In this document: piece by piece, positions 1-64,000 of the stretch | How the letters are laid out: every line of letters starts with the position of its first letter | Position numbering within the stretch: the stretch's first letter is position 1 | Origin: Alphaproteobacteria bacterium | GTDB lineage: Bacteria > Pseudomonadota > Alphaproteobacteria > Rs-D84 | Assembly (NCBI GenBank): GCA_009783855.1 | Contig: WRCO01000002.1 | Span: forward strand, 25,038 to 89,037 | DNA: 64,000 bases | Direction: 5' to 3' | Position numbers and translations under genes: made by a program | The notes under the pieces: model-generated | Seen by the model: the letters and a program-made list of their open reading frames with translations, nothing else | Database searches by the model: none | Told to the model about the DNA's origin: nothing

Positions 1-4
1 TGAA

Positions 5-955
5 ATGCGTCGCATTTCATCAGAGCAGGGCATAGGTTTTGGGGTGGTTGCAGAGTTGGAAGATGAGACGAAGCTGTCCGTATCATGGACAGAGGGCGAC
101 ACATACAGACGCGCAACGGTCGACGGTGATGCGGCGCCGCTTTCCGATTTGGCGCGTTATTTGCGCCTTGTCTGGCTTACGCCGAAAGAAGACCGGCTGT
201 TTTACGATTCCGCGTCCGACCGCCGCGCGTTTTTCGACCGGTTGGCGGCAAGTTTTGATTCGGCGCACGCCGGCCGCGTAGCGCGCATGGCAAAGCTTTT
301 ATCCGAACGGGCGTTCGCGCTTAAATCCGGCGCCGCGAGTGAATGGCTTCGCGCAATCGAAAAACAGCTTGCCGAAACTGCCGTTGCTGTCGCCGCCGCG
401 CGGGTGAAATATGTCGGAGAGGTGAACTATTTTCTGGGGCATAAGGCATATGGCACAGGGAATAACGAAGATGAGAATGCCTTATGCCCTATGACCTATG
501 CCCTTGCCATTGCCGGGGTCTTGGAGCAAAAATTATCAGCCGGGCAGAATGCCATGGATACGGAAAAAGAGTATGCCGAATATTTGTCGGGCGAACGCGC
601 GCTTGTTCATGAAAAGATGACAATCGACGGCGCGCACAAATCCGACATGACAATGTTTAACCAACCGCTTTCCATGAATGTCGCGATGACGTCTACCGGG
701 CAACAGAAATCGGCGCTGCTCTCGCTTATCATCGCCCATGCGAAATTATTGCATGCGAAAACGAATGCGCGGCCTGTCGTACTGCTTGACGAAGCGGCGG
801 CGCATTTGGACGCCGATGCGCGCGCGAACCTGTTCGCGGAACTCTCCGAAACGGATTCCCAGGTATGGGCGACCGGCGTCTGCCCCTTGCTTTTCCAAGG
901 GGTCGGGGGCGCGATATTTATTGGTTGCGAAAACGGCCGGATTATAGAACAATAG
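5..955 (+). CDS. recF: DNA replication/repair protein RecF, C-terminal part (5' end lies outside the window)
   Basis: The ORF runs to the window edge. It carries the C-terminal SMC/ABC-type signature LLDEAAAHLD and the RecF-like tail LLFQGVGGAIFIGCENGRI. Confidence 0.75.
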   Translation: MRRISSEQGIGFGVVAELEDETKLSVSWTEGDTYRRATVDGDAAPLSDLARYLRLVWLTPKEDRLFYDSASDRRAFFDRLAASFDSAHAGRVARMAKLLSERAFALKSGAASEWLRAIEKQLAETAVAVAAARVKYVGEVNYFLGHKAYGTGNNEDENALCPMTYALAIAGVLEQKLSAGQNAMDTEKEYAEYLSGERALVHEKMTIDGAHKSDMTMFNQPLSMNVAMTSTGQQKSALLSLIIAHAKLLHAKTNARPVVLLDEAAAHLDADARANLFAELSETDSQVWATGVCPLLFQGVGGAIFIGCENGRIIEQ

Positions 956-959
956 AATC

Positions 960-1418
960 ATGAAGAAAAATATCGACTATCAGCATCTTCTTGAACGCGC
1001 GTTGCGGGCGGTTGTTAAGGACGCGCTTACGCATGCACAATTCAACGGTCTTGGCGATAATACGCATTTCTATATCACTTTCAGAACGCGCGAGCCGGGC
1101 GTGAATATCCCCGATTTTCTTCGCCTTCGATATCCGGAGATGATGACTATTGTGCTTCAATATTCTTTTTCCAACCTTAACGTGTCGGACAAAGAATTCG
1201 GCGTGACGCTTACCTTTGACGGCCGGCCTTTTTATATTCGGATTCCTTATAACGCGCTTGTCGAATTCAAGGACCCGTCTGTGGACTTTATGCTTCAATT
1301 TCAAAACCGCGGGCATAATGATTCAAGCAATGATTTGGAATTGCCATTAAATGAAAAAACAACGGAAGATGAAGCGCGCGTCGTATCGCTTGATGAATTC
1401 AGAAAAAAGAAAAAATAA
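960..1418 (+). CDS. sspB: SspB-like ClpXP adaptor (stringent starvation protein B family, alpha-type)
   Basis: 152 aa. N-terminal LLERALRAVVKDAL followed by HFYITFRTREPGVNIPDFLRLRYPEMMTIVLQ is typical of the alphaproteobacterial SspB fold. The C-terminal tail is acidic and Lys-rich. Confidence 0.5.
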   Translation: MKKNIDYQHLLERALRAVVKDALTHAQFNGLGDNTHFYITFRTREPGVNIPDFLRLRYPEMMTIVLQYSFSNLNVSDKEFGVTLTFDGRPFYIRIPYNALVEFKDPSVDFMLQFQNRGHNDSSNDLELPLNEKTTEDEARVVSLDEFRKKKK

Positions 1419-1435
1419 AACAAAAGGAGAAAAAG

Positions 1436-1621
1436 ATGAACAAACTTATCGGTTACATCATAATTCTTGGCGTGATTGCGCTTACCCTTATCGCGGGCTG
1501 GCTTGCAAGCGGGCTTGTGGCGCAGCATGTGCGGGGTATAGACGACATGTTCGTACAGATGGTCGGCATTGCCGTCGGAATCATCGGCGGATACTTCGTA
1601 TTGCCAAAAGTTGTGAAATAA
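1436..1621 (+). CDS. small hypothetical membrane protein (61 aa, two TM segments)
   Basis: RBS aaaaggagaaaaagATG. Two hydrophobic helices. A terminator follows. Confidence 0.4.
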   Translation: MNKLIGYIIILGVIALTLIAGWLASGLVAQHVRGIDDMFVQMVGIAVGIIGGYFVLPKVVK

Positions 1622-1650
1622 AAAATCCGCCGAAAGGCGGATTTTATTTT
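1622..1650. terminator. bidirectional rho-independent terminator (aaatccgcc-gaaa-ggcggattt plus T-run)
   Basis: Perfect 7-bp stem, GAAA loop, T-rich on both sides. It overlaps the accC stop. The same hairpin recurs at 22510, 24472 and 31905. Confidence 0.7.
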
Positions 1651-3005
1651 GGTTCTTCTTTCTTTGGTATCAGAACCCGCTCCATCCATTGATTGTCAAT
1701 GGTAAGGTTTTTAACGTCTTCGGATTCCAGCAGTCTTTTATGCAAAGGAATCGTCGTCTTTACGCCTTCGATTGAAAATTCGTCCAACGCGCGTTCCGAA
1801 CGAAGCATGCATGTCGAACGGTCCGGCGCCCAGACGATAAGCTTTGCAATCATGGAATCATACGTCGGCGGGATGCGCCATCCGTCGTACGCCGCGGAAT
1901 CAATCCGGATGCCAAGTCCGCCCGGGGGCGAATACGCGGTTATCTGGCCGGCGTTCGGGATGAATGTCTCCGGGTCTTCGGCGTTGATTCTGAATTCAAT
2001 CGCGTGGCCGTCCGATTTCAAATCCGATTGGTCGTATCCCAATTTTTCGCCCATTGCGATGCGTATCTGTTCGCGGACCAAATCGACGCGGTATACCATT
2101 TCCGTCACAGGGTGTTCAACCTGCAGCCTTGTATTCATTTCAAGGAAATAGAATTTCCCGTCTTCAAACATGAATTCAAGGGTTCCGGCGTTCGTGTATC
2201 CCATCTTCTTTGCCGCAACGGCGCAGGTTTTTATCATGTCGTCCCGCTGTTTCTTGGTAAGACAGGTCGCGGGGCATTCTTCCATGACTTTTTGGTGCTT
2301 TCTTTGCAGGGTGCAGTCGCGCTCGCCAAATATGACGACATTGCCGTGTGTGTCGCCCAGAACCTGAAACTCTATATGACGCGGATGGACAAGCAGTTTT
2401 TCCATATAAAGCGTGTCGTCACCGAATCCGTTAAGTGCTTCCGCTTTGGTCATCTGGAACGCGGCCGGCATTTCTTCGGCGGAATATACTTTGCGCATTC
2501 CTTTGCCGCCGCCGCCCGCCGCCGCTTTAAGCATTACCGGGTATCCTATTTTCTCCGCCCACGAATGCGCGTCCGTCAAAGTATCCACCGCGCCGTCCGA
2601 TCCGGGTATAAGGGGAAGGCCGCATTTCGCCGCGGTATGTTTTGCGACGACCTTGTCACCCATCTCGGCCACAATCTTGGCGCCGGGCCCAATCCAAATC
2701 AGTTTATGCTGTTCCACCTTTTCGATAAAGCCGGACCGTTCGGACAGGAATCCGTATCCGGGGTGAATCGCGTCCGCGTTGGTAAGAAGCGCGGCGGTAA
2801 GGATGGCGGATTCGTTAAGGTATGATTCTTTTGCCGGAGCGGGACCGATACATACGGATTCGTCCGCAAGTTTCGCGTGCAACGAATCCTTGTCCGCGGT
2901 CGAATAAACGGCGACCGAACGGATTCCCATGTCGCGGCATGCACGTATAATGCGCAGGGCGATTTCCCCGCGGTTCGCAATAAGTATTTTGTTTATGGCT
3001 GGCAT
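1644..3005 (-). CDS. accC: acetyl-CoA carboxylase, biotin carboxylase subunit
   Basis: 453 aa. N-terminus MPAINKILIANRGEIALRIIRACRDMGIRSVAVYS. ATP-grasp motifs present (GGGGKGMR). Confidence 0.95.
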   Translation of the reverse strand: MPAINKILIANRGEIALRIIRACRDMGIRSVAVYSTADKDSLHAKLADESVCIGPAPAKESYLNESAILTAALLTNADAIHPGYGFLSERSGFIEKVEQHKLIWIGPGAKIVAEMGDKVVAKHTAAKCGLPLIPGSDGAVDTLTDAHSWAEKIGYPVMLKAAAGGGGKGMRKVYSAEEMPAAFQMTKAEALNGFGDDTLYMEKLLVHPRHIEFQVLGDTHGNVVIFGERDCTLQRKHQKVMEECPATCLTKKQRDDMIKTCAVAAKKMGYTNAGTLEFMFEDGKFYFLEMNTRLQVEHPVTEMVYRVDLVREQIRIAMGEKLGYDQSDLKSDGHAIEFRINAEDPETFIPNAGQITAYSPPGGLGIRIDSAAYDGWRIPPTYDSMIAKLIVWAPDRSTCMLRSERALDEFSIEGVKTTIPLHKRLLESEDVKNLTIDNQWMERVLIPKKEEPK

Positions 3006-3015
3006 TTTATTTCGT

Positions 3016-3087
3016 AAAGCGCAAGGCGTGAGACGTAAGACGGTATTGTCATATTACGCTTTACGCTTCACGCCTTACGCCTCGCGG
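3016..3087. repeat. palindromic repeat element (family C, ggcgtaaggcgtgaagcgt-type) in the accB-accC spacer
   Basis: aagcgcaaggcgtgagacgtaagacgg ... cgctttacgcttcacgccttacgcctcgcg forms an imperfect inverted repeat. Related copies sit at 28141-28170, 41498-41524 and 41711-41740. Confidence 0.6.
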
Positions 3088-3088
3088 G

Positions 3089-3559
3089 TTATTCAATTAC
3101 CATCAACGGCTGGTCGAATTCCACCGCCTGGCCGTCGGTTATATATATTTCTTTGACCGTTCCGTCCTTGTCGGCTTTCACGGGGTTGAACGTCTTCATC
3201 GCTTCGATAAGCGCGATGGTGTCGCCCGCCTTGACCTGTGTTCCGACGACTATGAACGCCTTGGCGCCCGGTTCCGGCGAAAGATAGGCGACGCCCACCA
3301 TCGGCGATTTAATCGCATTCGCCGCGGATGCGGCGGGGGCCGCCTCTGTGGCGGCTGTCGCGGAATTATTTTGCGGCGGGGGCGAAAATACAGTCGGCGC
3401 CGCGGCAACGATGTTCTTTTGTTTCGACAGTTCGATTTCCCGACGGAATATTCCAAAAAGGAACGATGTTTCGACTTTGAATTCGGTCAGTCCCATTTTA
3501 TCCATCATTTGGGACATGTGTTCGACTTTGTTAAAGTACGATGAGAAATAAGACGGCAT
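3089..3559 (-). CDS. accB: acetyl-CoA carboxylase biotin carboxyl carrier protein
   Basis: C-terminal biotinyl domain with an EAMK motif (IEAMKTFNPVKADKDGTVKEIYITDGQAVEFDQPLMVIE). A Pro/Ala-rich linker is present. Confidence 0.85.
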   Translation of the reverse strand: MPSYFSSYFNKVEHMSQMMDKMGLTEFKVETSFLFGIFRREIELSKQKNIVAAAPTVFSPPPQNNSATAATEAAPAASAANAIKSPMVGVAYLSPEPGAKAFIVVGTQVKAGDTIALIEAMKTFNPVKADKDGTVKEIYITDGQAVEFDQPLMVIE

Positions 3560-3677
3560 ATAAATTTCCTTATTGTTCGATTATCAGTGGGCCCATGCCA
3601 GGCCGGTATGCGGGAATTGTACCACGTGGAACCGGCTTGTCAAATAGTTAATGGCTGTCGCCACCGCCGCGAACAAT

Positions 3678-4388
3678 TCAGGGATTCGTAAAGGTGTTGA
3701 GCGCCACGGAACGGAAAGTGGCGTCCATGTTCGCGTCCGCGCAACCGCTTGGGCAAATAAAGGCGCAATCGGCGGCGGTCGAGTCGGTCCTGCGGAACAC
3801 CCACACGCCATTAGCGCCGTCGGAACGCCGTTTCAAACGGCACCAGCATTGACGAGTTGTGCCGCTGAAAGGAATTGCGGGGAGGGCGGGATCGCCCTGG
3901 ACCGCCCAAGTGCCCGTGGTGGGGCTGCACGTCGATTGAACCCAATATGTCGGATAGACGCCGACATTTGTCAGGCCGGCATTCCTGGCTGTAGAGTTGA
4001 AATCCCTTACAGATTGTCCGCCGAAATTATTGGGCAGGCCATGTTGCCCGCCATTCCATGTATAAATTTGCGGATAGTCCGCCGAGATTGTGGTGAATGT
4101 ATGGTTGGGGGGCGGAGTCAGACTGAAAATATCGCCGCCAGGCATCCGGAGGGACAGGCGGCCGGGCGCCGTGTCGCTGGTCAGGAAGCCGTACCATATG
4201 TCGCCTTCGGGCATCCGGACGGCAAGCGCGGGCGAGCTTCTCTTGTCGGATGTCAATATAACCGCCTGGGGGCCGATGTGCATAGTTCGGATTGTTGCCG
4301 CATGCGCGGATATCGCAATCAGCAATCCGATAAGAACTGGAACGAGTGATTTCAATTCAAAACCCCTGTTGCACAATAAAACCGCCAA
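3678..4388 (-). CDS. hypothetical secreted protein (signal peptide, 8 Cys)
   Basis: N-terminal signal LVPVLIGLLIAISAHAATI. No recognisable domain. Sits between the accBC and rnpA-yidD blocks. Confidence 0.4.
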   Translation of the reverse strand: MAVLLCNRGFELKSLVPVLIGLLIAISAHAATIRTMHIGPQAVILTSDKRSSPALAVRMPEGDIWYGFLTSDTAPGRLSLRMPGGDIFSLTPPPNHTFTTISADYPQIYTWNGGQHGLPNNFGGQSVRDFNSTARNAGLTNVGVYPTYWVQSTCSPTTGTWAVQGDPALPAIPFSGTTRQCWCRLKRRSDGANGVWVFRRTDSTAADCAFICPSGCADANMDATFRSVALNTFTNP

Positions 4389-4674
4389 GGGAATTGACGG
4401 TCGGGGAGTTTGTAAATCAGTCTATGATTGATTCCGTGGTTTTTGTCCGCCGCGCTTGCACGCATCGGGACTATTGTATAGCCACCGGCCCCCCGACCAA
4501 AGTCGGGGACATAACGGTGCGTTTGCACCATTACATCATAGATAACGATGCAATCGCACCGCATAGACTGGGCTTACAATAGCCCCGAACCCAAATCCCT
4601 TTGGATTCATCAGTATTATAAGGAATTAATCATAAAAAACAAAGGATAAAAAACAGCCGACACCGGCGCAACTG

Positions 4675-4890
4675 TCAACCGACCGGGTCGTACCCGAACC
4701 CGCCGCCGGGGCGGCATCTTGATATTCTGCGCACCGCAAGCCATGCGCCGCGAAGGCATCCGTGCTTTTCTATCGCCTGCTTTGCGTATTCGCTGCACGT
4801 TGGGACAAACCGGCACGCGGCCCGCCCGCCAATAAATGGGGAAATCGCCATTTGGTAGAGTTTGATAAAAAATAGAAAAAGAGACTTCAT
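4675..4890 (-). CDS. yidD: membrane protein insertion efficiency factor YidD
   Basis: 71 aa. [55 protein letters not shown] is the conserved YidD signature. Confidence 0.85.
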
Positions 4891-4894
4891 GTTA

Positions 4895-5015
4895 ATTTTT
4901 AGTTTTGAGTATTGAGTTTTGAGTTAATGCGTTCGTGCTTCGCACTCACAGTTGATTAATTTGTAACTGTCGGCGCTGGCCGACACCATAATTCAACACT
5001 CAACACTCAAAACTT
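4895..5015. repeat. inverted-repeat-flanked ~100-bp insert between rnpA and yidD
   Basis: agttttgagtattgagttttgag (4898-4920) pairs with ctcaacactcaacactcaaaact (4992-5014). An inner hairpin tgtcggcgctggccgaca is present. Confidence 0.5.
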
Positions 5016-5376
5016 TTAACTTTTTCAACGCCGTTCTCATCAGGCTTTGCGCAAGTTCGAAATCGGCGTCAAGGACCCCGGCGCGGATGATGAATATATA
5101 ATCCATGTCGGGCGACATATGTTTTTCATTTGCGCGAATCCATACGCGAAGCATCCTTTTTCCATGGTTGCGGTCCACGCTGCGCTTAAGGGTTTTCTTG
5201 GTCACCTTTATCCCGTATTTCGCATCGCCCGGCCATTTTGTTTTTCTTGCGCGCGCGACGAAAAACTCCGTCCGATAAGTCGGGTCGTCTTCGGACAGTT
5301 CAAAATCTTTATGCTTTTTTATAATCGGTCGCATGGGGCCAGTATAAAACGCGGAATCCCAAATAGCAAATAACAA
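4993..5376 (-). CDS. rnpA: ribonuclease P protein component
   Basis: 127 aa basic protein with RnpA-like KRSVDRNHGKRMLRVWIRANE. It is immediately upstream of yidD (conserved rnpA-yidD order). No rpmH was found upstream in the window. Confidence 0.7.
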   Translation of the reverse strand: MLFAIWDSAFYTGPMRPIIKKHKDFELSEDDPTYRTEFFVARARKTKWPGDAKYGIKVTKKTLKRSVDRNHGKRMLRVWIRANEKHMSPDMDYIFIIRAGVLDADFELAQSLMRTALKKLKVLSVEC

Positions 5377-5380
5377 AAAC

Positions 5381-5409
5381 TTGCATGCTTGGAAATATGT
5401 GTCTATAAT
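5381..5409 (+). promoter_or_regulatory. sigma70-type promoter for pnp (TTGCAT-17 nt-TATAAT)
   Basis: TTGCAT at 5381-5386, TATAAT at 5404-5409, spacer exactly 17 nt. About 105 nt upstream of the pnp ATG. Confidence 0.6.
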
Positions 5410-5514
5410 CCGCCCTGCAGGAGAGATGATTGTTCTATTGTGCGCCCGAGCCGGCGCAGAATTGAATAATTATCTCCTGTAAAAATAACAACTTAAAAAC
5501 AGGAGATACTTATT

Positions 5515-7683
5515 ATGGTATTTGGTAAACTATTCAAAAAAGATGAAAAAGCACAGTTAAACCACCCGGTCTCGGTTTCGATGGAAATCGGCGGCAAGGT
5601 GCTTACCCTTGAAACCGGACGCTTTGCAAAACAAGCGACCGCATCCGTTATGGCCACGATGGGACAGACCATGGTGCTTGCGTCCGTGGTTGCGGAAAAG
5701 ACCGCCGTCGAAGGACAGGACTTTTTCCCATTAACCGTGGATTATCAAGAAAAATTCGCATCCGCCGGAAGAATCCCGGGTTCGCGCGACCGCCGCGAAG
5801 GCCGCACCACGACAGCGGAAACATTGACAGCGCGCCTTATCGACCGGCCCATACGCCCGCTTTTCCCCGATACTTTCAAAAACAAGGTTCAGATTACGGC
5901 GACATGCTTTTCGTATGACAAGAAAAACAGCCCGGATATTTTGGCGATGATTGCGTCAAGCGCGGCTTTGGCGATATCCGGCGTTCCGTTCGGCGGTCCC
6001 GTCGGCGCGGTGCGCGTGGGATACGACGACAAGGGATATGTTTTGAATCCGGATGTCAAAACACTTGATGACTTGGAAATGGACCTTGTCGTCGCGGGCA
6101 CCAAAGACGGCGTTTTGATGGTCGAATCCGAAATCGGCGAATTGGATGAAAAGACAACGCTTGGCGCGGTTAAATTCGGTTTTGACGCGTTCCAGCTGGT
6201 CATCAAGCTTGTCGAAGAATTGAAAGAAAAAGCGGGCAAAGAAGCGTGGGCGGCCGAAGAGCTTGCCCCCGAATACAAAGCCATGCAGAAAGACTTTGAA
6301 CAGTTCGCGGGCGAAATCGAAGCGGCGCTTGGCATTTCCGACAAACTGCCGCGCCGGGATACCTTGGCATCCATACGGGACAAGGCTTTGGCGCGCATAC
6401 CGGAATTGTTTCCGGAAAGCAAGATTGCCGCCGGCACCTTGAAATCATGGGGGGCGGAAATTGTCGACGTCCTGGGTGGGCGCATTATGCGCGAAAGCAT
6501 TCTGGCGGGAAATCCCCGCGTCGATGGCCGCGACAATAAAACCGTGCGCCCCATCGAGTGCGAGGTCGGCATCCTTCCGCGCGCGCATGGTTCGGCATTG
6601 TTCACACGCGGCGAAACGCAAGGCCTGGTCACTTTGACGCTTGGCGGCACATCGGACGCTTTGCCGATTGAAAACATGGGCGGCAAGTCCGAAGAAGGTT
6701 TTATAATGAACTATAACTTTCCGGGATTTTCGGTGGGTGAGGCGAAAATGCTTCGCGGACCCGGGCGCCGTGAAATCGGGCATGGAAATTTGGCGCTTCG
6801 CGCTTTGCGCCCGATGCTTCCGACAAAGGACAAGTTTGATTACACCGTCCGCATAGTATCGGACATTTTGGAATCCGACGGGTCGTCGTCAATGGCGACG
6901 GTATGCGGCGGAACGCTTGCCATGATGGACGGCGGTGTGCCGATGACCAAACCGGTCGCGGGAATCGCCATGGGCCTTATCAAAGAAGGCGACAAGTATG
7001 CCGTGCTTTCCGACATTCTGGCGGACGAAGACCATCTTGGCGACATGGATTTCAAGGTCGCGGGAACCAAAGACGGAATCACTTCGTTGCAGATGGACCT
7101 TAAAATCACATCCGTGAATTTCGACATTATGGAAAAAGCATTGGCCCAGGCGCGCGAAGGCCGCATGCACATACTTGACGTCATGTCCGACGCGATTAAA
7201 TCGCCGCGCAAGGAACTTTCCGAATTCGCGCCCCAGGCGTTTGTCATGAAAATCCATCCGGATAAAATCCGCGAAGTGATTGGAAAGGGCGGAAGCGTCA
7301 TCAAATCCATCACCGCGGAAACGAACACCGGTATTGACCTGTCGGACGACGGCACCGTGAAAATCATGTACACGGACATTGCGGACCGCGACGCGGCGGT
7401 GGAAAGAATAAAATCCATTGTCGCAGAACCCGAAGTCGGCATGATTTACGAAGGCGTCGTGTCCGGTAAAAAGGATTTCGGACTGTTCGTGAAAGTCATG
7501 AACGGCACATTCGAATCCATGGTCCATATTTCCGAAATCACGGGCGAACGCTTGAACACCATCGAAGATGCGAAACTTTCCGAAGGCGACAAAGTGTTTG
7601 TGAAGTACCTTGGGCTTGACAAGCGTGGCAAAACCCGCATGAGCATGGTCGGAATCAATCAAAAAACGGGAGCGGAGAAATAA
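5515..7683 (+). CDS. pnp: polyribonucleotide nucleotidyltransferase (PNPase)
   Basis: 722 aa. Two RNase PH domains, a KH domain (IREVIGKGGSVIKSITAETNTGIDL) and an S1 domain. FFPLTVDYQEKFASAGRIPGSRDRREGR matches the PNPase N-terminal motif. Confidence 0.95.
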   Translation: MVFGKLFKKDEKAQLNHPVSVSMEIGGKVLTLETGRFAKQATASVMATMGQTMVLASVVAEKTAVEGQDFFPLTVDYQEKFASAGRIPGSRDRREGRTTTAETLTARLIDRPIRPLFPDTFKNKVQITATCFSYDKKNSPDILAMIASSAALAISGVPFGGPVGAVRVGYDDKGYVLNPDVKTLDDLEMDLVVAGTKDGVLMVESEIGELDEKTTLGAVKFGFDAFQLVIKLVEELKEKAGKEAWAAEELAPEYKAMQKDFEQFAGEIEAALGISDKLPRRDTLASIRDKALARIPELFPESKIAAGTLKSWGAEIVDVLGGRIMRESILAGNPRVDGRDNKTVRPIECEVGILPRAHGSALFTRGETQGLVTLTLGGTSDALPIENMGGKSEEGFIMNYNFPGFSVGEAKMLRGPGRREIGHGNLALRALRPMLPTKDKFDYTVRIVSDILESDGSSSMATVCGGTLAMMDGGVPMTKPVAGIAMGLIKEGDKYAVLSDILADEDHLGDMDFKVAGTKDGITSLQMDLKITSVNFDIMEKALAQAREGRMHILDVMSDAIKSPRKELSEFAPQAFVMKIHPDKIREVIGKGGSVIKSITAETNTGIDLSDDGTVKIMYTDIADRDAAVERIKSIVAEPEVGMIYEGVVSGKKDFGLFVKVMNGTFESMVHISEITGERLNTIEDAKLSEGDKVFVKYLGLDKRGKTRMSMVGINQKTGAEK

Positions 7684-7767
7684 AGGTGGCTGGTGCTGGT
7701 GATTCGTGGGTTTGGAAATTATTACAACTTCACGTCACCAGCCGCCACTGAACGAAGTGAGCGAAAG
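7684..7767. repeat. family A palindromic repeat (GGTGGYTGGTG / CACCAGCC arms); its 3' end gaacgaagtgagcgaaagATG abuts a start codon
   Basis: aggtggctggtgctggtgattcgtgg ... cacgtcaccagccgccact. The same tail (aacgaagtgagtagaaATG) precedes infB at 19745-19757. Confidence 0.65.
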
Positions 7768-7947
7768 ATGTACGAAAAGAATAAACAGGATATCACAAGG
7801 TATGTCGGGTGCGCTTTGATTCCGTTTGCCATTCCTTTGTTTTTGATAATGTGGGGCGTGATTGGAATTATTGATAAAGCGGAACAAAAAGCCGAATACA
7901 ATCGCACATGCCGCGAAATCAGAAAAGCCCGTGAAAAACAAAAATAA
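7768..7947 (+). CDS. small membrane protein, paralog 1 of a 4-gene tandem family
   Basis: ITRYVGCALIPFAIPLFLIMWG TM segment plus a basic tail. Paralogous to the next three ORFs, which share RDYC/RDYF and an A(P)V(L)(I/L)P TM motif. Confidence 0.4.
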   Translation: MYEKNKQDITRYVGCALIPFAIPLFLIMWGVIGIIDKAEQKAEYNRTCREIRKAREKQK

Positions 7948-7959
7948 GGTTGGCAGACG

Positions 7960-8190
7960 ATGAAATTCGAACTGTTGCATGAAGTGCGGGATTATTGCAA
8001 AGAAACTTATAATTTTCAGCGCGCGATATTTAATGAATCGCCGCGTTTTATGAAAACCATAGGACAGTCCACCGCCTTTTTGGCGCCTGTGTTGATTCCG
8101 GCGTTCTTCGGCGCCGTCTTTTTGATGTACTGCGCTTACAGCCCGGTAAAAGAAATAATAGACCATTATTCCAATAAAAAGCAGAGATAA
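7960..8190 (+). CDS. small membrane protein, paralog 2 (MKFELLHEVRDYCKETY...APVLIPAFFGAVFLMY)
   Basis: Tandem paralog. Single TM. Basic C-terminus. Confidence 0.45.
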   Translation: MKFELLHEVRDYCKETYNFQRAIFNESPRFMKTIGQSTAFLAPVLIPAFFGAVFLMYCAYSPVKEIIDHYSNKKQR

Positions 8191-8200
8191 GGAACAGACA

Positions 8201-8443
8201 ATGTGGGATTATTGCAAGAATGTCTATCATTGGAAACGTGAAGAGCTTGTCGGCCCAAAAACACCGCCCGCTAAGAAAGTCATTGGGCATGCCTGTGCGG
8301 TTGCGGCCCCTGTAATAGGCACGGCGATATTATCCATGTGGTTTATAATATGGTGCGCATTGAAATCAGGCGATATAATCAAAGACAATATTGGAGATTA
8401 TAAGCATAAGAAAAACTGGCGAAAAGTCACGAAACAAAGATAA
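8201..8443 (+). CDS. small membrane protein, paralog 3 (MWDYCKNVYHW...AAPVIGTAILSMWFIIW)
   Basis: Tandem paralog. Confidence 0.45.
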   Translation: MWDYCKNVYHWKREELVGPKTPPAKKVIGHACAVAAPVIGTAILSMWFIIWCALKSGDIIKDNIGDYKHKKNWRKVTKQR

Positions 8444-8454
8444 GAAGTATAAAT

Positions 8455-8817
8455 ATGGACCAGGCAAAACAAAAGGGACGGGTGATGAATTTCAAGCCGC
8501 TGCACAACATACGGGATTATTTTGTCGGGTCTTATGACTTTGTAATCGGCGATTTGGACACCCTTCGGTATTGGCACCTGAGGAAATTTGACAAGGATTT
8601 CGTGTTTTATAACTCGGAAAAACCCAATATTTTTACTGTGCTTAAAAATTGCGGGGAAAAATCCATGATGTATGTTGCCGCGGTTTTGGCCCCCGTGCTG
8701 TTGCCAATGGGTTATTGTGGATGGAGAATCGAGAATAGGGTTTCAAAAAAGAAAAGAGAGTTGCCGACATTCAAAGAATTTCTGCAGCGCATTATTGAAG
8801 AATCCAGATTCAGATAA
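8455..8817 (+). CDS. small membrane protein, paralog 4 (FKPLHNIRDYFVGSYDF...AAVLAPVLLPMGY)
   Basis: Tandem paralog, longest copy. The start could be the internal M at 8485. Confidence 0.4.
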   Translation: MDQAKQKGRVMNFKPLHNIRDYFVGSYDFVIGDLDTLRYWHLRKFDKDFVFYNSEKPNIFTVLKNCGEKSMMYVAAVLAPVLLPMGYCGWRIENRVSKKKRELPTFKEFLQRIIEESRFR

Positions 8818-8833
8818 AAACAAGGAGCAGACA

Positions 8834-9133
8834 ATGGACATGAAAGCATTGATGGAACAGGCAAAGGGGCTGCAGGCAAAGGTCAGCGCGGCACAGGATT
8901 CGCTGTCCCGCACCGTTGTAAAGGGCATTGCCGCGGGCGGAATGGCGATTGTAGAAATGACTGGAAAATATGAATTGGTTAAGCTAACATTATCGCCGGA
9001 TATAGAGCAGGAAGACCTTGAAAGCATGACGGCAATCATATCCGCCGCGTTTAATGACGCGAAAGCGAAAGCCGACGCGACAATTGACAAGGTTATGTCG
9101 GAAGCCACGGCCGGTATGCCGCTTCCGCAGTAA
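8834..9133 (+). CDS. ybaB: nucleoid-associated protein YbaB/EbfC family
   Basis: RBS caaggagcagacaATG. MDMKALMEQAKGLQAKVSAAQDSL...SPDIEQEDLESMTAIISAAFNDA matches the YbaB pattern (MKQAQQMQ...LLEDLVAAAFNDA). Confidence 0.8.
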   Translation: MDMKALMEQAKGLQAKVSAAQDSLSRTVVKGIAAGGMAIVEMTGKYELVKLTLSPDIEQEDLESMTAIISAAFNDAKAKADATIDKVMSEATAGMPLPQ

Positions 9134-9137
9134 GGTT

Positions 9138-9213
9138 TGGACGATTAGCTCAGTTGGTAGAGCGTCTCGCTTACACCGAGTAGGTCGGCGGTTCGAGCCC
9201 GTCATCGTCCACC
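9138..9213 (+). tRNA. tRNA-Val (anticodon TAC)
   Basis: Cloverleaf GGACGAT / ATCGTCC acceptor stem, anticodon loop cttacac, T-arm GGTTCGAGCCC, 3' CCA encoded. Confidence 0.85.
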
Positions 9214-9441
9214 ATAAAATTCGGAGAGAGAATGACTGGATGGACACATTCTTGACAGTTGGGCGTTTTTAATCCGCGCCTTTTATTATCTGAAAAAGAT
9301 TTGCGGAAAAATTCACGATTTAGAGAAATATCGCTTTAATCCCTTGACTTTTCCTGGGGGGGGTAGAATTGCATTGAAAGATACGTCTGGTGACGTGTAT
9401 TTTCGGCCTATATAAACAAAAGGAAAAAATATGAAAAAATA

Positions 9442-10059
9442 ATGCTTACATCATTGGGTGCATTGCTGATTGCTAATTCAGCCAGTGCAGTGGATATACG
9501 TCCTTATACATCGCTGAAACTTGGATATAACAGTCTTAACAGCGAATATAACGTGACAAAGCCGGTAGTCATAACAGAGGATTTAGAACGCATCGGCGGT
9601 TTTGTCGGCGCGATTGCTGGCGGTGTATCATTCGGCGTGCATGATATGGTCGGTGTGCGCGCGGAACTTGAATATTCCTATACCCGGAACAGCGGAAAAG
9701 TATACAAGGGTTACGACGATAAACGCACAATTACCGATAATAGAATTCTGGCGAATGCGTATGTGGATTTCGGTGGAAACAATTGGGTCGGGTTCAACCC
9801 GTATATAGGGCTTAGCCTGGGATATGGTTTTGCCAGTGGTAAAGAATTTATTGAAGGCGGGGTGGATCTTAAAGCCAACGGATTGGTATACGGCGGGTCT
9901 GTCGGTGTGGCATATTCCGTAACCAACAATATCGCCGCTGATTTGGGCGTTCGTTATCTGATGGCTAACCGCAATTGGAGCGTTACTGCCGTGGACGCTG
10001 AAGGCAAATTCAAAAGCAATGACCTTTCCGTATTGTTCGGAGCGCGTTATACTTTCTAG
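9442..10059 (+). CDS. outer-membrane beta-barrel protein (OmpW/opacity-porin-like, 8-strand type)
   Basis: Signal peptide MLTSLGALLIANSASA. Alternating hydrophobic beta-strands. C-terminal aromatic signature ...GARYTF. Confidence 0.6.
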   Translation: MLTSLGALLIANSASAVDIRPYTSLKLGYNSLNSEYNVTKPVVITEDLERIGGFVGAIAGGVSFGVHDMVGVRAELEYSYTRNSGKVYKGYDDKRTITDNRILANAYVDFGGNNWVGFNPYIGLSLGYGFASGKEFIEGGVDLKANGLVYGGSVGVAYSVTNNIAADLGVRYLMANRNWSVTAVDAEGKFKSNDLSVLFGARYTF

Positions 10060-10083
10060 GAATACATAGAAAGAACGAAAATA

Positions 10084-10112
10084 ATACCACTCTTTCATGG
10101 GTGGTATTTTTT
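10084..10112 (+). terminator. rho-independent terminator after the omp gene
   Basis: ataccac-tctttcatgg-gtggtat followed by TTTTTT. Confidence 0.6.
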
Positions 10113-10516
10113 GCGCACCCTTGCGGGGGCGGCAAAAAGCGCATTGGAATTCGAATTCCGGAAAGGTTTTAAGAAAAACCACAGAGTTTGGAAAAACAAT
10201 TTTATAAGTTTACTTTTCAATATCCATTTTATATAATGAAACCTGAACCTGTGGAGACATTGGTTCAGGACTGTGATTAGTCCTTATTGAATGCGGTGCA
10301 GTTATTTGCATTGTTATCTGATGTAATGGTGTTTTTACTGCACCGTTATATCCTGGCCTTGTGGTCGGGAAGTCGTTTGCTATAAAACAGGGGAAACCCG
10401 AAGGCAACGAAGTCATTTCATTCAATATGATTAATCAACTTCCTGACCGCCATTCCTTGGCGGCTTTTTTGTCTCCCAAAAACAGAAATAAAAACCTAAA
10501 AGGGAAGAAAATAACA

Positions 10517-11041
10517 ATGAAAGTCGCAATCATATTAGGCACAGTTTTAACTGTGCCCACACAATTATTGGCAGGCCCATTCAGAAATAGAGCGGCAATA
10601 GGCGATATGTGGATGTCTGCTTCCATATTTTATGCTTATGGTATGTCCGCGATGGAAAAAGATTGGGCGGGAACTTTGCAATTTACCGGGTCTTTGGTAT
10701 CTGCGCAACTGGCAACGCAGGGCTTGAAAGAAACCGTTCAGGCACGAAGACCGGACTATGGCGACAATATGTCGTTCCCAAGCGGGCACGCCGCCGCCGC
10801 GTGGTCCAGCGCGATGTTTGTTCATAAGAGATACGGATGGAAACAGGCGTTGTTTCCCTATGCAATGGCGGGCGCTGTGGCTTGGTCCCGTGTTGACCAA
10901 AGGGCGCATTATTGGCACGATGTAATCGCAGCCGCGGGAGTGAGCGCGTTATTCACCTGGATTCTTGTCGACCGTTACGAGAATATCAGGATAGAGGCGG
11001 CGCCGGGGCATGCAAAGTTAAATTATAATATCGCGTTTTGA
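10517..11041 (+). CDS. PAP2-family phosphatase (acid phosphatase / lipid phosphatase type)
   Basis: PAP2 motifs KETVQARRP, PSGHAAAAWSSA and SRVDQRAHYWHDVIAAAG. Signal/TM at the N-terminus. The start was chosen at the ATG with RBS gggaag. Confidence 0.7.
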   Translation: MKVAIILGTVLTVPTQLLAGPFRNRAAIGDMWMSASIFYAYGMSAMEKDWAGTLQFTGSLVSAQLATQGLKETVQARRPDYGDNMSFPSGHAAAAWSSAMFVHKRYGWKQALFPYAMAGAVAWSRVDQRAHYWHDVIAAAGVSALFTWILVDRYENIRIEAAPGHAKLNYNIAF

Positions 11042-11517
11042 CGGCGGCGGCCGCGCTATCCAACTTTTCCTTGAAAACCCGGATGGGCGCTGCTATGCTT
11101 TTCGGCATGAAACGATATGTAATAATGTTTGCCTTTTTACTGCCTGTTGTCGCGGCGCTTGGCTGGTACGGGATGATGACTTCGGCCCAGCTTGAGACAG
11201 CGGCGGGCGCGCAGAAAATCCCGCCGACAATGGCGCGGAAAATGATGAACGGGCCGAAGGAATTCGTGCTTCTTGACGTGCGCACCGAAGAAGAATTCAA
11301 GGAACGGCGCATTAACGGCGCGCTTTTAATCCCTCATGACGAAATACACGCGCGCGCAAAGGATTTGCCGGCGGACAAAAGCAAACCTATTTTCGTATAT
11401 TGCCGCCTTGGCCGCAGAAGTCAGGTTGCGGGCGAAAAACTTGCCGGGCTTGGGTATAAAAACGTATACGACATGGGCGGCGTGGTAGATTGGCCGTATG
11501 AAACGATTGGGGGCTGA
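11038..11517 (+). CDS. rhodanese-domain protein with N-terminal TM anchor
   Basis: Rhodanese active-site loop IFVYCRLGRRSQVAGEKL. The start is ambiguous (11038, 11083 or 11107). Confidence 0.6.
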   Translation: MTAAAALSNFSLKTRMGAAMLFGMKRYVIMFAFLLPVVAALGWYGMMTSAQLETAAGAQKIPPTMARKMMNGPKEFVLLDVRTEEEFKERRINGALLIPHDEIHARAKDLPADKSKPIFVYCRLGRRSQVAGEKLAGLGYKNVYDMGGVVDWPYETIGG

Positions 11518-11519
11518 AA

Positions 11520-12056
11520 ATGACGGTAAAAATCATATTCGAAGCGCATTCGACGACTTGGGACAACGAAGCGGAAAAATCATCGGGATGGAACGATGTC
11601 CGGCTGTCGTTGCCGCTTGGGTACAAACAATCCGAAGAACTTGGCGAACGTTTCGTCGGCAAGCATCTTGACGCCATATTTTGTTCGGACCTGCAGCGCG
11701 CGTATCTGTCCGCCGAAATCGGTTTTGCCGGACGGGATATTCCGATTTTCCGCGACGCGCGTTTGCGCGAATGCAATTACGGCGATTTGACGCAAGGTCC
11801 CGCGGACGCGGTCAACGGTCAAAAGGCGGAAAGGATAGACGTCCCGTTTCCAAACGGCGAAAGCTATACCGACACCAACAAGCGTATGAAAGAATTTCTG
11901 GACGAATTAAAGACCAATTATGACGGCAAGACGGTTTTGGTTGTCGGGCATCGCGCCACTCAATACGCGCTTGACCATTTTATCCTTGGCCAGCCTATGA
12001 AAGAAATTGTCGCAAAGAAATTCAAATGGCAACCGGGTTGGGAATACGAACTGTAA
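11520..12056 (+). CDS. histidine phosphatase superfamily (PGAM-like) protein, non-canonical N-terminal motif
   Basis: The fold is PGAM-like: IIFEAHSTTWDNEAEKSSGW in place of RHGxT, plus VLVVGHRATQYAL carrying the conserved His. It lacks the canonical RHG Arg. Confidence 0.5.
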   Translation: MTVKIIFEAHSTTWDNEAEKSSGWNDVRLSLPLGYKQSEELGERFVGKHLDAIFCSDLQRAYLSAEIGFAGRDIPIFRDARLRECNYGDLTQGPADAVNGQKAERIDVPFPNGESYTDTNKRMKEFLDELKTNYDGKTVLVVGHRATQYALDHFILGQPMKEIVAKKFKWQPGWEYEL

Positions 12057-12065
12057 GGCGACGCT

Positions 12066-12434
12066 ATGACCAATTACTCAAAAGTCTGCGAATTTCATAA
12101 AAAATACGACCGTTTTCTTGACCTTGGCAAATTGCCGGAAAATCAGGCGGCGTTCAGAGTCGGGTTTATTGAAGAAGAACTTGGCGAATTAAAGAAAGCC
12201 GTGGCGAATGATGACTGTGTCGGGATTCTGGACGCGCTTGCCGATATTTTATACGTAACCTATGGAATGGCGGCGGAATACGGTTTTGACATGGACGAAG
12301 CGTTCGGCAGGGTTCACGAAAGCAATATGTCAAAAACCATGACCCGGGATAAGGGAAAGCTTGCCAAAGGACCGGGGTACAAGCCGGTGGATTTAACCGA
12401 TTTGGCGCGTATCCCTTCGAATCAAAGGGGTTGA
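12066..12434 (+). CDS. MazG-like nucleotide pyrophosphohydrolase (NTP-PPase, all-alpha)
   Basis: FIEEELGELKKAVANDDCVGILDALADILYVTYGMAAEYGFD is the EExxE...D metal-binding helix pair of MazG/HisE-like NTP-PPases. Confidence 0.55.
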   Translation: MTNYSKVCEFHKKYDRFLDLGKLPENQAAFRVGFIEEELGELKKAVANDDCVGILDALADILYVTYGMAAEYGFDMDEAFGRVHESNMSKTMTRDKGKLAKGPGYKPVDLTDLARIPSNQRG

Positions 12435-13561
12435 GGATTCAGGCGCAGCTGTCCGCAAGCGCTTCCGATGTCCGCGCCGCGTTCGCGCCGGATGCGCGTA
12501 TGGATGCCGTTTTCTTTCAATATATCTTGGAACCGATGCACCGCGTTGTTCGATGGCGCAGACAAGTCGCCGCGTTCCGCGACCGCGTTCCAGGGGATTA
12601 AATTCACCATTACGCTTTTGTCTTTTAACAGCGCGGACAATTGTTCGGCGTGTTCGGGGGCATAATTTCCCCCACCCGTCCCCCGATTTGGGGTGGGAAA
12701 ATCCAAAAGTATATATTCAATCATCAATTGGCGGCCGGTTCTTTCGCTGTGCGCGAAAGCGGCGTCAAGGACGTCCGCAATCGGATAACGTTTGTTTATG
12801 GGCATTAATTCGCCGCGCAATTCGTCGTTCGGCGCGTGCAGGGAAATCGCAAGGTTCACCGGTCTGGCCCATTCGGTCAATTCGTTGATACCCGGAACAA
12901 TGCCGCATGTCGATACAGTCATCCGCCGCCATGAAATGCCAAGTTTGGCATTCGCGGTTCCAAGAAATCCGCGAAGGTTTTCAGTGTTCTGCAACGGCTC
13001 GCCCGTGCCCATCACAACGATATGCGACACGTCGTTATTATTTGGGTCGCCGTTCGCGCGGACTTTGTGTGCGTCGTGGGGCGCAAGGCGTGTGCGAAGC
13101 TCCCATTGCGCCGCCAAAACCTGTGCCAGCATTTCATTGGCGGTTAAATTTCTTTTTAATCCAAGAAGCGTCGATGCGCAGAATTTACAGCCCATGGCAC
13201 AACCGGCCTGTGACGATACGCATACGCTGTTCCCGTAACTTGTGCGCATAAGGACGGTTTCTATAATATCGTGCTGTTGATTTGTGTCGGTGGTTCGCAA
13301 TAAGAATTTTGTTGTCTGCCTGTCCAGGGATTCTAATTTCTGCTCTATCGTGCAGGGCAGGGTTTGCGCCGCGCGGCCAAGGTCGCGGCGAAGGCTCTCC
13401 GGCAGATTCTTCATGACCGAAAAATCGGGCGCGCCGCGGTACAGCCATTCTTGTACTTGCTTCGCCCTGAATCTCGGCTGTCCAAGACCGACGACGAATT
13501 GTTCCAATTCGGAAGGGGGCATATTGAAGAGGATGGGTTTATTGCTCATAAAAACTGACAA
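12422..13561 (-). CDS. rlmN: 23S rRNA (adenine2503-C2)-methyltransferase RlmN (radical SAM)
   Basis: CVSSQAGCAMGCKFCAS radical-SAM cluster motif. GTGEPLQN. A C-terminal Cys is present. Confidence 0.9.
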   Translation of the reverse strand: MSVFMSNKPILFNMPPSELEQFVVGLGQPRFRAKQVQEWLYRGAPDFSVMKNLPESLRRDLGRAAQTLPCTIEQKLESLDRQTTKFLLRTTDTNQQHDIIETVLMRTSYGNSVCVSSQAGCAMGCKFCASTLLGLKRNLTANEMLAQVLAAQWELRTRLAPHDAHKVRANGDPNNNDVSHIVVMGTGEPLQNTENLRGFLGTANAKLGISWRRMTVSTCGIVPGINELTEWARPVNLAISLHAPNDELRGELMPINKRYPIADVLDAAFAHSERTGRQLMIEYILLDFPTPNRGTGGGNYAPEHAEQLSALLKDKSVMVNLIPWNAVAERGDLSAPSNNAVHRFQDILKENGIHTRIRRERGADIGSACGQLRLNPQPL

Positions 13562-13580
13562 CTGACAGCTAACAACCGGG
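13553..13580. repeat. family B repeat (ctgacaactgacagctaacaac type)
   Basis: One of at least 7 copies of a gttgtcagttgttagctgttag-like element. Others are at 16570-16600, 16643-16677, 31931-31966, 32709-32744, 34998-35030 and 35188-35222. Confidence 0.65.
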
Positions 13581-13631
13581 GTTACGGAAATGGATAACGG
13601 TTCGCCTGGCGAACACCGCGGTTGTCGGTTG

Positions 13632-14531
13632 CTAGTCCAACGCTCCCCTGTAACTTGGGTTATTTATCACTATGACCGCGCGGCGGCGCAATTGTTTAAG
13701 CTGTTGGTCGGCAAGGAACAGCGACCGCTTGAACGTCACATTCTGGCGCACGACTTCGTCAAGGTTTTCGAATTCCGCCATCTGCGTCCGCGAACAGACA
13801 ATCAAAACGGACCGGTCTTCTCCGCGCGGGGACCAAGTAAGTTCGGCAAGCCCCGCAATCCGCGCCCTTATATCTTCGGCAAGTTCGAATTCCGGAACCG
13901 TTATCCGGACCGGCACGCCGCCAAGGTTTCGCGCCTGACTCATCGCGTCGTCGCAATCCTTCGGCGTTGTCAATTTCGCCGCAATATCTTCCGGAATATC
14001 CACAAGGCGGATAAGCGTCGTATCAACGGGCAGGCCGCGCGTGCGGGAAAGAAGGGCAAGTTCGTCCCGCACGTCCGCGTCCGTTATGCTTACCGTCGGC
14101 ATTATCGTGCGGCCGATTACCATCTGCCACGCGATATGCGCGCGGGTTGATGCGCGAAGCATTTCCGCGCCGACAGGGTCAAGCGTGTCAATGGGCAGGC
14201 CCCGTGCGCGCAATGAATCCAATTCGCGCCGGACGTCCGCATCCGAAGGGTTTATTTGTATCTGCGCCGCGTGGTGAAGTTTTATATGGTCGTCTATGAT
14301 TTCTGAAAGCGCGCGGATGCGGTTGTCCGTCGATACCTGTCCCTTCATATTCATGATGCGCGCGCGCGCTGTAATGTCGCGGTCCGTTATCGGGTTGCCG
14401 TTAATGCTTGCGGCGATGGTGGCGGCGTTTGCGGTAAAGCCGCAAATAGAGCACAGAGCACAGACCAAAGAGCAAAAATGTATGCGTTTGGAAATTTTAT
14501 TCTTTAATATCGGCATTTGTTGGGTCTCCAT
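13632..14531 (-). CDS. surA: SurA-like periplasmic chaperone (N-terminal SurA domain; short form without a clear PPIase domain)
   Basis: Signal peptide. SurA_N-like helical region. Sits between lptD and rlmN, as in many alphaproteobacteria. Only 299 aa. Confidence 0.45.
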   Translation of the reverse strand: METQQMPILKNKISKRIHFCSLVCALCSICGFTANAATIAASINGNPITDRDITARARIMNMKGQVSTDNRIRALSEIIDDHIKLHHAAQIQINPSDADVRRELDSLRARGLPIDTLDPVGAEMLRASTRAHIAWQMVIGRTIMPTVSITDADVRDELALLSRTRGLPVDTTLIRLVDIPEDIAAKLTTPKDCDDAMSQARNLGGVPVRITVPEFELAEDIRARIAGLAELTWSPRGEDRSVLIVCSRTQMAEFENLDEVVRQNVTFKRSLFLADQQLKQLRRRAVIVINNPSYRGALD

Positions 14532-14570
14532 TGTTGTTATCTGTTATCTGTGCTCTGCGCGCAAAGCGCG

Positions 14571-16640
14571 CTATCTTCTTCCTTCCACCAATCTCAAGCT
14601 GAAGACAAGTTTGATGGTCGTGGTTCCGACATAGTTTTCGTCCACGCCAAAGCCGCGCCGGATTGCGCCGTCGCGCGCGTATTCAAGCCCAAGCATATAA
14701 CACGGATGTTCGTAATAAAGCCCGGCCTGTTGCCTTTGTATGCGTTCGTCCGTGATATTGTACGTCGTGCGCGCGCGAAGCCTCCACCGTTCGGTAAGTC
14801 CCGTGCCAAACCCGCCCGCGATTTCATTCTGGCGGCTTTCTTCCGTGAACGGGTCGCTTAACTGTACCGCCATTATATACCCGGCTTCGATAAAATCGGT
14901 TTTGCCGAACCGCGCCATGGATTCTATGTGGCGCAATGCGAAACTGTCGCGGTAAAACCGCGCGCGGTTGTTTATGGCGAACCAGTTTTTGTATTCAAGC
15001 GAAAGACGTCCAACAAAATCGGACCGGCCCGCGTGAAACCCGGAATTCGGGTCCAGACCGGCTGTTTCGGAAAAGTCATAGGTCTGTCCCGCAAAACCGG
15101 ATACGGATATTCCGTTCGCAGAAAAAGCCGACCAGTCAATACCGTAATCCGCATAATTGCTGTTGACCCAAAGGTCGTATCCGGCAAAGCGGTTGTTGGA
15201 AAACAAAGTCGCGTCCGACAAGACCGAACCGGCCGAATCTATGTCCGTAAACGCGGGCGAATCAAGCACGCGCATCATTGTAAACCGGGCGCGCGGCTTT
15301 AACACATGCGTCCAGTTTTCAGAACTGTTGTTTATAAGCGGAAGCGCCCATTCGATATATCCCGATGGTAAAAACCGTGTTTTGGTTCCGGTAAAGTTGG
15401 GGTCGCCTTCGAACCTTGTCATATCGGCGTTATCAAAATAATAAATATCATACCGGGCCTGGGCCGACAGGGTAATACGCTGTCCCCCCCGTATTATCCA
15501 CGGAGAGGCAACGCCGACAGAGCCAAGTATGCGCTGCATCCTGTCGGCGTTTTGGGAATTGTAAATCCCAATCATATCGCCCGTGAAAAAGGCGTAAGTG
15601 TCGGCATACAGCGGCGCCGTTTGGAAAACGCCGTGAATGTTCGGAAGAATGTCGCCGGATTGGGAAATGGTGCGCCTGTTCGGATTAACGCGGAGTTCTT
15701 GGAACGTATGCGCGCTTGCGCGGACGTATCCCGAATCCGCAAAAACCTCCACGCGCCCGCCGGAATCAAGGAACGGCTGTGCGTCATAGAATCCGTATCG
15801 TTGCAAATATGTCTTGTCGGACGTGCGTTGCAGGAATATCGTCGCGCGCGCATGGTCGCCAAGTTCAATCACATCGTTGTTGAAGACGTGCCATCTGTTG
15901 TTCCCCGCCCTGTTGCGCGTGTACGACCCTGTTGTCCGGAACTGTGACCGTTCGGCGTTAAGGCGGTGCTCTATTTGCCAAAGCGGGTTTTCGCCCGTCA
16001 GGTGCGCGGGCGTAAAGGTGAAATCATGCATATCGGAAAGCGCGATGTAGACCGGGAAATTAATCTGGGTCCCCATGCCGGTCGTCGTGTTCATGTACGG
16101 TATAAGCAGACCGGACCGCCTTCGGACCGTAGGGTCCGGATAAGCCAGATAAGGCGACCAGAATATCGGAATATTATACGCCCAGAAGACCGCGTTGTAA
16201 AACTGCATGACGCGGGTGTCGGTATCATGCCGCATGCGTGACGCCGTGACCTCCCATGCATTTATGCCGTCGTCGCAATCTTCGCATGCCGTGTACGTGA
16301 CGCGGGCCGCGGTTGTTATATTGTCGGTCCGGTCGGCCCTTTCGGCGGAAAAGAATGTCCGCCTGCCAAGCCATACCTGTACATTGTCGCCGCCGGCAAG
16401 CGCGCCCCGTTGCTCCATATGCGCGTCGGACCATGTCATGCGCTGGCCGTCGGCGGTTTCCATCTCTGCTTGTCCGACGGTTCGTATCGCCTGGGACCGT
16501 CGGTCAAATTCTATTCTTTCCGCGGTAATCGTCCGCGCGGATTCAAGGTCGACGGAAAGGGCGTACGTTGAACTAACAACCAACAACGAACAACTAATAA
16601 CCAGTGCGGTGCGAAAAAAATGAAAGGAATAATTTTGCAT
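14571..16640 (-). CDS. lptD: LPS-assembly protein LptD (organic solvent tolerance protein)
   Basis: 689 aa. Signal peptide, N-terminal OstA-like domain (AERIEFDRRSQAIRTVGQAEME) and a large C-terminal barrel. Upstream neighbour is lptG. The signal peptide contains a family B repeat-derived segment (SCSLLVVSS). Confidence 0.85.
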   Translation of the reverse strand: MQNYSFHFFRTALVISCSLLVVSSTYALSVDLESARTITAERIEFDRRSQAIRTVGQAEMETADGQRMTWSDAHMEQRGALAGGDNVQVWLGRRTFFSAERADRTDNITTAARVTYTACEDCDDGINAWEVTASRMRHDTDTRVMQFYNAVFWAYNIPIFWSPYLAYPDPTVRRRSGLLIPYMNTTTGMGTQINFPVYIALSDMHDFTFTPAHLTGENPLWQIEHRLNAERSQFRTTGSYTRNRAGNNRWHVFNNDVIELGDHARATIFLQRTSDKTYLQRYGFYDAQPFLDSGGRVEVFADSGYVRASAHTFQELRVNPNRRTISQSGDILPNIHGVFQTAPLYADTYAFFTGDMIGIYNSQNADRMQRILGSVGVASPWIIRGGQRITLSAQARYDIYYFDNADMTRFEGDPNFTGTKTRFLPSGYIEWALPLINNSSENWTHVLKPRARFTMMRVLDSPAFTDIDSAGSVLSDATLFSNNRFAGYDLWVNSNYADYGIDWSAFSANGISVSGFAGQTYDFSETAGLDPNSGFHAGRSDFVGRLSLEYKNWFAINNRARFYRDSFALRHIESMARFGKTDFIEAGYIMAVQLSDPFTEESRQNEIAGGFGTGLTERWRLRARTTYNITDERIQRQQAGLYYEHPCYMLGLEYARDGAIRRGFGVDENYVGTTTIKLVFSLRLVEGRR

Positions 16641-16642
16641 AT

Positions 16643-16677
16643 TCAGTTGTTAGTCGTTAGCTGTTAATTGTTAATTC
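16643..16677. repeat. family B repeat between lptG and lptD
   Basis: attcagttgttagtcgttagctgttaattgttaattcg. Confidence 0.65.
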
Positions 16678-17749
16678 GCGGTCTTACGCCCGCAAGTATG
16701 AAAAACAAAACGGTTATGGCCAAGACCTGTCCCGCAAGGATTCCGAAAAAGCCCCAAAGCCCAATCGCCAAATCGCCAAGCACCATAAAAGCCGCCATCG
16801 CAAGAGACATCCCAAGCGTCGCCATCGGCGCCGCCATATTGAACCCGGCGCGGCGAAGGAGAGAGGATTTAAGCAGCGCGGCAAGGGCGATAAGGGCAAG
16901 CACAATACTCATAAGCGGGCCCAAAAACCTTGTCGACATTTCGGATAAAATGCGCCGCTGGTCCCTTGGGCGGAACGTGTCAAGCCTTTGCGCTTCGCGA
17001 ATCAGATCCAGCGAAGACAAACGCCGCACACGGAATATATTTCCGGGGTCCCTGTCCGCAAGGTTCAAATCCATATCCATTGAATCAAAGGTGCCGACGG
17101 CGAAGTTTTCATCCCTGAACTGTACGCTTCCCCTTTCCATCGCGATTGAAAGCCCGCGGTCGGTATGGATAAGTTTTCCGCTGTCGGCCGATATTATCAT
17201 CTGGTTTTTTGTGTCGCGGTTGTCGAAAAGCATCAATCGCGACAAATACGTTCCGGCGACCTTTTCAACAAAGACCACAAGCCCGCGCGACATCTGCGTG
17301 AATGTCGCCTCTTGCAATTTCAGGTGCGCAAGGCCGAACCGCATGTTCCATTGGGTGTCGTAAAACTTTGCCTGGGTCGCCGGCACGACAAACATATTCA
17401 TTGCGAAATGAAGCGCGACGATGAGCCCCGCAAACACAAGCGCGGGTCGCGCAACCTGCAGGGGGGAAAGACCCGCCGCCGCCGCAACCGTGATTTCGCG
17501 ACCCGATATAAGCCGCACATACACGAACATAATCGCGATAAATGTGGAAAACGGAATTATAATGGAAAGAATCAGGGGAAGCATCATGGCCGTAAGCCCA
17601 AGAAATCCGACAAGACTTATCCCGTATTGAATAAGAAAGCGCAGCATCGAAAGTATCTGCATCATCCAGGCAAGTCCGGCCAAGACAAGCAGCAGCATTA
17701 TAAAAAATGCAACAAGCTGTTTTGTGAAATAGTTCGATAGGGTTCTCAT
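16664..17749 (-). CDS. lptG: LPS export ABC permease LptF/LptG family (YjgP/YjgQ)
   Basis: 361 aa, 6 TM. YjgP/YjgQ-type architecture with a periplasmic beta-jellyroll insert. Immediately upstream of lptD. Confidence 0.75.
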   Translation of the reverse strand: MRTLSNYFTKQLVAFFIMLLLVLAGLAWMMQILSMLRFLIQYGISLVGFLGLTAMMLPLILSIIIPFSTFIAIMFVYVRLISGREITVAAAAGLSPLQVARPALVFAGLIVALHFAMNMFVVPATQAKFYDTQWNMRFGLAHLKLQEATFTQMSRGLVVFVEKVAGTYLSRLMLFDNRDTKNQMIISADSGKLIHTDRGLSIAMERGSVQFRDENFAVGTFDSMDMDLNLADRDPGNIFRVRRLSSLDLIREAQRLDTFRPRDQRRILSEMSTRFLGPLMSIVLALIALAALLKSSLLRRAGFNMAAPMATLGMSLAMAAFMVLGDLAIGLWGFFGILAGQVLAITVLFFILAGVRPRINN

Positions 17750-17872
17750 TCGTGGTTGGTGGCCCGTGCCGGTGGTTCGTGTCCGAGGTCGTATTCTAGT
17801 ACAATGGAGAATAATATCAAATTATTTTTATAAATCCGAACCACCGGCCGCCAACACGAACACGAATCACGA
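17750..17872. repeat. family A palindromic repeat (long copy) abutting the lptG start codon
   Basis: cgtggttggtggcccgtgccggtggttcgtg ... ccgaaccaccggccgccaacacgaacacgaatcacg. The arms are reverse complements with an AT-rich centre. Confidence 0.7.
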
Positions 17873-17982
17873 TTTTCCTTGCATTTCCCCGATTCGTAGT
17901 TAATAATCCCCGTGTTCTTTAATAAATTAATTAGAGAGCGGGTTCGTAAAAGAGCCCGCTCTTTTAAGTAAGATGGTGGTTG

Positions 17983-18083
17983 GTGTTGGCGGTTGGTGAT
18001 TCGTGTTTTGGATTTTTGGGCAATAACATCCATAAATTCACGTCACAAGCCATCGGCGCGAACCACCGACCACGAAACGACTA
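17983..18083. repeat. family A palindromic repeat upstream of nusA
   Basis: gatggtggttggtgttggcggttggtgattcgtg ... cgcgaaccaccgaccacgaaacg. It ends 15 nt before the nusA GTG start and supplies the aaggag RBS context. Confidence 0.7.
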
Positions 18084-18098
18084 ACAAGGAGTGCGAAC

Positions 18099-19670
18099 GT
18101 GTCATTCGAATCAATGCCAAGACAGGACCTGTTGCTTGCCGTCGAATCATTGGCGGCCGAAAAAATCATAGACCGTGAAATCGTCATGGAATCATTAGAG
18201 GCGGCAATCGCCAAAATCGCCGGACAAAAATACGGTACCGAATTCAATATCGCCGCGCATATCGACCGGCGGAACGGCGCCATTAACGTAAAGCGCCTGT
18301 TCGACGTCGTCGACCCGGACAACCTTGGCGAAGACGAACTTGGCGAACCAATCCCGTTCAACAGCGACACCATGATAACCGTCGCCAAGGCGAAAAAATA
18401 CGCAAAAGACCCGAAAATCGGCGATGTTGTCGAAGACCCGTTGCCCGAACCGGAATTCGGGCGCATGGCGTTCCAGACCGCGAAGCAAATCATGACCGCG
18501 CGCGTCCGCGATGCCGAAAAAGGCCGCCAGTTTGAAGAATTCAAAGACAATATCGGCGACATTGTAAACGGCGTCGTAAAGCGCATCGAATTCGGAAACG
18601 TGTTCGTCGACATCAACAACCGCACCGAAGGATACATCAAGTCAACCGAACTTATCCCGGGCGAAAAACTGCAACCGGGCGACCGCGTTCGCGCGCTTGT
18701 CATGGATGTCGCGCGTTCCAATTCGGGCCCCCAAATCTTTTTGACGCGCACTCATCCGATGTTCATGGAAAAACTGTTTATGCAGGAAGTGCCGGAAATA
18801 TACGAAGGCATCATCCGGATTAAATCCGTCGCGCGCGCGCCGGGAAGCCACGCCAAAATCGCCGTCACCACCGACGACCCGTCCATAGACGCCGTCGGAA
18901 TGACCGTCGGTATGAAGGGAACCCGCATCCAGCCGGTCATCAACGAATGCCACGGTGAAAAAATCGACGTCATCCTTTATTCCGAAGACCCGGCCGTATT
19001 CATCGTCAATGCCATCCAGCCGGCAAAGGTTCAAAAGATTATCGTCGACGAAGACACCCGCACCGCCGCGCTTGTCGTCGCGGAAGACCAGCAATCGCTT
19101 GCCATCGGCCGCCGCGGACAGAACGTGCGCCTTGCGTCCCAATTGACGGGATGGAATATCGACGTCATGAACGAAATGGAAGAAATGGAAAAACGCGCGA
19201 AGGAATTCAAAGAAAAAACCGAACTGTTCACCAAGGGATTGGACGTCGACGAAATGATTGCGCATCTTCTTATCACCGAAGGTTTCCGCACTATTGAAGA
19301 AATCGCTTATGTGGACCTTTCCGAACTCTCGACCATCGAAGGTTTTGACGCCGATCTTGCCACGGAATTACAGGGCCGCGCAAAAGCGCATATCGAAAAA
19401 CAGGAACAGGAATATCGCGACACCGGCAAACAGCTTGGCATGAACGAAGACCTTTTGCTGTTCGATTTTGTAAAGCGGCCGACAATCTTGGCGCTTGGCC
19501 GCGCAGGTATACGCAGTCTTGAAGACTTGGCGGATTTGGCGTCCGACGAACTTGTCGAAATCCTTGGCGAAGACAATATGTCCGAACGCCTTGCCGGCCG
19601 CATCGTCATGAAAGCCCGTGAACAGGCGTATGGAATAGGGGACGAGAAGGAAGAGGAAGAACAGGAATAA
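18099..19670 (+). CDS. nusA: transcription termination/antitermination factor NusA
   Basis: 523 aa. GTG start. S1 plus two KH domains (IGRRGQNVRLASQLTGWNIDV). Acidic C-terminus. Confidence 0.95.
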   Translation: MSFESMPRQDLLLAVESLAAEKIIDREIVMESLEAAIAKIAGQKYGTEFNIAAHIDRRNGAINVKRLFDVVDPDNLGEDELGEPIPFNSDTMITVAKAKKYAKDPKIGDVVEDPLPEPEFGRMAFQTAKQIMTARVRDAEKGRQFEEFKDNIGDIVNGVVKRIEFGNVFVDINNRTEGYIKSTELIPGEKLQPGDRVRALVMDVARSNSGPQIFLTRTHPMFMEKLFMQEVPEIYEGIIRIKSVARAPGSHAKIAVTTDDPSIDAVGMTVGMKGTRIQPVINECHGEKIDVILYSEDPAVFIVNAIQPAKVQKIIVDEDTRTAALVVAEDQQSLAIGRRGQNVRLASQLTGWNIDVMNEMEEMEKRAKEFKEKTELFTKGLDVDEMIAHLLITEGFRTIEEIAYVDLSELSTIEGFDADLATELQGRAKAHIEKQEQEYRDTGKQLGMNEDLLLFDFVKRPTILALGRAGIRSLEDLADLASDELVEILGEDNMSERLAGRIVMKAREQAYGIGDEKEEEEQE

Positions 19671-19757
19671 TTCGTGTTGGCGGCTTGTGCTGGTGGCTGG
19701 TATATGCCACGAATCACCAGCACAAGCCACCAGTCACAACGAACGAAGTGAGTAGAA
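19671..19757. repeat. family A palindromic repeat between nusA and infB
   Basis: ttcgtgttggcggcttgtgctggtggctgg ... ccacgaatcaccagcacaagccaccagtcac, followed by aacgaagtgagtagaaATG (infB start). Confidence 0.7.
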
Positions 19758-22133
19758 ATGGCAACACTGACACTTAAAAAATCTGTCGATACGGGCGCCG
19801 TGCAGTCTGCAAAGGGTGCGGTCATATCCGTGGAGCGGCGGCGCAAAATTGAAATTCCTGGTACGCGAACCCTGCGGGAAGAGCCGAAATCCCCGGTCGT
19901 GAAGAATGCCGCGGATGAAAAACTCCGCGCCGTGTTGTCGGCCGCGAAAGAACGCGAAGCCCAGCGGCAAAAACAGCAAGCCGAAGAGGAGGCCCTTCGC
20001 GCACGCCGCGATGCGGAAATACAACGCGAAGAAGAAGAATACGCCGCGGTAAAAGAAAAATTAAGCGCGAAAGTGTCCGTCGAAGAAGACGATAAGAATC
20101 AGGAGTCAGCGGCCAGAAGCCAGCCGGTCGGACGCCTTGCGTTCGCCAACCGCACAGCCGGCGGTGATGACGAAGAAGACCGCCGCAGACCCGGCAAGCA
20201 TAAAAAGGCCCCGGTTAAAAAAGATTTCTCCAAAGGCAAGATTTCCATCCGCGATATCGTTATGGCCGGCGGCGACGGCGAAGACGACGAAATCGGCGTC
20301 CGTGCCGCGCACAGACGGTCCGAAGCGTCCCTTAAAAGATTCCGCGACAAGGCAAGGCAGGCGTTCGCCGCGCCCGTAAAAGTATCGCGCGAAGTCGTGG
20401 TCGGCGATTCGATTACTGTGAAAGATTTATCCGCCGCCATGGCCGAAAAAGTCGGCGCGGTTATCAAAAAGCTTATGGAAATGGGAATGATGGCGTCGCA
20501 GAACCAATCGCTTGACGCCGATACCGCCGAACTTGTCGCGCATGAATTCGGCGCGACCGTAAAGCGCGTTGTGACCGTGCCCCATTCCGAATTGTTGGAA
20601 CGCGCGCCGGATGCCGCAAATTTGAAACCGCGCGCGCCGGTCGTCACCGTCGTGGGTCACGTCGACCATGGAAAGACTTCGCTTCTTGACGCGTTCCGCA
20701 ATGCGAACGTGGTATCGGGCGAAGCCGGCGGAATAACACAGCATATCGCGGCGTACGAAGAAAAATCCGCGTCCGGAAAAATTATCACTTTCCTTGACAC
20801 TCCCGGTCACGAAACATTTTCCGCGATGCGTTCGCGCGGCGCGAATATGGCGGACATAGTCGTCCTTGTCGTTGCGGCGAACGATTCCATAATGCCGCAG
20901 ACAGTCGAAGCGATAAGCCATATACGCGCGGCAAAGGTCCCGTTTATCGTTGCGATAAACAAAATCGACCTTGGCGAAGCGGACGCGCAGAAAGTCCGCA
21001 CCGACCTGTTGCGCCACGAGGTTCAGGTTGAACAAATGGGCGGCGATATTCAATCGGTCGAAATATCCGCGACGAAAAAAATCAACCTTGATAAACTTGA
21101 AGACGCGATTTTATTGCAAGCCGAATTAATGGATTTGAAGGCCGACCCGGATATGCCCGCAGTGGCGTCGGTGGTCGAAGCCAAAATGGAAAAGGGGTTG
21201 GGACCGACCGCGACCATCCTTATGCAACAGGGAACGCTCTCCGTCGGCGATGTGTTCGTTGTGGGCGAAACATGGGGGCGCGTGCGCGGCCTTATCAATT
21301 CCGAAGGCGTTCGGGTGAAATCCGTCGGGCCGTCGCAGCCTGTCATCATCCTTGGCCTTGAATCGGTGCCGCACGCGGGCGACGAATTGCGCGGCCTTGA
21401 AACCGAAGCGCAGGCGCGCGAAGTCGTGGAATACAGACAGCATAAAAGACAAGTCGCCGCAAATACCGCAAAGCGTTCCAGCCTTGAAGAAATGTTCGCA
21501 AAGCGCGACGAAACAAAAAAACTTGCATTGCCCGTCGTGCTTCGCGCGGATGTTCAGGGTTCCGCCGAAGCCATTCGCGACATGCTGTCGGGTGTGCATT
21601 CGGAAAAGGCCGAAATTGACCTTGTCGCCGCGGGCGTCGGACAAATTACCGAAGGCGACGTGCGCCTTGCCGCGGCGTCGAACGCAATCATCGTCGCGTT
21701 CAATGTGCGCGCGGATTCTGCCGTGCGCGAACTTGCCAAATCATTGGGCGTGGACATACGGTACCATTCCATCGTGTATCGCATTACGGATGAATTGAAA
21801 GAAATCCTTACCGGCAAACTTGCGCCGGAACGCCGCGAAAACTTTATCGGATACGCCGATGTCATCGCATTGTTCACAGTGGGCAAGGGTGTGCGCGTCG
21901 CCGGATGCCGCGTAAGCGAAGGCGTGATAAAACGCGACGCGAACGTACGCCTTCTTCGCGACAACGTTGTTATTTACGACGGCAAAATCGGACTTTTGAA
22001 ACGCGAAAAGAACGAAGTGAAAGAAGTCGGCGTCGGCAATGAATTCGGCATGTCGTTCGACAAGTACAACGACCTTAAAGAAGGCGACCGCGTGGAATGT
22101 TATGAAGTCGAAAACATCAAAGCGACATTATAA
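19758..22133 (+). CDS. infB: translation initiation factor IF-2
   Basis: 791 aa. G-domain [25 protein letters not shown] and NKID motifs. Confidence 0.95.
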
Positions 22134-22144
22134 AGGAGTCCAAA

Positions 22145-22510
22145 ATGGCAAAATTTGCAATAAAATTCGAAACACCATATCGGTTGGCCTATGAGCATAA
22201 GATAGCCAGCATAGCGGGCAGCGATGTTACATGGGAATTTGATTTTGCCGAAAAATGGGCCGCAAAAATATTGAAAGAAATGAACGCGGGTAAAAAGATG
22301 ACGAAGCAGCTTGTCAACAAAATGGCCAAACTGGTATATCCAACTTTTGGCGCCAATGCCCCCGCGTTACACCCAATGGCCGAACAAGTGCTGGTCAAAT
22401 ATTGGGTCCACGGTTCCCAGTTTGGCGAGATTGTCGGGATGCAAAAGCTCGACATAATGAAGAAACGCCATTACGCCGAAATGACAGAATTAAGGCTTGC
22501 AAGATACTGA
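22145..22510 (+). CDS. hypothetical protein (121 aa), not RbfA
   Basis: Occupies the position where rbfA usually follows infB, but shows no RbfA KH-fold motifs. A terminator follows. Confidence 0.35.
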   Translation: MAKFAIKFETPYRLAYEHKIASIAGSDVTWEFDFAEKWAAKILKEMNAGKKMTKQLVNKMAKLVYPTFGANAPALHPMAEQVLVKYWVHGSQFGEIVGMQKLDIMKKRHYAEMTELRLARY

Positions 22511-22535
22511 AAATCCGCCGAAAGGCGGATTTTAG
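22510..22535. terminator. rho-independent terminator (aaatccgccgaaaggcggattt), identical to the 1622 copy
   Basis: Perfect hairpin plus a T-run. Confidence 0.7.
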
Positions 22536-22571
22536 TATCCTGAAACATACTCTCTTTACACCTGAATCTTT

Positions 22572-23858
22572 TTGTTTTATAGTTCCGTTGTGAAAAAACT
22601 TATTCCGTTGTTATTAATCCCTTTGCTGTGCGCATGCGCCCAGTCGATGGAGCGGCGGCTTGACAGCGTTCGGGATGATTTCGAATCGCGAAACTTCGCA
22701 AAGCAAAGGGTCGGCGACCGGAATCTTGACCCGCTGCTTGCCGGGAATGCTTTGTTCCAACAGGGCAAATTTGCCGACGCGGACACGGAATTCGAATCAA
22801 TAAACCGGCGGATGGCGGACGCGCAATCGTCCGGCATAATCGGCAACGTCACGCGTATCGCGGCCGGCAACATGGCGGCGGATTACAAGCCTTATTTTAT
22901 GGACGACCTGTTCGTATCATATTACCAGGTTTGGGCGGCGCTTGCAGAACGCCGGTTTGACGACGCGCGCGTGATTATAAATCAATCTTATGCGAAACAG
23001 CAAAGACTGTCACAGGAATACGCGTCGCTGCTTCGTTCGCGCGAAAGGGATACGGACGGCCTTGGCGCGAATATGCGCCGCGAAAACGCACAATGGGAAT
23101 CGTTCGGCGATATCATGAATCCGGCGCTTACTTACCTTGCCGGAATTTATTTTTTGAATTTCGCGCAGAACCCGAACGACTTTGAAACCGCGCGCACGTA
23201 TCTTGCCCGCGCGGACGGAATGGCGCCGGGCAACACGTTTGTAAAGAATGACATCGCGGCCGCGCGCGGCGGCCGCGCGCCGGAAAATACTACATGGATA
23301 TTTATTGAATCGGGCTTTGCGCCCAGGCTTCGCGAACGGCGAATCGATTGGCCGATTATATTACCAAGCGGCCCGCGCGTGGTGTCGATTGCAACGTCCG
23401 AGGCAATCTTCTCTCCCGCCCCGGCGCGAATCGACGGTGCGGAATTAATCGCGAATACAGACGCGATGTTTCTGACAGAATACAAGGAGTATCAGGTTAA
23501 CGAAGCCCTGCGCGCGCTTGCGTCCATCATATCGAATCTTGCGCTGCAAAACGCGGCGAACCGGCATGCGGGGCCGCTTGGCGGTCTTGCCGCGGTGGCG
23601 GTAAGCATCGCGGCGACAAGCGCGGAAATACGGACATGGGCGACCCTTCCCAAACGGATTTACGTCATGCGCATTGATAAAGGCACAGGGCTCAGAGCGC
23701 ATGGCATAAATGATAACGAAGTCTTGATTGAAATCAAATCCGGTGGTAGAGTCTTGAAAGAAATACCGGTATCAAGAACTGGCAATGATTTGATTTACAT
23801 CAGATTAACGAGCAATGAAATTAAACCAAAGATAATAAAACTTAACCAAAAAGGATAA
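22572..23858 (+). CDS. hypothetical lipoprotein (428 aa; lipobox LLCAC)
   Basis: Signal plus lipobox LLIPLLCAC. No recognisable catalytic motif. Probably co-transcribed with the next lipoprotein gene. Confidence 0.4.
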   Translation: MFYSSVVKKLIPLLLIPLLCACAQSMERRLDSVRDDFESRNFAKQRVGDRNLDPLLAGNALFQQGKFADADTEFESINRRMADAQSSGIIGNVTRIAAGNMAADYKPYFMDDLFVSYYQVWAALAERRFDDARVIINQSYAKQQRLSQEYASLLRSRERDTDGLGANMRRENAQWESFGDIMNPALTYLAGIYFLNFAQNPNDFETARTYLARADGMAPGNTFVKNDIAAARGGRAPENTTWIFIESGFAPRLRERRIDWPIILPSGPRVVSIATSEAIFSPAPARIDGAELIANTDAMFLTEYKEYQVNEALRALASIISNLALQNAANRHAGPLGGLAAVAVSIAATSAEIRTWATLPKRIYVMRIDKGTGLRAHGINDNEVLIEIKSGGRVLKEIPVSRTGNDLIYIRLTSNEIKPKIIKLNQKG

Positions 23859-23861
23859 AAC

Positions 23862-24467
23862 ATGAACAAATCATTTCTTTTGCTTATCCCCGTGCTTCTT
23901 GCCGGTTGCGGCGGGACGCGCGTAATCGACACAACCGACCAGCGTGCGGTTGCGGGTATGGCGCATGTTATGGAATTAGAGCACCGCGACTGGACGGATA
24001 CGGCCGACATGATGGTCAAATCGATGTTGGATTCCGGCGCTTTCCGCCGGATTGAAAATCCGGTTATCGCAATGGGGCCGATGATTAACGACACCAAACA
24101 GCGGTTCGATACCGATATATTGGTGCGGAAAATCCGGTCCGACCTTGTGAACAGCGGCCGCGCCCAGATGGCGACAAACTTTACCGGCGAAGACACGACA
24201 TCCGACGCCATGCGCGCACAGCGCGGCAATGTCGAATTCGACGCCGCGACAATCGCCGCGCGCGGAACCCTTGTCGCGCCGAACATGTCGTTGTCCGGCA
24301 AGATGATACAGCGCAACCTGCACGTCCCCGGCACAACATTTACGCGCAGCCAGGAACGCGTGGAATACTATCTTCAACTGGTGCTGACCGACCTTCGCAC
24401 GGGGCTTTCGGTTTGGGAGGAAGAAAGACAGATTGTCAAACAAGGCCGAAATGCGCCCAGATGGTAA
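23862..24467 (+). CDS. lipoprotein, LpoB-like (penicillin-binding protein activator family) candidate
   Basis: Lipobox LLAGCGG. GPMINDTKQRFDTDILVRKIRSDLVNSG...YYLQLVLTDLRTGLSVWEEE resembles the LpoB/COG3417 fold. Confidence 0.35.
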   Translation: MNKSFLLLIPVLLAGCGGTRVIDTTDQRAVAGMAHVMELEHRDWTDTADMMVKSMLDSGAFRRIENPVIAMGPMINDTKQRFDTDILVRKIRSDLVNSGRAQMATNFTGEDTTSDAMRAQRGNVEFDAATIAARGTLVAPNMSLSGKMIQRNLHVPGTTFTRSQERVEYYLQLVLTDLRTGLSVWEEERQIVKQGRNAPRW

Positions 24468-24471
24468 TAGA

Positions 24472-24497
24472 AAATCCGCCAAACGGCGGATTTTTTA
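24472..24497. terminator. bidirectional terminator (aaaatccgccaaacggcggatttttt) shared by the LpoB-like gene and der
   Basis: Hairpin plus T-run. Overlaps the der stop. Confidence 0.65.
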
Positions 24498-25844
24498 ATC
24501 ATACGGATTCTCGGTTTTTGAATACTCCACAACAACGGGCAAGGATTCCCAATCAAGCGCTTTCGCAATACCCTTGCGCAAATAGCGCGTGTATGATTCC
24601 GGGATGTCGCTTGCCCCGCCTACATTTATTGTTATCCGCATCGGGCGCCGGCCAGTTAATGACGCGAATTTTATCTTCATGGGTCTTTTAAGGCGGCTCA
24701 TCGGCGGTTGCCGCGCGGCGATTAATTTTTCAAGCGTGCGGTTTATAAAGCTTGTCGCGGCGGGTTCGTTCGACGATTCCCATAATTCATAGGCGCGCTT
24801 CATCATATTGCGGACGCCTGTTCCCTTTTCGGCGCTGATTGGAAGTATCAGGGGCTTTATAATCTGATGAAATGAATTTGCGAATTGTTTTTTTAATTTC
24901 AATAATTTTTCATCGCGCGATTCTGCGGGCACCAAATCCCATTTGTTAAGCGCGACGGCAAGGATTTTACCCGCATCATAAACCCGTCCCGCGATTCCCA
25001 ACGCCTGGTTTTCTATGTTCTTTGTCGCGTCGACGATTAGAATCACAACATCGGATTTGAAAATCGCATCCAAAGATTTAAGCGCGGCAAGCGTTTCAAC
25101 ATCGTCCGTCACATTCGCCTTGCGCCGCAGGCCGGCCGTATCGACAAGCGTTATATCGCGGCCAAGGAATTTCGCGCGCGTCCGCACAGTGTCGCGCGTG
25201 ATACCCGGCTGGTCCTTTACAATCATCCGCTCTTCGCCAAGTATCTTGTTCACCAATGTGGATTTGCCGACGTTCGGTTGGCCCATAATCGCGACGCGAA
25301 GCGCTTCACGATTCGTGTCGCAAGAGTTTAGGGTTGAGGGTTTAGAACTGGGATTATCTTTATCTAAACTCTGGATAAAATCTATGATTCTATCCAACCC
25401 TTGCTTATGTTCCGCGCTGATTAGAACCGGTTCACCAAAGCCCAGTTTATAAAATTCAGAAATATCCGCGTTCCGTTTTCCTTCGGTTTTATTGGCAAGA
25501 AGCAGAACGGGCCGGTTCGCTTTCTTTACAATCCGCGCCCAATCGGAATCCGCCGGGTGAAGCCCCGCGCGCCCGTCGACCACAAACAATACCGCGTCGG
25601 CGTCTTTAATCGCCGCCAATGATTTGTCGGTGGATATTTTTCCAATTTCATCGGTTCTGGTCTCAAGGCCGGCCGTATCTATAAGTCCGATTGGAAAATC
25701 CAGGCTTTCGACCCTCAACTCTCCAGCGACGCAGTCGCGGGTCACCCCCGGCCGGTCATGCACAAGCGCGTCGCGGCTGTGCGTCAATTGATTGAACAGC
25801 GTCGATTTTCCAGTATTGGGGCGCCCGGCGATTGCAAGTTTCAT
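24495..25844 (-). CDS. der: ribosome-associated GTPase Der (EngA), two GTP-binding domains
   Basis: MKLAIAGRPNTGKSTLFNQL and a second G-domain IMGQPNVGKSTLVNKILGEER. KH-like C-terminus. Confidence 0.95.
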   Translation of the reverse strand: MKLAIAGRPNTGKSTLFNQLTHSRDALVHDRPGVTRDCVAGELRVESLDFPIGLIDTAGLETRTDEIGKISTDKSLAAIKDADAVLFVVDGRAGLHPADSDWARIVKKANRPVLLLANKTEGKRNADISEFYKLGFGEPVLISAEHKQGLDRIIDFIQSLDKDNPSSKPSTLNSCDTNREALRVAIMGQPNVGKSTLVNKILGEERMIVKDQPGITRDTVRTRAKFLGRDITLVDTAGLRRKANVTDDVETLAALKSLDAIFKSDVVILIVDATKNIENQALGIAGRVYDAGKILAVALNKWDLVPAESRDEKLLKLKKQFANSFHQIIKPLILPISAEKGTGVRNMMKRAYELWESSNEPAATSFINRTLEKLIAARQPPMSRLKRPMKIKFASLTGRRPMRITINVGGASDIPESYTRYLRKGIAKALDWESLPVVVEYSKTENPYD

Positions 25845-25847
25845 TGT

Positions 25848-25989
25848 CGTGACTTGTGTTGGTGGCCCGTGGTTCGGGGCCAGGGTAATTTTTCAATTGT
25901 GTTTTGTTATTTTCGCCACTATTATATAACAGAAAATAACAAAAGCAAAGTATTCCGTAATACGGTCTACAAGTCACCAGCACGGAGAA
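25848..25989. repeat. family A-related composite repeat (GGTGG arms flanking an AT-rich core)
   Basis: gtgttggtggcccgtggttcgggg ... caagtcaccagcacgg. Confidence 0.5.
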
Positions 25990-25993
25990 TAAA

Positions 25994-26608
25994 ATGGCAA
26001 AACGAAATTCATACAGACACCTTTTGACGGGGTGGTTCGCGCATATAGTACAGATAATCACAAACCCGAAACAATTCTTTTCAAAAATTGTCGCCGACGG
26101 CAATATGGACGAATCCATGATGAAGGCGTTCATGTACGGTTTGCTTGGCGGTGTTCTTGTCCTTGTCATACAATATATCGGTGGCGCGGATTTGACTATG
26201 CAGCTTGTCTTTTCCAAACTTGTCATCGTGCCGGTGCTTGCCGTGGCGCTTCTCTTCGTTCTTGGCGGGATGCTTATGCTTGTATCCGAAATCACCGGCG
26301 GCGAACGCGATTGGGAAATCGGTATCAAGGGGCTGGCATCCGTGTTCTTTATATACCCAATCATCCTTGTCATGAATTCTTTGGCGTTCAATTGCACATC
26401 GCTTTGGGTCATAAGCGCGATTGTCGACGGATATGTCCTGTTCCTTTTGTACAACATCGCCGTATATTGCATGAAGGGCAACAAGACGCGCGTCCTTGTC
26501 GTTATCGGCGCTTTTGCTTTCTTTATGCTTACCGTGTACGCGACGGATTACAGGTTCGGATGGCTGTCGCTTAAAAACTATGCGGCGGCGCTTGAATGTT
26601 ACAGATAA
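25994..26608 (+). CDS. Yip1-domain membrane protein
   Basis: 204 aa, 5 TM. N-terminal HIVQIITNPKQFFSKI followed by a Yip1-like TM bundle. Confidence 0.4.
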   Translation: MAKRNSYRHLLTGWFAHIVQIITNPKQFFSKIVADGNMDESMMKAFMYGLLGGVLVLVIQYIGGADLTMQLVFSKLVIVPVLAVALLFVLGGMLMLVSEITGGERDWEIGIKGLASVFFIYPIILVMNSLAFNCTSLWVISAIVDGYVLFLLYNIAVYCMKGNKTRVLVVIGAFAFFMLTVYATDYRFGWLSLKNYAAALECYR

Positions 26609-26636
26609 AAAATCCCGCATTCGCGGGGTTTTTTAA
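26607..26636 (+). terminator. rho-independent terminator (aaaatcccgcattcgcggggtttttt)
   Basis: Hairpin plus T-run after the yip1 stop. Confidence 0.65.
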
Positions 26637-26716
26637 TGGTGGCCGTTTCGTGCCTGTCCAATATATTAAGCATCCTGTAATTATCCATAAAAGAAATTAT
26701 TTGCTGTGGCAGGCAG

Positions 26717-27127
26717 TTAAATACTGCTGACTTTTATATTATTCTTTCTTAATAATTCTGCGGCCACCCCATCGCCTTGGATTTGTTTGCCGCTGAAAGT
26801 GCCATCATATTGCATGCCGACGCCACACGAAGGGCTTCCGTTCTTGCCTATAAATTCTGTTGCTCCGATATTTTTTGCAAGCTTTAATGTTTCATTTGCC
26901 CAATTGTTAAAATCTTCAGTGTAATCTTTTCCGGTTACGGATAAAATTTTATCGCCCACTCGCTCGCAAGCTTCTCTTGGTGTTGGAAGCCCAGCCATCA
27001 ACTCTGGACAAACTGGGACAGCCTCCCCACAAGCGACCATATTTCGGATTTCGTTATTTAATTTGTTTGCGCCGTCGTATCGGCAGTTAATTCCACATAA
27101 ACAAGCGGCAACCAGTTTCATTGTCAA
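26717..27127 (-). CDS. DUF523/TudS-family [4Fe-4S] protein (thiouracil desulfurase-like)
   Basis: KLVAACLCGINCRYDGANK. DUF523 N-terminal Cys pattern (ACLxGxxCRYDG) plus a downstream Cys. Confidence 0.5.
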   Translation of the reverse strand: MTMKLVAACLCGINCRYDGANKLNNEIRNMVACGEAVPVCPELMAGLPTPREACERVGDKILSVTGKDYTEDFNNWANETLKLAKNIGATEFIGKNGSPSCGVGMQYDGTFSGKQIQGDGVAAELLRKNNIKVSSI

Positions 27128-27149
27128 TCCTCTTTATATGTTCCACTTG

Positions 27150-28181
27150 TTAAAAACTTGCGCGGATGCCGGCCGTTATAAATGGCGAAAAGTCGCCGGC
27201 GTTTATAACCGCGCCGCCGGATGTGAAGACGCTGAAATACTGGTCTATTTTATACCGCAATGACGCAAGCCCCGTATGGGTAAGATAGGAATTCGGATGT
27301 TCGGGATTGTTGTCCCAGATGCCGACGGCGGAAAATATATAAGAAAGCGACCCGGACCAGTTAAGGAAATCGTAGGACGCGCCGATGCCCCCCTGCAGGC
27401 CGTCCGACGGAGCGGTTATCGGGTTGTTGTCGTAAATACCGCGCGCGGTTATGCCAAAGTTCCAACTTCTGTGCTGTATATTCGTGCCCAGCGCCAATTG
27501 ATACCGGGAATCGGCCGTGACGTTCGGCGCGTACGAATCCGCGGACAGGTTGTTCGGGCGGTCTATATACCCAGCGCCAATTGATACCGAATATTTCGTC
27601 CGGCCGTGCGGCATCCGGTATCTTATGCCGATGTCGGTTGCCGAATCGAAATTCGTATTGAACGGCGATACGGACATTCCGACCTGTACCGGTCTTGTCG
27701 GGACGGTCACGGTTGTCGCGCGGAACGCGTATCTTGTCCCGGTTGCGACCGGGTTGGCGATGACATTCCGGGCGCCGGTCATGTCATAGAAAAGCGGAGT
27801 GCTGTTCGCGCGAAGCGACCCGACATCGGGAAGTCCCACGCCAAGTTTCGCCGCTACGGATTCGGTCCATCCCAATTCCACGCGGCCGTACGGGCTTTCC
27901 GTAAAGATAAATATGTCGTTATAGAAATATTCGCGGTCGACTCCGGTCCGTTCAACAGAGTATACCGCGCCAAGCGTCCAGCCGTTCCATACCGCGTAAT
28001 TGGCCTGGGCCCTTATGCGATAATCGTACACCGTATATTCCGGCATACCCGCGCCGCCCGTCGCATGCCCCGAAAGGCGAAGCCCGACGCGGTTGCGGTT
28101 ATAAGTGAACGCATCGGCGCTTTGCACACAAAGCGCTGAAAGGCATAAGGCATAAGGCATAAGGCGTAAGAATTTTTTCAT
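27150..28181 (-). CDS. outer-membrane beta-barrel porin-like protein
   Basis: Signal MKKFLRLMPYALCLSALCVQSADA. C-terminal ...GIRASF. The signal peptide region contains a (ccttatg)x3 heptamer tract. Confidence 0.55.
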   Translation of the reverse strand: MKKFLRLMPYALCLSALCVQSADAFTYNRNRVGLRLSGHATGGAGMPEYTVYDYRIRAQANYAVWNGWTLGAVYSVERTGVDREYFYNDIFIFTESPYGRVELGWTESVAAKLGVGLPDVGSLRANSTPLFYDMTGARNVIANPVATGTRYAFRATTVTVPTRPVQVGMSVSPFNTNFDSATDIGIRYRMPHGRTKYSVSIGAGYIDRPNNLSADSYAPNVTADSRYQLALGTNIQHRSWNFGITARGIYDNNPITAPSDGLQGGIGASYDFLNWSGSLSYIFSAVGIWDNNPEHPNSYLTHTGLASLRYKIDQYFSVFTSGGAVINAGDFSPFITAGIRASF

Positions 28182-28245
28182 GGGCCAATTATAACACAAT
28201 AGCGTTGGCTGGCAAGAATTTTTGCAGGAACAAAATATATATGCC

Positions 28246-29196
28246 TTACGCCTTGTTGGCGTCGGCCAAGATTAACGATTGTAATTTTGTAAACGCGCGT
28301 TCTTCAATCTGTCTTACGCGTTCGCGCGAAATGCCCAATTTTTCCGACAATTGTTCAAGCGTCAGCGCCGGGTCGGACAGACGCCGCGCGACAAGAATCT
28401 CGCGGTCGCGTTCCGGCAGCGAGGCAAGGTGTTTGTGCAAAAGCTCGTGTCCGAATTTTCGAAACTGCAAATGCTCAATCCTGTCTTCGATGGATTCGGA
28501 ATCGTCCGCAAGATTGGACAGGATGTCCGTCCCTTCGCTTTCGTCGCTGTATGCGGGGCGGTTAAGCGAAAGGTCGCGCGCGCTTATGCGGCGGCTCATC
28601 CTTGTTACGTCTTGTTCCGGGACTTCCAGGTACTCCGCAATTTGTTTCGTCTGTTCGTCGGACAGGTTGTTGTCCATAATGCCAAGCGCGCGTTTCGCCC
28701 GCGCAAGGTTGAAGAACACGCGCTTTTGATTCGCGGATGTTCCGATTTTCACCATCGACCAGTTATTAAGGACGAAATCGTAAATCTCGGCCTTTATCCA
28801 AAACATCGCATAGGTCGAAAACCGAAACCCCCGGTCCGGGTCGAATTTTGATAAAGCCTGCATAAGGCCCAAATTTCCGGAAGCGATAAGTTCCGATATC
28901 GGAATGCCGTAATTCTTGAAATCATAGGCGACGGAAACCACCATGCGAAGATGGCTTGACACCAGTTTTTCCGCGGCGAACTTGTCGCGCGCATCGCGCC
29001 ATGCGACGGCGAATTCATGCTCTTCTTCGGCGGATAACAGGGGGAAAGCCTGGACCGACCTTATGTATCTTTCAAGGTTGGCGTCGTCGGACAGGGCGAC
29101 GGACGGCATGCCGTAAGCCGCCGGAAGCGCTGTCGCCGTTTTTTGGTTGTCTTTTTTCTTGTCTTTGTTTCCTTTCATGGTTAAATTATAGTGCAA
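28246..29196 (-). CDS. rpoH: RNA polymerase sigma-32 factor RpoH
   Basis: RpoH box QKRVFFNLARAKRAL. Regions 2 and 4 present (LSEKLGISRERVRQIEERAFTKL). Confidence 0.9.
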   Translation of the reverse strand: MHYNLTMKGNKDKKKDNQKTATALPAAYGMPSVALSDDANLERYIRSVQAFPLLSAEEEHEFAVAWRDARDKFAAEKLVSSHLRMVVSVAYDFKNYGIPISELIASGNLGLMQALSKFDPDRGFRFSTYAMFWIKAEIYDFVLNNWSMVKIGTSANQKRVFFNLARAKRALGIMDNNLSDEQTKQIAEYLEVPEQDVTRMSRRISARDLSLNRPAYSDESEGTDILSNLADDSESIEDRIEHLQFRKFGHELLHKHLASLPERDREILVARRLSDPALTLEQLSEKLGISRERVRQIEERAFTKLQSLILADANKA

Positions 29197-29261
29197 ATTA
29201 AAACGATTGCAAATATGATGGAAATAATAGTATATTTAGCGTCAGAAAAAAGGAGCAAGCA

Positions 29262-29966
29262 ATGAAATCCATGCTTGAAAAGTTCAAAAAGAACAAAACC
29301 GCCGTGCCGGCCCAGAAAAAAACACTTTCGGACCATGCGGAAGACGCGCTGTACCGCGAAGTTAATGAGGAAGTACAGGCACAGCAAATGTACGATTTCA
29401 TAAGAAAATACCTGCGCGTTCTTGTTGCGGTTGCGGCGCTTGCGGTCGTGGTTGTTGTCGCGCTTCAATTGTCAAAGGCTCAAAATGCCAAAACTTTGCG
29501 GCAATCCGCATCGGCATACGAATCGGCCATAATGATGCTTGACGCGGGCAACCCGGTTGCCGCCCGCGAAGCGCTTGTCCGCGCGGCAAGAAGCTCAAGC
29601 GGCGGTATGGCTGACCTTGCATTGTTTTCGGCCGCAAGGATAGATTTGCAAATGGGCGACAGCGACGCAGGAGTGGCAAAACTTGAACAGCTTGTCCGGA
29701 ATGGCCGGACGCGCGATTTTCGCGACCTTGCGCTTGTCAAGCTTGCCATGATGAGGGCGGAACACATGACGGGACGTCAGTTCGAGCAGTTCCTTGCCCC
29801 CGTACAGACCAAACGGTCGCCGTTCTATTACACCGGCATGCTTTTGGTTGCGAAAAAATATCTCTCTGTCGGCGAAGATGTCGCCGCCCGCAGATGGCTT
29901 GACAGAATTACGTCCGACCGCGGCGCCCCGCCAAGCGTTGTGGCAGAGGCGGAAATGTTGAGGTAG
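29262..29966 (+). CDS. YfgM-like membrane-anchored TPR protein (UPF0070)
   Basis: Cytoplasmic N-terminus, one TM (VLVAVAALAVVVVVAL) and a periplasmic TPR-like domain. Immediately upstream of the bamB-like gene, as in the yfgM-bamB arrangement. Confidence 0.55.
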   Translation: MKSMLEKFKKNKTAVPAQKKTLSDHAEDALYREVNEEVQAQQMYDFIRKYLRVLVAVAALAVVVVVALQLSKAQNAKTLRQSASAYESAIMMLDAGNPVAAREALVRAARSSSGGMADLALFSAARIDLQMGDSDAGVAKLEQLVRNGRTRDFRDLALVKLAMMRAEHMTGRQFEQFLAPVQTKRSPFYYTGMLLVAKKYLSVGEDVAARRWLDRITSDRGAPPSVVAEAEMLR

Positions 29967-29971
29967 AACAA

Positions 29972-30066
29972 AGAGCATAGGGCACAGATAAGTGTTGAAA
30001 TTAAAAAGATATTTTACGGATATTAAAAAAGCATCTATGCTCTATGCTCTATGCTCTATGCTCTTG
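29972..30066 (+). promoter_or_regulatory. conserved 5' cassette E1 plus (CTATGCT)x4 heptamer tract preceding the bamB-like gene
   Basis: cacagataagtgttgaaattaaaaagatattttacggatattaaaaaagcatct followed by atgctctatgctctatgctctatgctc. Near-identical copies are at 38930-39003 and 53440-53530; a diverged copy is at 40925-41040. Confidence 0.7.
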
Positions 30067-30765
30067 CTTTTGGCTGCCTGTTCCAAAACCGACCCTGTTT
30101 TGCCCGGAACGCGGCATCCCATATTCCATGCCGGCGGAATCAATCTTTTGGACCGGGCGGTGCCGGATTCCGCGCTTGCCGATATACGGGAGACCGGCAT
30201 ATATGACAATACGTATCGACAGGATTCGAACAATGTCGTCTGGCGGGATACAGAACGCGTATTTTCCGGACTTCCCACAAGCGCCCGCGTTGCGGGCGAA
30301 AGACGGCCGATGGTGGCGGGCGACCATATAATCGCAGGACTGTCGACCGGCGAAGTCGTAAAGGTAAACCGCAACACCAAAGAACCCGAATGGGTCGCGG
30401 ATGTATTCAGGACGTCCGCCATGACCGGCGGGTCAAGCATCCTTGACATAGTCGCGCCTGTTGTCATTGAAAACGACAGATTCATATATGCCGGCGGGCT
30501 TGGCAACGCTTTCTGCAAACTTGATTTTAACACGGGCGCTCGGATATGGTGCGCCGACATCGGCGTGGGCAAGCCGTTCATAGTCCGTGCGGGCGTATCA
30601 TACGTTGTCGGCACGAACGGATTCCTGTATGCGATTGACACCCGCTTGGGCGATGCGTTCTGGCGTGCGGAAATAAGAAGACAGGCAGAGCCGAAAATCT
30701 CCGGCAACGTTATTGCCGTTGGACGGGAAAAATTCGATGCAAGAACGGGGGATAAATTAAAGTGA
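29992..30765 (+). CDS. bamB: BamB-like PQQ beta-propeller lipoprotein (short form, 257 aa)
   Basis: Lipobox LLLAAC|S. PQQ-like repeats (DRFIYAGGLGNAFCKLDFNTGARIWCADIGVG, YVVGTNGFLYAIDTRLGDAFWRAEI). The start is ambiguous (GTG at 29992 or ATG at 30037). Confidence 0.55.
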   Translation: MLKLKRYFTDIKKASMLYALCSMLLLLAACSKTDPVLPGTRHPIFHAGGINLLDRAVPDSALADIRETGIYDNTYRQDSNNVVWRDTERVFSGLPTSARVAGERRPMVAGDHIIAGLSTGEVVKVNRNTKEPEWVADVFRTSAMTGGSSILDIVAPVVIENDRFIYAGGLGNAFCKLDFNTGARIWCADIGVGKPFIVRAGVSYVVGTNGFLYAIDTRLGDAFWRAEIRRQAEPKISGNVIAVGREKFDARTGDKLK

Positions 30766-30861
30766 CGCCGGCCACCAGCGCGAGCCGCCAACACCATTTT
30801 TTCCTTGCCCCCAGGCGATAAGTTTTCTAGAATCATCATCAAGAGAAAACGGGAGAGACAA

Positions 30862-31905
30862 ATGCCACAGAAAAAAACCAAAAAGCCGGTAAAAACGGCG
30901 GTCGAACGAGTCGCGGTCAAAAAGCCCGCACCCGGTTCTTTGCGTATCGCGCCCGCGCCGCGCATACCCGCCACGCGCGCAATGCCCGCGCCGTCTGGAA
31001 ACAAGCTTGTCCATTATGTATACTTGGGCATAATTCTGTTCTTTATTTCGTCGACGTTCTATATCATGGGGCGCAGTTATCACATATTCAACCCGGGCGC
31101 GGACGCCGTGCACGTCGCCATGATGGATATGTCCGGAATGACTGTGGAACAACGCGCCGCGCTTGCGCGCGAATATCTTGAATCGGGGCGGTACAAACTG
31201 TTCGCAGGCAATATTGCGGGCGCGGTCCTTGACCTTTCCGTATCAATTGAAGCGGACGCGACGGACCCGTTCGCGTTCATTTATCGCGGGGAAGCATTTT
31301 TACAGATAAGCGACCTTGACAGGGCCGAAGCCGATTTCACCCGCGCTTTGGAACTTGACGACGGGAATCCGGTCGCGCTTTACGACCGCGCGATGGTCAA
31401 CATAAGGCGCGAAGTCTTTGCGTCTGCGATAAAAGACCTTGACGTTGCGCTTGTATCAAACAGGACGCGCAGGACCGACATCCTGTCCGACCGCGACATC
31501 CTGTCCCGGCGCGCGCAATTGCACCTTTGGATGAAGAATTTCCAGGCGGCGGCGGCGGATTATACGGCGGCGATTGCGGCAAGCGGTCTTATAATTAACC
31601 CGGATGATTTGGCGGGCCGGGCCGAAGCATATACGGGGTTGCAGGCCTGGTCGCCCGCGGCGCGCGATTATCTTGCCGCGATAACGATTATATCCGAAAG
31701 GATACAGGATGCGACGACGGATGACGAACGCGAAAACATGTCGCGCATGGCGATGTCGTATTTTGAAAAATCCGCCGCGCTGCATGTCTTGCTGCATGAC
31801 TTTGTTGCGGCGCGCGCCGACCTTGAATCCGCGATTATGATTGGGACGGCGCTTGGCGACGATGATGCGGTCACCCGTATGCGAAGCCTGTTGGAAGGAA
31901 TGTAA
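30862..31905 (+). CDS. TPR-repeat membrane protein
   Basis: Basic N-terminus, one TM (LGIILFFISSTFYIM), then multiple TPR-like helices. Confidence 0.45.
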   Translation: MPQKKTKKPVKTAVERVAVKKPAPGSLRIAPAPRIPATRAMPAPSGNKLVHYVYLGIILFFISSTFYIMGRSYHIFNPGADAVHVAMMDMSGMTVEQRAALAREYLESGRYKLFAGNIAGAVLDLSVSIEADATDPFAFIYRGEAFLQISDLDRAEADFTRALELDDGNPVALYDRAMVNIRREVFASAIKDLDVALVSNRTRRTDILSDRDILSRRAQLHLWMKNFQAAAADYTAAIAASGLIINPDDLAGRAEAYTGLQAWSPAARDYLAAITIISERIQDATTDDERENMSRMAMSYFEKSAALHVLLHDFVAARADLESAIMIGTALGDDDAVTRMRSLLEGM

Positions 31906-31932
31906 AAAAATCCGCCGCAAGGCGGTTTTTTT
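31905..31932. terminator. bidirectional terminator (aaaaaatccgccgcaaggcggttttttt)
   Basis: Hairpin plus T-runs on both sides. Confidence 0.65.
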
Positions 31933-31934
31933 AA

Positions 31935-32708
31935 CTAACAACTTTTAGCTGTCAGTTGTGTTAACTCTTTCCCGGTCAATTCTCTGAACTTTCCAGATTC
32001 CAGATTCCCAAGTTCTATCGGGCCGTAAGATTCCCGATTCAGCTTGGATACAGGGAGTCCAATATAATCAAACGCGATGCGGATTTCGTTTTTCTTGCCC
32101 TCGGTCAATTTGATTTTTACAAGCAATGGATAACGCGACAGCAATTCAATCTCCATGGGTGCGTATTTCACGCCGTCTATTGTCGCGCCGCGGCGAAGCG
32201 AATCAAACACGGAATCGTCCGCCGAAAGGGGCGATAAGAATTCACGAAGACGGCGGACGCCGTTCGGAGATTTTGCCGCCCCCGGGTCGGGTCGAAGCTT
32301 TGCGGTGTATACGCGGACGATTTTGGATTCCGGCAATGTCAGGCGCCTTGCAATATCGCCGTCGTTGGTAAGCAGCAGCAGTCCCGTCGTTTTGTAATCC
32401 AGCCGCCCGACATATTTCAAACCGCGCATATTTTTTGGCAGACAGTCGTAAATTGTTTTACGTCCGTCGGGGTCGCGCAGCGTCGTCATTGTGTTTGCCG
32501 GCTTGTTGAATGCGATTATTTGTGTTCGGGTTCGTGTGCGGACGGGTTCGTTATTTATGGCGACGACGTCATTCGGTTCGACAAAAAAGACGGGTGTTGT
32601 AACCGGTTTGCCGTTTACGGAAACGGAACCGTTTTCGATAAGACGCTCGGCCTCGCGCCGCGATGCGCCGCCAGAGTCAGAAATAAATTTAGCAAGTCTT
32701 GTTTTCAT
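31935..32708 (-). CDS. pseudouridine synthase RsuA/RluB family (S4 domain + PSU catalytic domain)
   Basis: S4 motif RLAKFISDSGGASRREAERLIENGSVSVNG. Catalytic GRLDYKTTGLLLLTNDG. The C-terminal tail encodes a family D repeat (NLESGKFRELT). Confidence 0.8.
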   Translation of the reverse strand: MKTRLAKFISDSGGASRREAERLIENGSVSVNGKPVTTPVFFVEPNDVVAINNEPVRTRTRTQIIAFNKPANTMTTLRDPDGRKTIYDCLPKNMRGLKYVGRLDYKTTGLLLLTNDGDIARRLTLPESKIVRVYTAKLRPDPGAAKSPNGVRRLREFLSPLSADDSVFDSLRRGATIDGVKYAPMEIELLSRYPLLVKIKLTEGKKNEIRIAFDYIGLPVSKLNRESYGPIELGNLESGKFRELTGKELTQLTAKSC

Positions 32709-32744
32709 AATAACAGTTGTTAGCTGTTAGTTGTTAGTTTTTAA
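32709..32744. repeat. family B repeat at the 3' flank of the T4CP gene
   Basis: cagttgttagctgttagttgttagttttt. Confidence 0.65.
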
Positions 32745-34980
32745 CTTCCCTTGTCTCCCCCGTCCCGTAATCGTATACTTTCGGCACGCCGGGGTACCCC
32801 ATTGTCGCGTGGTGCGACGGGACAAGAAATTCGGGCAACGCCGCCGCGCGCGGAATATCGGTAAGTTTGAACAAATCTTTTTCTTTGCCCGGCCAGACCC
32901 ACGGGACGTCCGCCTCAATCGGGCGATGCGGATAGCCCTGTAAAATCACAAGAAGTTTATCCGAATCAAGTTTCATTATGTCCATCGGACTGTAAAGCAG
33001 CGCCGCTTCTTTTTTGTCGTCTTTTACTTCGCCGGTTTTGTCGTCCGTCTTTTCTTCAATCTTTTTCTGGTATCCTATCATCCTGCTGAACTTGTCCGCA
33101 GTGTCGTAACTGTTTTGACGGAACACAAGTTTCACCGCTGTTGTCGATATTATGGTTTCGGCGGCGTCCGCACCGTATTTGTCCCGGATTTGGGCAATAT
33201 CCTGACCGATTATAAGATACGAAACCTGTTGTCCGCGGCCAAGGTCGGGCCCCTGAATCACAGCCTGCATCTTTTGCATTTTCGGCATTTCGTCCAGCAC
33301 GAACAAGACCGGCGTCGGCCCCAGTTTTTGACCGGCATGCGTATCTTCCGGCTTGTTGGTAAGAAGAAACGCCGACATAAGTTCGATGAATATCGCGCTT
33401 ATCGGATTCAATGCCTCCGCATCGACCATGTTTATGGAAAGGTAAACGGTAACCGGCTCCCACTTTCCCGTCTTTTTGTTTTTGATTCCGCGCAAATCGG
33501 AAAAATGAAAATCGGAATGCGACGTGCGGTTGCGGACGGCCGCGTTTCGGAAAATGTTAAGCCCCGACAATGCCGTCGACATAATCGACCCGCGTTCCTT
33601 GTCCGGCGTGTTTGCAAGCTGTGTAAGTTCTTGGATGGACCGGTGCGCGTATCCGTATTGGCGCGCCTCTTCGACCGCGTCGTGGAACAAATCCTTCATC
33701 GGGTCGGCCATCATCACCATCTGGTCGCCTTGTTTGCGCCTGTCTTCCAATTCTTCGGCGATTCTTATCTGGTTCGTGGTAAGCCAGTCAAGAACCATGG
33801 AAAGCGACGCCTCTTTGCCAACCCATGCGGCCGGTATATTCGCCCAGGTTCCGACGGGAACATAATTCGCGGCCGACAAAGCGCCCGTGGAAAGCATATG
33901 CCGCGCCGCCGCCGCGTTCGGGTCCCGCATCATCGCATACCGTTCGTCAAGAAGGACTCTGTCGGTCTGGTCGAATGTTCCGGAATCAAGGCGCGATTTG
34001 AAATAATCGTTCCATTTTGCGCGCTCTACCTTTGACACAATAAATTGTAAGAATCCGGTAAGCGCCGCGCGGCCCGTAGTGACCCAGTGCGGGTCGGCGG
34101 ACGACGTCGCCTTGTCCGCGACAAGCGTCGCGCAAATAGAGTCTATATAAAGGTCGCGTTTTTCTTGAACAAACGGCACGTGTTCGGGCGACAACGGATT
34201 CCACGACGGATAATATATGCCGCGTTCCGGGTCGTCTTGACCCGCCCAGTTTATGATGAACACCGGACCGATGCCCGCGCGGTACCCGCTTGTCAAAGCG
34301 TCCAATTCAGGTTTGGGGTCGTTGACAATCATGGACACCTTATCGCATTTGAATATGGTCGGCATAACTATGCCGCGGGATTTACCGGACCCCGGCGGCG
34401 CGACGCAAAGCGCGGACAATGTTTCGTCCAGCATAAGGAATTTCTTTTTGAATTTGCCAAGGACGATTATAAAACCGCCGAACAGGCCTTCTTTGTTCTT
34501 TTTGTCGCGGCCCATGCCCTTTACATCATTTTCGTTCGCCTTGCGGGAAGAATCGTCCGCCCACCAGTTCGTGCCATGCGGATTAAATTCGCCAAGGAAC
34601 GTCGGAATCGTAAGCAAATGATACGCGATTATTGCAAACAAGGGCGTAATAACCGGTAAATCGGGGCGAAGGACCGCGCGGACAAGCCATGCCGGAATCT
34701 CTGCAAAAATGCGCAGACCGAACGTATGCAGAATCTGGTCGAAATAAACATGAAGCCACGTGATTGTCGCCGGGCTCCACCCGTACCGCCATATATGCTC
34801 GATTGCAAAGGAAAGTCCGAACGCGGCGATGGATGCAAACCAGGCAAGGAAAAGATAACGGTATTTCCAGAACACAAGGCGCATGTGCGTCCGTTTGTCG
34901 CCCTTGTACGCGTCGGACGAAAAGATGCCAAGGCCCTTGCCTTTACCGCTTACAGATAAGATGTTGAACTTTGCAACCAT
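32734..34980 (-). CDS. type IV secretion coupling protein (VirD4/TraG/TrwB family ATPase), orphan
   Basis: 748 aa. N-terminal TM pair. Walker A LCVAPPGSGKSRGIVMPT (compare VirD4/TraG xAPTRSGKGVGxVIPN). Walker B PVLFVLDEMPKM. No other T4SS genes are adjacent. Confidence 0.6.
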   Translation of the reverse strand: MVAKFNILSVSGKGKGLGIFSSDAYKGDKRTHMRLVFWKYRYLFLAWFASIAAFGLSFAIEHIWRYGWSPATITWLHVYFDQILHTFGLRIFAEIPAWLVRAVLRPDLPVITPLFAIIAYHLLTIPTFLGEFNPHGTNWWADDSSRKANENDVKGMGRDKKNKEGLFGGFIIVLGKFKKKFLMLDETLSALCVAPPGSGKSRGIVMPTIFKCDKVSMIVNDPKPELDALTSGYRAGIGPVFIINWAGQDDPERGIYYPSWNPLSPEHVPFVQEKRDLYIDSICATLVADKATSSADPHWVTTGRAALTGFLQFIVSKVERAKWNDYFKSRLDSGTFDQTDRVLLDERYAMMRDPNAAAARHMLSTGALSAANYVPVGTWANIPAAWVGKEASLSMVLDWLTTNQIRIAEELEDRRKQGDQMVMMADPMKDLFHDAVEEARQYGYAHRSIQELTQLANTPDKERGSIMSTALSGLNIFRNAAVRNRTSHSDFHFSDLRGIKNKKTGKWEPVTVYLSINMVDAEALNPISAIFIELMSAFLLTNKPEDTHAGQKLGPTPVLFVLDEMPKMQKMQAVIQGPDLGRGQQVSYLIIGQDIAQIRDKYGADAAETIISTTAVKLVFRQNSYDTADKFSRMIGYQKKIEEKTDDKTGEVKDDKKEAALLYSPMDIMKLDSDKLLVILQGYPHRPIEADVPWVWPGKEKDLFKLTDIPRAAALPEFLVPSHHATMGYPGVPKVYDYGTGETREVKN

Positions 34981-35033
34981 AGTGGTATTATAACATAATA
35001 ACTGACAACTGACAACTAACAGCTAACAACTAG
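34981..35033. repeat. family B repeat at the 5' flank of the T4CP gene
   Basis: aactgacaactgacaactaacagctaacaac. Confidence 0.65.
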
Positions 35034-35035
35034 AG

Positions 35036-35722
35036 ATGAAAAATATACCAAGGATTTATATAAATGAAAATTTGGAAGTTGGGCGAAGTTTCCCGGTGTC
35101 CAGGGACATCGCGCATTATTTGACCCGTGTTATGCGAACGGACAGATGTTTGGTGTTCAATTATGGAAAAGAGTTCAAGGCTGAGCTTTCAGTTGTCAGC
35201 TGTTCGTTGTTAGTTGTCAGTCCTACTGGGCGGCCCGACCCGTCGAACAATTTGACGCTTGCGTTCGCGCCGGTAAAACAGGCGCGGATGGAGGAAATGC
35301 TTTCCATGGCGACCCAGATGGGCGTAAAAAGGCTTCAGCCCGTAATCACTGCCTTTGTAAATGAACATCATCCGAAATGGGAAAGGATTAAAAAAATTGT
35401 CATAGAGGCGGCGGAGCAATCCGGAAGAAACAGCGTGCCGGAATTGGCAGAGCCGCAAAAATTTACAGAATTTCTGCAGGGGGTAAAAGACTTGGTTTTT
35501 GCGGACGAACGGGCCGCGAGCCCCCGGTCCTTTCCAGATTCCGGGCTTGCGTTGCACGCGCCCCGGAATGACACAATCGTTTTGATAGGGTCAGAGGGCG
35601 GATTTTCAGACGCGGAATTTGATGCGCTGGACAAAGCGGGCGCGACTGGCATAAACCTTGGGCCGACAATTCTTCGGGCGGAGGTCGCTGCGGTGGTGGC
35701 GATTGCGAAAGTTGTTGGTTAA
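35036..35722 (+). CDS. rsmE: 16S rRNA (uracil1498-N3)-methyltransferase RsmE, with an in-frame family B repeat insertion
   Basis: N-terminus MKNIPRIYINENLEVG. SPOUT C-terminal IVLIGSEGGFSDAEFDALDKAGATGINLGPTILRAE. Residues ELSVVSCSLLVVSPTG are encoded by repeat 35188-35222. Confidence 0.8.
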   Translation: MKNIPRIYINENLEVGRSFPVSRDIAHYLTRVMRTDRCLVFNYGKEFKAELSVVSCSLLVVSPTGRPDPSNNLTLAFAPVKQARMEEMLSMATQMGVKRLQPVITAFVNEHHPKWERIKKIVIEAAEQSGRNSVPELAEPQKFTEFLQGVKDLVFADERAASPRSFPDSGLALHAPRNDTIVLIGSEGGFSDAEFDALDKAGATGINLGPTILRAEVAAVVAIAKVVG

Positions 35723-35745
35723 AGATAAAGCCGGCAAAGCTGGAT

Positions 35746-36054
35746 TTATTTTTTATTAAGCTGTGTCAAAAAGTCCGGAAAGCTTTCGTCTTCGTCTTCG
35801 TCTTTTTCTTCCGTTGCCGGTTCCTGGCTTTTGGTGCCGTTTTCCTTTCCGTTGCCGTTTCCGCGGACGCCGTCGATTTTGGTCTGTTCTTCGGATACTA
35901 TGCGGCCGTAATGTTCCGCCATTTGCAACAGTCTTTCGCGTTCGATTTCATCCGAAGTCTTGCGCGCTTGGTCAAGATATTGCCGGCGTTTTTCGCGCCA
36001 GCGGTGGCACCGTTGAATCATAAGTCCGGTCGACATTTGATTTTTTTTATACAT
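35746..36054 (-). CDS. DUF4167-like small basic/acidic protein
   Basis: ERERLLQMAEHYGRIVSEE resembles the DUF4167 AEHYxQHAEHYFR core. Basic N-terminus, acidic C-terminus. Confidence 0.4.
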   Translation of the reverse strand: MYKKNQMSTGLMIQRCHRWREKRRQYLDQARKTSDEIERERLLQMAEHYGRIVSEEQTKIDGVRGNGNGKENGTKSQEPATEEKDEDEDESFPDFLTQLNKK

Positions 36055-36160
36055 ATGGAAAACTTTTGTTTAATGCGGGGGGCATACAGTTGGTCAGTTT
36101 TAAGTTTTATGGGGGTAAATCCGTTAAACGCACCGTGATTATAAACCGTCCTAAAACCGT

Positions 36161-36189
36161 TTGCAATAAATTTTTTAACCGACTAGAAT
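36161..36189 (+). promoter_or_regulatory. sigma70-type promoter TTGCAA-17 nt-TAGAAT directly upstream of Tad-like gene 1 (possibly a leaderless transcript)
   Basis: TTGCAA 36161-36166, TAGAAT 36184-36189. The ATG at 36196 is only 6 nt downstream. Confidence 0.45.
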
Positions 36190-36195
36190 TCGGGC

Positions 36196-37644
36196 ATGGA
36201 GAGAACGACAAACCAAAGCAGCGGAAATTTCATGTTACAGGCCTTGCTTGCGCTTGCGCTTGTCATCGCGTTTATGCCCATGCTTGTGCGGAAAATGGCG
36301 CGCTCGGGGTTCGATGCGGAAATGAACGCGGCCATGCAACAGGTTAATTCCGCGGTGCCGGCCGTGCGCGCGTTCGGGCGGGATAATTACGATTCGCTTC
36401 AATTCGGCGTCCAGATATACGAAGGACGGGATTTCCAAGACGCTTTGGAACCGTACGGGCTTCCCATCGGGTTTGTGCCGCGGACGCCCTTGGGACAGAA
36501 CATCGTCATGATTACAACGCGGAACGACAGCGAGACCATCGCATGGCTTCGTATTATGGGCGGGCGCGCGACCGGGATAGAAAAGGCCGAACTTGCTTTG
36601 CGCATCGGATTCTGGGCGGCGGATGTGGACGGCAACAGGCTTTCCGGCGCGACCGGCGGATGGGACAAGGATATGACGGAATTCGGATACAGGCCGGCAA
36701 GCGGCGCCATATACGTCCGCGTGCCGCTTTCGCATGAATTTTCGGACCTTCTTTCCACCACCGCGCGAAATATCGAAGCCAACCGGATGCACGTAAACCT
36801 TAACATGGGCGGCCGCGATGTGCGCGCCGCGCGCGACATAACCGCACGCGAAGGGAATTTCCGTTCGGTGCTTTCCGGCGATTTCATCCTTTCCGGGGCG
36901 GAAGACGGCCGGCGCCAAAGAAACAGATTTTCCGAACTTAACATACGCCGCGCTCATTTTCAATCAAGGGACGGTTCGAACGCGCTTAACATATCGCGCG
37001 GCACGATGAATGCCCGCTCCGTGGTTGCGCCGACCGTATCCAGATATGGCGACCCGGGTAATCTTACAAGCGAATCCGTATCCGTGCACAATTTTGCGAT
37101 GGCGGCCGGACGCACGGGGTTTATGGGCCCCACCGTATGGGAAGTGCGCGGCGATGCGATATTAAGCAATGTGACGCTTAACACCGAACGCGTGGAGGTC
37201 GGCGGATATATAAACGCCACGCGCGGCCAGGACGTGTTCGTGGATGAAGACGAGCTTACCTTTAATCAAAAATCCGGAATAGAAACCAATATCGTATCGG
37301 CGACCGCGCTTACCCTGCGCGACCAGACTTCGAACGTTCTGCTTGAAGGAGGGTCGGGACCGGTAATCATCGACATCCGGCCGGCGGGGGTTTCCGTGTT
37401 GCCCGACGTGCTTTTGGCCGGGATAAACAACGACGGCATCGCGGCGCTTGCAAGCCCGTCGGACGAATCAGACATAATGACCGCATGCAGAGGCATAATC
37501 GGCGGCCTTCCCGGAGTGAACGCAAGGTACGAGCAGAATTCGCTGGCGCAGAATATAATATGCCGGTTTGTGTTTTGGCAAAGGCTTGAACAAAGAATAG
37601 ACAAGATGCAATGCATACTTGATAGAGGGGAGGAGAATTGTTAA
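36196..37644 (+). CDS. TadG-like large pseudopilin-family protein (prepilin-type N-terminus G|NFMLQALLALALV; beta-helix-like C-terminal repeats)
   Basis: N-terminus QSSGNFMLQALLALALVIAFMPML resembles the TadE/G-like (RGNxAxxFAL) class III signal. Shares the paralog motif MHVNLNMGGRDVRAARDITA with the next two genes. Confidence 0.45.
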   Translation: MERTTNQSSGNFMLQALLALALVIAFMPMLVRKMARSGFDAEMNAAMQQVNSAVPAVRAFGRDNYDSLQFGVQIYEGRDFQDALEPYGLPIGFVPRTPLGQNIVMITTRNDSETIAWLRIMGGRATGIEKAELALRIGFWAADVDGNRLSGATGGWDKDMTEFGYRPASGAIYVRVPLSHEFSDLLSTTARNIEANRMHVNLNMGGRDVRAARDITAREGNFRSVLSGDFILSGAEDGRRQRNRFSELNIRRAHFQSRDGSNALNISRGTMNARSVVAPTVSRYGDPGNLTSESVSVHNFAMAAGRTGFMGPTVWEVRGDAILSNVTLNTERVEVGGYINATRGQDVFVDEDELTFNQKSGIETNIVSATALTLRDQTSNVLLEGGSGPVIIDIRPAGVSVLPDVLLAGINNDGIAALASPSDESDIMTACRGIIGGLPGVNARYEQNSLAQNIICRFVFWQRLEQRIDKMQCILDRGEENC

Positions 37645-38923
37645 GGCGTATATGAACCTGATAAAAATGATTTTCACCGGAACAGACAGCGCGCCCCGCC
37701 TTACGTCTTGCGGCGACGAACGCGGCGCAAGTCTTCTTGAAACGCTTCTTGCCATCGGGCTTGTCGCGGCGATGGCGCCTTTTGCGTACAACCGCGTGCT
37801 TGACGTAAGCCGCGATATAGCCGACGTCGCCGCCGCGCGGCGCATTCATAATTGGAAGGAAGCCGCCAAGGGATTTATCCGCGCAAACCAGATGGATTGG
37901 GAGGACGATGCGATTTTTGAGCTTTCCGAACGCGACCTTGTCGCGATACGGGCGCCGGACGAAGGAAAACAGGCCATCTTTCCATACGCCGCGTTTATTG
38001 AAAAATTCAGTCATGCGGGCGGCACGACCATAGAGGCGTATATTCTGTTCCCCGGCGAATTCGACGGAATCCGTATGCACCGCATCGCGCACCATCTTGG
38101 CGCGGACGCCGCCGTCGCGGGCGACGCGCAAATCGCATTTTCCGCAAGCGGCGGCTGGAGCATAGAATCGGACATATTGGAAGAAAATGATATTGTGTTC
38201 CGCGTGTCCGTAAATATGCCGATAGACGATTCATACGCGTTCATGCACCGGGTGGATACCGGCGACGAAAGGCTTAATACCATGGAGCGTGACCTGTCCA
38301 TGTCGCGCAACGACATAGTCCATGCGGGCGCGGTTAACGCAGGTCTTCTTGATTCCAAAATGGTCGGTGCATGGTTTGCGGGCGGCGGTGCATTTTCCGC
38401 GGACGAAGCCGTATTCCCCCAAGGCGCCAATGTCGACGGCGGCGGAGTATCGTTCGCGGCGGTCCGCGTTGTGGGGGATATTATCGGTTTTCGTAATATA
38501 CATGCGGGCATATTCGCGGGCGGCGGCGGGGCCTTGAACTGGTCCGCTCAGGGGAATATAATCGCCGACCGGGTGAATATAGCCGAAGCGGTTCACGTTG
38601 GAAGAAACATGACCGTAAGGTCTCCAAACGTCCGAACGGTTTCCGGATTCCTTGGCATAAGCGTGCATTCTCTGGCGACCCCGTTTGTATCCACCGAAGA
38701 ATTGCGGTTTGCGGACGGCTTTGGGCTTTCAATTTCCAACGAACTTTCGGCAAGCTTTACCGACGGGCCGTTAAGGCTTGGCAACTGGGCGTTTCCGCGG
38801 ACACCTGCGCCAAGATTTGCGGACCTTGTCCTTACACAAGGAGGCGCAGTCAAAGGCGGCGTGCCAACAGGATTTGAAAACATAATGAGCAGGAATTGGA
38901 AGGCTTTAAGGCCAAGGGAATAA
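37619..38923 (+). CDS. TadE/G-like pseudopilin-family protein 2 (G|ASLLETLLAIGLVAAMAPF, Glu at +5)
   Basis: Prepilin peptidase-type site ERG|ASLLE. Gly-rich beta-helix-like C-terminal half (GANVDGGGVSFAAVRVVGDIIGFRNIHAGIFAGGGGALNW). Start alternatives at 37652 or 37667. Confidence 0.45.
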   Translation: MIEGRRIVKAYMNLIKMIFTGTDSAPRLTSCGDERGASLLETLLAIGLVAAMAPFAYNRVLDVSRDIADVAAARRIHNWKEAAKGFIRANQMDWEDDAIFELSERDLVAIRAPDEGKQAIFPYAAFIEKFSHAGGTTIEAYILFPGEFDGIRMHRIAHHLGADAAVAGDAQIAFSASGGWSIESDILEENDIVFRVSVNMPIDDSYAFMHRVDTGDERLNTMERDLSMSRNDIVHAGAVNAGLLDSKMVGAWFAGGGAFSADEAVFPQGANVDGGGVSFAAVRVVGDIIGFRNIHAGIFAGGGGALNWSAQGNIIADRVNIAEAVHVGRNMTVRSPNVRTVSGFLGISVHSLATPFVSTEELRFADGFGLSISNELSASFTDGPLRLGNWAFPRTPAPRFADLVLTQGGAVKGGVPTGFENIMSRNWKALRPRE

Positions 38924-38929
38924 AAATAG

Positions 38930-39003
38930 AGCAAAGACAATAGAGCGCAGATAAATGTTGAGATTAAAAAGATATTTTACGGATATTAAAAAAGCATCTA
39001 TGC
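38930..39003 (+). promoter_or_regulatory. conserved 5' cassette E2 (no heptamer expansion)
   Basis: cgcagataaatgttgagattaaaaagatattttacggatattaaaaaagcatctatgct. Confidence 0.7.
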
Positions 39004-40307
39004 TTTTGCCTGTGCGAACGCGTTCTCGCAGCGAGCGCGGCGCGACGCTTGTCGAACTTCTTCTTGCGCTGGCGGTGGCGGCGGCCATGCTTCCATTTAT
39101 AATAAGACAGGCCGACGTGCGGACCCGCCGCGCGGAAAATATAAAAGCCGCCGCCGACCTTGGCAAAGTCAAATCCGCGCTTGAAAGATATATGGAAGCG
39201 AACAGGCACGAGCTTTTCTCGACCATAAGCCGGAACGTCGTGCGCGTATCGATTTCCGATTTGGAAGAACACGGGCTTGATACCGCCAATCTTGACAAGT
39301 CGGAACAGTTCCAGATGCGCGTCGTTAAAAGCGCGGACCGGGGCGGGCGGTCGTTTCTTCAGGGCGTCGTCATCATGGACACGGAAGGCATCGCGCCGAT
39401 AAGGACGCGCGAAATCGCGGCAATCGCCGGCGGCGGCGCGGGATTCGCCGACGATAACATAACATACGGCGCATTCGGAACATGGCGCGTAAGCGCGAAC
39501 GTATGGAACGCGCGGTTTACCGACAGGTCGCTTCTTGAAGTCACGGATGCCATACGGTCGGGCGAAGAATTCCTGCGCCGCATAGTGTACGAAGACGGCG
39601 GCGCGATGATGCATTCGCCGCTTGCCCTTGGCGGGCACGACATAGTCAACGCGCGGTCGGTGTTCGCGGAATCCGCGCGCTTTGCCGAATTCGTGAATTT
39701 TACGAACGCATCGGCAAGCCGCCTTGTCATGGAAGGCAAACCGACACTTGACGGCAATGTGACCATATCCGGAGAATCAACGGTTTCGGGCGTGCTGAGT
39801 TCCGATTCACGAAGCATGGAAGTCGGCCGCATGACGGTATCCGGCACTTCGCGGTTCGGCACGGTTAATGCAAACGAATTATGGGCGGGCGATTTGGAGC
39901 TTGCCGGATTTTCGGTCCAAATTGACGAGCGTCGCCCCGCCACGCTGTCGGTCGGCCGGTCGATTGACATGACCGGCGGACGCGTTGTCTCCATGCTTGT
40001 CGCGGTGGGACACGGGGGAAGCACTACGCCGCGGCTTTTCGTAAAAGACCGGGTTGAAGACGCAAGAAATCCCGAATATTTTTGGGATGTCGCGACGGGT
40101 GAAGCCATGCTTTCCGACATATTTATCCCCGCGCTTTCCAATATGGCGCGGACCGCCATAGGCCGCGAACAGCCGGGAACGGAATCTCATCGCATCCTGT
40201 CCCAGGTTGCGAACAACGCCAACGCGACGGTCGCGGATTATATGCGCGCGCTTGCCGAAATAGAACGCCGCGTCACGGCAAGGTTTGATGCGTTGAATTT
40301 GGAATAA
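38955..40307 (+). CDS. TadE/G-like pseudopilin-family protein 3 (SERG|ATLVELLLALAVAAAMLPF)
   Basis: Class III signal with Glu at +5. Beta-helix-like repeats (GNVTISGESTVSGVLSS...MTVSGTSRFGTV). The probable true start is the ATG at 39000 (MLLPVRTRSRSERG leader). Confidence 0.45.
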   Translation: MLRLKRYFTDIKKASMLLPVRTRSRSERGATLVELLLALAVAAAMLPFIIRQADVRTRRAENIKAAADLGKVKSALERYMEANRHELFSTISRNVVRVSISDLEEHGLDTANLDKSEQFQMRVVKSADRGGRSFLQGVVIMDTEGIAPIRTREIAAIAGGGAGFADDNITYGAFGTWRVSANVWNARFTDRSLLEVTDAIRSGEEFLRRIVYEDGGAMMHSPLALGGHDIVNARSVFAESARFAEFVNFTNASASRLVMEGKPTLDGNVTISGESTVSGVLSSDSRSMEVGRMTVSGTSRFGTVNANELWAGDLELAGFSVQIDERRPATLSVGRSIDMTGGRVVSMLVAVGHGGSTTPRLFVKDRVEDARNPEYFWDVATGEAMLSDIFIPALSNMARTAIGREQPGTESHRILSQVANNANATVADYMRALAEIERRVTARFDALNLE

Positions 40308-40310
40308 TTT

Positions 40311-40426
40311 GGCGGTTGGTGGCCCGTGCCGGTGGTTCGTGGTAAAATAAAAATTTGATATTATCGCTTATTGTAATAAAATGCGAATCACGAAGGCGAG
40401 TCACCAGCCGCCAACACGGACCACCA
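40311..40426. repeat. family A palindromic repeat ending at the start codon of the zinc-ribbon protein
   Basis: ggcggttggtggcccgtgccggtggttcgtgg ... cgagtcaccagccgccaacacggaccaccaATG. Confidence 0.7.
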
Positions 40427-40924
40427 ATGAAAATAACATGCCCATTTTGCAAAATCGAATACGCGGCGAAAATCCCAAAGGGACGGCGCGCGGAATGCAT
40501 CGTGTGCGGCCATGTATGGGCGCCGGACGGCGCGCGCGGAAGGAACAGGATTCTTATGTGGCTTTTGATGGCGGCTTTCGCGCTTTTGGTGGCGGTGATT
40601 GCGATTACCATGACGACAAGGTATGCCCCGGCAAATAAGACAGAAGAAACAATCGTCGTCGAAATGACCGGCTTTCGGCGGACTGCCGCCGCGGACGGCG
40701 CGCGCATTGTCATATCCGGAAGGGTCAAGAATATGTCCGGAAGGGTTTACGGAATTCCCGACATCATGCTTGTCCTGCGGGACGATGCGGGTGAAATTGT
40801 ATTTACCCAAAGAATCATGCCGCCCGCGCCGGTTCTGGATATTGGAGAGGTTGCGAAATTTTCCCACACCCTTTCCGGCGTTCCGGAAAATGCCAGAGCG
40901 GCCCGGGCAGAGTTTGTAAGATAG
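40427..40924 (+). CDS. zinc-ribbon (MJ0042-type CxxC) + TM + DUF3426-like domain protein
   Basis: MKITCPFCKIEYAAKIPKGRRAECIVCGHVW zinc ribbon, a single TM, then a ~100 aa beta-rich domain. This architecture matches DUF3426 proteins. Confidence 0.5.
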   Translation: MKITCPFCKIEYAAKIPKGRRAECIVCGHVWAPDGARGRNRILMWLLMAAFALLVAVIAITMTTRYAPANKTEETIVVEMTGFRRTAAADGARIVISGRVKNMSGRVYGIPDIMLVLRDDAGEIVFTQRIMPPAPVLDIGEVAKFSHTLSGVPENARAARAEFVR

Positions 40925-41040
40925 CACATAGAACACAGATAATAGAACATAGATAGGAGAACGAACAAATGTTGAGATTCAAAAACAATTTTACAGGTCT
41001 TTGGAAAGCATCTGTGCTCTATGTTCTGTGCTCGATGCTC
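40925..41040 (+). promoter_or_regulatory. diverged conserved 5' cassette E3 with degenerate heptamer tract
   Basis: acagataatagaacatagataggagaacgaacaaatgttgagattcaaaaacaattttacaggtctttggaaagcatctgtgctctatgttctgtgctcgatgctc. Confidence 0.55.
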
Positions 41041-41493
41041 TTGGTCTCGGCGCGAGCCGCGCCGACATGTCCGCCGTGCGTATGCCCGTCCATACCGCCG
41101 TCGATTTTTTCGACAAGCACGGATTGGGAAGCGGTGACGGGGATGCGCCTTTCCGAATTTATGGTTTCGTTCGGTCGCGATGGAAGCATCGGCAATATCG
41201 GGTGGGAGATATATTTCCTTGACGGATTTCCATGCTATGGCCAATCGGAGACCGCGCGCATGTGGGTAAGTCCGTCGCGCCATTACGCAATCGACGGCGG
41301 CGCCGACGCGCGCGGCCGCATCACGTGCCTTTATGCGCCGAAAACCGTAAAGCTTGCATGGCGCGAGGCAAGGCGCGACGCGGCGCAGGCGCGCACACGC
41401 GGGATGGCCGTTTGCGAAGTGGAGCACAGCGGACGGAACATCACAATCCGATTGGACAAATGCGAAAGGACGGATTGGGGTGATTTGCGATAA
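40969..41493 (+). CDS. hypothetical secreted Cys-rich protein (174 aa)
   Basis: Signal peptide after the cassette leader. APTCPPCVCPSIPP motif. 8 Cys. Confidence 0.4.
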   Translation: MLRFKNNFTGLWKASVLYVLCSMLLVSARAAPTCPPCVCPSIPPSIFSTSTDWEAVTGMRLSEFMVSFGRDGSIGNIGWEIYFLDGFPCYGQSETARMWVSPSRHYAIDGGADARGRITCLYAPKTVKLAWREARRDAAQARTRGMAVCEVEHSGRNITIRLDKCERTDWGDLR

Positions 41494-41512
41494 CAACCGT
41501 AAGGCGTAAGGC

Positions 41513-42478
41513 GTGAAGCGTGAGGAATTTGTTTTCATCGTTGAAGAACAGGACGCGGGTTTGCGTGTCGATAAATTTATCGCGTCCAGATTGACCGAAT
41601 ATTCTCGTTCTGAAATCCAAAAATTTCAAATAACGAAATCTGGCGCTGCAACAAAGCTTTCCGAAAAGGTAAAGCTTGGTGAAAAATATGAAGTTGCCGT
41701 TTTAATAAATATGCCTTGTGCCTTGTGTCCTATGCCTTCTTCGAAAAAAATATCCTTGGATATTTTATTCGAAGACGACGACATCATCGTTGTCAACAAG
41801 CCGCGCGGAATCGCAATGTATCCGGGCGCGGGACGCGACAGCGGAACATTGGTGCAAAGCGTTCTGGCGCATACGAATCTGTCGTCCATCGGCGCGGACG
41901 GCATGCGGCCCGGCGTTGTTCACCGCATCGACAAAGACACGTCCGGCGTTGTGATTTTTGCAAAAACGGATTCGGCGCACCGTGCGCTTGTCACGGTTTT
42001 TTCCGAACACAATCTGGTGCGGAAATATATCGCGTTTATTTGGGGCGTGCCGAACTGGCTTTCCGCGGATATTTCCGGAAACATAGGGCGGTCGACGCGC
42101 AACCGCCAAAAAATGACTATGGTCAAAACCGGCGGAAAGCCCGCGCACACAAGCGCCGAGGCTATAAACGTCTGGCCGCGCGCGAATATTTCGGAATTGC
42201 GGTGCACTTTGGACACCGGCCGCACGCATCAGATTCGCGTCCATCTTGCCGCGCATGGTTTTCCCGTTTTGTGCGACCCGCTTTACGGGCGGGGCGGGGC
42301 GCGGCTGGGCAGTGTCAAGGACCCGGAATTATTGGAATTTCTGCGTGAAAACCGCGGTCAGATGCTTCATGCCGAAGTATTGGAATTAACGCATCCGATA
42401 ACCGGCGCGCCATGCAAATTCCGCGCTAAATTGCCGGGGGACATGAGTGCGTTGAAAGAGATTCTTAACGAAAAGTGA
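41513..42478 (+). CDS. rluD: pseudouridine synthase RluD/RluC family, with an in-frame family C heptamer repeat insertion
   Basis: S4-like N-terminus. Catalytic HRIDKDTSGVVIFAKT. GTG start. Residues NMPCALCPMPSS are encoded by atgccttgtgccttgtgtcctatgcctt (41711-41740). Confidence 0.85.
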   Translation: MKREEFVFIVEEQDAGLRVDKFIASRLTEYSRSEIQKFQITKSGAATKLSEKVKLGEKYEVAVLINMPCALCPMPSSKKISLDILFEDDDIIVVNKPRGIAMYPGAGRDSGTLVQSVLAHTNLSSIGADGMRPGVVHRIDKDTSGVVIFAKTDSAHRALVTVFSEHNLVRKYIAFIWGVPNWLSADISGNIGRSTRNRQKMTMVKTGGKPAHTSAEAINVWPRANISELRCTLDTGRTHQIRVHLAAHGFPVLCDPLYGRGGARLGSVKDPELLEFLRENRGQMLHAEVLELTHPITGAPCKFRAKLPGDMSALKEILNEK

Positions 42479-42605
42479 AAAATGAAGAGTGAAAAGTTGT
42501 TGTGTCGCGACAAAGCCGCGAACGCAACCACTTTTCACCCGTCATTATTCATTTGATTGATTTCCCCCAATATGATAAAATAAGTTGAAATAAAGAGAGG
42601 ATAAT

Positions 42606-45488
42606 ATGCGCTCATATTCCAAACCATTTTTTGTCTTTGCATTTTTTGCAATCGGGCTTGTCATATCCGCCGATGCCGCGCCAAGGGTGTCAAGCGTAAG
42701 GCCGGGCGTCACTGTCCAGTCTGCAAGGTCGCGCATATCCACCGCCGGTCTGCAGATTCAGGCGCCTATACCGGTGGTGCCGGCGCTTCCCGTATTCGAC
42801 GGAACGTGCGCGAATCCCGCGCCGGAACAATTGGACGCGCTTCGCTGCACCCAACGGTATTTCGCATGTCTTCGCCGCGATATGGTATGCGGGGAGCATT
42901 TCGAACTCTGCGACACTATCGCCCGGTTTAATCAACGGCGCATGTTTTGCCAGGATGAGCTTGCGCGTTGTCCCGCGACCGTCATCGCCGAACTTTTCGG
43001 CAATCCGATAACACAGACGGTCGACGCGGAAAACATGGCGATGTGCGACGGCCAATGGACGGTGGTCCGCCGCGATTTCACGCCCGGCCTTCACGATATT
43101 CAATTGGCGTTTAACGCAAGCCTTGGGCCCAATCAGCTTTCCGGAATCGGCCGCGAAATATGGGCCGGCGCCGAATGGGCGGCCGCCAATACTTTGAGGG
43201 TTTGCGAATCCGTCGCGAACGCATGCCTTACCCGCGCGTGCCGGAATGAACCGCACAAGTGTTTGGGACGGCAATTCCTGTTGCCACAGGTCGCGGATAT
43301 CGCGGGCCTGGCCAGCGATGAAACGGAAAGAACCCACGCCGGAATCGCGACCGAGCGCGCCCGGTTTGTGGTGCCGCCGACATTGGTGCGGAATTATGCC
43401 GAAAACATGCTTTGGGAAGATGCGAACGTGATGCAGTATCTTCGCGCGGAATGCGGGTCTGAAATCGGAACGAACGAACATTGTTTCCGCCTTGCCAATC
43501 CTAATTCAAGATTTGGGTCATCGGACCAGTTTGAGGCAAACCTTGCATTTGATACGGTAATGACGGGTGAAATAAACCGCCGCGCATGGGTACAGGCGCG
43601 AAGCATAGAATGGCTTGCCGCCGCGGTCGCCGAAGTGGTGACGTCGTGCGAATTGGCGATTGAAGATTGCGTAAAGAATACATGCGGGTTCGGTTCGATG
43701 GCTTCGTGTTACGGCCGCGCGCGCAACCGGGACGGGTTGGTCAACCTTGCCGCAGGCACGGTAAACGATGAAATCGCAAGAATATGCAGACCGCAGATTG
43801 CCGAGAATCAGCATTGCCGCGACCTTCGCCCCGCGGGCGAAAGCGCGACCGCGGTATGGACGCATTTCTGGGGCGCGGGGGCGGAATCGACGCGCCTTTC
43901 CGCACGCCTTTCGTCGCAATTGCAGAACGCGTTTTCTGAAACGGGCAAGGCGAATATGCGCCGCGCGTGCCAGACCGCCGCAACCGCGTGCGTGCGTCAG
44001 GAATGCGGAAACGATTTCACAAGATGCCTTGTCCGCGGCGCGGACGACGACACGGGCCGCCGGGAATTCAACAACGACGGCCGGCCGATAATTGCCGGAG
44101 CCCAGGCGGGCGGATTTTCGCAAGACATGGCGCGCGGGCTTTGCATGCTTACCGTAAAGGAAATACGGGCGTGCAACGATTGGTTCGATATACAGTTTGC
44201 GGAAAGCGCGATGACCGAAAGCGGTCAATGGGGCGCGCTTGATTCATGGACCGCGGGCCGCGATGCGCGGAACGCATGGGGGGGCGATAACAGAACCCAT
44301 GTATGCGTGCTTGAACGCATGCCGATGATAGAAGCGGAAGTGCAAGCAATCGGCGATATGAGGATGTTCAGAAACCTTGGCGTTGCAGCGCGGCGGGCCG
44401 ATGTTTCCGAAAACGACTTTGGATGCGCGATGCAGGGGCGCCGGATATTCGACGAACTTATCGCGGACATCGCGGCCGAGGCACAGCAAAGACTGATAGT
44501 CGCCGCGAACGAAGCAAAGAACCAATGCCTTGACAGAAACCGCGTGCGCGGGTTACAGGATAATTTCGTATGGGCGAATGTAAGCGACCTTCGCGACAGA
44601 TTCAACCCGGTACAGGGAATCCTTGTCCAGGATATAAGGCCGACGGCGGATATTTGGGATGGATTCTGTGCGGTGCGGATTACGATGAATTCGGACGATA
44701 CGATATTGAACAATCATTTGAGCGGCGTCATGGCGTCAAGGAATGTAAGATACTTTTCGGTGGGCGATGCCGCAGTCTGCGGAAGCTGGATGTCGCAAAG
44801 CGACCTTGAAAGTCTTGAAGACGCGGTGCGTGCCGCAAACCCGCAAAGCAGGGTGCAAAAGGGTACGTCCGGTCGATGGATGGGCGCGATTACGGGCATA
44901 CTTGGCGGCGGTGCCGGCGGTATAGCGGTTGGCAATATGATAGGTAATGCGGGGGCTAGAGACAACTGTACCACCAGAGGAGGCACATCTGCTTGTAATA
45001 TGTGTGGTCATCAAATAAGAGGTACTGATGCGGGTGACGTGGATGACAGAGTTTGGTATACATGCGATATTTCCATAATTGGAAACGAAGTTGTGGTGAG
45101 TAATCGCGAAACTTCACGGGAACCACCAGTGTCCGAAGGGGGCGGCGGACGTATTGGCGATACCTTTATAGCCAGCACCTTACGCGGTTGCAATGACGCG
45201 GTAGATAATCTTTTGAATCAGTGCAACGCAGGCAACCGCAACAGGACGATGCAGCTTGGGCGACATGGAATAACGGGTGGCCTTGTTGGCGCGGCGGGTC
45301 TTGGCGCCGTCGGACTTATCGCCGGAAACCAGATAGACGTGGCAAGACAAAGAACGGCCCAAGAAGAAGAACGCCTTAAACAAGATGCCGCCGTTGCCGA
45401 ATGGTTCAATACAATCGGTTCAAGAATCAATTGCTTCATCGACGGCAGACAGGTCGGAAGATTCGGAGATCCGATAGAGATAAGGTAA
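42606..45488 (+). CDS. large secreted Cys-repeat protein (960 aa) with C-terminal glycine-zipper segment
   Basis: Signal peptide FVFAFFAIGLVISADA. About 45 Cys in recurring AxxCxxxxCxxxxxxC units. C-terminal GITGGLVGAAGLGAVGLIAG. A terminator follows. Confidence 0.45.
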   Translation: MRSYSKPFFVFAFFAIGLVISADAAPRVSSVRPGVTVQSARSRISTAGLQIQAPIPVVPALPVFDGTCANPAPEQLDALRCTQRYFACLRRDMVCGEHFELCDTIARFNQRRMFCQDELARCPATVIAELFGNPITQTVDAENMAMCDGQWTVVRRDFTPGLHDIQLAFNASLGPNQLSGIGREIWAGAEWAAANTLRVCESVANACLTRACRNEPHKCLGRQFLLPQVADIAGLASDETERTHAGIATERARFVVPPTLVRNYAENMLWEDANVMQYLRAECGSEIGTNEHCFRLANPNSRFGSSDQFEANLAFDTVMTGEINRRAWVQARSIEWLAAAVAEVVTSCELAIEDCVKNTCGFGSMASCYGRARNRDGLVNLAAGTVNDEIARICRPQIAENQHCRDLRPAGESATAVWTHFWGAGAESTRLSARLSSQLQNAFSETGKANMRRACQTAATACVRQECGNDFTRCLVRGADDDTGRREFNNDGRPIIAGAQAGGFSQDMARGLCMLTVKEIRACNDWFDIQFAESAMTESGQWGALDSWTAGRDARNAWGGDNRTHVCVLERMPMIEAEVQAIGDMRMFRNLGVAARRADVSENDFGCAMQGRRIFDELIADIAAEAQQRLIVAANEAKNQCLDRNRVRGLQDNFVWANVSDLRDRFNPVQGILVQDIRPTADIWDGFCAVRITMNSDDTILNNHLSGVMASRNVRYFSVGDAAVCGSWMSQSDLESLEDAVRAANPQSRVQKGTSGRWMGAITGILGGGAGGIAVGNMIGNAGARDNCTTRGGTSACNMCGHQIRGTDAGDVDDRVWYTCDISIIGNEVVVSNRETSREPPVSEGGGGRIGDTFIASTLRGCNDAVDNLLNQCNAGNRNRTMQLGRHGITGGLVGAAGLGAVGLIAGNQIDVARQRTAQEEERLKQDAAVAEWFNTIGSRINCFIDGRQVGRFGDPIEIR

Positions 45489-45491
45489 ACA

Positions 45492-45521
45492 AAAACACCC
45501 GGCGAAAACCGGGTGTTTTTT
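45492..45521 (+). terminator. rho-independent terminator (aaacacccggcgaaaaccgggtgtttttt)
   Basis: 9-bp stem plus a T-run. Confidence 0.7.
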
Positions 45522-45541
45522 GTTTGCCTGTTCCGTGCTCT

Positions 45542-45570
45542 CCCCGTCATCCCGGCGAAGGCCGGGACCC
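45542..45570. repeat. family D inverted repeat, left arm (ccccgtcatcccggcgaaggccgggaccc), flanking the GIY-YIG gene
   Basis: Reverse-complementary to 45968-45993. Related copies at 60341-60368. Confidence 0.7.
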
Positions 45571-45577
45571 ACTGCCT

Positions 45578-45946
45578 TCAGGCTGTCTGTATATTTATCT
45601 CATCCGGCTTATATTCCGGCACAGGTTCAGCATAGGCATGTATGCCCGCGCCGCGAATTTCATCCCAAAGGTCTATCCAATACGGATTCTTGCTTATTAT
45701 CAAACGCAATTTCCAATTGCGTTTCCATTCTTTTAACTGTCTTTCCCGCCGAACCATTAATTCCATATCTTCAAAAAATTCATAATATACGATTTTATCA
45801 ACACCGTATTTCGTGGTAAACCCGCCGTAGAATTTTTCCTTGTGCTGTGCGACGCGGGCAATCAAATCGGAACTTGACCCGATGTACAGCGTTCCCATTT
45901 TATCGCTTGCTATAATATATACAAATCCGGCTTTCTTATTCAGCAT
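45578..45946 (-). CDS. GIY-YIG nuclease superfamily protein (small stand-alone type)
   Basis: FVYIIASDKMGTLYIGSSSDLIARVAQHKEK...YGVDKIVYYEFFEDMELMVRRERQLKEW gives the GIY...YIG motif plus conserved R and E. Confidence 0.7.
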   Translation of the reverse strand: MLNKKAGFVYIIASDKMGTLYIGSSSDLIARVAQHKEKFYGGFTTKYGVDKIVYYEFFEDMELMVRRERQLKEWKRNWKLRLIISKNPYWIDLWDEIRGAGIHAYAEPVPEYKPDEINIQTA

Positions 45947-45967
45947 CAGAGAATGTCGTTCCGCAAT

Positions 45968-45993
45968 GGTTCCCGGCCTTCGCCGGGATGACG
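45968..45993. repeat. family D inverted repeat, right arm (ggttcccggccttcgccgggatgacg)
   Basis: Pairs with 45542-45570 across the GIY-YIG gene. Confidence 0.7.
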
Positions 45994-46034
45994 TTAAGAA
46001 GTTGTTGAAAGTTTATAAAGTCGCGTCCGTATTT

Positions 46035-46706
46035 TTACAACTTCACAATTCCATTCGTTGCGAACAGCTGTCCGTTTTCTTCGTATATTTTTCCGCCGGA
46101 TTCAAGCACCATCAATTCTCCGGCGCAAAGCTCCGCGTAATTCAAAGGGTCGCTTATAAACGCGTCAAACTTTCCCGTTGCAACAAACGCCAAATCAAGC
46201 GCCGCACAGCCGGTCGCACGCTTCGCGCCGGTATTCGGTATCCGGTATTCGGTATTCGAATAACCGATGGTAAGGTCCGCCGGATCGGACAGTTTCGACA
46301 CGCGGTGGCGGTTGGAATGGAACGCACTGAAAATAAAACATCCCGCGTCTTTTTCCGCGTAATACAATTTATCCGCAATCGGCGCGTATGTAAGGCCTGC
46401 GCGCGCCTCGCCGTTCACGCGAAGCGCAAGCGTTATCGCAAAATGTGAATTGCCGCGCACGAAATTCTCGGCGCCCGAAAACGCCAAAACAAATTCGGAA
46501 ATCCCGTCGCCGTCCGTCGACATGTTCGGAGTCAATACGCCCGCAGTCGGCCGCACAAGCGTCAAATCCGACAGAATCATTTGTTCGATTCTTTGTTCGG
46601 CCCTGCGCACAAAATCGCGCGCGCCGGGCAATGATTGCTGAAGCTGTTCCACCTCTCCGAAATCGCGGCGGATACCCGTCGCCGTCCGCGACAATGCCGC
46701 AAACAT
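46035..46706 (-). pseudogene. inositol monophosphatase (SuhB) family, degenerate and N-terminally truncated
   Basis: C-terminal AALDLAFVATGKFDAFI motif is present. The catalytic DPxDGT is replaced by FSGAENF. A family D 52-bp repeat lies upstream (46756-46808). Confidence 0.4.
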
Positions 46707-46807
46707 CTGATTTAATTCCGAAGAGCCTTTTAAGAGGTTTTCTGTTCTTTCCAATTCCGGGTCCTTTCCAGATTCCGGACAATTGCTTCGCAATTTCCGG
46801 AATGACA

Positions 46808-47017
46808 CTAAAACTTGAAGCCGTCGAATTTCTTTTTGAACTTGTCCGCCTGCTGGCCTTTGTCCACGGACTGTTTCTGGCCGGTCCATGCGGTGTGGTT
46901 AAGGTTGTCGACGGACAAAACCTGGTCCTTTTTAACGCTTGAATACATTTTCACGGTCTTGCCGTCGGTCATCGTCACGTTGATTTCGTGATACGCCGGA
47001 TGAATGTTTTTTTTCAT
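46808..47017 (-). CDS. rpmE: 50S ribosomal protein L31 (type B, non-zinc)
   Basis: MKKNIHPAYHEINVTMTDGKTV... Confidence 0.8.
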   Translation of the reverse strand: MKKNIHPAYHEINVTMTDGKTVKMYSSVKKDQVLSVDNLNHTAWTGQKQSVDKGQQADKFKKKFDGFKF

Positions 47018-47118
47018 AATATTTGCCTTTTTATTTTGCAATGGCCCGCCTTCACTTCGTTATGGCGCGGCACTCAAATTTCTTAAGATTTTGCGCGGCA
47101 AAATTTAACGAAATTCGG

Positions 47119-47192
47119 TGGTTGGGGCGCAGGGACTCGAACCCCGATAAACAGAACCAAAATCTGTTGTCCTACCATTAGACGACACCCCA
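47119..47192 (-). tRNA. tRNA-Gln (anticodon TTG)
   Basis: Reverse complement: tggggtgtcgtctaatggtaggacaacagattttggttctgtttatcggggttcgagtccctgcgccccaacca. Anticodon loop ttTTGgt, T-arm GGTTCGAGTCC, CCA encoded. Confidence 0.8.
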
Positions 47193-47254
47193 GTGTCTGC
47201 AATGCCGGAAGATTATACACGCGAATTGATGAAAATCAAGGGGATAGTTGCGGA

Positions 47255-47797
47255 TTAATACCCGCCGATACAGCCAAGATATGAATTGCCCGTGCCCTCG
47301 ACAAGTGATATGAATTTCTTTTTATTCCGACCGGAAAAAAGTCCCAAAATAGTCCCCGCATCCGTCGCAAGCATATCAAGCGACAACGCAACGCCCGTAT
47401 TCATCTTTTTGAAAAACGAACTTGACGGATGGATTTCGGCCGTAAATAAACGTGAGCCGTCGCGCTTGTGCGCGCCGAGGCTTTGGGCGCGGGATGATTT
47501 TCCTATGACCATTAAATGACAATCCGCGGAAAGGATGATTTTGCCCGTGACTTTTACGTCTTCGTTGCCAAGAAGGCCGCCCCACCAGCCGACGGAATCC
47601 ACAAACACTGGGATATAAAGTTCCGCATCGGGGTTTGTTGCGAAAAAATCCGAAATATCCGGCTCTGTATGAATGACGCGCGGCATCTGGCCGGTCGCTG
47701 CGAAAATCTCTTTGCGCGCGGCGGCATAGAGCGAATCGCCCCGTGTACGCTTCGTGCCGTAAAAAAGTACCGGGTATGCAGTCGATTCGGGCTTCAT
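47255..47797 (-). CDS. hypothetical protein (180 aa)
   Basis: Intact ORF. No motif recognised. Confidence 0.3.
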   Translation of the reverse strand: MKPESTAYPVLFYGTKRTRGDSLYAAARKEIFAATGQMPRVIHTEPDISDFFATNPDAELYIPVFVDSVGWWGGLLGNEDVKVTGKIILSADCHLMVIGKSSRAQSLGAHKRDGSRLFTAEIHPSSSFFKKMNTGVALSLDMLATDAGTILGLFSGRNKKKFISLVEGTGNSYLGCIGGY

Positions 47798-47816
47798 TTC
47801 AAGGGATTATATCATA

Positions 47817-48036
47817 ATTAGTGGCTGGTGGCTAGTGATTAGTGGTTGGTGGTTTGTGGCTTGTGCCGGTGACTGGTACGGTTGTCTGATATATTAGACA
47901 ATCATTAATTAACGCATAAATTAAAGGCTGTCCACTATAGTGGACAGCCTTTAATTACAGGCCATTAATACGAACCACCGGCACGAGTCACGAGCACGAA
48001 TCGCCAGCACAAGCCACAAGCACAAGTCACCGGCCA
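47817..48036. repeat. largest family A composite palindromic repeat (~220 bp) with central perfect palindrome ggctgtccactatagtggacagcc
   Basis: Left arm tggtggctagtgattagtggttggtggtttgtggcttgtgccggtgactgg. Right arm cgaaccaccggcacgagtcacgagcacgaatcgccagcacaagccacaagcacaagtcaccgg. Confidence 0.7.
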
Positions 48037-48040
48037 TCAA

Positions 48041-49366
48041 TCACTTCTGAAGGCCCGCGTATGTTTTTTTGACGCCGCTCCAAAGGCCTTTGCCCTGCTC
48101 CTTTGCCTTGTTATAATATTCTTCGGGCACCTTTATACCCTTGAACAGGTTGTTTATTATCGCCGGAATCGACGTCATGAAAAATCCGATAAACAAACCC
48201 GCCATGATTATTGTAACCAGGCTTGTATTCTGAAGCGTAAGACCGTCCATAAGATACCGCGAATCATTGTTCTCCAACGCCGTTTGCAGCAAATCCGAAC
48301 CCTGGAACTCTCCGAACATCGCATTCAAAAACATCACCGCAAACACGACAAGGACGGCGACCGCAACAATGCCAACCGTATTCTTGACAAGGTCGTCTAT
48401 CATACCCTTAATCTTTTCGCCTTTGGCGCCCGGCATGACTTTCCAATCGCTGAACACCCAGCCCAAAAGAAACAGCGGAAGCATTATCAAATCCAACGAA
48501 ATCCGCATAATCGTTTCAAGAAAATACATCGGAATCGGAAGCAGCGCCATAAAAAACAAAAATATGATTATCGCACCCGCCGCAATAAGACCCATGTTCG
48601 GAAATATCGGTATATCCCACAAAAATGTGTGCATATAACGCACATCGAACGCAGAATTAAGCAGTGTCCAGCCGACAGTCATGCCAAGCCCCGTCATCTT
48701 GTGAATCCCGCCCAATTGACAGGTCAGATTATGCCGAAGCCTTGGCGAAAATATCCCGTCCGGCGAACCTGTGCTGCCTTCGGCGATTGCGGTTGCGATG
48801 ATGCAGGCTTCGAACGCATGCCTGTTTCCTTCGTCGGCAAACCTGTCCGCCGCGCCGCGGCCAAGCGACAGGCCGGTGTTGAATACAGGCTCTATCAGCG
48901 CGCCGCCGATAATCTTTGGAAGCGGCGCCAAAAGCAGCGCGCTGACAAATATAAGCTTTACAAGCAGAATACCGAATTTCTCGGCAAGCGTCCACGCGCC
49001 GCCTTCTTTTTTCATATCAACCTCGGCGCCTTTTGCGCCTATCCAGCTTGAAATGACGGTCCATGCGACCCAAACCGCCGCAAGCCCAAGCGATATCGGA
49101 ATCACGGCAAGCCCGACAGCCCTGTATATCCTTGGCACAAAGTCGGAAAGCGACGCGACAACGCCGCCGAACATGCCGCATGTCCAACAGCTTGAAAAGA
49201 ATGTAAGCGCGCCCGACATATCAACCGGCGCAAAAGACCTGTATATCGAAAATCCGATGATGCCGCCCCCAGCGGCGATGCCGCCGATGGCAAGCATCGA
49301 AATCGCCGACGCCGATAACGGAAACAGCGCAAGAAATGCGGGAAAAAGTTTTTTTAATTTATCCAC
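48041..49366 (-). CDS. polytopic membrane protein, paralog P1 of a 5-gene family (signal peptide; CWTCGMF motif)
   Basis: 441 aa, at least 8 TM. SSCWTCGMFGG. C-terminal tail KKTYAGLQK is shared with P2 and P5. Divergent from P2. Confidence 0.4.
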   Translation of the reverse strand: MDKLKKLFPAFLALFPLSASAISMLAIGGIAAGGGIIGFSIYRSFAPVDMSGALTFFSSCWTCGMFGGVVASLSDFVPRIYRAVGLAVIPISLGLAAVWVAWTVISSWIGAKGAEVDMKKEGGAWTLAEKFGILLVKLIFVSALLLAPLPKIIGGALIEPVFNTGLSLGRGAADRFADEGNRHAFEACIIATAIAEGSTGSPDGIFSPRLRHNLTCQLGGIHKMTGLGMTVGWTLLNSAFDVRYMHTFLWDIPIFPNMGLIAAGAIIIFLFFMALLPIPMYFLETIMRISLDLIMLPLFLLGWVFSDWKVMPGAKGEKIKGMIDDLVKNTVGIVAVAVLVVFAVMFLNAMFGEFQGSDLLQTALENNDSRYLMDGLTLQNTSLVTIIMAGLFIGFFMTSIPAIINNLFKGIKVPEEYYNKAKEQGKGLWSGVKKTYAGLQK

Positions 49367-49413
49367 AAATCCCCCGGAATTTGCTTTGCATTATACCATA
49401 AATCTTTCCTATA

Positions 49414-50718
49414 ATGGCGAAGATTATGAGAGGGTTCTTTCTTTTTGCCGGCTTGCTTTTGCTGCCGCTGCCTCTGGCGGCCGCAGGAATCGTCGACGCG
49501 CTTTCGCTTGCGGGGTTTGTCCCGCTTGTCCTTGACGCGATGATGACCGTCGCCATGACCGGATACGAATTTTTTGTCGGCGACGGATTCGGCATCATAT
49601 ATATTCTTGTCTGGGGCTGGCTTGGCATTACTGTCGGTCTTTATCTTGTCCGGATGTATCTTCCTTCGAAATGGCTTGGCATGTTCGGCGTTCAGGGCGA
49701 CGACAGGCTTGCCAAAGGCGAGCTTTCCGGAATGCAAATCGGCGAAGATTTGTTAAAGCCCGGCATACGCGCAATCTTCGCGGTCTTGGTTCTTTTGCAA
49801 GTCCGGCCGCAGTATATAACAACCTTTATCGTGGACCCGTTCCTTCGTTTCGGCGCGATATACACCGACAGCATTTATCGCGAAGTTTCCCAAGGAAACA
49901 CAATGTTCGGCGCGCCCCCGGTCGTAAAGTGTCCGGAAGGGTTGCTTATGAACATAGAAAGGACAAGAGGATATATTTCCGAAGCCGGGTGCAACTTTCT
50001 TATCCAGCCGGTCGCGCAGATAACGCACGCCAACAACTTTATCATAAAGCGCGGATTCCGGATGTTGACCAGCGGCATCGGGGGGCTTATGACGCTTATC
50101 CCGCGCGGCGGGGAAAATTTCATGAATATCATAACGGGATTCCTGTTGATTACCACGTTCGTATCAAGCAACTTTTTCATGGCGCTTCTTGTCATCCAGG
50201 GGATATTCACGTTCGGAATGACGCTTGTGCTTTATCCTTTCAAAGTGCTTAAATACGTCGCAAAGCCGGCGGACGGCAAGGCGTGGTTCGACCCGTGGGA
50301 CGCTTTTTCCGATATTATCCCCGCGCTTCGCAATCTTGTCATCACCATGATTGCGTCCATGTTCATTATGCTTATCAATATCGCCATAGTGCGCGCGCTG
50401 TTCAATTGGAACGAAAGCATGTTCGTCGAAGTGGCGGGCGGAACCGCGACCGCCAACGTGCCGACGGCGGCGGCACAGGGCGCCATGGGATTCGGTCATC
50501 ATTCCGTGACGTGGCTTTCCGCGATATTGACGTTCTATCTTATGCTTCGCATTTTTCAGATGACGCGCGAAAAGCTTGCCGAATATACGTCCGGAACGCC
50601 GTCGACGCTGTATGACAAAGCGAAATCCGACGCGCAATCGTTCGTGGGCGGAACAAAAAAATATTCGGCCGGAACGTGGGATGCGTTCAAATGGGTGAAA
50701 AACAAGGTTGGTAAATAA
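49414..50718 (+). CDS. polytopic membrane protein, paralog P2
   Basis: 434 aa. Signal-like N-terminus. C-terminus GGTKKYSAGTWDAFKW. First gene of a translationally coupled P2-P5 operon. Confidence 0.4.
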   Translation: MAKIMRGFFLFAGLLLLPLPLAAAGIVDALSLAGFVPLVLDAMMTVAMTGYEFFVGDGFGIIYILVWGWLGITVGLYLVRMYLPSKWLGMFGVQGDDRLAKGELSGMQIGEDLLKPGIRAIFAVLVLLQVRPQYITTFIVDPFLRFGAIYTDSIYREVSQGNTMFGAPPVVKCPEGLLMNIERTRGYISEAGCNFLIQPVAQITHANNFIIKRGFRMLTSGIGGLMTLIPRGGENFMNIITGFLLITTFVSSNFFMALLVIQGIFTFGMTLVLYPFKVLKYVAKPADGKAWFDPWDAFSDIIPALRNLVITMIASMFIMLINIAIVRALFNWNESMFVEVAGGTATANVPTAAAQGAMGFGHHSVTWLSAILTFYLMLRIFQMTREKLAEYTSGTPSTLYDKAKSDAQSFVGGTKKYSAGTWDAFKWVKNKVGK

Positions 50719-50720
50719 TA

Positions 50721-51920
50721 ATGATGTGGCTTGAACCTCTTGTCGACCGTACGGCGCAGTGTTGGGGATGCGGCGTGTTTGACATGCTGTTTTCGGTCGT
50801 GTCGGTCGCCGCCGCCGGCATGTACGGCGCCATGACGACGATTGCCGTCGCGTTGCTTGCCGTGTTTATCGCGTTCTATGTCCTTTGGTCGGTGTGGCAG
50901 AACCTGTACGGCGATGCGAAAGAGCCCATATATAAAAAATATTTTCACCCGGTGCTTGTAAATTCATTAATCGTGCTTGCGCTGTTGTCTTTGGGCGTGG
51001 TGTTCCCGCGCATGATAACAACGATGACCATAGAGCCCATAGCGCGGGTGACGCTTGTCTATTCCGAAAGCATGCTTAACAAAACAACACAACAGGTCGA
51101 TTTACAGGTCCCATATACGCCAAAGGAAATGCCGGAAGACGGGTTTTACCGGCCGGAGCTTCGCGATACCATAATCAGCCTTGTCAAAACTTCCACCACA
51201 CAATTCCAGGCGATGATGACCATGGGGCTTCTTGTCGTCGACCGGTCGTTTTCATGGTCGGCCCTTAACGGAATCGGCGCGATGGTGAAACATTTCGTCA
51301 TGCTTATCATGGGGCTTACGATTGTTTGGAATTTTTTCAAGCTGTTCGTAAAATTCTGTCTGTATTTTGTCGACGTCATCATCAACCTTTCTTTGTTCGC
51401 GTTCTTCTTTCCCCTGGGCCTTGTGTTCTTTGTGCTCAAGAATTCCGAAAGCGAAGGCTGGGTGAAAAAAATCGGGGAAAACATCGCGCCCGGAATGCTT
51501 AACAAGCTTATCGGGTCCATTGTCACGCTTGCGACGGTTGTCATCACGTACACCGTCATCCTTGTGCTTATGGCGCGGTTCTTTTCGGGTGATTCCGAAG
51601 GCGGCGCGGAGCTTGCGCGCGCGATAATGTCCAACGACCCGACCAACGATTTGTTTTCGGGTGCGATTGCCGAAGACAACCTTGCCGCGATGACTCTTGG
51701 GGGCATCGTCGTGCTTGTGTTCGTCATCCGGTTCCTTGCCGGTCAGATAGACGAAGTTGCAAAGATGATTACGCAATCGTTCAACATAGAGGTTCAAAAA
51801 CCCGAAGTCGGGGAAAAGTTGGGCGAAAGCGTGCTTGCGGTCGGCGAAAAAACCAAAGGGTTCGCGTGGGAGGAAGCAAAGCTTGGGCTTGGCATAGGAG
51901 AGGATAAAAACAAAACATAA
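50721..51920 (+). CDS. polytopic membrane protein, paralog P3 (QCWGCGVFD motif)
   Basis: 399 aa. Start 3 nt after the P2 stop. Confidence 0.4.
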   Translation: MMWLEPLVDRTAQCWGCGVFDMLFSVVSVAAAGMYGAMTTIAVALLAVFIAFYVLWSVWQNLYGDAKEPIYKKYFHPVLVNSLIVLALLSLGVVFPRMITTMTIEPIARVTLVYSESMLNKTTQQVDLQVPYTPKEMPEDGFYRPELRDTIISLVKTSTTQFQAMMTMGLLVVDRSFSWSALNGIGAMVKHFVMLIMGLTIVWNFFKLFVKFCLYFVDVIINLSLFAFFFPLGLVFFVLKNSESEGWVKKIGENIAPGMLNKLIGSIVTLATVVITYTVILVLMARFFSGDSEGGAELARAIMSNDPTNDLFSGAIAEDNLAAMTLGGIVVLVFVIRFLAGQIDEVAKMITQSFNIEVQKPEVGEKLGESVLAVGEKTKGFAWEEAKLGLGIGEDKNKT

Positions 51921-53434
51921 TGTGGAAAGCGGCGCTTATCTTTACCGCCATAAGGCTGATTATCGGAATCGCGGTTATCGGCGTCGCTGTTTCGTATATG
52001 TCGCGGTCCATAGACGGCGTGGTTGTGTCGTACGTAAGCCTTGATTCGTTTCTTCGCGCCATCGGTGCGTGCGACGCGTATGGCAATTGCGACATCGCGT
52101 ATACAAGCGGGTGTTTCCTTTGCAAATATGTCGAACAATTGTTCTTTATAATCGGTGACGCGGCGTATGCCTTTTGGGATGCGTTAATCGGGAATATATG
52201 GATTCTGATGTCGGTTGGGTTTGTGATATTCCTGTTCCATCACAGTTATAAACACATAAGGGATGCGAACGCCGCGGCCGCGACACAGCATGCCCAGGAA
52301 AAGAAATTTGATTTCAAGGCGTGGTTCGACCCGGTTTGGAAATTGGGCGTGCGGGTGTTTGTTGTCGGCGCGCTTCTTGGCGTTGTGGGATACGGCGGCG
52401 CGCCGGTGGTAAAAACGGTCGCCGATGTAACAATAACGCCCGTGATGTTTATAGGGTCAAGCCTTGCCACCGTGGCAACGGGGATAAGCGATACCGCGGC
52501 GTGCGGAAGCGGCCGCGGCATAGAACGGGAAGGCACCGACATACTTGGGCCGGCGCTTCAACCGTTTATGTGCGTGATTGGGAATCTGAATGCGGTCGTG
52601 CTTGCCGGGGCGGCGGGCGGGTTTGCGCTTATGAATTACACCGCGCTTGGGATTGGAGGCGGGCTTTGGACATGGGTCGCGGGGCTTGGCATTGTCATTA
52701 TGTTCATGTTCATCGGGTTCAATATATTCTTCAAGATATTAAGCGTCGTGTTCCAATTGGTGTTTTTAATCATATTCCTTCCCCTGTTTATGGCGGCGTG
52801 GGCGTATGAAAAGGAATGGACGCTTATGGCGGGCTCTGTGTCCAACGCAATCGGAATGCTTGCCAAATGCGCGGTCCGGATTATTGCGATAACGCTTCAG
52901 ATTTTAATCTTTTACGGCATGGTGCAGTTTGTCGCAATCGAATTCTTTCCGGGGACGGATGAATCGCGGGCGGCGGGATATACCGTGCTGTTGCCGGCTG
53001 GAATACTTGATAACCAAGGCATGGGAGCCCAGGGACCGACAGACAGGCAAACGGCGTCGGTTATGGAAGTATTTTCAAGATGCGAAGCGGTCGGCACCGC
53101 GGACGGAGTAATGAATAAAAACGCGTTCCGCGATTGTTTCAGGGCGGAAAGGGCCAAAGTGGAGGCAATATATCCCGGAGCGTTCGATTTCATGAGGCAA
53201 GGCTGGTCGTTCCTTTGGATGATGATAGGATTGATATTCGTTTATTTCTTTGCCGTGATGAAAAAGGTTGAAGATATGCTGCTTGGCGGGAAAGACAATA
53301 CCGGCGATGATTTATTCGGGTCCGGCGGCGGAACTCCGTTTGAATACGGAAGCCATGTCCGGCAATTCGGTATGAGCATATGGGGCGTGCAAAAGGGAAT
53401 AGTTAACAAGATAGAGGGAATATTCAAACCTTGA
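51920..53434 (+). CDS. polytopic membrane protein, paralog P4 (GCFLCKYV motif)
   Basis: 504 aa. TAATG overlap with P3. Confidence 0.4.
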   Translation: MWKAALIFTAIRLIIGIAVIGVAVSYMSRSIDGVVVSYVSLDSFLRAIGACDAYGNCDIAYTSGCFLCKYVEQLFFIIGDAAYAFWDALIGNIWILMSVGFVIFLFHHSYKHIRDANAAAATQHAQEKKFDFKAWFDPVWKLGVRVFVVGALLGVVGYGGAPVVKTVADVTITPVMFIGSSLATVATGISDTAACGSGRGIEREGTDILGPALQPFMCVIGNLNAVVLAGAAGGFALMNYTALGIGGGLWTWVAGLGIVIMFMFIGFNIFFKILSVVFQLVFLIIFLPLFMAAWAYEKEWTLMAGSVSNAIGMLAKCAVRIIAITLQILIFYGMVQFVAIEFFPGTDESRAAGYTVLLPAGILDNQGMGAQGPTDRQTASVMEVFSRCEAVGTADGVMNKNAFRDCFRAERAKVEAIYPGAFDFMRQGWSFLWMMIGLIFVYFFAVMKKVEDMLLGGKDNTGDDLFGSGGGTPFEYGSHVRQFGMSIWGVQKGIVNKIEGIFKP

Positions 53435-53439
53435 TAGAA

Positions 53440-53530
53440 CATGGATGGAGCACAGATAAGTGTCGAGATTAAAAAGATATTTTACGGATATTAAAAAAGC
53501 ATCTATGCTCTGTGCTCTGTGCTCTGTGCT
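53440..53530 (+). promoter_or_regulatory. conserved 5' cassette E4 plus (CTGTGCT)x4 heptamer tract
   Basis: cacagataagtgtcgagattaaaaagatattttacggatattaaaaaagcatctatgctctgtgctctgtgctctgtgctc. Confidence 0.7.
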
Positions 53531-54932
53531 CTTTTGCGGCTTTGCCGCAGATGCCGCGCCGGTAAGCAATATTCCGGGCGCCATTGCCGAATACGGCCAT
53601 TGGAATACAGATGAAACCCTTCGCCCCATGGTCGACGGAATCCGCAGTGATATAGCCGCGTTCGAAGCCGGGTTCGCAGAACAAGTATTTACCCAAGGTG
53701 ACCAGTTCGTGCCGCCCGAGGCGAAAATCGGACTTGCCATGATTAACGCGTTCACGATGGTCGCGCAATCAATCGACCGGACGCTTGGAAGTTTTGTCAT
53801 CGCGCTTCTTGTCGTTCTGTTCGCGTTCTGGGTGATGATGGAAACGTACCAGGTTATGAAGACCGGCGGCAATATAAGAGAACTTGCAATGAAAATCGTG
53901 CGCAAGGGTTTGTGGATTGCCGTATGGATTATCATACTGGCGTTCGGGCCCGCGCGATTATTCATGATGGTCGCAAGCCCGGTTATACAGGCGGGTATAA
54001 TCATGTCCGACCTTATACTTGATACCATGACCGAAGTCGCGGGCCTGCATCTTCTTGACACATGCGGCGCGATAAGGGGGTATGTCGCGGAAAGGCATAC
54101 GGGCGCCGGGCTTTTCAATGCGGAAGCCACGGCAGATATGCTTTGCATCCCGACAAGGCTTTCCGGATTCTTTTACACGTGCGTCGCGGCGGGATGGAAA
54201 TGGGTGGCGGCGGGCGCCGGAAATGTCTGGGCGGCGGGAACAACCGCGGTGGCGGGCGGGGTCGGCGGCGCCCTTCTTGGCGGCGGAGTGGCCGGGACGC
54301 TTGCCGGAGCCGGCGTCGGCGCCCTGACCGGCGGCGCGATAAGCGGCGGCAACATGCTTACATTCATCATGGGCCTTATATTTATCGCCATATTCGCGCG
54401 CAATATCTGGCTTTTCGCAATCGAAGCGCTTGGTGTTGTGGCAAGTCTTTTCCTTGCCGTCATGTTCTTGCCGTTCACCGCCGTCGCGGAATGTTTCGGG
54501 GGCGGCGAGACAAGCCTTAAAGACCGGGGGATATTCACGGAATTCTTCAAAATGCTTGCCAATATGGTCGGCGGCGGAAAATTGAAATTCCGCGGCCAGC
54601 TTCAGACATTCATAAACGCCGCGATTTATTTTGTGGCCTTGTCCGTTGTGTCTGCCATCGGGCTTGCCCTTCTTGCACAGGTCATCGGACCAAGTCCCGC
54701 GGATTTTGCGGACTCCGTCCCGACGGCGGAAAACAGCACAAGTTTCATGATGGTGCTTGTCGTCGGAATGCTTGTGTCGCATCTTGCCAAAAAGGCGGGC
54801 GATATTGCAAAAGACCTTGGCGGGTCCATAGATGCCGAATTTGGGAAACGGCTTGACGCACAGGCGCAATCTTTACGCGGCTGGGCGGTAGGCAGCGCAA
54901 AGAAATGGTACGGGGTGTTTAAGGGGAAATGA
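53460..54932 (+). CDS. polytopic membrane protein, paralog P5 (cassette-type leader; Gly-rich GxxxG segment)
   Basis: 490 aa. Signal MLCALCSVLFCGFAADA. AGTTAVAGGVGGALLGGGVAGTLAGAGVGALTGG. C-terminus AKKWYGVFKGK. Confidence 0.4.
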   Translation: MSRLKRYFTDIKKASMLCALCSVLFCGFAADAAPVSNIPGAIAEYGHWNTDETLRPMVDGIRSDIAAFEAGFAEQVFTQGDQFVPPEAKIGLAMINAFTMVAQSIDRTLGSFVIALLVVLFAFWVMMETYQVMKTGGNIRELAMKIVRKGLWIAVWIIILAFGPARLFMMVASPVIQAGIIMSDLILDTMTEVAGLHLLDTCGAIRGYVAERHTGAGLFNAEATADMLCIPTRLSGFFYTCVAAGWKWVAAGAGNVWAAGTTAVAGGVGGALLGGGVAGTLAGAGVGALTGGAISGGNMLTFIMGLIFIAIFARNIWLFAIEALGVVASLFLAVMFLPFTAVAECFGGGETSLKDRGIFTEFFKMLANMVGGGKLKFRGQLQTFINAAIYFVALSVVSAIGLALLAQVIGPSPADFADSVPTAENSTSFMMVLVVGMLVSHLAKKAGDIAKDLGGSIDAEFGKRLDAQAQSLRGWAVGSAKKWYGVFKGK

Positions 54933-55103
54933 TAAGAATGTGGGGGCAGATATCATTTGCCCCGAATAATTCCAACAAATTCATAATTTATTATGTGTCG
55001 ACACCTTGTGGGGCAAATGATATTTGCCCCTATATTTAAGCGTTAACAGTTCGCTATTCGCCAAATTTATGATATAATAAATTGATACAAAAAAGGACTT
55101 ACC

Positions 55104-56198
55104 ATGCTTTCAACTTTGCTTGTCGATTTGGGTTTTCGTTCCGCCGCATCCGGATGGTTCGGATTTTCCGGCGCCACCGCCGTGGCCTTCGTCTTCATGA
55201 TTCTTTTTGGACCCGCGTTCATAAATGCGATGCGCGCATGGCAGAAGAAGGGGCAGCCGATACGGTCCGACGGTCCGAAGACGCATCTTGCCAAGGCCGG
55301 CACGCCGACCATGGGCGGGCTTCTTATCCTTTTGGCGATATTTGTGTCCGCCGCGCTGTTCATAGATTTCAGAAACCCGATTCCGTTTGTCGCGCTGCTT
55401 TCGCTTGTCTTCTTCGGCGCAATCGGCTTCGTCGACGATTACGGCAAAATCAAAAGACAGGCGTCCAACCGCGCCGCCGAAATTCTTTCCGCGCGCGCGC
55501 GTCTTGCGCTTGGGGGGATTGGTGCGATTATCCTTGCATTTCTTGCCGACCGGTTTATGCCGTCGAATCCCGACATGCTTCTTTCCATATACATCCCGTT
55601 TTTCCATATCTTAATCCCCGCCGGAATATTCTATTTCGTTTTCGCGTACTTTGTAATCGTCGGATCCGCCAACGCCGCGAACATCACCGACGGGCTTGAC
55701 GGGATGCTTTCCAAAATCATGCTTCCGGTTCTTGTAGTGATAACGGTCGCGCTTTACGGCGCGACGCATTACGGATTCCTTGCGGGCGGAGTATCCCTGC
55801 CGGACGCCGCGGGATTATATCCGATCGTCGGCGCGGTGCTTGGCGCGGTATTGGGCTTTCTCTGGTTCAATGCGAAACCGGCGCAGATATTTATGGGCGA
55901 TGTCGGGTCGCTTGCGCTTGGCGGATTTATCGGAACGGTCGCGATGCAGTTAAAGGCGGAATTTGTCGTCGGGCTTGCCGCCGCAATGATGGTCATCATA
56001 CTTCTTTCAAGTTTTCTGCAGACAATGGTTTTCAAGCTTACCAAAGATTCGTCCGGGCGCGGCCGCCGCATATTCAAGATGGCGCCGCTTCACCATCATT
56101 TCGAACTCTCCGGCCTTGCGGAAACAAAAATAGTTGAACGGTTCTTCATAGCGTCGATTATTTTCAGCGCGGTCGCTTTGGTGTTGCTTAAGGTATGA
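55104..56198 (+). CDS. mraY: phospho-N-acetylmuramoyl-pentapeptide transferase
   Basis: 364 aa. NAANITDGLDGM and MGDVGSLALGG motifs. Confidence 0.95.
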   Translation: MLSTLLVDLGFRSAASGWFGFSGATAVAFVFMILFGPAFINAMRAWQKKGQPIRSDGPKTHLAKAGTPTMGGLLILLAIFVSAALFIDFRNPIPFVALLSLVFFGAIGFVDDYGKIKRQASNRAAEILSARARLALGGIGAIILAFLADRFMPSNPDMLLSIYIPFFHILIPAGIFYFVFAYFVIVGSANAANITDGLDGMLSKIMLPVLVVITVALYGATHYGFLAGGVSLPDAAGLYPIVGAVLGAVLGFLWFNAKPAQIFMGDVGSLALGGFIGTVAMQLKAEFVVGLAAAMMVIILLSSFLQTMVFKLTKDSSGRGRRIFKMAPLHHHFELSGLAETKIVERFFIASIIFSAVALVLLKV

Positions 56199-56201
56199 CG
56201 A

Positions 56202-57350
56202 ATGTTAAAACGCGCAGAGGAAAGTCATCTTACAAGTTGGTTTTTCGAAATTGACCGCAAGCTGTTGATTGCGGTGTTCGCGCTTGTCGCCGTTGGGATA
56301 TGGGCGACCGTCACCGCCGGGTCCGTCGCCGCGGAACGCATGAGCCCGCCGCAGCCGTGGCATTATTTTTTTATCAAGATGATTCCGTTTTATGTTCTTG
56401 GGCTTGGCGCCATGCTTGTGACAAGCGCGTTTAACAAAAAGCTTGCGCTTGCCATCGCGTGGCTTAATATCGCCGTGTGCTTTGTCCTTCTTGCCATGAC
56501 TTTTATCAATCCGGTGATAATAAACGGGTCTGCGCGGTGGGTGCCGCTGTTCGGATTTCGCGTTATGCCGGCCGAAATAATGAAGCCGGGGTTCATAATA
56601 ATCACCGCGTGGTTTCTTGACAGAATGTACCGGATAATGCCCGGCCAGGACATATTCATATCAAAACGCGCGTGGCAATGGGACGGCTGGCCCGCGTATC
56701 TTGTCCCGTTTTTCGCGGCGGTGTATATTATCTTCAATCATCCGGATGTCGGAACGGCCGCGCTGTATTTTATCGTATTCGCCGGGATGCTTTTCCTTGC
56801 CGGGTTGCCGTGGATGCTTGTTTTGGGGATGGGCGGCATCGCGGCGCTTGGCGGCATCGCGGCCTTTCTTACCGTCGGGCATTTCCAGCGGCGCGTTCTT
56901 TTATGGCTTGGGATGGAAGGCGGCGCGGATAATTTCCAGATAAGACAGTCGGTCGCGGCGATAAGGCACGGCGGCCTTCTTGGTTCCGGCGAAGATTCGT
57001 TTATAAAGCAATCGCTTCCCGACGCGCACACGGATTTCATATATTCGGCGATTGCCGAAGATTCGGGCGCGCTTCTTGCCGCGGCGCTTATCCTTGGCCT
57101 TTTGTTTGTTCTTGGGCGTCTTGCGACGAATGCGCGCACCGCGCGCGACCGGTTTGTATTCTATGCCGCGGGCGGAGTGTTCGTGCTGTTCGGGGTTCAG
57201 ACGTTCATCAATATAGCGTCCGCGCTTGGCATGATACCGACAAAGGGAATCACATTGCCGTTCATATCGTACGGCGGGTCGTCGTTTGTGGCGCTTTGTC
57301 TTTTGTTCGGGCTGCTTCTTGCGCTTGTCCGGGAAGACAGATGGAAATAA
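56202..57350 (+). CDS. ftsW: peptidoglycan glycosyltransferase FtsW (SEDS family)
   Basis: SEDS TM core. MPAEIMKPGFIIITAWFL. Sits between mraY and murG, with no murD in between. Confidence 0.85.
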   Translation: MLKRAEESHLTSWFFEIDRKLLIAVFALVAVGIWATVTAGSVAAERMSPPQPWHYFFIKMIPFYVLGLGAMLVTSAFNKKLALAIAWLNIAVCFVLLAMTFINPVIINGSARWVPLFGFRVMPAEIMKPGFIIITAWFLDRMYRIMPGQDIFISKRAWQWDGWPAYLVPFFAAVYIIFNHPDVGTAALYFIVFAGMLFLAGLPWMLVLGMGGIAALGGIAAFLTVGHFQRRVLLWLGMEGGADNFQIRQSVAAIRHGGLLGSGEDSFIKQSLPDAHTDFIYSAIAEDSGALLAAALILGLLFVLGRLATNARTARDRFVFYAAGGVFVLFGVQTFINIASALGMIPTKGITLPFISYGGSSFVALCLLFGLLLALVREDRWK

Positions 57351-57428
57351 TTCGTGGTTCGTGATGGTGGTTTGTAAGTTTGGTTGCCGGTGGAAAAATC
57401 CCCGCAAACTTATACCATGAACCACGAT
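57351..57428. repeat. family A repeat in the ftsW-murG spacer
   Basis: ttcgtggttcgtgatggtggtttg ... ccatgaaccacgataaaaaacc. Confidence 0.6.
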
Positions 57429-57446
57429 AAAAAACCGGAGGTTTTT

Positions 57447-58526
57447 ATGAAAATATGGATAGCCACAGGCGGAACGGGCGGGCATGTGTTCCCGGCGCTT
57501 GCCGTTGCGGCGGAACTTGTAAAGCGAGGCGACCGGGTCATAATATCCGCCGACGGGCGCGTTCAAGAAATGATTCGCAAAAACAAACCGGCGGGCGCGG
57601 GCACCGCGTTCGTATGGGCGTCCGGCGTCGGCGCAAAATCGTCCGTCCGGCAATTAATCGCGTTGTTCAAAATCGGATGTTCGGCGTCGGCGCTTGCCCT
57701 TCGCTTTATGGTTTTGCGCCCGGACAAGGTTGTCGCGTTCGGCGGATACGCGTCCGTTCCCGCAATACTTGCCGCGCGCGCGTTTCGCATTCCGACATAC
57801 CTTCACGAACAGAACGCGCATATCGGCCGCGCGAATCTGTTTGCGTTGCGCTGGGTCGACGTGCTTATGACATCGTTTCCGAAAGTGTCCGGTATTCGGC
57901 ATTCGGATACGGTATCCGGCAAACTACGCGTTGTTTATACCGGTCTTCCGGTTCGGAAAGATTTTATAGATGCCGCGTCCGAATACCGAATACCGAATGC
58001 CGAATACCGGCTGTTGATAACCGGAGGAAGTTTGGGCTCGCAGATTCTGGACGATGTTGTGCCGAACGCTGTGGCGGCGCTGTCCGCGTCCGTCAAGAAA
58101 AAGCTTTTCGTCGTTCATCAAACGCGGCCGGATGCCGTTGCCCGTCTGCAAAGGTTTTACGCCCACAACGGAATCCGCGCGAACGTTCTGTCGTTCATAC
58201 ACGACATGGCGGCGCAGATGGCGGCGGCCGACCTTGTCATTTCGCGCGCGGGCGCAAGCACCGTCGTCGAATTGCAAACCGTGGGCCGGGCGGCGATTCT
58301 GGTGCCTCTTGCCATCAATCCGGACCAGCCGGCGAATGCGGACGCATTCGCGAAAACCGGCGCCGGATTCAATGTGGCGCAAAGCAAATTTACGGTCAAA
58401 TGGCTGTCGGCAACGCTTGCCGAATTGTTTTCCAATCCCGCGCGGCTTCTGAAAATGAGCTCAAGGGCCCGACAGGAAAACAACGCCGTTGAAAATATAA
58501 TAAAGACGCTGGGCATTGATAGTTAA
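57447..58526 (+). CDS. murG: UDP-N-acetylglucosamine--N-acetylmuramyl-(pentapeptide) pyrophosphoryl-undecaprenol GlcNAc transferase
   Basis: RBS ggagg. MKIWIATGGTGGHVFPALAVA. GT28 C-terminal ITGGSLGSQ. Confidence 0.9.
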   Translation: MKIWIATGGTGGHVFPALAVAAELVKRGDRVIISADGRVQEMIRKNKPAGAGTAFVWASGVGAKSSVRQLIALFKIGCSASALALRFMVLRPDKVVAFGGYASVPAILAARAFRIPTYLHEQNAHIGRANLFALRWVDVLMTSFPKVSGIRHSDTVSGKLRVVYTGLPVRKDFIDAASEYRIPNAEYRLLITGGSLGSQILDDVVPNAVAALSASVKKKLFVVHQTRPDAVARLQRFYAHNGIRANVLSFIHDMAAQMAAADLVISRAGASTVVELQTVGRAAILVPLAINPDQPANADAFAKTGAGFNVAQSKFTVKWLSATLAELFSNPARLLKMSSRARQENNAVENIIKTLGIDS

Positions 58527-58536
58527 AGGTTGCAAA

Positions 58537-59181
58537 ATGAAAATAAAAACAAAACGAATCACCAGCACAAGCCACCGGCCACGAATCGTCCTGTTCGATT
58601 TCGACGGGACTTTGTCGTCGCACGATACGAATGTAGAGTTTGGGAAATATTGCTTCAGACATTCGTCAAGACCTTGGCTTTTTCTGCCCGTTGTTGCGGC
58701 GGGGGCGGTCCTTAAATGGGCTGTCGGACATGACCGCGGATTCCGGGTTCGCAAAATCGACATCGTATGGCGACAGATGGTACGGTGTTTTATTACGTCC
58801 AAGATGGCGAAAAAACTCGCGCCGGGATTTGTCCGGGAACATAAAATGCGTCGGTTCGGATGGGCCGCCGAACAGGTCGCTAAAGAACGAAAAGCTGGGA
58901 ATTTCGTGATACTTTCAAGCGCGACGCCTTCGTATCTGATTCTGCCTCTTGTATCCGATATGGATTTCGATTTGATAATCGCGTCACAGGTTGATTCAAA
59001 GCGCCCGTGGAAAATAAAATTCCTTAACTGGGGCCATAACAAGGTTATGGCGCTTGAAAAGGTCATAGCGGGGCGCAAAGTCGTCCGCGCTTATTCGGAC
59101 AGCGCTTTCGACACGCCAATGATGGATTTGGCAAAGGAACAGGTTTGGATTAATCCAAAAACCGGATGTCGGGAAAATTAA
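58537..59181 (+). CDS. HAD-superfamily hydrolase (HAD-IB/phosphoserine phosphatase-like); N-terminus encoded by a family A repeat
   Basis: IVLFDFDGTL motif I. Residues ITSTSHRPRI derive from repeat 58558-58587. Confidence 0.5.
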   Translation: MKIKTKRITSTSHRPRIVLFDFDGTLSSHDTNVEFGKYCFRHSSRPWLFLPVVAAGAVLKWAVGHDRGFRVRKIDIVWRQMVRCFITSKMAKKLAPGFVREHKMRRFGWAAEQVAKERKAGNFVILSSATPSYLILPLVSDMDFDLIIASQVDSKRPWKIKFLNWGHNKVMALEKVIAGRKVVRAYSDSAFDTPMMDLAKEQVWINPKTGCREN

Positions 59182-59184
59182 TTT

Positions 59185-59379
59185 TTACCGAATTTTTTGC
59201 CGTATGTTGTAAAAATTAATCCCGGCCGTTAAAGCGGCGGCAAGGGCGCCGGCGAGAAGCAAAACGGCGATGCCTTCGTGCCGCTGGATTATAAAGCCGA
59301 TTGTGAAAAGAAGAGCGCCGACAGCCGATATAATCCCGGCGGCAAGTTTGCGATTATTCATGTTATTCTCCGAATTCAA
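59185..59379 (-). CDS. small membrane protein (64 aa, 2 TM)
   Basis: Intact ORF upstream of rmuC on the same strand. Confidence 0.3.
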   Translation of the reverse strand: MNSENNMNNRKLAAGIISAVGALLFTIGFIIQRHEGIAVLLLAGALAAALTAGINFYNIRQKIR

Positions 59380-60244
59380 GTTCGCGCAGTTTCTCGGCGC
59401 GCGGTGTGATTTTATTTATCGATGTTTGCAGTTGCTCCAAATCGTCGGTCGTTTGACGGAAGTGGGTCGCCATCTTTGCCGCCCGGTCCGAAAGACGCGA
59501 CAGGTCCGTAAGCAACAATTCCAATTCTTTTTTTATCTGACCCGCGACCCGCTTGATTTTTATATCGGACAGCACGCTGCGCACTGTATTTAACGTCGCC
59601 CACAGCGTTGCCGGTGATACTATGAAAACGCGGCGGCGGGCGGCATAATCGACCAGTCCCGGAAATTCCCGATGCAAAGCCTCGAATATGCTTTCGGCGC
59701 CGATAAACATCATCGCGCTTTCGGCCGTCTTGCCGGAAATTATATATTTGGACGCGATTGCATCGATATGCGTGCGGACCGCGATTTCGAACTGTTTCCG
59801 CGACATCTCGCGGTCGGTTTCCGTTTCCGCCGATTGCATCTTTGCGTAATTTTCAAACGGGAATTTTGAATCAATCGCCATATCGCCCGGCGGATAGGGT
59901 AATTTTATCACGCAATCCGGGCGCGTGCCGTTATCGAAACTGCATTGGAATTCATACGTTTCCGGCGGCATGACATCGGTGACAAGGTCTTCCAATTGCC
60001 GTTCGCCGAATTGTCCGCGCGCCTGTTTGTTGCCCATCAGTATGTTTTTGAAATTCGCAATATCGCCCGATATGGCTTTCAAATCGTTCGCATTTTGCGC
60101 AAGCGCGCCAAGCCGTTCGCTTATCACATCGCGAAGTCTGTTTATCTGGGGCGACAGGTCCGCCGCCGCGGGCGGCTTGCGGAAAAGCAGGACAAGCAAC
60201 AGGCCGATAATTATTCCAAGTGCGATTAAAATATAGGTTGTCAT
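59363..60244 (-). CDS. rmuC: DNA recombination protein RmuC (short form, 293 aa)
   Basis: N-terminal TM. RmuC C-terminal domain (KQARGQFGERQLEDLV...PDCVIKLP...RRVFIVSPATLWATLNTV). Confidence 0.8.
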   Translation of the reverse strand: MTTYILIALGIIIGLLLVLLFRKPPAAADLSPQINRLRDVISERLGALAQNANDLKAISGDIANFKNILMGNKQARGQFGERQLEDLVTDVMPPETYEFQCSFDNGTRPDCVIKLPYPPGDMAIDSKFPFENYAKMQSAETETDREMSRKQFEIAVRTHIDAIASKYIISGKTAESAMMFIGAESIFEALHREFPGLVDYAARRRVFIVSPATLWATLNTVRSVLSDIKIKRVAGQIKKELELLLTDLSRLSDRAAKMATHFRQTTDDLEQLQTSINKITPRAEKLRELEFGE

Positions 60245-60340
60245 TCGGATTTCCTTTGTTATGATTATAAAGTGAAAAGTGATAGGTGAAAAGTGAAAAA
60301 TGGCTGTGTCGCGCTTTGCGCGGCGATTCTATAAACAATG

Positions 60341-60368
60341 GATCCCCGTCTTCGCGGGGATGACGGTA
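60341..60368. repeat. family D repeat (ggatccccgtcttcgcggggatgacggtaaacgc) upstream of the def start
   Basis: Would encode IPVFAGMTVNA if translated. Confidence 0.6.
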
Positions 60369-60374
60369 AACGCA

Positions 60375-60902
60375 ATGCTTGAAATGAAACTGTGCGGCGA
60401 CCCGGTCTTGCGGGAAATTGCCGTGCCGGTAAACGAAATTACAAACGAAATTAAGGACGCAATGCGCCAAATGGTCGGCATGATGGATACTCATCACGGC
60501 GTCGGGCTTGCCGCGCCTCAGGTCGGCATATTGTCGCGCTTTCTTGTCATGAAGGCGGGCGACGAAATCATCCGGATGGTCAATCCGAAAATCACGGAAA
60601 AATCCCCGGAAATTGCGGTTTTGGAAGAGGGATGCCTGTCGATTTTGGGCCCCGACGGCATTCCGATTTTCGCGGATGTCGCGCGGCCGGAATCCGTTGT
60701 CGTTGAATGGATGGATGAACGGGGCCGGCCGCACAACCGAAAGTTTTCCAACACATGCGCGCGGATTGTCCAACATGAAATCGACCATCTTGACGGGATT
60801 TTATTCATAGATTATCTGTCATCCGCCAAACGCGAAATGGTGATGAACAAAGTAAGGAAACGCAAGGCGCCTGTCATGGCGAAGCGGAGCGAAGACGGAT
60901 GA
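60375..60902 (+). CDS. def: peptide deformylase
   Basis: GVGLAAPQVG, EGCLS and QHEIDHLDG motifs. ATGA overlap with fmt. Confidence 0.9.
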   Translation: MLEMKLCGDPVLREIAVPVNEITNEIKDAMRQMVGMMDTHHGVGLAAPQVGILSRFLVMKAGDEIIRMVNPKITEKSPEIAVLEEGCLSILGPDGIPIFADVARPESVVVEWMDERGRPHNRKFSNTCARIVQHEIDHLDGILFIDYLSSAKREMVMNKVRKRKAPVMAKRSEDG

Positions 60903-61756
60903 AGCGTAAGGCGATTATTTTGATGGGCACGAATGATTGGGTGATTCCGGTGTTCGAACGCGCGGCGAATGAACATGATATTGTCGCCGTATTTACCCGC
61001 GGGCCGAAACCCGCGGGCCGTAAAAGAATCGTCACAAAATCGCCGGTACACGTTTGGGCGGAATCACGCGGAATTCCGGTTTATAACAGGGTTAAAGAAT
61101 TTTCAAGTCTCAAACCTCAAATTTCAAATCTCGATTATATTGTCGTTGCGTCGTATGGCGTTATCTTAAAAGACGATGTTTTGAATTTCGCGCCGTGCGT
61201 AAATATTCACCCAAGCGATTTGCCGAAATATCGCGGACCGGCGCCTATGTCGACGGCCGTGTACAACGGAGATACGGAATCGGCGGTTTGTTTGATGCGG
61301 GTCGCGGCGGAAGTCGACGCGGGCGGCGTATATATGCGCGCGCCCTTTGCGATTGGTGAAAATGATACAACAGCGGACGTTGAATCGCGCGTTGGCGCAA
61401 TATCGGCGGAGATGTTAAGCGGATTTTTGGCATCGCCTTCAAACTATCCGTCCGCGGCGCAAGTTGGCACGCCTACGTTTACCCGCAAATGGACACCCGA
61501 TGACGAGATTATAAATTGGAACCGTGGTGCCGAGGCGATTCATAATCAGGTAAGAAGCATCGGCGGACGGACAAAGATAAACGGGTTGGATGTGAAGATT
61601 CTTGAAACGCGGGTTAATAATGACGAATTCCCCTTTGCCAAGGCTTCGGGGGGCAGGCTGGAAATCCTGCGCGTACAGCCGGCCGGAAAAAATCCGATGG
61701 ATTGGAAATCATTCGTTAACGGTTTTCGCGGGGCGCGAATAGAATTTGGGAAATGA
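60899..61756 (+). CDS. fmt: methionyl-tRNA formyltransferase
   Basis: VAVFTRGPKPAGRKR. NIHPSDLPKYRGPAPMSTAVYNGDTESAVCLMRV. Confidence 0.85.
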   Translation: MKRKAIILMGTNDWVIPVFERAANEHDIVAVFTRGPKPAGRKRIVTKSPVHVWAESRGIPVYNRVKEFSSLKPQISNLDYIVVASYGVILKDDVLNFAPCVNIHPSDLPKYRGPAPMSTAVYNGDTESAVCLMRVAAEVDAGGVYMRAPFAIGENDTTADVESRVGAISAEMLSGFLASPSNYPSAAQVGTPTFTRKWTPDDEIINWNRGAEAIHNQVRSIGGRTKINGLDVKILETRVNNDEFPFAKASGGRLEILRVQPAGKNPMDWKSFVNGFRGARIEFGK

Positions 61757-61781
61757 GAAAGCAGGCATAAGGAAAAGGAAA

Positions 61782-62027
61782 ATGAGAAACACGGAAAACA
61801 AACAGTTCAATCTGGACAATACTTATCACATAGCGAAAGTTTGCTGGAATTGTGCGCATTCTTACGAATTTGATTGGAGCAGAAACAGGAAATTCTTTGT
61901 CTGCGTGCATCCGGAAAGAAAAACCCCGGATGCAGAAAAAATAAGATTAATTATCGGAAACAGGCCGCCGTCCGATTTTGATTTTGTCATCCATCATTTT
62001 GGCTGTTGTGAAAAACATACAAGATGA
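61782..62027 (+). CDS. small Cys-rich hypothetical protein (81 aa; CWNC...C...CC pattern)
   Basis: RBS aaggaaaaggaaaATG. VCWNCAHS...FFVCVH...HHFGCCEKH suggests a zinc-ribbon-like fold. Confidence 0.35.
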   Translation: MRNTENKQFNLDNTYHIAKVCWNCAHSYEFDWSRNRKFFVCVHPERKTPDAEKIRLIIGNRPPSDFDFVIHHFGCCEKHTR

Positions 62028-62827
62028 CGCGATACAAACTGATTCTTGAATATGACGGAACGGATACCGTCGGATGGCAGACACAGGCGGACGGCGTGTC
62101 TGTCCAGTCGTTGTTGCAAGACGCAATTTTTCAATTCTGCAAAGAGCGCGTCGAAGTGGTCGCGGCGGGCCGCACCGATGCGGGTGTGCACGCGCTTGCG
62201 ATGACGGCGCATTTTGATTTGGAAAAAGAGGCCGAACCGGAAACGGTTATGGCGGCGGTGAATTTCCACCTGAATAGCGCGCCACCCTTCGCCGAGGCTT
62301 CGGGTGGCAGGCCGGTTTCGGTGTTGGCATGCAAGCGTGTCGACGAAAATTTTCACGCGCGGTTTGGGTGCAGAATGCGGCGCTATAAATACGTCATCCT
62401 TAATCGGCGGGCGCCCGTGGTTCTTGATAAAAACCGGGTATGGTGGGTGCCGCGACCTTTGGATATTGACGCGATGCGGGCGGCGGCGGTGCGATTGGTG
62501 GGCGAACATGATTGGACATCGTTCCGCGCAGCGGAGTGTCAGGGGAAATCCCCAATTAAAACGTTGGATGAGATAAAAATAATTTCCGGGGCTTTCCAGA
62601 GCCCGGACAATTGCGCTTTGCGCGATTTCCGGGATGACACAATAATTTTTGAATTTTCCGCGCGGTCGTTTTTACATCACCAGGTTCGGAATATGGTCGG
62701 AACCCTTGTCGAAATCGGACTTGGCAAACCGTACGACATAGATGAAATCTTCACGGCGAAAAACCGCGCCGCCGCCGGTCCGACCGCGCCGGCATCGGGC
62801 CTTTATTTTGTCGGTGCGGAATATTAA
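62024..62827 (+). CDS. truA: tRNA pseudouridine(38-40) synthase TruA, with a probable in-frame family D repeat insertion
   Basis: MTRYKLILEYDGTDTVGWQTQ, RTDAGVHA and FLHHQVRNMVG. Residues GAFQSPDNCALRDFRDD are encoded by 62590-62641. Confidence 0.9.
   Translation: MTRYKLILEYDGTDTVGWQTQADGVSVQSLLQDAIFQFCKERVEVVAAGRTDAGVHALAMTAHFDLEKEAEPETVMAAVNFHLNSAPPFAEASGGRPVSVLACKRVDENFHARFGCRMRRYKYVILNRRAPVVLDKNRVWWVPRPLDIDAMRAAAVRLVGEHDWTSFRAAECQGKSPIKTLDEIKIISGAFQSPDNCALRDFRDDTIIFEFSARSFLHHQVRNMVGTLVEIGLGKPYDIDEIFTAKNRAAAGPTAPASGLYFVGAEY
62590..62641. repeat. family D long (52-bp) element inside truA
   Basis: gctttccagagcccggacaattgcgctttgcgcgatttccgggatgacac is about 85% identical to 46756-46808 (tcctttccagattccggacaattgcttcgcaatttccggaatgacac). 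Confidence 0.65.
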
Positions 62828-62925
62828 TTATAGATATCAGATAGTAGATAGTAGATAAAAAAGTGTCTACTATAGTAGACAACTTAAAATTCATTGGAAT
62901 AATTCCGGAATACTATGTCTATTAT

Positions 62926-63993
62926 CTATCTATGCCAGATTCTGTTTGTTGGAATTTGGTGAACCCTTCCGTCTTTATAAATCACAAGTCCGCCGGATAG
63001 GACTTGTTCGTCGCAATTCGGCGCGCGGATGCGCCAGGGCGTGACGATGAAATCCACATCGCTGTTGCAGAGTTTTTCTATGTTAAGCGCAAGCGGCACG
63101 AATTGATGGATATACGCAAGTTTCCAATACGGCGTTTCATATATGCAGACTCTGTTTTCGCAGGTCGCGCGAAACTTTTCGCCGTCGAATCCGCGGCGTA
63201 TCGGGCGACGTGTTTCCGGCGGACGGGTCCAGTTTAATTTCTCCCAAGAATCAAAAATCATCCGATGACTGCTGCTGCTTCCGCGGTTGAATTGCAGCGT
63301 GCCGTCGTCCCGCATAAATGCGACAAGTCTGTTATCATGCGACGAATAAAATATCGGCCGGGGGCGCGCCGCAACAACGACCAATGCGACGACTGCAAGA
63401 AATACTGCGGCGAAACGGCTGATTTTTACTTTATTATCAATTATAAATATCCAGCACATCAAAGATAACGTAAAAAGAGAAAGCGCGATTCCGGGCATGG
63501 CCGGCATCTGCGCCGAGGCGTACGGCAGTGCTTGAATCCAGTCTGTAATCGACAGTACGATTGCGTAAACATATGCCGCCCATTCAAGCGGAAAGAGCAA
63601 TCCAAATTGCGACGTTATCGTTCCAATCAGGACAAGCGGCATAATCGCGAACGAAAACAACGGCAGGCAAAGCAGATTGCCGATAAGCGTATAAATCGGA
63701 ACATAGTGAAAATGATATGCTATGTACGGCGTCGTGAAAATAGTCGCGACGACCGATGTCATAAAAAGGATTTTTAACGCGTCGTATACTTTCTGCAATC
63801 GCGTTTTGCGGCTGTATTTCCGCGTTTGGAAATACCAGACGATGCCGAAGACCGCGCTGAACGATAATTGAAAGCCCGCCTGTACGATATAATGCGGATT
63901 TGTAAGAAGCAGCGCGCCGAACACAATCGCCGCGGTGCGAAGCGAAAATATATTCCGCGCGAATATCATCGCAAGAAAGGCAACAAGCGCCAT
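62926..63993 (-). CDS. comEC: ComEC/Rec2-family competence membrane protein (C-terminal part; the N-terminus lies beyond the window)
   Basis: Polytopic competence-domain-like TM region. The ORF is open to the window edge. No MBL HxHxDH motif is seen in the visible part. Confidence 0.5.
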   Translation of the reverse strand: MALVAFLAMIFARNIFSLRTAAIVFGALLLTNPHYIVQAGFQLSFSAVFGIVWYFQTRKYSRKTRLQKVYDALKILFMTSVVATIFTTPYIAYHFHYVPIYTLIGNLLCLPLFSFAIMPLVLIGTITSQFGLLFPLEWAAYVYAIVLSITDWIQALPYASAQMPAMPGIALSLFTLSLMCWIFIIDNKVKISRFAAVFLAVVALVVVAARPRPIFYSSHDNRLVAFMRDDGTLQFNRGSSSSHRMIFDSWEKLNWTRPPETRRPIRRGFDGEKFRATCENRVCIYETPYWKLAYIHQFVPLALNIEKLCNSDVDFIVTPWRIRAPNCDEQVLSGGLVIYKDGRVHQIPTNRIWHR

Positions 63994-64000
63994 AAGAAGC

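Follow-up and report, generated by a model that had tools for sequence, protein, structure and literature searches.

A segment of ~80–130 nt recurs at the starts of unrelated envelope genes in an alphaproteobacterial MAG and probably represents a portable module, in which a translation start region and a signal peptide lie together inside a hairpin of heptamer repeats and which has been copied from gene to gene. Five copies (c1–c5) are located in the window, i.e., the whole stretch of 64,000 nt that was analyzed, while a sixth (c6) lies on a different contig of the same MAG (Table 1). As read from the sequence, the module would consist of an intercistronic spacer serving as 5′ arm and carrying a Shine-Dalgarno (SD)-like GGAG, AGAG or AGGG, the start codon, a translated Lys-rich n-region of 15 codons, a hydrophobic core encoded by ~4 tandem RTGCTCT heptamers which double as the 3′ arm, and finally a lipobox, AxA site or prepilin cleavage site.

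Table 1. Sequence features of the cassette copies (positions refer to the window; arrows mark cleavage sites).
Copy	Feature	Position	Strand	Description
c1	5′ arm	29964..29989	+	TAGAACAAAGAGCATAGGGCACAGAT; inverted repeat; begins at upstream TAG stop; occupies whole yfgM-like/BamB-like spacer; reverse complement of downstream heptamer array (ungapped pairing 24/27); SD-like AGGG 9 nt ahead of start
c1	Signal peptide, BamB-like lipoprotein	29992..30081	+	GTG start
c1	n-region	29992-30036	+	MLKLKRYFTDIKKAS
c1	h-region	30034-30066	+	MLYALCSMLLLL; encoded by (ATGCTCT)x4; doubles as 3′ arm
c1	Lipobox LAAC, Cys30	30079-30081	+	LLLLAAC
c1	Predicted cassette peptides	from 29992 start		MLKLKRYFTDIKK
c1, c2, c3, c6	Invariant 37-nt core	30000..30036	+	Codons 4-15, LKRYFTDIKKAS; identical in the four copies (position of c1)
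c2	5′ arm-type spacer	38927..38952	+	ATAGAGCAAAGACAATAGAGCGCAGAT
c2	Leader, pilin-like protein	38955..39041	+	n-region MLRLKRYFTDIKKAS fused to MLLPVRTRSRSERG, then ATLVELLL
c2	Cleavage site			Prepilin-type G↓A..E (ERG↓ATLVE)
c3	5′ arm	53445..53456	+	ATGGAGCACAGA, includes GGAG
c3	Partner of 5′ arm	53509-53520	+	TCTGTGCTCTGT
c3	Signal peptide, polytopic membrane protein	53460..53555	+	GTG start; n-region MSRLKRYFTDIKKAS
c3	h-region	53505-53532	+	Encoded by ATGCTCT, then (GTGCTCT)x3
c3	Cleavage site			ADA↓A
c4	Module, 174-aa Cys-rich protein	40924..41058	+	Diverged copy
c4	5′ arm	40924-40951	+	Inverted repeat
c4	AGGAG	40955-40959	+
c4	Start codon ATG	40969	+	Followed by MLRFKNNFTGLWKAS
c4	Array	41011-41041	+	Cleavage site ARA↓A; fold z -2.2
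c5	Module, SurA-like protein downstream of lptD	14424..14563	-	Most diverged copy
c5	5′ arm	14563-14543	-	Inverted repeat; fold z -3.3
c5	Array	14474-14446	-	Inverted repeat with 5′ arm
c5	Start codon ATG	14516 (or 14531)	-	GGAG within loop
c5	c-region		-	CGFTANA↓A; sequence common to c3, c6
c6	Cleavage site			ANA↓S

Copies of the cassette and their extent

The 37-mer ATTAAAAAGATATTTTACGGATATTAAAAAAGCATCT occurs as an exact match three times in the window (at 30000, 38963 and 53468, all on the + strand), where 100 dinucleotide-preserving shuffles predict none. An nhmmer profile built from the four copies listed in an earlier note on this DNA (c1–c4) recovered these with E-values of 1e-21 to 1e-29 and revealed the diverged c5, which heads the SurA-like gene on the minus strand (14533..14448, E 3e-9). 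The sixth copy, found by an exhaustive HMM search of proteins with the N-terminal profile, carries the identical 37-mer and heads a 221-aa protein (locus tag FWE64_01945; loci L015, L016, and L009). The recurring cassette is thus real, its fourth copy being diverged, and it extends beyond the window as well.

Several details of the earlier description have changed. The positions 29992, 38955, 53460, and 40969, which the cassette had been said to precede, are start codons inside it. Instead of ~60 nt, the shared segment reaches from about -28, taking in the whole intercistronic spacer, to +52 in c2 (within the first heptamer), +75 in c1 and c4, and ~+100 in c3, c5, and c6, where the similarity stops at the signal-peptidase site. 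An upstream stop codon lies 25–45 nt before each of the six copies, and a TAA adjoins the start codon in c1, c2, c3, and c6. The downstream genes were rightly called unrelated, local blastp matching their N-terminal part only; the proposed array of five paralogues including c3 dissolved, with blastp joining p1–p4 weakly and finding no similarity between these and c3. As claimed, the identity is one of nucleotides, and it reaches into non-coding sequence; at the protein level, the peptide is conserved in c3 orthologues.

Beyond this MAG, a scan of a genome collection returned four chance matches only (in Bacteroidota and Chlamydiae MAGs), and two metagenome scans and one viral scan came back empty; these are weak negatives, as the perfect copy in the JGI contig L009 was missed. 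An assembly artefact is ruled out because the same sequence is present in independent ENA, JGI, and NCBI assemblies: the assembly L005, from a different sample, is identical to the window over 4236 nt, and c6 is identical among L009, L015, and L016. The paralogue of the c2 gene at 37652 possesses a 25-residue leader (MNLIKMIFTGTDSAPRLTSCGDERG) which aligns from residue 1; this gene was rejected as a further copy, the DNA-level alignment covering the pilin domain only. Its leader resembles the cassette in K-x-I-F-T-G, a likeness which is suggestive but without significance. The c2 protein itself shows a weak Pfam match to N_methyl. A Shufflon_N match on the first pilin-like protein falls far under the cutoff, and a shufflon or invertible switch was dismissed, with the copies in direct orientation, 9–14 kb apart, housekeeping genes between them and no recombinase seen.

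In the four near-identical copies, 37 central columns are invariant without a single synonymous change, whereas 29% of the flanking columns vary (P ~3e-6). A purely protein-level constraint accounts for the invariant core only marginally (rough estimate ~0.05), and the pattern therefore leaves room for constraint at the nucleotide level. A dual use, compatible with the portable module, has been considered in which the cassette is translated and its core serves in addition as an operator, bound by a small RNA or a protein and defining a regulon. Such an operator appears rather unlikely. All cassette genes encode envelope proteins and GATATT can be read twice within the core, 10 nt apart, but c4, c5 and the loops found in related genomes have not kept the core, and a search of the window for an antisense or small-RNA partner revealed no complementary stretch of 12 nt or longer. 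Moreover, the positions that vary beside the core belong to the start codon and to codons 2–3, where gene-by-gene tuning is possible, and very recent copying could yield the same pattern. A CtrA box (TTAA-N7-TTAA) was looked for by inspection and is not in the core.

Heptamer arrays and the hairpin around the start codon

Tandem arrays with a period of seven are enriched ~100-fold in the window (25, as opposed to 0.2 in a Markov control), and arrays with periods of 8–12 are absent from it. Of 23 arrays, 14 fall into the interval from -60 to +110 around a start codon (3.4 at random), and arrays are found at the lptD, surA-like, BamB-like, rsmE, and murG genes as well. At the cassette, the heptamer array is preceded, in the intercistronic spacer, by its own reverse complement, and pairing of the two arms would leave an AT-rich loop of 40–68 nt with the start codon at its 5′ edge. 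Predicted folds of c1 (-34.3 kcal/mol, z -3.3), c3, c4, and c5 have z-scores of -1.7 to -3.3. In c2, a complementary partner downstream of the spacer is absent and the fold is no better than shuffles (z -0.6), which indicates that a copy can persist without the hairpin.

Folds in related genomes are stronger still, reaching -49.5 kcal/mol (z -6.9) and -52.7 kcal/mol (z -9.2) at the bamB genes of L006 and L008, -53.5 kcal/mol (z -7.7) at an exported-protein gene of L006 and -63 kcal/mol in L010; the L006 and L008 hairpins comprise 22–43 bp. The heptamer units at bamB differ between the genomes, with AGAGCAT/ATGCTCT in the window, AAGGCAT/ATGCCTT in L006, GGAATAA/TTATTCC in L008, and ACTGGTT in L007. 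The arms thus covary, orthologous genes in four genomes keeping the hairpin with different units, though in arms which were chosen by pairing. Since this choice biases the arm alignment toward structure, the 84% of cells that pair (74% in shuffles, with 0 of 500 shuffles reaching the observed value, and 25–58% in slid controls) and the double changes in 12 of 19 pairs have to be read with it in mind. Covariation of this kind could also be produced at the DNA level by palindrome correction through template switching. The sense fold is more stable than the antisense fold in eight of the ten loci which differ by >5 kcal/mol, only a lean toward RNA (sign test not significant).

Due to the conservation of the hairpin at orthologous genes with different heptamers, it is taken to work in the mRNA. 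There it would mask the sequence immediately before the start, making initiation dependent on unwinding by ribosomes which terminate on the upstream cistron (translational coupling), and/or it would provide a duplex for RNase III. At three loci, a promoter-like sequence follows the 5′ arm, which may there be situated outside the mRNA; these are the window gene starting at 28181 (-), its orthologue in L008, and the orthologue of c3 in L011.

These outlying arms would also suit a selfish palindromic repeat akin to the Rickettsia RPE, REPINs or MITEs, inserted in frame at 5′ ends, whose hairpin is a substrate for mobility and whose coding capacity is secondary. In line with such an element, complementary array pairs are spread over the window, some of them in frame within genes for cytoplasmic or inner-membrane enzymes; compared with the solved MurG structure 7d1i, one arm in the MurG-like gene amounts to 8 inserted residues. 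A single unit family dominates within a genome, and orthologous sites differ between genomes. We nevertheless consider this origin improbable. Units vary between loci of one genome, which speaks against a single element family, neither a target-site duplication nor a transposase nearby was seen in the sequence examined, and c2 holds only half of the module. Furthermore, array positions are kept at orthologous sites across genomes with 57% protein identity, a pattern more in keeping with maintenance than with recurrent insertion, and the sense-strand unit holds more purines than pyrimidines in 14 of 16 arrays just upstream of starts (tallied by eye), pointing to a strand-specific constraint.

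The cassette as a probable translated signal peptide

The cassette most likely acts as a translated export signal, its start codon and Lys-rich n-region being followed by the hydrophobic core, as judged from the translations. In all six copies its reading frame runs uninterrupted into that of the downstream protein, and c1–c6 display the hallmarks of Sec-type signal peptides, i.e., a charged n-region, an h-region of 7–15 residues, and an AxA site, a lipobox (L-[AS]-[GA]-C) or a prepilin site (G↓(F/M/A)xxxE). There are five K/R residues in the first 13 positions, and the hydrophobic core is coded by (RTGCTCT)x4 and ends in one of the three types of site. Canonical n-h-c signal peptides of 29–32 residues result only when the cassette is included; those beginning at the internal ATG (MLYALCS...) have no charged n-region. 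Orthologues of the BamB-like protein (57–58% identity) likewise possess signal peptides of 29–31 residues with long K-rich n-regions, despite lacking nucleotide similarity to the cassette. In L007 and L008 these n-regions are equally long and free of internal ATG or GTG codons, L008 containing one in-frame TTG. No ESPR, YSIRK, or KxYKxGKxW domain was detected in c1–c4 (Pfam) or in c2, c3, c4, and c6 (NCBIfam) at E <= 0.01.

Automated gene calls conflict at these loci. NCBI PGAP uses the cassette start, both for c1 (29992; 257 aa, MCL2757864.1) and for c3 (490 aa; the polytopic membrane protein is possibly VirB6-like), whereas the ENA call begins at the internal ATG and the JGI call later still. 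The calls differ by 15–22 codons, a difference by which the export signal is either kept or removed.

The omission of the cassette from the ENA and JGI calls would agree with a reading, along the lines preferred in the earlier note, by which it is an untranslated promoter or 5′-UTR that co-regulates the genes, with the true start at its 3′ end. In-frame ATG or GTG codons are indeed located there in c1–c4 and c6, the core is free of synonymous change, and a promoter-like TTGAAA-18-GATATT lies within the cassette of c1–c3, ~7 nt ahead of the internal ATG; a strong promoter precedes the ATG of the window gene 28181 (-) by 6 nt, and leaderless-type starts may therefore occur in this genome. However, the promoter-like sequence agrees with the sigma-70 hexamers at 9 of 12 positions only, a single match of a quality expected 0.4 times by chance, and conserved -35 and -10 hexamers across all copies were not found, the match being lost in c4 and c5. 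The internal ATG is merely the first three bases of a heptamer unit, and the cassette genes are operon-internal. Together with the frame kept in all six copies, the charge-free signal peptides from the internal start, the L007 and L008 orthologues and the peptide conserved among c3 orthologues, this leaves an untranslated leader quite doubtful. What has been borne out of the earlier proposal is the existence of a structured nucleotide element, in the form of the hairpin between spacer and heptamer array. It corresponds to no Rfam family: at the gathering threshold, covariance models found two tRNAs and no cis-regulatory family in the window, and in E-value mode the plant miRNA-precursor models that appeared, far under threshold, reflect hairpin shape only.

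A contingency locus, in which adding or losing a single 7-nt unit would change the reading frame and turn the gene on or off, is suggested by a non-multiple-of-three repeat in the hydrophobic core of surface-protein signal peptides but is very improbable, given that arrays comprise only ~4 units, that genes presumed essential or housekeeping (lptD, surA-like, BamB-like, rsmE, murG) are built in the same way, that copies are identical in independent assemblies of different samples (L005 and the window; L009, L015, and L016), and that slippage needs no complementary upstream array. Repeat-number polymorphism was not seen among the assemblies compared, which are consensus sequences in which minor unit-number variants would be missed.

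Probable origin and spread of the module

The module probably stems from one of its carriers. The cassette peptide LKRYFTDI matches the N-termini KRIFSKI, KRFLSKI, and KRIFTKI of orthologues of the c3 protein (53460) in many alphaproteobacterial MAGs, a conservation which holds at 35–48% identity; P0194 (MNRLKRIFTKIIIAV) and c3 (MSRLKRYFTDIKKAS) are identical at 9 of 15 positions. Among the matches listed, the motif K-R-[IFY]-F-[ST]-[KD]-I is present in 25 of 87 c3 homologues as opposed to 1 of 120 BamB homologues, the sole carrier among the latter being the protein of the window itself. Because the motif is found in c3 homologues and none of the other 119 BamB-like homologues listed has it, the n-region is probably native to the c3 family and would have been transferred from there to other genes. 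Intragenomic recombination or gene conversion, plausibly aided by the repeated heptamer arrays, would have carried it onto at least 4–5 unrelated envelope genes, with the BamB-like, pilin-like, Cys-rich, and SurA-like genes and the 221-aa gene as presumed recipients.

A second genome type shows the same kind of sharing. In the L006-type organism, a different cassette, MRL[MI]K..S..TK..IC, is common to three unrelated genes, namely the BamB-like gene, the exported-protein gene following a sigma factor, and the c3 orthologue L010. The loops of this cassette and those of the window have AT-richness alone in common when aligned, and homology between them at the nucleotide level was rejected.

If the portable module is read correctly, signal peptides can be passed, in the form of nucleotide modules, from one gene to an unrelated one of the same genome, this has happened independently in at least two related genome types, and one tandem repeat is at once the arm of an mRNA hairpin and the code for a hydrophobic core. 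More tentatively, the paired complementary heptamer arrays of this alphaproteobacterial lineage might as a whole constitute an undescribed and maintained cis-element which brackets start codons, doubles as signal-peptide-core code and serves genome-wide to gate or couple translation or to allow RNase III processing, rather than being a by-product of replication slippage. The exchange of arm-loop modules between unrelated envelope genes would then provide each genome with its own house signal peptide.

Comparison with known systems

With the ESPR of autotransporters and two-partner secretion proteins and with the YSIRK and KxYKxGKxW motifs, the cassette shares the principle of a conserved N-terminal extension ahead of an ordinary Sec signal peptide in unrelated secreted proteins. 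In contrast to these, the extension described here comprises 15 residues, is charged, is confined to one species and has no sequence match to them.

Rickettsia palindromic elements (RPE) are short palindromes of an alphaproteobacterial genome which are located in spacers as well as in frame within genes. REP and REPIN elements have been described as short palindromic repeats (PMC3116915). As far as these descriptions go, each RPE or REP family has one conserved sequence, whereas here only the architecture of tandem heptamers and their complement is constant; a RAYT-type transposase was not seen in the sequence examined.

The opa genes of Neisseria contain CTCTT coding repeats in the signal-peptide region, which mediate phase variation. 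Both there and here, a signal peptide has its hydrophobic core encoded by a non-multiple-of-three repeat, and the 5′ ends of several genes agree at the nucleotide level. The opa genes, however, are paralogues with a high and variable repeat number, while the cassette genes are unrelated and combine short, stable arrays with an upstream complement.

In the 5′-UTR of Haemophilus influenzae hmw1A, (ATCTTTC)n forms a long hairpin which is processed by RNase III, and expression is controlled by the hairpin together with this double-strand-specific RNase (PMC12721329). The hairpin predicted here similarly employs a heptamer array as the arm of a long mRNA hairpin at a surface-protein gene. In hmw1A, this concerns one phase-variable locus whose array has at least 11 units and pairs with a G-rich arm free of repeats, all of it within the 5′-UTR, in contrast to ~4 units, two repeat arms, a coding 3′ arm, many loci, and no length variation seen here.

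The closest parallel in sequence design is offered by direct repeats of the heptamer TAACTGA just upstream of starts in marine Beggiatoaceae, some Cyanobacteria, and Bacteroidetes, for which a role in translation has been proposed, not shown (MacGregor 2015, PMC4679880). Heptameric simple repeats in general are said to be over-represented in bacteria (Mrazek 2007, as cited in PMC4679880 and PMC4692102). In both systems, arrays of 7-nt units (2–6 copies) lie a few nucleotides upstream of starts and often replace the Shine-Dalgarno sequence; they precede housekeeping genes and occasionally occur in frame within ORFs, with MurG named in both. Tandem 7-nt arrays are enriched near starts in the window as well, although most units differ from TAACTGA. 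The units CAACTGA/TAACAAC at 34996-35032 and 13553-13574 are related to it. A single indirect repeat was reported among 169 TAACTGA sets (PMC4679880). In contrast, the arrays described here are built from many, genome-specific units, are usually complementary pairs and form predicted hairpins around the start codon, their downstream arm encodes a signal-peptide core, and whole arm-loop modules are common to unrelated genes. Since these arrays form covarying complementary pairs, the unexplained excess of heptamers near bacterial starts would, if this reading is right, gain a testable structural hypothesis.

Cassette copies and reading frame

The cassette, a segment shared at gene starts which comprises a start codon, a 15-codon Lys-rich n-region and a heptamer-encoded hydrophobic core, is present in at least six copies (c1–c6) within ~82 kb of the genome. 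The 37-mer ATTAAAAAGATATTTTACGGATATTAAAAAAGCATCT occurs exactly three times in the window, all on the forward strand (0 expected in shuffled sequence), and reading and aligning the four sites described in the earlier note confirmed both its consensus and the diverged copy c4. This set was extended by an nhmmer profile built on the four copies, which revealed a more diverged fifth one (E 3e-9) at the start of the SurA-like ORF immediately downstream of lptD. An exhaustive HMM search of 1.84 billion representative proteins with an N-terminal profile added one further bearer, P0122, whose full-length form (221 aa, locus tag FWE64_01945) is encoded on a different contig of the same metagenome-assembled genome (MAG), with an identical 37-mer (c6). 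The window (G+C 52%) contains pnp, nusA-infB, lptD-surA, der, a yfgM-like/BamB-like pair, virD4, rsmE and mraY; its proteins are annotated by NCBI as 'MAG: ... [Alphaproteobacteria bacterium]' with FWE64_ locus tags, and a second MAG of the same species carries FWE17_ tags.

Positions of cassette copies, heptamer arrays and related features (a slash marks cleavage; window coordinates unless a locus of another contig or genome is named)
Feature	Position	Strand	Detail
c1, BamB-like lipoprotein	29992	+	37-mer 30000; LAAC lipobox
c2, pilin-like protein	38955	+	37-mer 38963; ERG/ATLVELLL, prepilin-type site
c3, polytopic membrane protein	53460-54932	+	37-mer 53468; ADA/A
c4, 174-aa Cys-rich protein	40969	+	ARA/A
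c5, SurA-like protein	14516	-	match 14533..14448; ANA/A
c6, 221-aa protein	L015 7290		ANA/S
Example array site	16560-16690	-	
Example array site	19678-19732		
Example array site	34996-35221		
Example array site	41498-41738		
Example array site	42473-42554		
Example array site	47854-48019		
Example array site	3019-3080		
In-frame arrays, MurG-like gene	57890-57916; 57969-57995		first and second arm
In-frame array, ORF 5-955	440-505		
In-frame array	46228-46259		
In-frame array, rsmE	35191-35221		
Sigma-70-like promoter	28182-28215	-	TTGCCA-17-TATAAT; ATG at 28181
5' arm, same gene	~28240-28255		
Second pilin-like leader	37652-37726		25 residues, MNLIKMIFTGTDSAPRLTSCGDERG
Region upstream of c3	48041-53434		
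LpoB-like core	L006 4131-4180		ATGCCTT x4.6; window 23862
417-aa lipoprotein core	L006 2874-2915		TCTATGC x3.4; window 22572
c3-orthologue module	L014 6100-6290		8-nt units AGTGAAAG / TCACTTAT
ORF in paralogue array	L014 2992-3342		23S_rRNA_IVP / bAvd-type Pfam matches

Every copy begins with ATG or GTG, immediately preceded by an in-frame TAA in c1, c2, c3 and c6, and in all copies the reading frame is continuous into the downstream protein. The encoded peptide opens with M-[LS]-[KR]-L-K-R-Y-F-T-D-I-K-K-A-S, continues as a hydrophobic stretch and has its cleavage motif at residues 29-32; a start at the cassette-terminal ATG/GTG would give signal peptides (MLYALCSMLLLLAAC...) without a charged n-region. 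The likeness among c3, c5 and c6 spans the c-region (TTTGCGGCTTTRCCGCA...) and ends at the cleavage site, a boundary consistent with a signal-peptide unit; similarity ends past the heptamer array in c1 and c4 and within the first heptamer in c2. On sequence evidence, a translated signal peptide is the best reading of the cassette, rather than a promoter or UTR.

Annotation pipelines differ in their start calls for c1, c2 and c3, and likewise for c6. NCBI PGAP uses the cassette start (257, 450 and 490 aa for c1, c2 and c3), ENA an internal ATG (242, 435 and 475 aa), and JGI calls for cassette genes are 235 and 468 aa; the shorter ENA and JGI calls drop the n-region or the greater part of the signal peptide.

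Origin of the peptide

Signal peptides just as unusually long (MIKNVINFIKQTTGYWLLVTGSFILLLAAC, MFKVQNLYEVKRIRNILFLIPCSLFLFAC and MRLMKILSMITKRICPMPYALCLIALCAC) are found in the closest BamB-like orthologues (P0002, P0003 and P0004; 57-58% identity), and at the nucleotide level their genes do not resemble the cassette. An internal ATG/GTG as alternative start is absent from the MIKNVINFIKQTTGYWLLVTGSFILLLAAC and MFKVQNLYEVKRIRNILFLIPCSLFLFAC orthologues, and locus L008 has one in-frame TTG. More distant BamB-like orthologues carry ordinary lipoprotein signals of 17-20 residues. Orthologues of c3 in many alphaproteobacterial MAGs (35-48% identity) share a conserved N-terminal motif, e.g., MKLVKRFLSKILICAM, MLIKKIFSKIIICVLG and MNRLKRIFTKIIIAV, and the homologue P0194 has 9 of 15 N-terminal residues in common with c3. 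Both comparisons argue for translation of the cassette. A loose motif pattern matches 25 of 87 c3 homologues as opposed to 1 of 120 BamB homologues, the latter being the window's own protein. The peptide thus shows protein-level conservation that shared nucleotide sequence cannot account for. Most likely, the cassette peptide belongs to the c3 family, and the other cassette genes would be recipients. The leader of the second pilin-like protein contains K-x-I-F-T-G, resembling K-R-Y-F-T-D of the cassette, which may reflect older kinship or a likeness already in place that eased conversion of c2.

In the c3 protein there are about six transmembrane helices; the family to which it belongs adjoins mraY in many alphaproteobacterial MAGs (L011, L013, L014). 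The best PDB matches of its AlphaFold model (pLDDT 77) are weak ones to TrwI/VirB6 of the R388 type IV secretion system (E 0.08-0.13, probability 0.85-0.93). The supposed array of five paralogues is better described as four plus one, since the four genes upstream of c3 are weak paralogues of one another (19-25% identity) and kinship to c3 is not detectable. In a relative, such a paralogue array also holds an ORF with IVP/bAvd-type matches.

Heptamer arms and predicted hairpin

The hydrophobic core is written in tandem heptamers, (ATGCTCT)x4 in c1 and ATGCTCT followed by (GTGCTCT)x3 in c3, and the reverse complement of the array (AGAGCAT/AGAGCAC) lies in the spacer upstream of the start; a repeat search of the window lists these arm pairs as inverted repeats I9, I13, I18 and I25. 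The 5' arm fills the spacer and begins at or within ~12 nt of the upstream stop codon, an operon-internal position. In predicted RNA folds of every module but c2, the arms pair to enclose an AT-rich loop of 40-68 nt whose 5' edge carries the start codon; stems in the window span 12-27 bp, with z between -1.7 and -3.3. Within or beside the 5' arm, 9 nt ahead of the start, is an SD-like AGGG, AGAG or GGAG; c4 and c5 have their start deeper inside the loop, which holds a good GGAG. A nucleotide-level module is therefore present, with a probable regulatory hairpin.

Related genomes were compared at syntenic loci (L006, L007, L008 and L010-L014). The layout of the BamB-like gene is common to the window, L006, L007 and L008, with a different unit in each, and the relatives' predicted hairpins are very strong.

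Arm units and predicted hairpins in the window and in related genomes
Locus	5' arm unit	3' arm unit	Stem	kcal/mol	z
BamB-like, window	AGAGCAT	ATGCTCT			
BamB-like, L006	AAGGCAT	ATGCCTT	22 bp	-49.5	-6.9
BamB-like, L008	GGAATAA	TTATTCC	~40 bp	-52.7	-9.2
BamB-like, L007	beyond contig end	ACTGGTT			
Exported-protein gene, L006			~29 bp	-53.5	-7.7
c3 orthologue, L010			31 bp	-63	

Across nine modules, with arms chosen by pairing, 84% of aligned cells pair versus 74% in shuffles (0/500 reach the observed value), both-sided changes occur in 12 of 19 pairs, and slid registers give 25-58% pairing. As judged from these alignments, the modules share a conserved architecture with covarying arms. Quasi-palindrome correction by template switching could also keep the arms complementary without selection.

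The L006-type organism has another cassette with AAGGCAT/ATGCCTT-type arms, common to three unrelated genes: the BamB-like gene (MRLMKILSMITKRIC), an exported-protein gene after a sigma factor (MRLIKLVSISTKLIC) and the c3 orthologue in L010 (MRLMKIFSTKIRRIC). This cassette also resembles the c3-family motif (MKLVKRFLSKI), and its existence makes module sharing a property of the lineage rather than an accident of one genome. Two L006 genes, for an LpoB-like protein and a 417-aa lipoprotein, have hydrophobic cores in heptamers where their window orthologues have ordinary ones; arrays thus appear to overwrite signal-peptide cores by lineage. The period is not strictly seven, as the L014 module consists of 8-nt units.

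Arrays in the window and related genomes

Period-7 arrays are enriched ~100-fold in the window (25 versus 0.2 in a Markov control), and the same count found none of periods 8-12; L006 has 18 in 20.8 kb and L008 11 in 7.9 kb. Fourteen of 23 arrays fall between -60 and +110 relative to a start codon, compared to 3.4 at random. Tandem arrays of 3-6 units occur across the whole window, mostly as complementary pairs 16-170 nt apart, and also in operon spacers. A 34-bp arm pair encloses the lptD start, three genomes have a heptamer-array hairpin in the nusA-infB spacer, each with its own unit, and the rsmE start is bracketed by arrays in the window and L006, not in L007. Some genes whose products are cytoplasmic or inner-membrane enzymes also contain arrays or array pairs in frame. 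Compared with a solved MurG (PDB 7d1i), the first arm in the MurG-like gene inserts 8 residues and the second takes the place of a variable linker. One exported-protein gene has a near-consensus sigma-70 promoter ending 6 nt before its ATG, which implies a leaderless or nearly leaderless mRNA, and the 5' arm of its heptamer pair lies upstream of this promoter.

Operator and promoter readings

The 37-nt core might double as a nucleotide-level operator: its columns are invariant among c1, c2, c3 and c6 between flanks that vary at 8 of 22 columns just upstream and 8 of 33 downstream (P ~3e-6 under a uniform rate; by rough estimate ~0.05 if only synonymous sites are free). However, the sites that vary beside the core belong to the start codon (ATG or GTG) and to codons 2-3, and each gene could tune these separately; no complementary partner of the core was found in the window, and the core is not retained in c4, c5 or the relatives. 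A promoter is rejected, since all six copies lie 25-45 nt past the stop codon of a same-strand gene and the single promoter-like match within the cassette (TTGAAA-18-GATATT; 9/12 positions, 0.4 expected by chance) is weak and lost in c4 and c5. Rfam returned nothing but, in E-value mode, sub-threshold plant miRNA-precursor models, matched because of the hairpin shape. Given also the in-frame signal peptides, the earlier note's preference for a promoter or 5'-UTR over a peptide was not borne out; what survives of its interpretation is the nucleotide-level module, with a probable regulatory hairpin.

Proposed mechanism and known systems

The signal-peptide module may have spread by gene conversion or illegitimate recombination, with the repeated arms as possible homology handles. 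The hairpin would act in the mRNA, where initiation would depend on unwinding by ribosomes terminating upstream (translational coupling), and/or it might be an RNase III substrate by analogy with the heptamer hairpin of Haemophilus influenzae hmw1A, which is one (PMC12721329). As to action in RNA rather than DNA, 10 loci differ clearly in stability between sense and antisense folds, and 8 of these favour the sense strand (not significant); in three loci the 5' arm lies upstream of promoter-like sequence.

A general excess of heptameric repeats has been described (PMC4692102), and TAACTGA heptamer arrays, whose function is not known, lie beside start codons in Beggiatoaceae and others (PMC4679880). 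The in-frame arrays inside enzyme genes recall Rickettsia palindromic elements. In the literature searched, with partial coverage, no description was found of complementary paired arrays which both surround a start codon and code for the core of a signal peptide. Known on their own are arrays of heptamers beside start codons and 5' modules common to surface-protein genes.

Follow-up and report, generated by a model that had tools for sequence, protein, structure and literature searches.

The tandem heptanucleotide tracts found in the signal-peptide codons of several envelope genes in this DNA are best explained, with confidence a little better than even, as the 3′ arms of lineage-specific hairpin repeats that are assembled from 7-nt units, resemble the STRR (short tandemly repeated repetitive) sequences of cyanobacteria and would exert their effect at the RNA level. 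The window, which is the entire stretch of 64,000 nucleotides that was analyzed, derives from an uncultured gut alphaproteobacterium that is a termite-gut relative of Ca. Enterousia. Two MAGs at NCBI and three contigs at ENA contain sequence identical to it, and the nearest genomes among the species representatives compared were termite-gut MAGs and Ca. Enterousia-like gut lineages. The original prediction had proposed slipped-strand phase variation of the type known from Neisseria opa, with the hedge that the tracts could be the footprint of a heptamer-based repeat family. It is the hedge that is borne out, since period-7 tracts occur throughout the window and have inverted partners.

The tracts themselves are largely as described beforehand. 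E1, the bamB-like gene, carries exactly four CTATGCT units at 30035–30062 followed by CT, within its signal-peptide codons as claimed, and Tandem Repeats Finder (TRF) assigns this tract to 30034–30068 with a period of 7, 5.1 copies and 96% matches. The E4 tract, reported as four CTGTGCT units at 53487–53520, exists, but lies ∼15 nt further right and consists of one CTATGCT unit, three CTGTGCT units and a final CT (4.4 copies and 95% matches by TRF). E3 has the expected degenerate version, in four units. E2 was said to have none; it indeed lacks a tandem tract, but one unit is present. The anticipated tract in the signal-peptide region of the outer-membrane protein (OMP) gene reads on the plus strand as three AAGGCAT units followed by AAGGCGT and AAG, which in the minus-strand sense of the gene is (ATGCCTT)×4. 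Copy numbers are low, as had been noted, ranging from 3 to 5.1 units per tract by TRF.

All flagged tracts code for signal-peptide h-regions. Their placement between the start codon and the predicted cleavage site was called correctly for E1 (signal peptide MLKLKRYFTDIKKASMLYALCSMLLLLAAC, lipobox LAAC), E4 (predicted site between FAADA and AP) and the OMP (between QSADA and FT). Simulated gain or loss of one or two units truncated the products of these three genes to 22–117 amino acids, and changes of three units preserved the reading frame; the frame logic of the prediction is therefore correct.

A 33-nt cassette, translated as M-L-R/K-L-K-R-Y-F-T-D-I-K-K-A-S, occurs with exact identity at 30003, 38966 and 53471, and a module of ∼85 nt is common to unrelated genes at 91–94% identity. 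An exhaustive search with the first 40 amino acids of E4 returned only the cluster representative of E4 (P0128) and one additional carrier of the cassette (P0142). A degenerate back-translation of this peptide gave no match in genome or metagenome contigs, this species lying outside the GTDB representatives searched, and a chimeric 40-amino-acid N-terminal query likewise gave no match. The number of units is four in E1, E3, E4 and P0142, the fifth cassette carrier, and one in E2. Coordinates of all features are collected in Table 1.

Table 1. Heptamer tracts, hairpins and associated genes in the window; z values compare predicted folds with those of shuffled sequences.
Feature	Position	Strand	Remarks
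E1 (bamB) tract, (CTATGCT)×4+CT	30035–30064	+	hairpin 3′ arm; h-region MLYALCSML; pairs I8/I11
E1 5′ arm, TAGAACAAAGAGCATAGGGCACAGAT	29964–29989	+	starts at TAG stop of upstream yfgM-like gene; fold −33.5 kcal/mol, z −4.3
E1 loop ("cassette")	29990–30034	+	GTG/TTG start (29992/29995); n-region codons LKLKRYFTDIKKAS
bamB-like lipoprotein gene	29992–30765	+	Pfam PQQ_2
YfgM-like gene upstream of bamB	29262–29966		TPR_21
E4 tract, CTATGCT+(CTGTGCT)×3+CT	53503–53532	+	3′ arm; fold z −2.4
E4 5′ arm, GGATGGAGCACAGAT	53443–53457	+	contains GGAG Shine–Dalgarno (SD) motif; gene 53460–54932
OMP tract, (ATGCCTT)n	28140–28170	−	3′ arm; gene 27150–28181; fold z −3.8
OMP 5′ arm, CAAGGCGTAAGGCAT	28240–28260	−	includes TAA stop of upstream sigma-factor gene
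Promoter-like site in OMP loop	28215–28188		strong, near consensus
E3 module	40926–41041	+	degenerate 5′ arm; ATG 40969; degenerate four-unit 3′ arm 41011–41041; I16; z −2.5
E2 module	38927–39012	+	cassette, single unit, weak hairpin (z −1.7); gene 38955–40307, pilin-like
SurA-like gene-start hairpin	14448–14560	−	secreted 294-aa protein; arms CAGAGCACAGATAACAGATAACA and TGCTCTTTGGTCTGTGCTCTGTGCTCT; z −4.5
lptD start hairpin	16571–16676	−	3′ arm is signal-peptide LVISCSLLVVS; z −6.1
rsmE hairpin	34996–35221	+	5′ arm ends 3 nt before ATG; I1, 90% complementary
Pseudouridine synthase gene hairpin ("rluD"; Pfam PseudoU_synth_2)	41498–41738	+	5′ arm at gene start
murG hairpin	57889–58010	+	both arms in frame, between the two Pfam domains of murG; I7, I13
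RecN/SMC-like ORF hairpin	437–508	+	both arms in frame within ORF
Intercistronic heptamer hairpin, GTAAGGC family	3014–3080	−	I20
rnpA–yidD junction hairpin	4896–5014	−	I5
Hairpin 3′ of pseudouridine synthase gene, AAAGTGA family	42470–42554	+	I2

Period 7 accounts for 27 of the 68 TRF rows in the window. Exact tracts of at least three units number three for period 7 and between zero and two for each other period from 4 to 15. A mismatch-tolerant stringent score recovered seven period-7 tracts, compared with none in each of 20 Markov shuffles, and a looser score recovered 16, compared with 0–1 for periods 5, 6, 8 and 9. The units are diverse (AAGGCAT, AGAGCAC, AACAACT, CGGTATT, AAAGTGA, GTGGCTG and others), and some, such as AACTGAC and ACTGACA, resemble the TAACTGA type. 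For approximately 19 of the 27 tracts, a reverse-complement partner that scores above nearly all random windows is located no more than 250 nt away; a clear inverted partner is absent for the remaining eight. Arms vary from locus to locus, and a shared module is seen only in E1, E2 and E4. Scanning the window against Rfam identified two tRNAs and no other known RNA family.

The arrangement, which recurs at E4, E3, the OMP gene, the SurA-like gene and lptD, is illustrated by E1. Here the partner of the tract runs from the TAG stop codon of the preceding gene to 2 nt short of the GTG start codon, so that the cassette makes up a hairpin loop and the flagged tract the corresponding 3′ arm. In the general form of the proposed element, the 5′ arm would be a purine-rich reverse complement that occupies the short spacer separating one gene's stop codon from the next gene's start codon, the loop would hold that start codon together with the codons of the charged n-region, and translation of the 3′ arm would supply the hydrophobic h-region, since this part of a signal peptide tolerates pyrimidine-rich units that lack stop codons, such as CTATGCT (LYALCSM). 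Start-proximal tracts are purine-rich on the sense strand and often SD-like (TAAGG, GGAG), and 5′ arms stop 0–9 nt short of the start codon. Note that the 294-amino-acid secreted protein is called SurA-like from gene order alone and has no Pfam match.

Hairpins of the same construction extend into genes for cytoplasmic proteins, where in-frame tracts or arms are found in murG, fmt, an inositol-monophosphatase-family gene, rsmE, the pseudouridine synthase gene and the RecN-like gene. The 3′ arm of the rsmE hairpin, inserted in frame 155 nt from the beginning of the gene, codes for SVVSCSLLVVS, and that of the pseudouridine synthase hairpin codes for MPCALCPMP, upstream of the catalytic domain (residues 90–247). 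The loop of the murG hairpin codes for GKLRVVYTGLPVRKDFIDA, which we read as native MurG sequence.

Comparison with relatives indicates that pairing outlasts sequence. Among 80 BamB loci from species representatives, about a dozen are rich in period-7 tracts, mostly from termite MAGs and similarly named MAGs, and most others lack such tracts, including most Ca. Enterousia and livestock-gut loci. Periods 5, 6, 8 and 9 are near zero throughout the 80 loci. A hairpin at the bamB start is retained in six species whose BamB identity to that of the window is ∼45–58%, and the unit is AGAGCAT in the window, AAGGCAT in L004, GGAATAA in L006, AAGGCAA in L021, AGAGCAA in L024 and AATGAAA in L076. When 5′ and 3′ arms were paired across species, each species' own pair was best (−30 to −42 kcal/mol on the diagonal). 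Stems in the relatives contain 22–30 Watson–Crick pairs and are almost perfect, with fold z scores of −8 to −9 (L004 bamB, −8.2; L004 OMP, −9.1; L006 bamB, −9.2). The OMP and rsmE hairpins are likewise retained with genome-specific units. The anatomy is thus conserved with compensatory change, and the proposed element would maintain its pairing while its unit sequence turns over.

Individual genomes reuse their units. L004 has AAGGCAT at bamB, OMP, rsmE and LpoB, L006 has GGAATAA at bamB and OMP, and both genomes have tracts or pairs at many gene junctions in the regions sampled. One inverted pair in L004 lies in a divergent intergenic region, and its arms cannot share a transcript.

If the hairpins act, they probably do so at the RNA level, by start-site occlusion, processing or translational coupling. 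The stem would form in polycistronic mRNA and could either occlude the SD and start region, the 3′ arms being complementary to SD-like 5′ arms, or present a double-stranded RNA target of at least 20 bp for RNase III. Stems of at least that length are substrates of RNase III. In this way, the downstream cistron would have its expression tied to translation of the upstream cistron or to processing. Translational coupling is suggested by the position of the 5′ arm next to the stop codon of the preceding gene, where a ribosome that terminates could open the stem. In arm-only alignments of the sense strand, G:U exceeds A:C by 37 to 21, a marginal excess (binomial p ∼0.05, our own estimate) that would lend marginal support to an RNA role. 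In its own arm-only alignment, the pseudouridine synthase hairpin has 15 Watson–Crick, 8 G:U and 2 A:C positions on the sense strand. Counted against the RNA-level reading are whole-region folds in which the sense strand is more stable than the antisense in just 16 of 26 hairpins, the promoter-like site in the OMP loop, the divergent pair in L004 and the 8 of 27 tracts that have no clear partner. The weak hairpins of E4 and E2 (Table 1) were counted on the same side. The promoter-like site is near consensus and lies between the arms, and the OMP's own mRNA would therefore lack the 5′ arm.

The same anatomy could arise with no cellular function, and we regard this as possible though doubtful. 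Selfish or neutral palindromic DNA might have its arms expanded by heptamer slippage and its complementarity kept by intramolecular template switching (quasipalindrome correction) or by gene conversion between loci, and might persist wherever it is tolerated, as in spacers, h-regions and the surface loops of proteins. In-frame arms occur in essential cytoplasmic genes, as with Rickettsia palindromic elements (RPE); a few unit families, such as those of L004 and L006, recur at many loci per genome; and the ∼85-nt module is carried by unrelated genes. The nearly perfect stems suggest recent homogenization, the asymmetry between sense and antisense folds is weak, and the family is patchy, being rich in only a subset of loci. 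What random insertion does not readily account for is that hairpin positions at the bamB, OMP and rsmE starts are constant across species as divergent as those compared above, and that the 5′ arm is consistently sited after the stop codon of one gene and before the start codon of the next, purine-rich and SD-like in the sense orientation. The constant positions and the consistent placement of the 5′ arm suggest selection. Given the sense-strand fold count, the OMP-loop promoter and the divergent pair in L004, the selfish or neutral palindrome is nevertheless a serious rival.

A bolder version of the hairpin reading is more tentative still, and we consider it rather improbable. The ∼85-nt module, comprising a purine-rich heptamer arm, the start codon with MLRLKRYFTDIKKAS and the complementary arm, could be a self-homogenizing and possibly mobile hairpin cassette from which unrelated envelope genes acquire a translation start and the first half of a signal peptide, and by which they come under shared control at the level of double-stranded RNA, exerted by RNase III or by occlusion of the SD. 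Such a family might derive from IVS-like elements in which heptamer-array stems flank a PF05635 gene.

Phase variation by slipped-strand mispairing, in which changes in the number of 7-nt units would switch BamB, E4 and the OMP on and off in the manner of the opa CTCTT repeats, is unlikely. In favor of the idea, a 7-nt unit is not divisible by 3, the repeats are perfect or nearly so, and the tract follows the start codon and precedes the cleavage site, where a change of one or two units truncates the product. Phase variation is frequent in the protein classes to which the OMP and the pilin-like protein belong, and heptamer number varies among strains elsewhere (two or three units in the Coxiella IVS, PMC4990558; hmw, PMC12721329). 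However, the flagged tracts have just three or four units, compared with at least 11 in natural hmw tracts (PMC12721329), and even the TRF maximum in the window falls short of the length needed for frequent slippage. Similar tracts are carried by the essential cytoplasmic genes murG and fmt, where on/off switching would be lethal, and switching is implausible for these and the other housekeeping genes with in-frame tracts. BamB, LptD and the SurA-like protein serve envelope biogenesis and are not antigens, so that the carriers are not restricted to dispensable surface or antigen genes.

Comparison of frame states across copies, as the original prediction had recommended, found every tract-bearing gene of the window and every examined bamB ortholog in frame, with no OFF copy. 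Alignment of the window with L001 (20.7 kb, six tracts), L002 and L003 revealed zero indels, and no length variant, in or out of frame, was seen in any assembly or 90% cluster. Among the 90% cluster members of E1, E4, OMP, E2, E3, the SurA-like protein and RsmE, the tract-encoded peptide is invariant, length differences reflect start calls or contig ends only, and an E4 variant with L291P has an unchanged tract. Note that these comparisons are a weak test of tract-length stability, since they were made at the assembly level and the four assemblies, at 99.995–100% identity, represent essentially one population. No close, non-identical relative was present among 86 loci; L004 and L007 are the same, and the heptamer-rich lineages are all at or below 86% DNA identity. 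Rare slippage may occur at levels that assemblies do not show. Perfect repeats and the homogenization of units within tracts (all A in E1; G in three units of E4) imply that slippage or gene conversion takes place over evolutionary time. Four units are found alike in E1, E3, E4 and the fifth cassette carrier, and phase variation leaves the complementary partner of the tract unexplained. Under the hairpin reading, the copy number would be kept at about four units, and the genes would therefore be constitutively in frame rather than contingency loci. Short tracts, essential cytoplasmic carriers, the lack of length differences among these nearly identical assemblies and the inverted partners together argue against the opa-like mechanism that was first proposed.

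We consider it very unlikely that the repeats operate as DNA, either as cruciforms or binding sites for a repeat-recognizing protein, so modulating promoters, or as inverted repeats that invert the segment containing the start codon. The promoter-like site between the OMP arms, the inverted pair that flanks a divergent promoter region in L004 and the long inverted arrays that flank a PF05635 gene in Ca. Enterousia loci could be taken in this sense. The units are so varied, however, that a single sequence-specific binding protein or recombinase is improbable, and many hairpins are within operons or coding regions, where promoters are not expected. An inversion switch was rejected because loop orientation is constant in all four assemblies and because the reverse complement of the E1 loop, as read from the sequence, has no ATG and contains TAA triplets. 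Selection for a favored signal-peptide motif (LCALCS/MPYALC), or chance, has a negligible claim: several signal peptides do share hydrophobic stretches of similar sequence, but the same units also make up 5′ arms that are non-coding and are found in reverse orientation, the DNA itself is exactly periodic and shuffles are not, and the non-coding complementary arms rule out peptide-level selection.

Among known repeats, the closest kind is the STRR of cyanobacteria. STRR have a 7-bp unit and form intergenic hairpins, for example in the hupS–hupL spacer, and have been proposed to stabilize transcripts or to couple translation (PMC2670836); STRR have also been described inside the RNase P RNA gene (Vioque 1997, as cited in PMC2858038). 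The window repeats share with STRR the tandem 7-nt units, the several families per genome dispersed over many loci, the location mostly at gene boundaries and the predicted hairpins. They differ in host, STRR1–3 being those of a heterocystous cyanobacterium rather than a gut alphaproteobacterium, and in unit sequence. Also distinctive in the window are arms paired systematically across start codons and a 3′ arm whose translation yields a signal-peptide h-region or an in-frame insert in an enzyme. TAACTGA direct repeats of marine Beggiatoaceae, Cyanobacteria and Bacteroidetes (MacGregor 2015, PMC4679880) consist of sets of two to six heptamer units a few nucleotides upstream of start codons, those of essential genes included, and translational regulation has been proposed (PMC4679880). 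One unit dominates the TAACTGA genome, with 169 direct sets and one indirect (PMC4679880), whereas the window has many unit families and most of its tracts have an inverted partner inside a coding region.

The nearest functional analogue is the (ATCTTTC)n repeat of Haemophilus influenzae hmw1A and hmw2A, where a 5′-UTR hairpin is cleaved by RNase III (PMC12721329; PMC8262952). In both cases the transcript carries a heptanucleotide repeat ahead of a surface-protein gene, and the repeat supplies one arm of a long hairpin by which expression is controlled, although in the window this is predicted from folds that place the arms upstream of and over the start codon. The right arm of the hmw hairpin is a G-rich region rather than an inverted tract, and the repeat is wholly within the UTR; hmw tracts have at least 11 units whose number is demonstrably variable (PMC12721329), whereas the window tracts have 3–5 units, show no variation and have a coding 3′ arm.

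Tracts at opa, composed of ∼7–28 CTCTT units, belong to a gene family dedicated to antigens and show polymorphism within cultures. Their likeness to the window tracts is limited to a unit that is not a multiple of 3 and that, lying between the start codon and the mature protein, shifts the frame when its number changes; the unit number, the restriction to an antigen family and the polymorphism within cultures do not hold for the window. RPE are likewise dispersed hairpin repeats of a small alphaproteobacterial genome, and two window hairpins are in-frame palindromic insertions in conserved protein genes (murG and RecN-like). Some other window hairpins are intercistronic, as are REP, BIME and REPIN sequences. 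Unlike RPE and REP, the window elements have no single consensus of 100–150 bp, and their arms are tandem heptamers in several families with locus-specific units; no transposase, the REP-associated tyrosine transposase (RAYT) included, was found among the ORFs scanned in part of the 64-kb window. In the IVS of Coxiella burnetii, two or three GACAGAT units lie just before the ORF start, with an RNase III site at the first repeat (PMC4990558). Two Ca. Enterousia loci (L041 and L030) contain a gene for PF05635, the 23S rRNA IVS protein, flanked by long inverted (AACAGAG/AACAGAT)n arrays, and the E-family 5′ arms of the window contain ACAGATA. The window elements lie outside rRNA and have no PF05635 ORF, and an evolutionary link to IVS elements is speculative.

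Should the hairpin reading be true, a small-genome, uncultured lineage of gut alphaproteobacteria marks many of its gene starts with stems built from heptamers. Stem sequences that turn over while their pairing stays would amount to a large natural experiment in compensatory evolution, in which a repeat family has been co-opted as signal-peptide codons and tolerated within essential enzymes. Heptamer repeats of the STRR and TAACTGA types would be extended to a new phylum-level group and would gain a testable structural rule. If the mobile-cassette version is true, these elements would represent a new class of bacterial repeat, both coding and regulatory, that is kept by compensatory concerted evolution of its two arms. 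For practical purposes, "phasome" screens based on repeats should not score these tracts as contingency loci, and the tracts account for broken contigs and for discrepant start-codon calls in these MAGs.

A module of ~85 nt, with 91–94% identity between copies, is common to four unrelated genes of the window, which encode BamB, a pilin-like protein, a small Cys-rich secreted protein and a 490-aa multi-pass membrane protein. Its components are ordered as 5' arm, ATG or GTG start codon, MLRLKRYFTDIKKAS codons and 3' arm. Beyond the window, the 99-aa P0142 is a fifth carrier, and in L004, a locus from a related species, bamB and the outer-membrane protein (OMP) gene both bear a version of the cassette peculiar to L004. 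This pattern of sharing points to a start-codon/signal-peptide cassette that is mobile or undergoes gene conversion.

Starts assigned to bamB in public records (P0121, P0122, P0123 and P0001) vary with the annotation pipeline, and are placed at the loop GTG or TTG, or at an ATG in either the first or the last heptamer unit. Heptamer repeats therefore confound start calling in these MAGs. In one MAG the contig ends inside bamB, yielding the partial product P0001, and the contig of a relative (L005) begins 15 nt ahead of bamB, so that contig breaks, too, may be due in part to the repeats. Coordinates of all features are collected in the table below.

Locations of repeat-associated and other features in the window and in related loci
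Feature	Location	Remarks
Module copies	window 29962-30045, 38927-39004, 53450-53533	
Module copy	window 40926-41041	degenerate
Promoter TTGCCA-16-TGtTATAAT	window 28215-28188	minus strand; near-consensus, 11/12 matches
Palindrome, 19+19 nt	window 47919-47956	perfect
tRNA gene	window 47122-47192	
Twin GC-rich hairpins (GGGGCAAATGATAT...)	window 54937-55036	
murG inserts	window 57889-58010	SGIRHSDTVS, SEYRIPNAEYR
VirD4/TraG-type coupling protein gene	window 32734-34980	adjoins housekeeping genes
Small ORF	window 22145-22510	weak Tad4 (anti-Thoeris) match
GIY-YIG ORF	window 45578-45946	stand-alone
PF05635 "23S rRNA intervening sequence protein" gene with flanking arrays	L041 788-1325; L030 826-1323	Ca. 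Enterousia MAGs
Inverted tracts	L004 6224-6252, 6378-6408	divergent intergenic region
(AGTAACC)x12	L006 1763-1849	inverted partner shorter, 1916-1946

The promoter-like site lies within the loop of the OMP hairpin. Because the OMP ATG follows the -10 hexamer by 6 nt, the mRNA may be leaderless. Two inserts in murG, each about 10 aa long and in frame, correspond to heptamer tracts that are complementary to each other and lie on either side of a GKLRVVYTGLPVRKDFIDA segment. The palindrome, found in a heptamer-flanked region ~730 nt from the tRNA gene, and the twin hairpins, directly downstream of E4 (one of the window genes with a cassette or heptamer tract at its start), are probably terminators.

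Among the relatives, the PF05635 genes of L041 and L030 lie outside rRNA and are bordered on both sides by inverted (AACAGAG/AACAGAT)n arrays of 43–105 nt. The array unit is similar to GACAGAT, which the Coxiella IVS carries as repeats at its RNase III site, and also to ACAGATA in the 5' arms of the E family in the window. The L006 array, downstream of an OMP gene, is unusually long. In the L004 divergent region, each tract is positioned 1–8 nt upstream of the start of its own gene and, read in the sense direction, is rich in purines (ACGGAAA, ACGGTAA); a tract on its own, with no hairpin partner, may for this reason act as a 5'-UTR element.

Follow-up and report, generated by a model that had tools for sequence, protein, structure and literature searches.

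Among the described T4SSs, the rvh 'archipelago' of the Rickettsiales is a chromosomal, vertically inherited P-type system whose genes form islets among housekeeping genes in reduced alphaproteobacterial genomes (Gillespie et al. 2009, PMC2653234). Its components include five tandem hydrophobic VirB6-like paralogues, a conserved VirD4 and the pair VirB3-VirB4. In Rickettsia, the gene for VirD4 forms an array with virB8-virB11, and virB3-virB4 are followed by the virB6 paralogues (PMC2653234). Coupling ATPases of the VirD4/TraG/TrwB type (T4CPs) are represented among solved structures by TrwB of R388 and Cagbeta/Cag5 of H. pylori. In both, an all-alpha domain is inserted into the P-loop nucleotide-binding domain, and full-length TrwB also carries an N-terminal membrane anchor. 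T4CP genes of alphaproteobacterial megaplasmids end complete VirB2-B11 operons, on elements that also encode a DnaB-like helicase, Rad52 and SSB; one of these loci (L085) adds a MobA/MobL relaxase upstream of the T4CP, TopB and a primase.

The order Rs-D84 comprises uncultured gut bacteria, 'Ca. Enterousia' and its termite-gut relatives, with genomes below 1 Mb that lack most biosynthetic pathways (PMC12306168). An obligately symbiotic or parasitic lifestyle has been proposed for these bacteria, whose genomes are undergoing reduction (PMC12306168). They occur widely in the guts of humans, livestock, birds and termites and are believed to subsist on other cells. The sole genomic study of the group that we found mentions 'hypothetical membrane-bound proteins' but no secretion system (PMC12306168).

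Here we describe a T4CP gene in a 64-kb stretch of Rs-D84 DNA, hereafter the window (Table 1). We consider it likely that the product of this ORF is the substrate receptor and coupling ATPase of a vertically inherited T4SS on the chromosome, with genes scattered in the small Rs-D84 genomes. As in rvh (PMC2653234), islets among housekeeping genes of a reduced alphaproteobacterial genome hold a conserved VirD4-type protein, a VirB3-VirB4 pair and five tandem hydrophobic VirB6-like paralogues. Unlike in Rickettsia, the Rs-D84 T4CP gene is solitary, next to rsmE, and VirB3-VirB4 are encoded apart from the VirB6-like block. VirB8-B11, part of rvh, were not found in the Rs-D84 DNA searched, and the likeness to rvh rests on gene content and layout.

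Table 1. Coordinates of the features discussed in the text (window positions)
Feature	Position	Strand	Remarks
T4CP (VirD4/TraG/TrwB-type coupling ATPase)	32734..34980	-	748-aa ORF, ATG start
Walker A APPGSGKS	34378..34401	-	T4CP residues 194-201
Walker B VLFVLDEM	33286..33309	-	T4CP residues 558-565
N-terminal membrane anchor, two hydrophobic helices	34603..34863	-	T4CP residues about 40-62 and 108-126; hydropathy, AF2 helices, conservation
Enlarged all-alpha domain inside nucleotide-binding domain	33526..34092	-	T4CP residues about 297-485; AF2 secondary structure all helical
Conserved C-terminal tail with PLPEFL(I/V)PxHHAxMGY	32737..32910	-	alignment
Predicted T4CP promoter, TTGTCA, 17 nt, TG-TATAAT	34987..35015	-	11/12 matches
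rluB-like pseudouridine synthase	31935..32708	-	Pfam PseudoU_synth_2 and S4; directly downstream of T4CP
rsmE	35036..35722	+	Pfam Methyltrans_RNA, NCBIfam RsmE; divergent neighbour of T4CP
Family B heptamer array (ACAACTR)n	34996..35033	+	rsmE leader, sense strand; ends 3 nt before rsmE ATG
Family B heptamer array (ACAACTR)n	32709..32744	-	rluB leader, sense strand; in 25-nt T4CP-rluB spacer, overlaps T4CP stop codon
Family B copy in rsmE	35185..35224	-	residues 50-63, variable loop
Partial family B copy	31941..31959	-	3' end of rluB; 3 mismatches
Bidirectional terminator-like hairpin	31912..31925	.	repeat family D3; closes T4CP-rluB unit
Five tandem VirB6/TrbL-like polytopic membrane proteins	48041..54932	.	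candidate channel subunits
VirB6-like block, gene 1	48041-49366	-	
VirB6-like block, gene 2	49414-50718	+	
VirB6-like block, gene 3	50721-51920	+	
VirB6-like block, gene 4	51920-53434	+	
VirB6-like block, gene 5	53505-54932	+	
Small conserved protein, 180 aa	47255..47797	-	always attached to VirB6-like block

Identity of the coupling ATPase

The 748-aa protein matched three Pfam families above their cut-offs: PF02534 (T4SS-DNA_transf; E 2.2e-52, 178.9 bits versus a cut-off of 20.1), PF12696 (2.1e-20, 73.4 versus 22) and PF10412 (7.2e-17, 61.8 versus 20.5). It stayed below the curated cut-off of each NCBIfam T4CP model that it matched, be it an equivalog (VirD4 PRK13897/PRK13850, TraD, TraG-Ti, CD1115) or a subfamily (TraG PRK13880/PRK13876). 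The top model was CD1115, with 138 bits versus 250, and scores on the other models were far under their cut-offs. Judged by these sequence comparisons, the window T4CP is a separate subfamily without a curated model. Its closest annotated relatives are the T4CPs of Erythrobacter aureus (NZ_CP031358.1) and Microvirga sp. VF16 (pMVF16-3), with 30-36% identity over 52-91% of the query. The alphaproteobacterial megaplasmid T4CPs have the same domain set; the window T4CP exceeds them in the length of its all-alpha domain and C-terminal tail, and its gene is without the neighbours found on those elements.

Alignment of 52 homologues revealed long invariant stretches, and most positions of both Walker motifs are likewise invariant (A194, P195, P196, G197, G199 and K200 of Walker A; F560, D563, E564, M565, P566, K567, M568 and Q569 of the Walker B region). 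The two N-terminal hydrophobic helices flank a conserved loop with the motif EHxWRYGWSPAT, and the AF2 model (pLDDT 78.5) contains helices at residues 27-66, 70-85, 89-104 and 108-123. When the model was compared with solved structures using Foldseek, Cagbeta (8dol, E 7.5e-18) and TrwB (1e9r/1e9s, E 2e-12; TM 0.70-0.76, normalised to the target) came out on top, ahead of weaker matches to HerA (5e-7), DotL (1e-6) and VirB4 (9e-6). The window T4CP thus resembles TrwB and Cagbeta in its P-loop domain with an all-alpha insert, and full-length TrwB also in its N-terminal anchor. However, it shares only 12-16% identity with the two proteins, its helical insert of about 190 residues is much longer, and the periplasmic loop and the C-terminal motif are specific to its lineage. 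The C-terminal tail is a possible contact for a partner or adaptor.

T4CPs are themselves members of the FtsK-HerA superfamily, and both HerA and VirB4 are among the weaker fold matches, so that another P-loop translocase of the FtsK/HerA type might be suspected instead of a T4CP. This alternative, extremely improbable in our estimate, is already refuted: three T4CP-specific Pfam families score above threshold, the top solved structures are T4CPs, whose E-values are lower by 5-11 orders of magnitude, and the nearest plasmid homologues carry T4CP annotations and belong to VirB operons. By sequence and modelled fold, the 748-aa protein is a genuine VirD4/TraG/TrwB-type T4CP. Its assembly as a hexameric ATPase, its binding of substrate or DNA and its need in transfer are predicted from family membership. 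The first-pass annotation had proposed a T4CP-like identity from an intact 748-aa ORF with N-terminal TM helices and Walker A and B motifs. All of these are present; the identity is borne out by PF02534 and PF10412, the families it had singled out, as well as by PF12696, and the nearest folds are Cagbeta and TrwB rather than the FtsK/HerA-like proteins it had allowed for.

Conservation and genomic setting

We found more than 1800 homologues of the T4CP, the best 120 of which are 61-76% identical over the full length, and about 400 matching stretches in species-representative genomes of the order Rs-D84 encode it. Full-length matches were obtained in all 80 loci fetched (tblastn; alignments starting at query residue 1 or 2 and ending at about 735-748). 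In 79 of these, each from a different species, rsmE is the divergent neighbour. The remaining surroundings are housekeeping genes, with adjacent T4SS genes in none of the 80 loci. Pfam and NCBIfam confirm the position between rluB and rsmE that had been assigned to the window gene, and the rluB side differs between the termite-gut clade and most other species. GC content around the T4CP (0.51-0.53) resembles that of the remainder of the window, and no integrase or transposase occurs among the neighbouring genes scanned.

The T4CP has a median identity of 62%, compared with 67% for Der, 65% for RpoH, 51.5% for rsmE, 50% for rluB and 43% for BamB. These values bear on the suggestion, also raised in the first-pass annotation, that the gene is a relic, namely the decaying remainder of an ancient conjugative system without present function. 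A solitary T4CP with no adjoining T4SS genes would suit such a history, as would the ongoing genome reduction in Rs-D84 (PMC12306168). We nevertheless regard it as very improbable, since it is already contradicted by conservation: the match is full-length in 80 of 80 loci, and identity is close to that of essential GTPases and sigma factors and well over that of the neighbouring genes. Moreover, catalytic motifs and long stretches are invariant, a near-consensus promoter is predicted upstream, and VirB4 and the VirB6-like genes are likewise conserved. The retention of a 2.2-kb gene in a genome below 1 Mb also argues for function. As far as these alignments tell, the T4CP is an old gene under selection that has resided at the rsmE spot since the ancestor of the Rs-D84 gut group.

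Other T4SS genes

No T4SS gene adjoins the T4CP, but its description as an 'orphan' probably does not hold, given a VirB6-like block in the window and a VirB3-VirB4 pair in relatives. The block lies 13 kb from the T4CP and encodes five polytopic proteins of 399-504 aa, which we propose as candidate channel subunits of the same T4SS. Their assignment is based on transitive profile hits and fold similarity: none of the five gave a significant direct Pfam or NCBIfam match, profiles A2 and A3 matched no solved VirB6 among PDB sequences, and of the ten closest remote relatives, a single one matched TrbL on its own, below the gathering threshold. For the attached 180-aa protein, no family was found with Pfam, NCBIfam or hhalign against plasmid VirB families.

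Using VirB proteins of the two closest plasmid T4SSs as queries, we detected VirB4, preceded by VirB3, in relatives, outside the window's own 64 kb (locus L048, 1701-4415, VirB4 E 1e-123; also L087 and L089). VirB4 matched TIGR00929 (E 6.5e-107), and VirB3 reached 30.3 bits with its Pfam model (cut-off 23.9). The pair occupies another housekeeping site, apart from the T4CP. Several contigs with VirB4 homologues are equal in length to contigs with T4CP homologues, which suggests, without proving it, that the two genes share contigs there. Identity within the VirB4 family is 77-96% across the best 120 matches. Where VirB4 homologues come with a source name, they bear the label 'hypothetical protein', and public records assign the VirB6-like genes to no family.

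Plasmid VirB2, B5, B6, B8, B9, B10 and B11 were likewise searched for by tblastn in the window and 84 Rs-D84 loci and by phmmer in 17 selected window proteins. Among the plasmid VirB queries, VirB4 alone matched the Rs-D84 DNA searched, and VirB2, VirB8, VirB9, VirB10, VirB11 and a relaxase were not detected in these 1.7 Mb (tblastn, phmmer). Three weak 'VirB11' matches proved to come from a pilus ATPase of the GspE/PilB type, the sole T2SSE ATPase found. Comparison of the small proteins beside VirB4 and beside the VirB6-like block with plasmid VirB families by hhalign gave no signal. Thus, of the two genes that the first-pass annotation had suggested locating, virB4 is present in relatives and virB11 was not found in the 1.7 Mb searched. 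Its option of a T4SS encoded elsewhere in a scattered, rvh-like organisation fits the separate VirB3-VirB4 pair of relatives and the five VirB6-like genes of the window.

The T4CP could also have been recruited to a machine besides a canonical T4SS, either an R64-like type IVb pilus or a ComEC-linked DNA uptake or export apparatus, with VirB3, VirB4 and VirB6 as a minimal module of the inner membrane that lacks an outer-membrane core of VirB7/9/10. Three large pilin-like (PilV-like) proteins are encoded 1.2-5 kb from the T4CP (36196-40307), with weak N_methyl and Shufflon_N matches; Pfam and NCBIfam found nothing significant for this trio or for a 960-aa protein. Relatives encode PAP_PilO, the GspE/PilB-type ATPase, T2SSF and a PilS-like pilin, and ComEC is on the source contig, just beyond the right edge of the window, which holds its C-terminal part only. 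Recruitment would also agree with the failure to find VirB8-B11. However, because the DNA searched covers only a small part of any one genome, the absence of these genes from the genomes is not established, and the pilin block does not consistently adjoin the T4CP across species. To our knowledge, all characterised T4CPs act with a VirB4-containing T4SS. We consider recruitment to another machine distinctly unlikely.

Proposed system

In the scattered T4SS that we favour, the two N-terminal helices would anchor the T4CP in the inner membrane, and substrates (protein effectors, DNA or both) would bind to the cytoplasmic P-loop domain with its enlarged all-alpha domain and conserved C-terminal tail. 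By hydrolysing ATP, the protein would then pass these substrates to an inner-membrane complex of VirB3/VirB4 and the five VirB6-like proteins. We infer both that the T4CP, VirB3-VirB4 and the VirB6-like proteins form one machine and the nature of its substrates. Since Rs-D84 bacteria lack most biosynthesis, the role would most likely be interaction with a partner or host cell.

A VirD4-type T4CP is thus a core gene of Rs-D84, conserved like Der or RpoH and accompanied by VirB3-VirB4 and a five-gene VirB6-like block. Together, these genes are concrete candidate machinery for the dependence of Rs-D84 on other cells, and the pattern of a scattered T4SS with proliferated VirB6 would extend past the Rickettsiales. 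More tentatively, and in our view rather unlikely in all its parts, the whole order may depend on an undescribed, highly scattered T4SS made up of a stand-alone VirD4, VirB3-VirB4 and five VirB6-like proteins, possibly without the VirB7/9/10 core and VirB11. It might work with an R64-like type IVb pilus and large PilV-like adhesins in cell attachment and macromolecule exchange, and be an independent parallel to rvh or its extracellular gut-dwelling sister.

Heptamer arrays

In Beggiatoaceae, cyanobacteria and Bacteroidetes, direct repeats of the heptamer TAACTGA precede start codons and have been proposed as sites of post-transcriptional regulation (MacGregor 2015, PMC4679880). Like these and other STRR-like repeats, arrays in the window have a 7-nt period and 3-6 copies and mostly lie just before start codons. 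They differ in having more than 15 different units (ACAACTR in family B), in often forming inverted pairs, in occurring also in signal-peptide coding regions and in their alphaproteobacterial host. We observed about 26 such arrays versus 0.6 expected, two of which flank the T4CP, and 15 of 22 had their midpoint within 80 nt of a start codon (17% expected). No copy-number differences were seen between the window and ENA contigs from two samples; as these are 100% identical, there is no evidence of slippage.

The first-pass annotation had recognised the same short repeat on both sides of the T4CP. Both flanks are indeed tandem arrays with a 7-nt period, in inverted orientation (25-nt arms 32715-32739 and 35007-35031, 96% complementary, 2267 nt apart). 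With up to three mismatches, the pattern ACAACTRACARCTRACAAC matched 18 times at 8 places in the window, versus 0.04 expected from shuffles, and four family B copies fall inside 3.3 kb. A third copy had been described as inserted in rsmE; the copy is there, but it is no insertion, as RsmE is as long at this point as in 15 orthologues. This copy can pair with the rsmE leader array (RNA fold z = -4.93). The fourth copy, reported beyond rluB, is probably the partial one within the 3' end of that gene.

The common 25-nt sequence, the clustering of four copies and the change of sides of rluB, relative to the T4CP, between the termite-gut clade and most other species could mark the T4CP as a recently acquired cassette or a mobile-element remnant with family B repeats at its ends. 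Yet the gene is present in all 80 loci and beside rsmE in 79 of them, with neither a GC shift nor an integrase or transposase among the neighbouring genes scanned. The repeats form an inverted pair, not a direct one, and each precedes the start codon of rluB or rsmE by 21-22 nt, in the sense orientation for that gene. They belong to a large set of arrays in the window, and the orthologous spacers next to the T4CP have either unrelated heptamers (L003, L006) or no heptamers at all (L004 and most other, non-termite loci). A mobile cassette delimited by terminal repeats is therefore already contradicted and, to our mind, highly improbable; with it falls the earlier proposal that the repeats delimit or accompanied the acquisition of the T4CP. 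The fallback offered at the same time, that they simply accumulate in spacers, fits. The flanking arrays are leader elements of rluB and rsmE and members of a genome-wide class with no demonstrated link to the T4CP, and we caution against reading heptamer arrays as mobile-element boundaries.

Inversion of the T4CP by the inverted family B pair was rejected because the gene is divergent from rsmE in every species. Likewise, relocation of rluB through family B arrays is unsupported, since other members of the termite clade share the arrangement with different heptamers.

Transcription signals

The only Rfam matches in the window are two tRNAs. The repeats overlap with the T4CP at a single point, where the rsmE-side array supplies the -35 hexamer of the predicted T4CP promoter. 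Because the -10 hexamer ends 6 nt ahead of the ATG, the mRNA may be leaderless. TATAAT is found at the same position in L003, L004 and L006. With 25 nt and no terminator-like site between the two genes, rluB is probably co-transcribed with the T4CP.

Identity and conservation of the coupling protein

The position and motifs of the T4CP ORF and the family B repeats, (ACAACTR)n, on both of its flanks were as described in the first-pass annotation (see table). The protein is membrane-anchored, with two strongly hydrophobic helices predicted at the N-terminus, and its catalytic motifs are intact. Its proposed identity was confirmed by an HMM search with PF02534/PF10412-type models, in which T4SS-DNA_transf (E 2.2e-52), TraG-D_C (2.1e-20) and TrwB_AAD_bind (7.2e-17) all matched well over threshold. 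In NCBIfam, T4CP models were the sole matches and all remained under their curated cut-offs (best: CD1115 family, 138 bits versus a cut-off of 250). T4CP is a member of an uncurated T4CP subfamily, new within a known kind of protein.

An AlphaFold2 model (52 homologues as input, pLDDT 78.5) has a P-loop domain as well as a membrane anchor; its all-helical insert is unusually long, spanning about residues 297-485, and its C-terminal tail is conserved. Solved T4CPs were its nearest Foldseek matches, namely Cagbeta (E 7.5e-18), TrwB (2e-12; TM 0.70-0.76, normalised to target) and DotL, with HerA and VirB4 ranking lower (E 1e-6 to 1e-5). An FtsK/HerA-like identity, raised as the alternative in the first-pass annotation, is ruled out because Pfam, NCBIfam and Foldseek point to T4CPs.

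We found more than 1800 homologues of T4CP, and the best 120 listed were full-length, 61-76% identical and all from uncultured gut Alphaproteobacteria. When each species was represented by a single genome, about 400 T4CP-encoding stretches were recovered; the best 80 belonged to 'Candidatus Enterousia', MAGs from termite guts and related bins, among them closed genomes (0.72 and 0.96 Mb). The lineage carrying T4CP is the GTDB order Rs-D84, whose members, with genomes below 1 Mb and most biosynthetic pathways missing, are proposed to depend on other cells (PMC12306168). The full block of TPR protein, rluB, rsmE and T4CP also occurred in records deposited as Muribaculaceae, Bacteroides fragilis and Lachnospiraceae (L014, L021, L064 and P0047), which are probably MAG records with a binning or labelling error.

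The divergent neighbour rsmE lay about 55 bp from T4CP in 79 of 80 loci. Among these loci, rluB was found on the far side of T4CP in the termite-gut clade only; outside this clade the order was TPR protein, rluB, rsmE and then T4CP on the opposite strand. Downstream genes in other species were housekeeping genes (fabZ, lpxD, skp, ompA, dnaX, nth, ileS, gidA). Median ortholog identity of T4CP (62%) was close to that of Der (67) and RpoH (65) and far over that of rsmE (51.5), rluB (50) and BamB (43), which contradicts the suggested relic. Likewise, a recent acquisition is rejected, since T4CP is fixed beside rsmE, has ordinary GC content and shows high ortholog identity. T4CP is an ancient core gene, vertically inherited under strong purifying selection.

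The predicted T4CP promoter is near consensus (TTGTCA, 17 nt, TG-TATAAT; 11 of 12 matches), with its -35 hexamer inside a heptamer array and its -10 hexamer ending 6 nt short of the ATG. T4CP and rluB probably form a single transcription unit ended by a bidirectional terminator. Four near-identical, bidirectional terminator-like hairpins, AAAATCCGCCGAAAGGCGGATTTT, separate convergent genes in the window.

Scattered type IV secretion genes

The closest annotated relatives of T4CP (30-36% identity) were plasmid VirD4 genes that end full VirB2-B11 operons, with a MobA/MobL relaxase upstream in an Erythrobacter locus. Using the VirB proteins of these plasmid systems as queries, we detected VirB4 in one Rs-D84 locus, L048 (E 1e-123; TIGR00929 VirB4_CagE, E 6.5e-107), preceded by VirB3. 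The context, amid housekeeping genes, was YchF, SufBD, VirB3, VirB4 and a 190-205-aa unknown protein. The VirB4 family was 77-96% identical over its best 120 matches, those with a source name were annotated 'hypothetical', and in several cases contigs as long as those bearing T4CP homologues suggest that the two genes share a contig. Of the partners proposed for the search, VirB4 was thus recovered but VirB11 was not; nor were VirB2, VirB8, VirB9, VirB10 or a relaxase found in 1.7 Mb of DNA from Rs-D84 loci. Just downstream of VirB3-VirB4 in an Enterousia genome (L089, 14251-21894) lies a small integrated element with Bro-N, tyrosine integrase, AAA_15 ATPase, autotransporter, Rep and HTH_17 genes.

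Within the window, five tandem polytopic proteins, each with about 5-9 predicted TM segments, are candidate VirB6-like proteins. They had no Pfam match and are weak mutual paralogues (hhalign 46-98%). An exhaustive profile search with the family of 50721-51920 yielded 152 relatives; TrbL/VirB6 was matched by 24 of 72 remote full-length relatives (best E 1.8e-8), and the only other recurring family was DUF4017 (2 members, E ~0.008). The top four Foldseek PDB matches were TrwI chains. Together with a small 172-180-aa protein, the five genes form a six-gene block that is conserved in one Enterousia genome and in a further genome of the termite clade.

Rs-D84 conserves VirB3-VirB4 and the VirB6-like block besides T4CP, which supports the earlier reading of a scattered, rvh-like T4SS encoded elsewhere. 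The description of T4CP as an orphan holds for its locus but not for the lineage. The layout closely resembles Rickettsiales rvh (PMC2653234), whose hallmarks are the 'archipelago' of islets and the set of five VirB6 paralogues, which are hydrophobic. However, virD4 lies with virB8-virB11 in Rickettsia, whereas T4CP stands apart in Rs-D84, and the rickettsial virB6 genes come after virB3-virB4. We infer that T4CP would dock onto an inner-membrane platform of VirB4/VirB6 and, powered by ATP, would pass substrates to the channel; the probable role is to interact with a host or partner cell. Within the literature searched, this putative lineage-wide scattered T4SS appears undescribed, and it is a more interesting result than T4CP itself.

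Putative type IVb pilus genes are also present in these genomes. Three large pilin-like proteins (423-470 aa) with class III signal sequences and weak Shufflon_N and N_methyl matches are encoded beside a DUF4167 gene and rsmE. In relatives we found genes for a PilS-like pilin, T2SSF, PAP_PilO and a GspE/PilB-type ATPase (L050 16660-21368, L087 19163-22415, L007 15234-15743). The trio and the relatives' genes suggest a type IVb pilus similar to that of R64, bearing PilV-like adhesins.

Heptamer arrays

The inverted repeats flanking T4CP are each tandem arrays of 7-nt period. The degenerate family B pattern matched 18 times at 8 places (0.04 expected). The copy inside rsmE had been regarded as inserted, but it occupies a variable loop and RsmE there is as long as its orthologues.

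Heptamer arrays are a genome-wide feature: the window holds 26 period-7 arrays in 64 kb versus 0.6 in Markov shuffles, with more than 15 different units in about 3-5 copies. Periods 5 and 8-11 showed no comparable excess, and that of period 6 was smaller (13 versus 2.4). Inverted pairs 40-100 bp apart were frequent. In 15 of 22 cases the array midpoint was at most 80 nt away from a start codon (17% expected), either just upstream or in the signal-peptide coding region. Among relatives, arrays were frequent mainly in a subset including most termite-gut loci (1.1 per kb in L003, a maximum of 1.4 per kb in L006) and near zero in most remaining loci. They resemble TAACTGA-type heptamer repeats/STRR upstream of starts in Beggiatoaceae, cyanobacteria and Bacteroidetes (PMC4679880).

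One flanking array precedes the start codon of rluB and the other that of rsmE, at a distance of 21-22 nt, and both read (ACAACTR)n in the sense direction of the respective gene; their orientation is inverted because the two genes are on opposite strands. In relatives' loci, (AAGGCAT)n precedes rsmE in L003, (GGATAAC)n precedes rsmE and T4CP in L006, and L004 has the same spacers without an array. Since the arrays are leaders of the neighbouring genes and relatives' spacers carry other units or nothing, they do not mark T4CP, and the proposal that repeats delimit or accompanied its acquisition is rejected.

The rsmE leader array is complementary to the rsmE-internal copy. The predicted long-range stem of about 32 bp (MFE -79.2 kcal/mol, z -4.93; 0 of 200 shuffles as good) encloses the start codon and first 50 codons and could be a translational control element.

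Coordinates of features in the window
Feature	Position	Strand	Remark
T4CP ORF	32734-34980	minus	748 aa, intact
Walker A, APPGSGKS	residues 194-201		T4CP
Walker B, VLFVLDEM	residues 558-565		T4CP
rluB-like pseudouridine synthase	31935-32708	minus	one T4CP neighbour
rsmE	35036-35722	plus	other T4CP neighbour
Inverted repeats flanking T4CP	32715-32739 / 35007-35031		25 nt, 96% complementary
rsmE leader array	34996-35033
Family B copy inside rsmE	35185-35224
Partial family B copy	31941-31959		3' end of rluB
Probable bidirectional terminator	31912-31925
Terminator-like hairpins	1622-1646, 22510-22534, 24471-24495, 31907-31931
Candidate VirB6-like proteins (five, tandem)	48041-54932		399-504 aa, 13 kb from T4CP
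Pilin-like proteins (three)	36196-40307
Period-7 arrays (examples)	4896-5015, 13553-13576, 14446-14557, 16571-16676, 28138-28171, 30032-30066, 41498-41523, 46228-46259, 47833-48030, 53501-53535, 57977-58009, 60269-60299
89-nt cassette	29977-30065, 38940-39028, 40954-41042, 53445-53533		73-92% identical
GGTG/CCAC family	7685-7709, 17749-18005, 19663-19737, 30768-30805, 40309-40428, 47821-48037, 58554-58596
Small tandem genes (four)	7699-8817		76-120 aa, after pnp
31-nt inverted repeat	45545-45993		94% complementary
ORF within inverted repeat	45578-45946	minus	122 aa

Other repeats and small genes

Four genes that are otherwise unrelated (BamB-like lipoprotein, pilin-like, 174-aa and fifth VirB6-like) share an 89-nt cassette as their 5' end. 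It encodes MLKLKRYFTDIKKASML...; a (TCTATGC)n array then follows within the signal-peptide region, a layout that recalls Opa-type slipped-strand phase variation; copy number of the heptamer did not differ between two samples. Intergenic spacers also hold a second dispersed family in which GGTG/CCAC is abundant (GTGGCTGGTGCTGGTG and its complement), often as inverted pairs.

Each of the four small genes after pnp encodes a protein with a single hydrophobic helix, either central or C-terminal; the four proteins have similar motifs but no family match, and seem to form a paralogous set specific to the lineage. Finally, the ORF bracketed by the 31-nt inverted repeat has, by eye, an N-terminal GIY-YIG nuclease-like motif (GFVYIIAS...GTLYIGSSSDL), and the whole may be a small selfish element.
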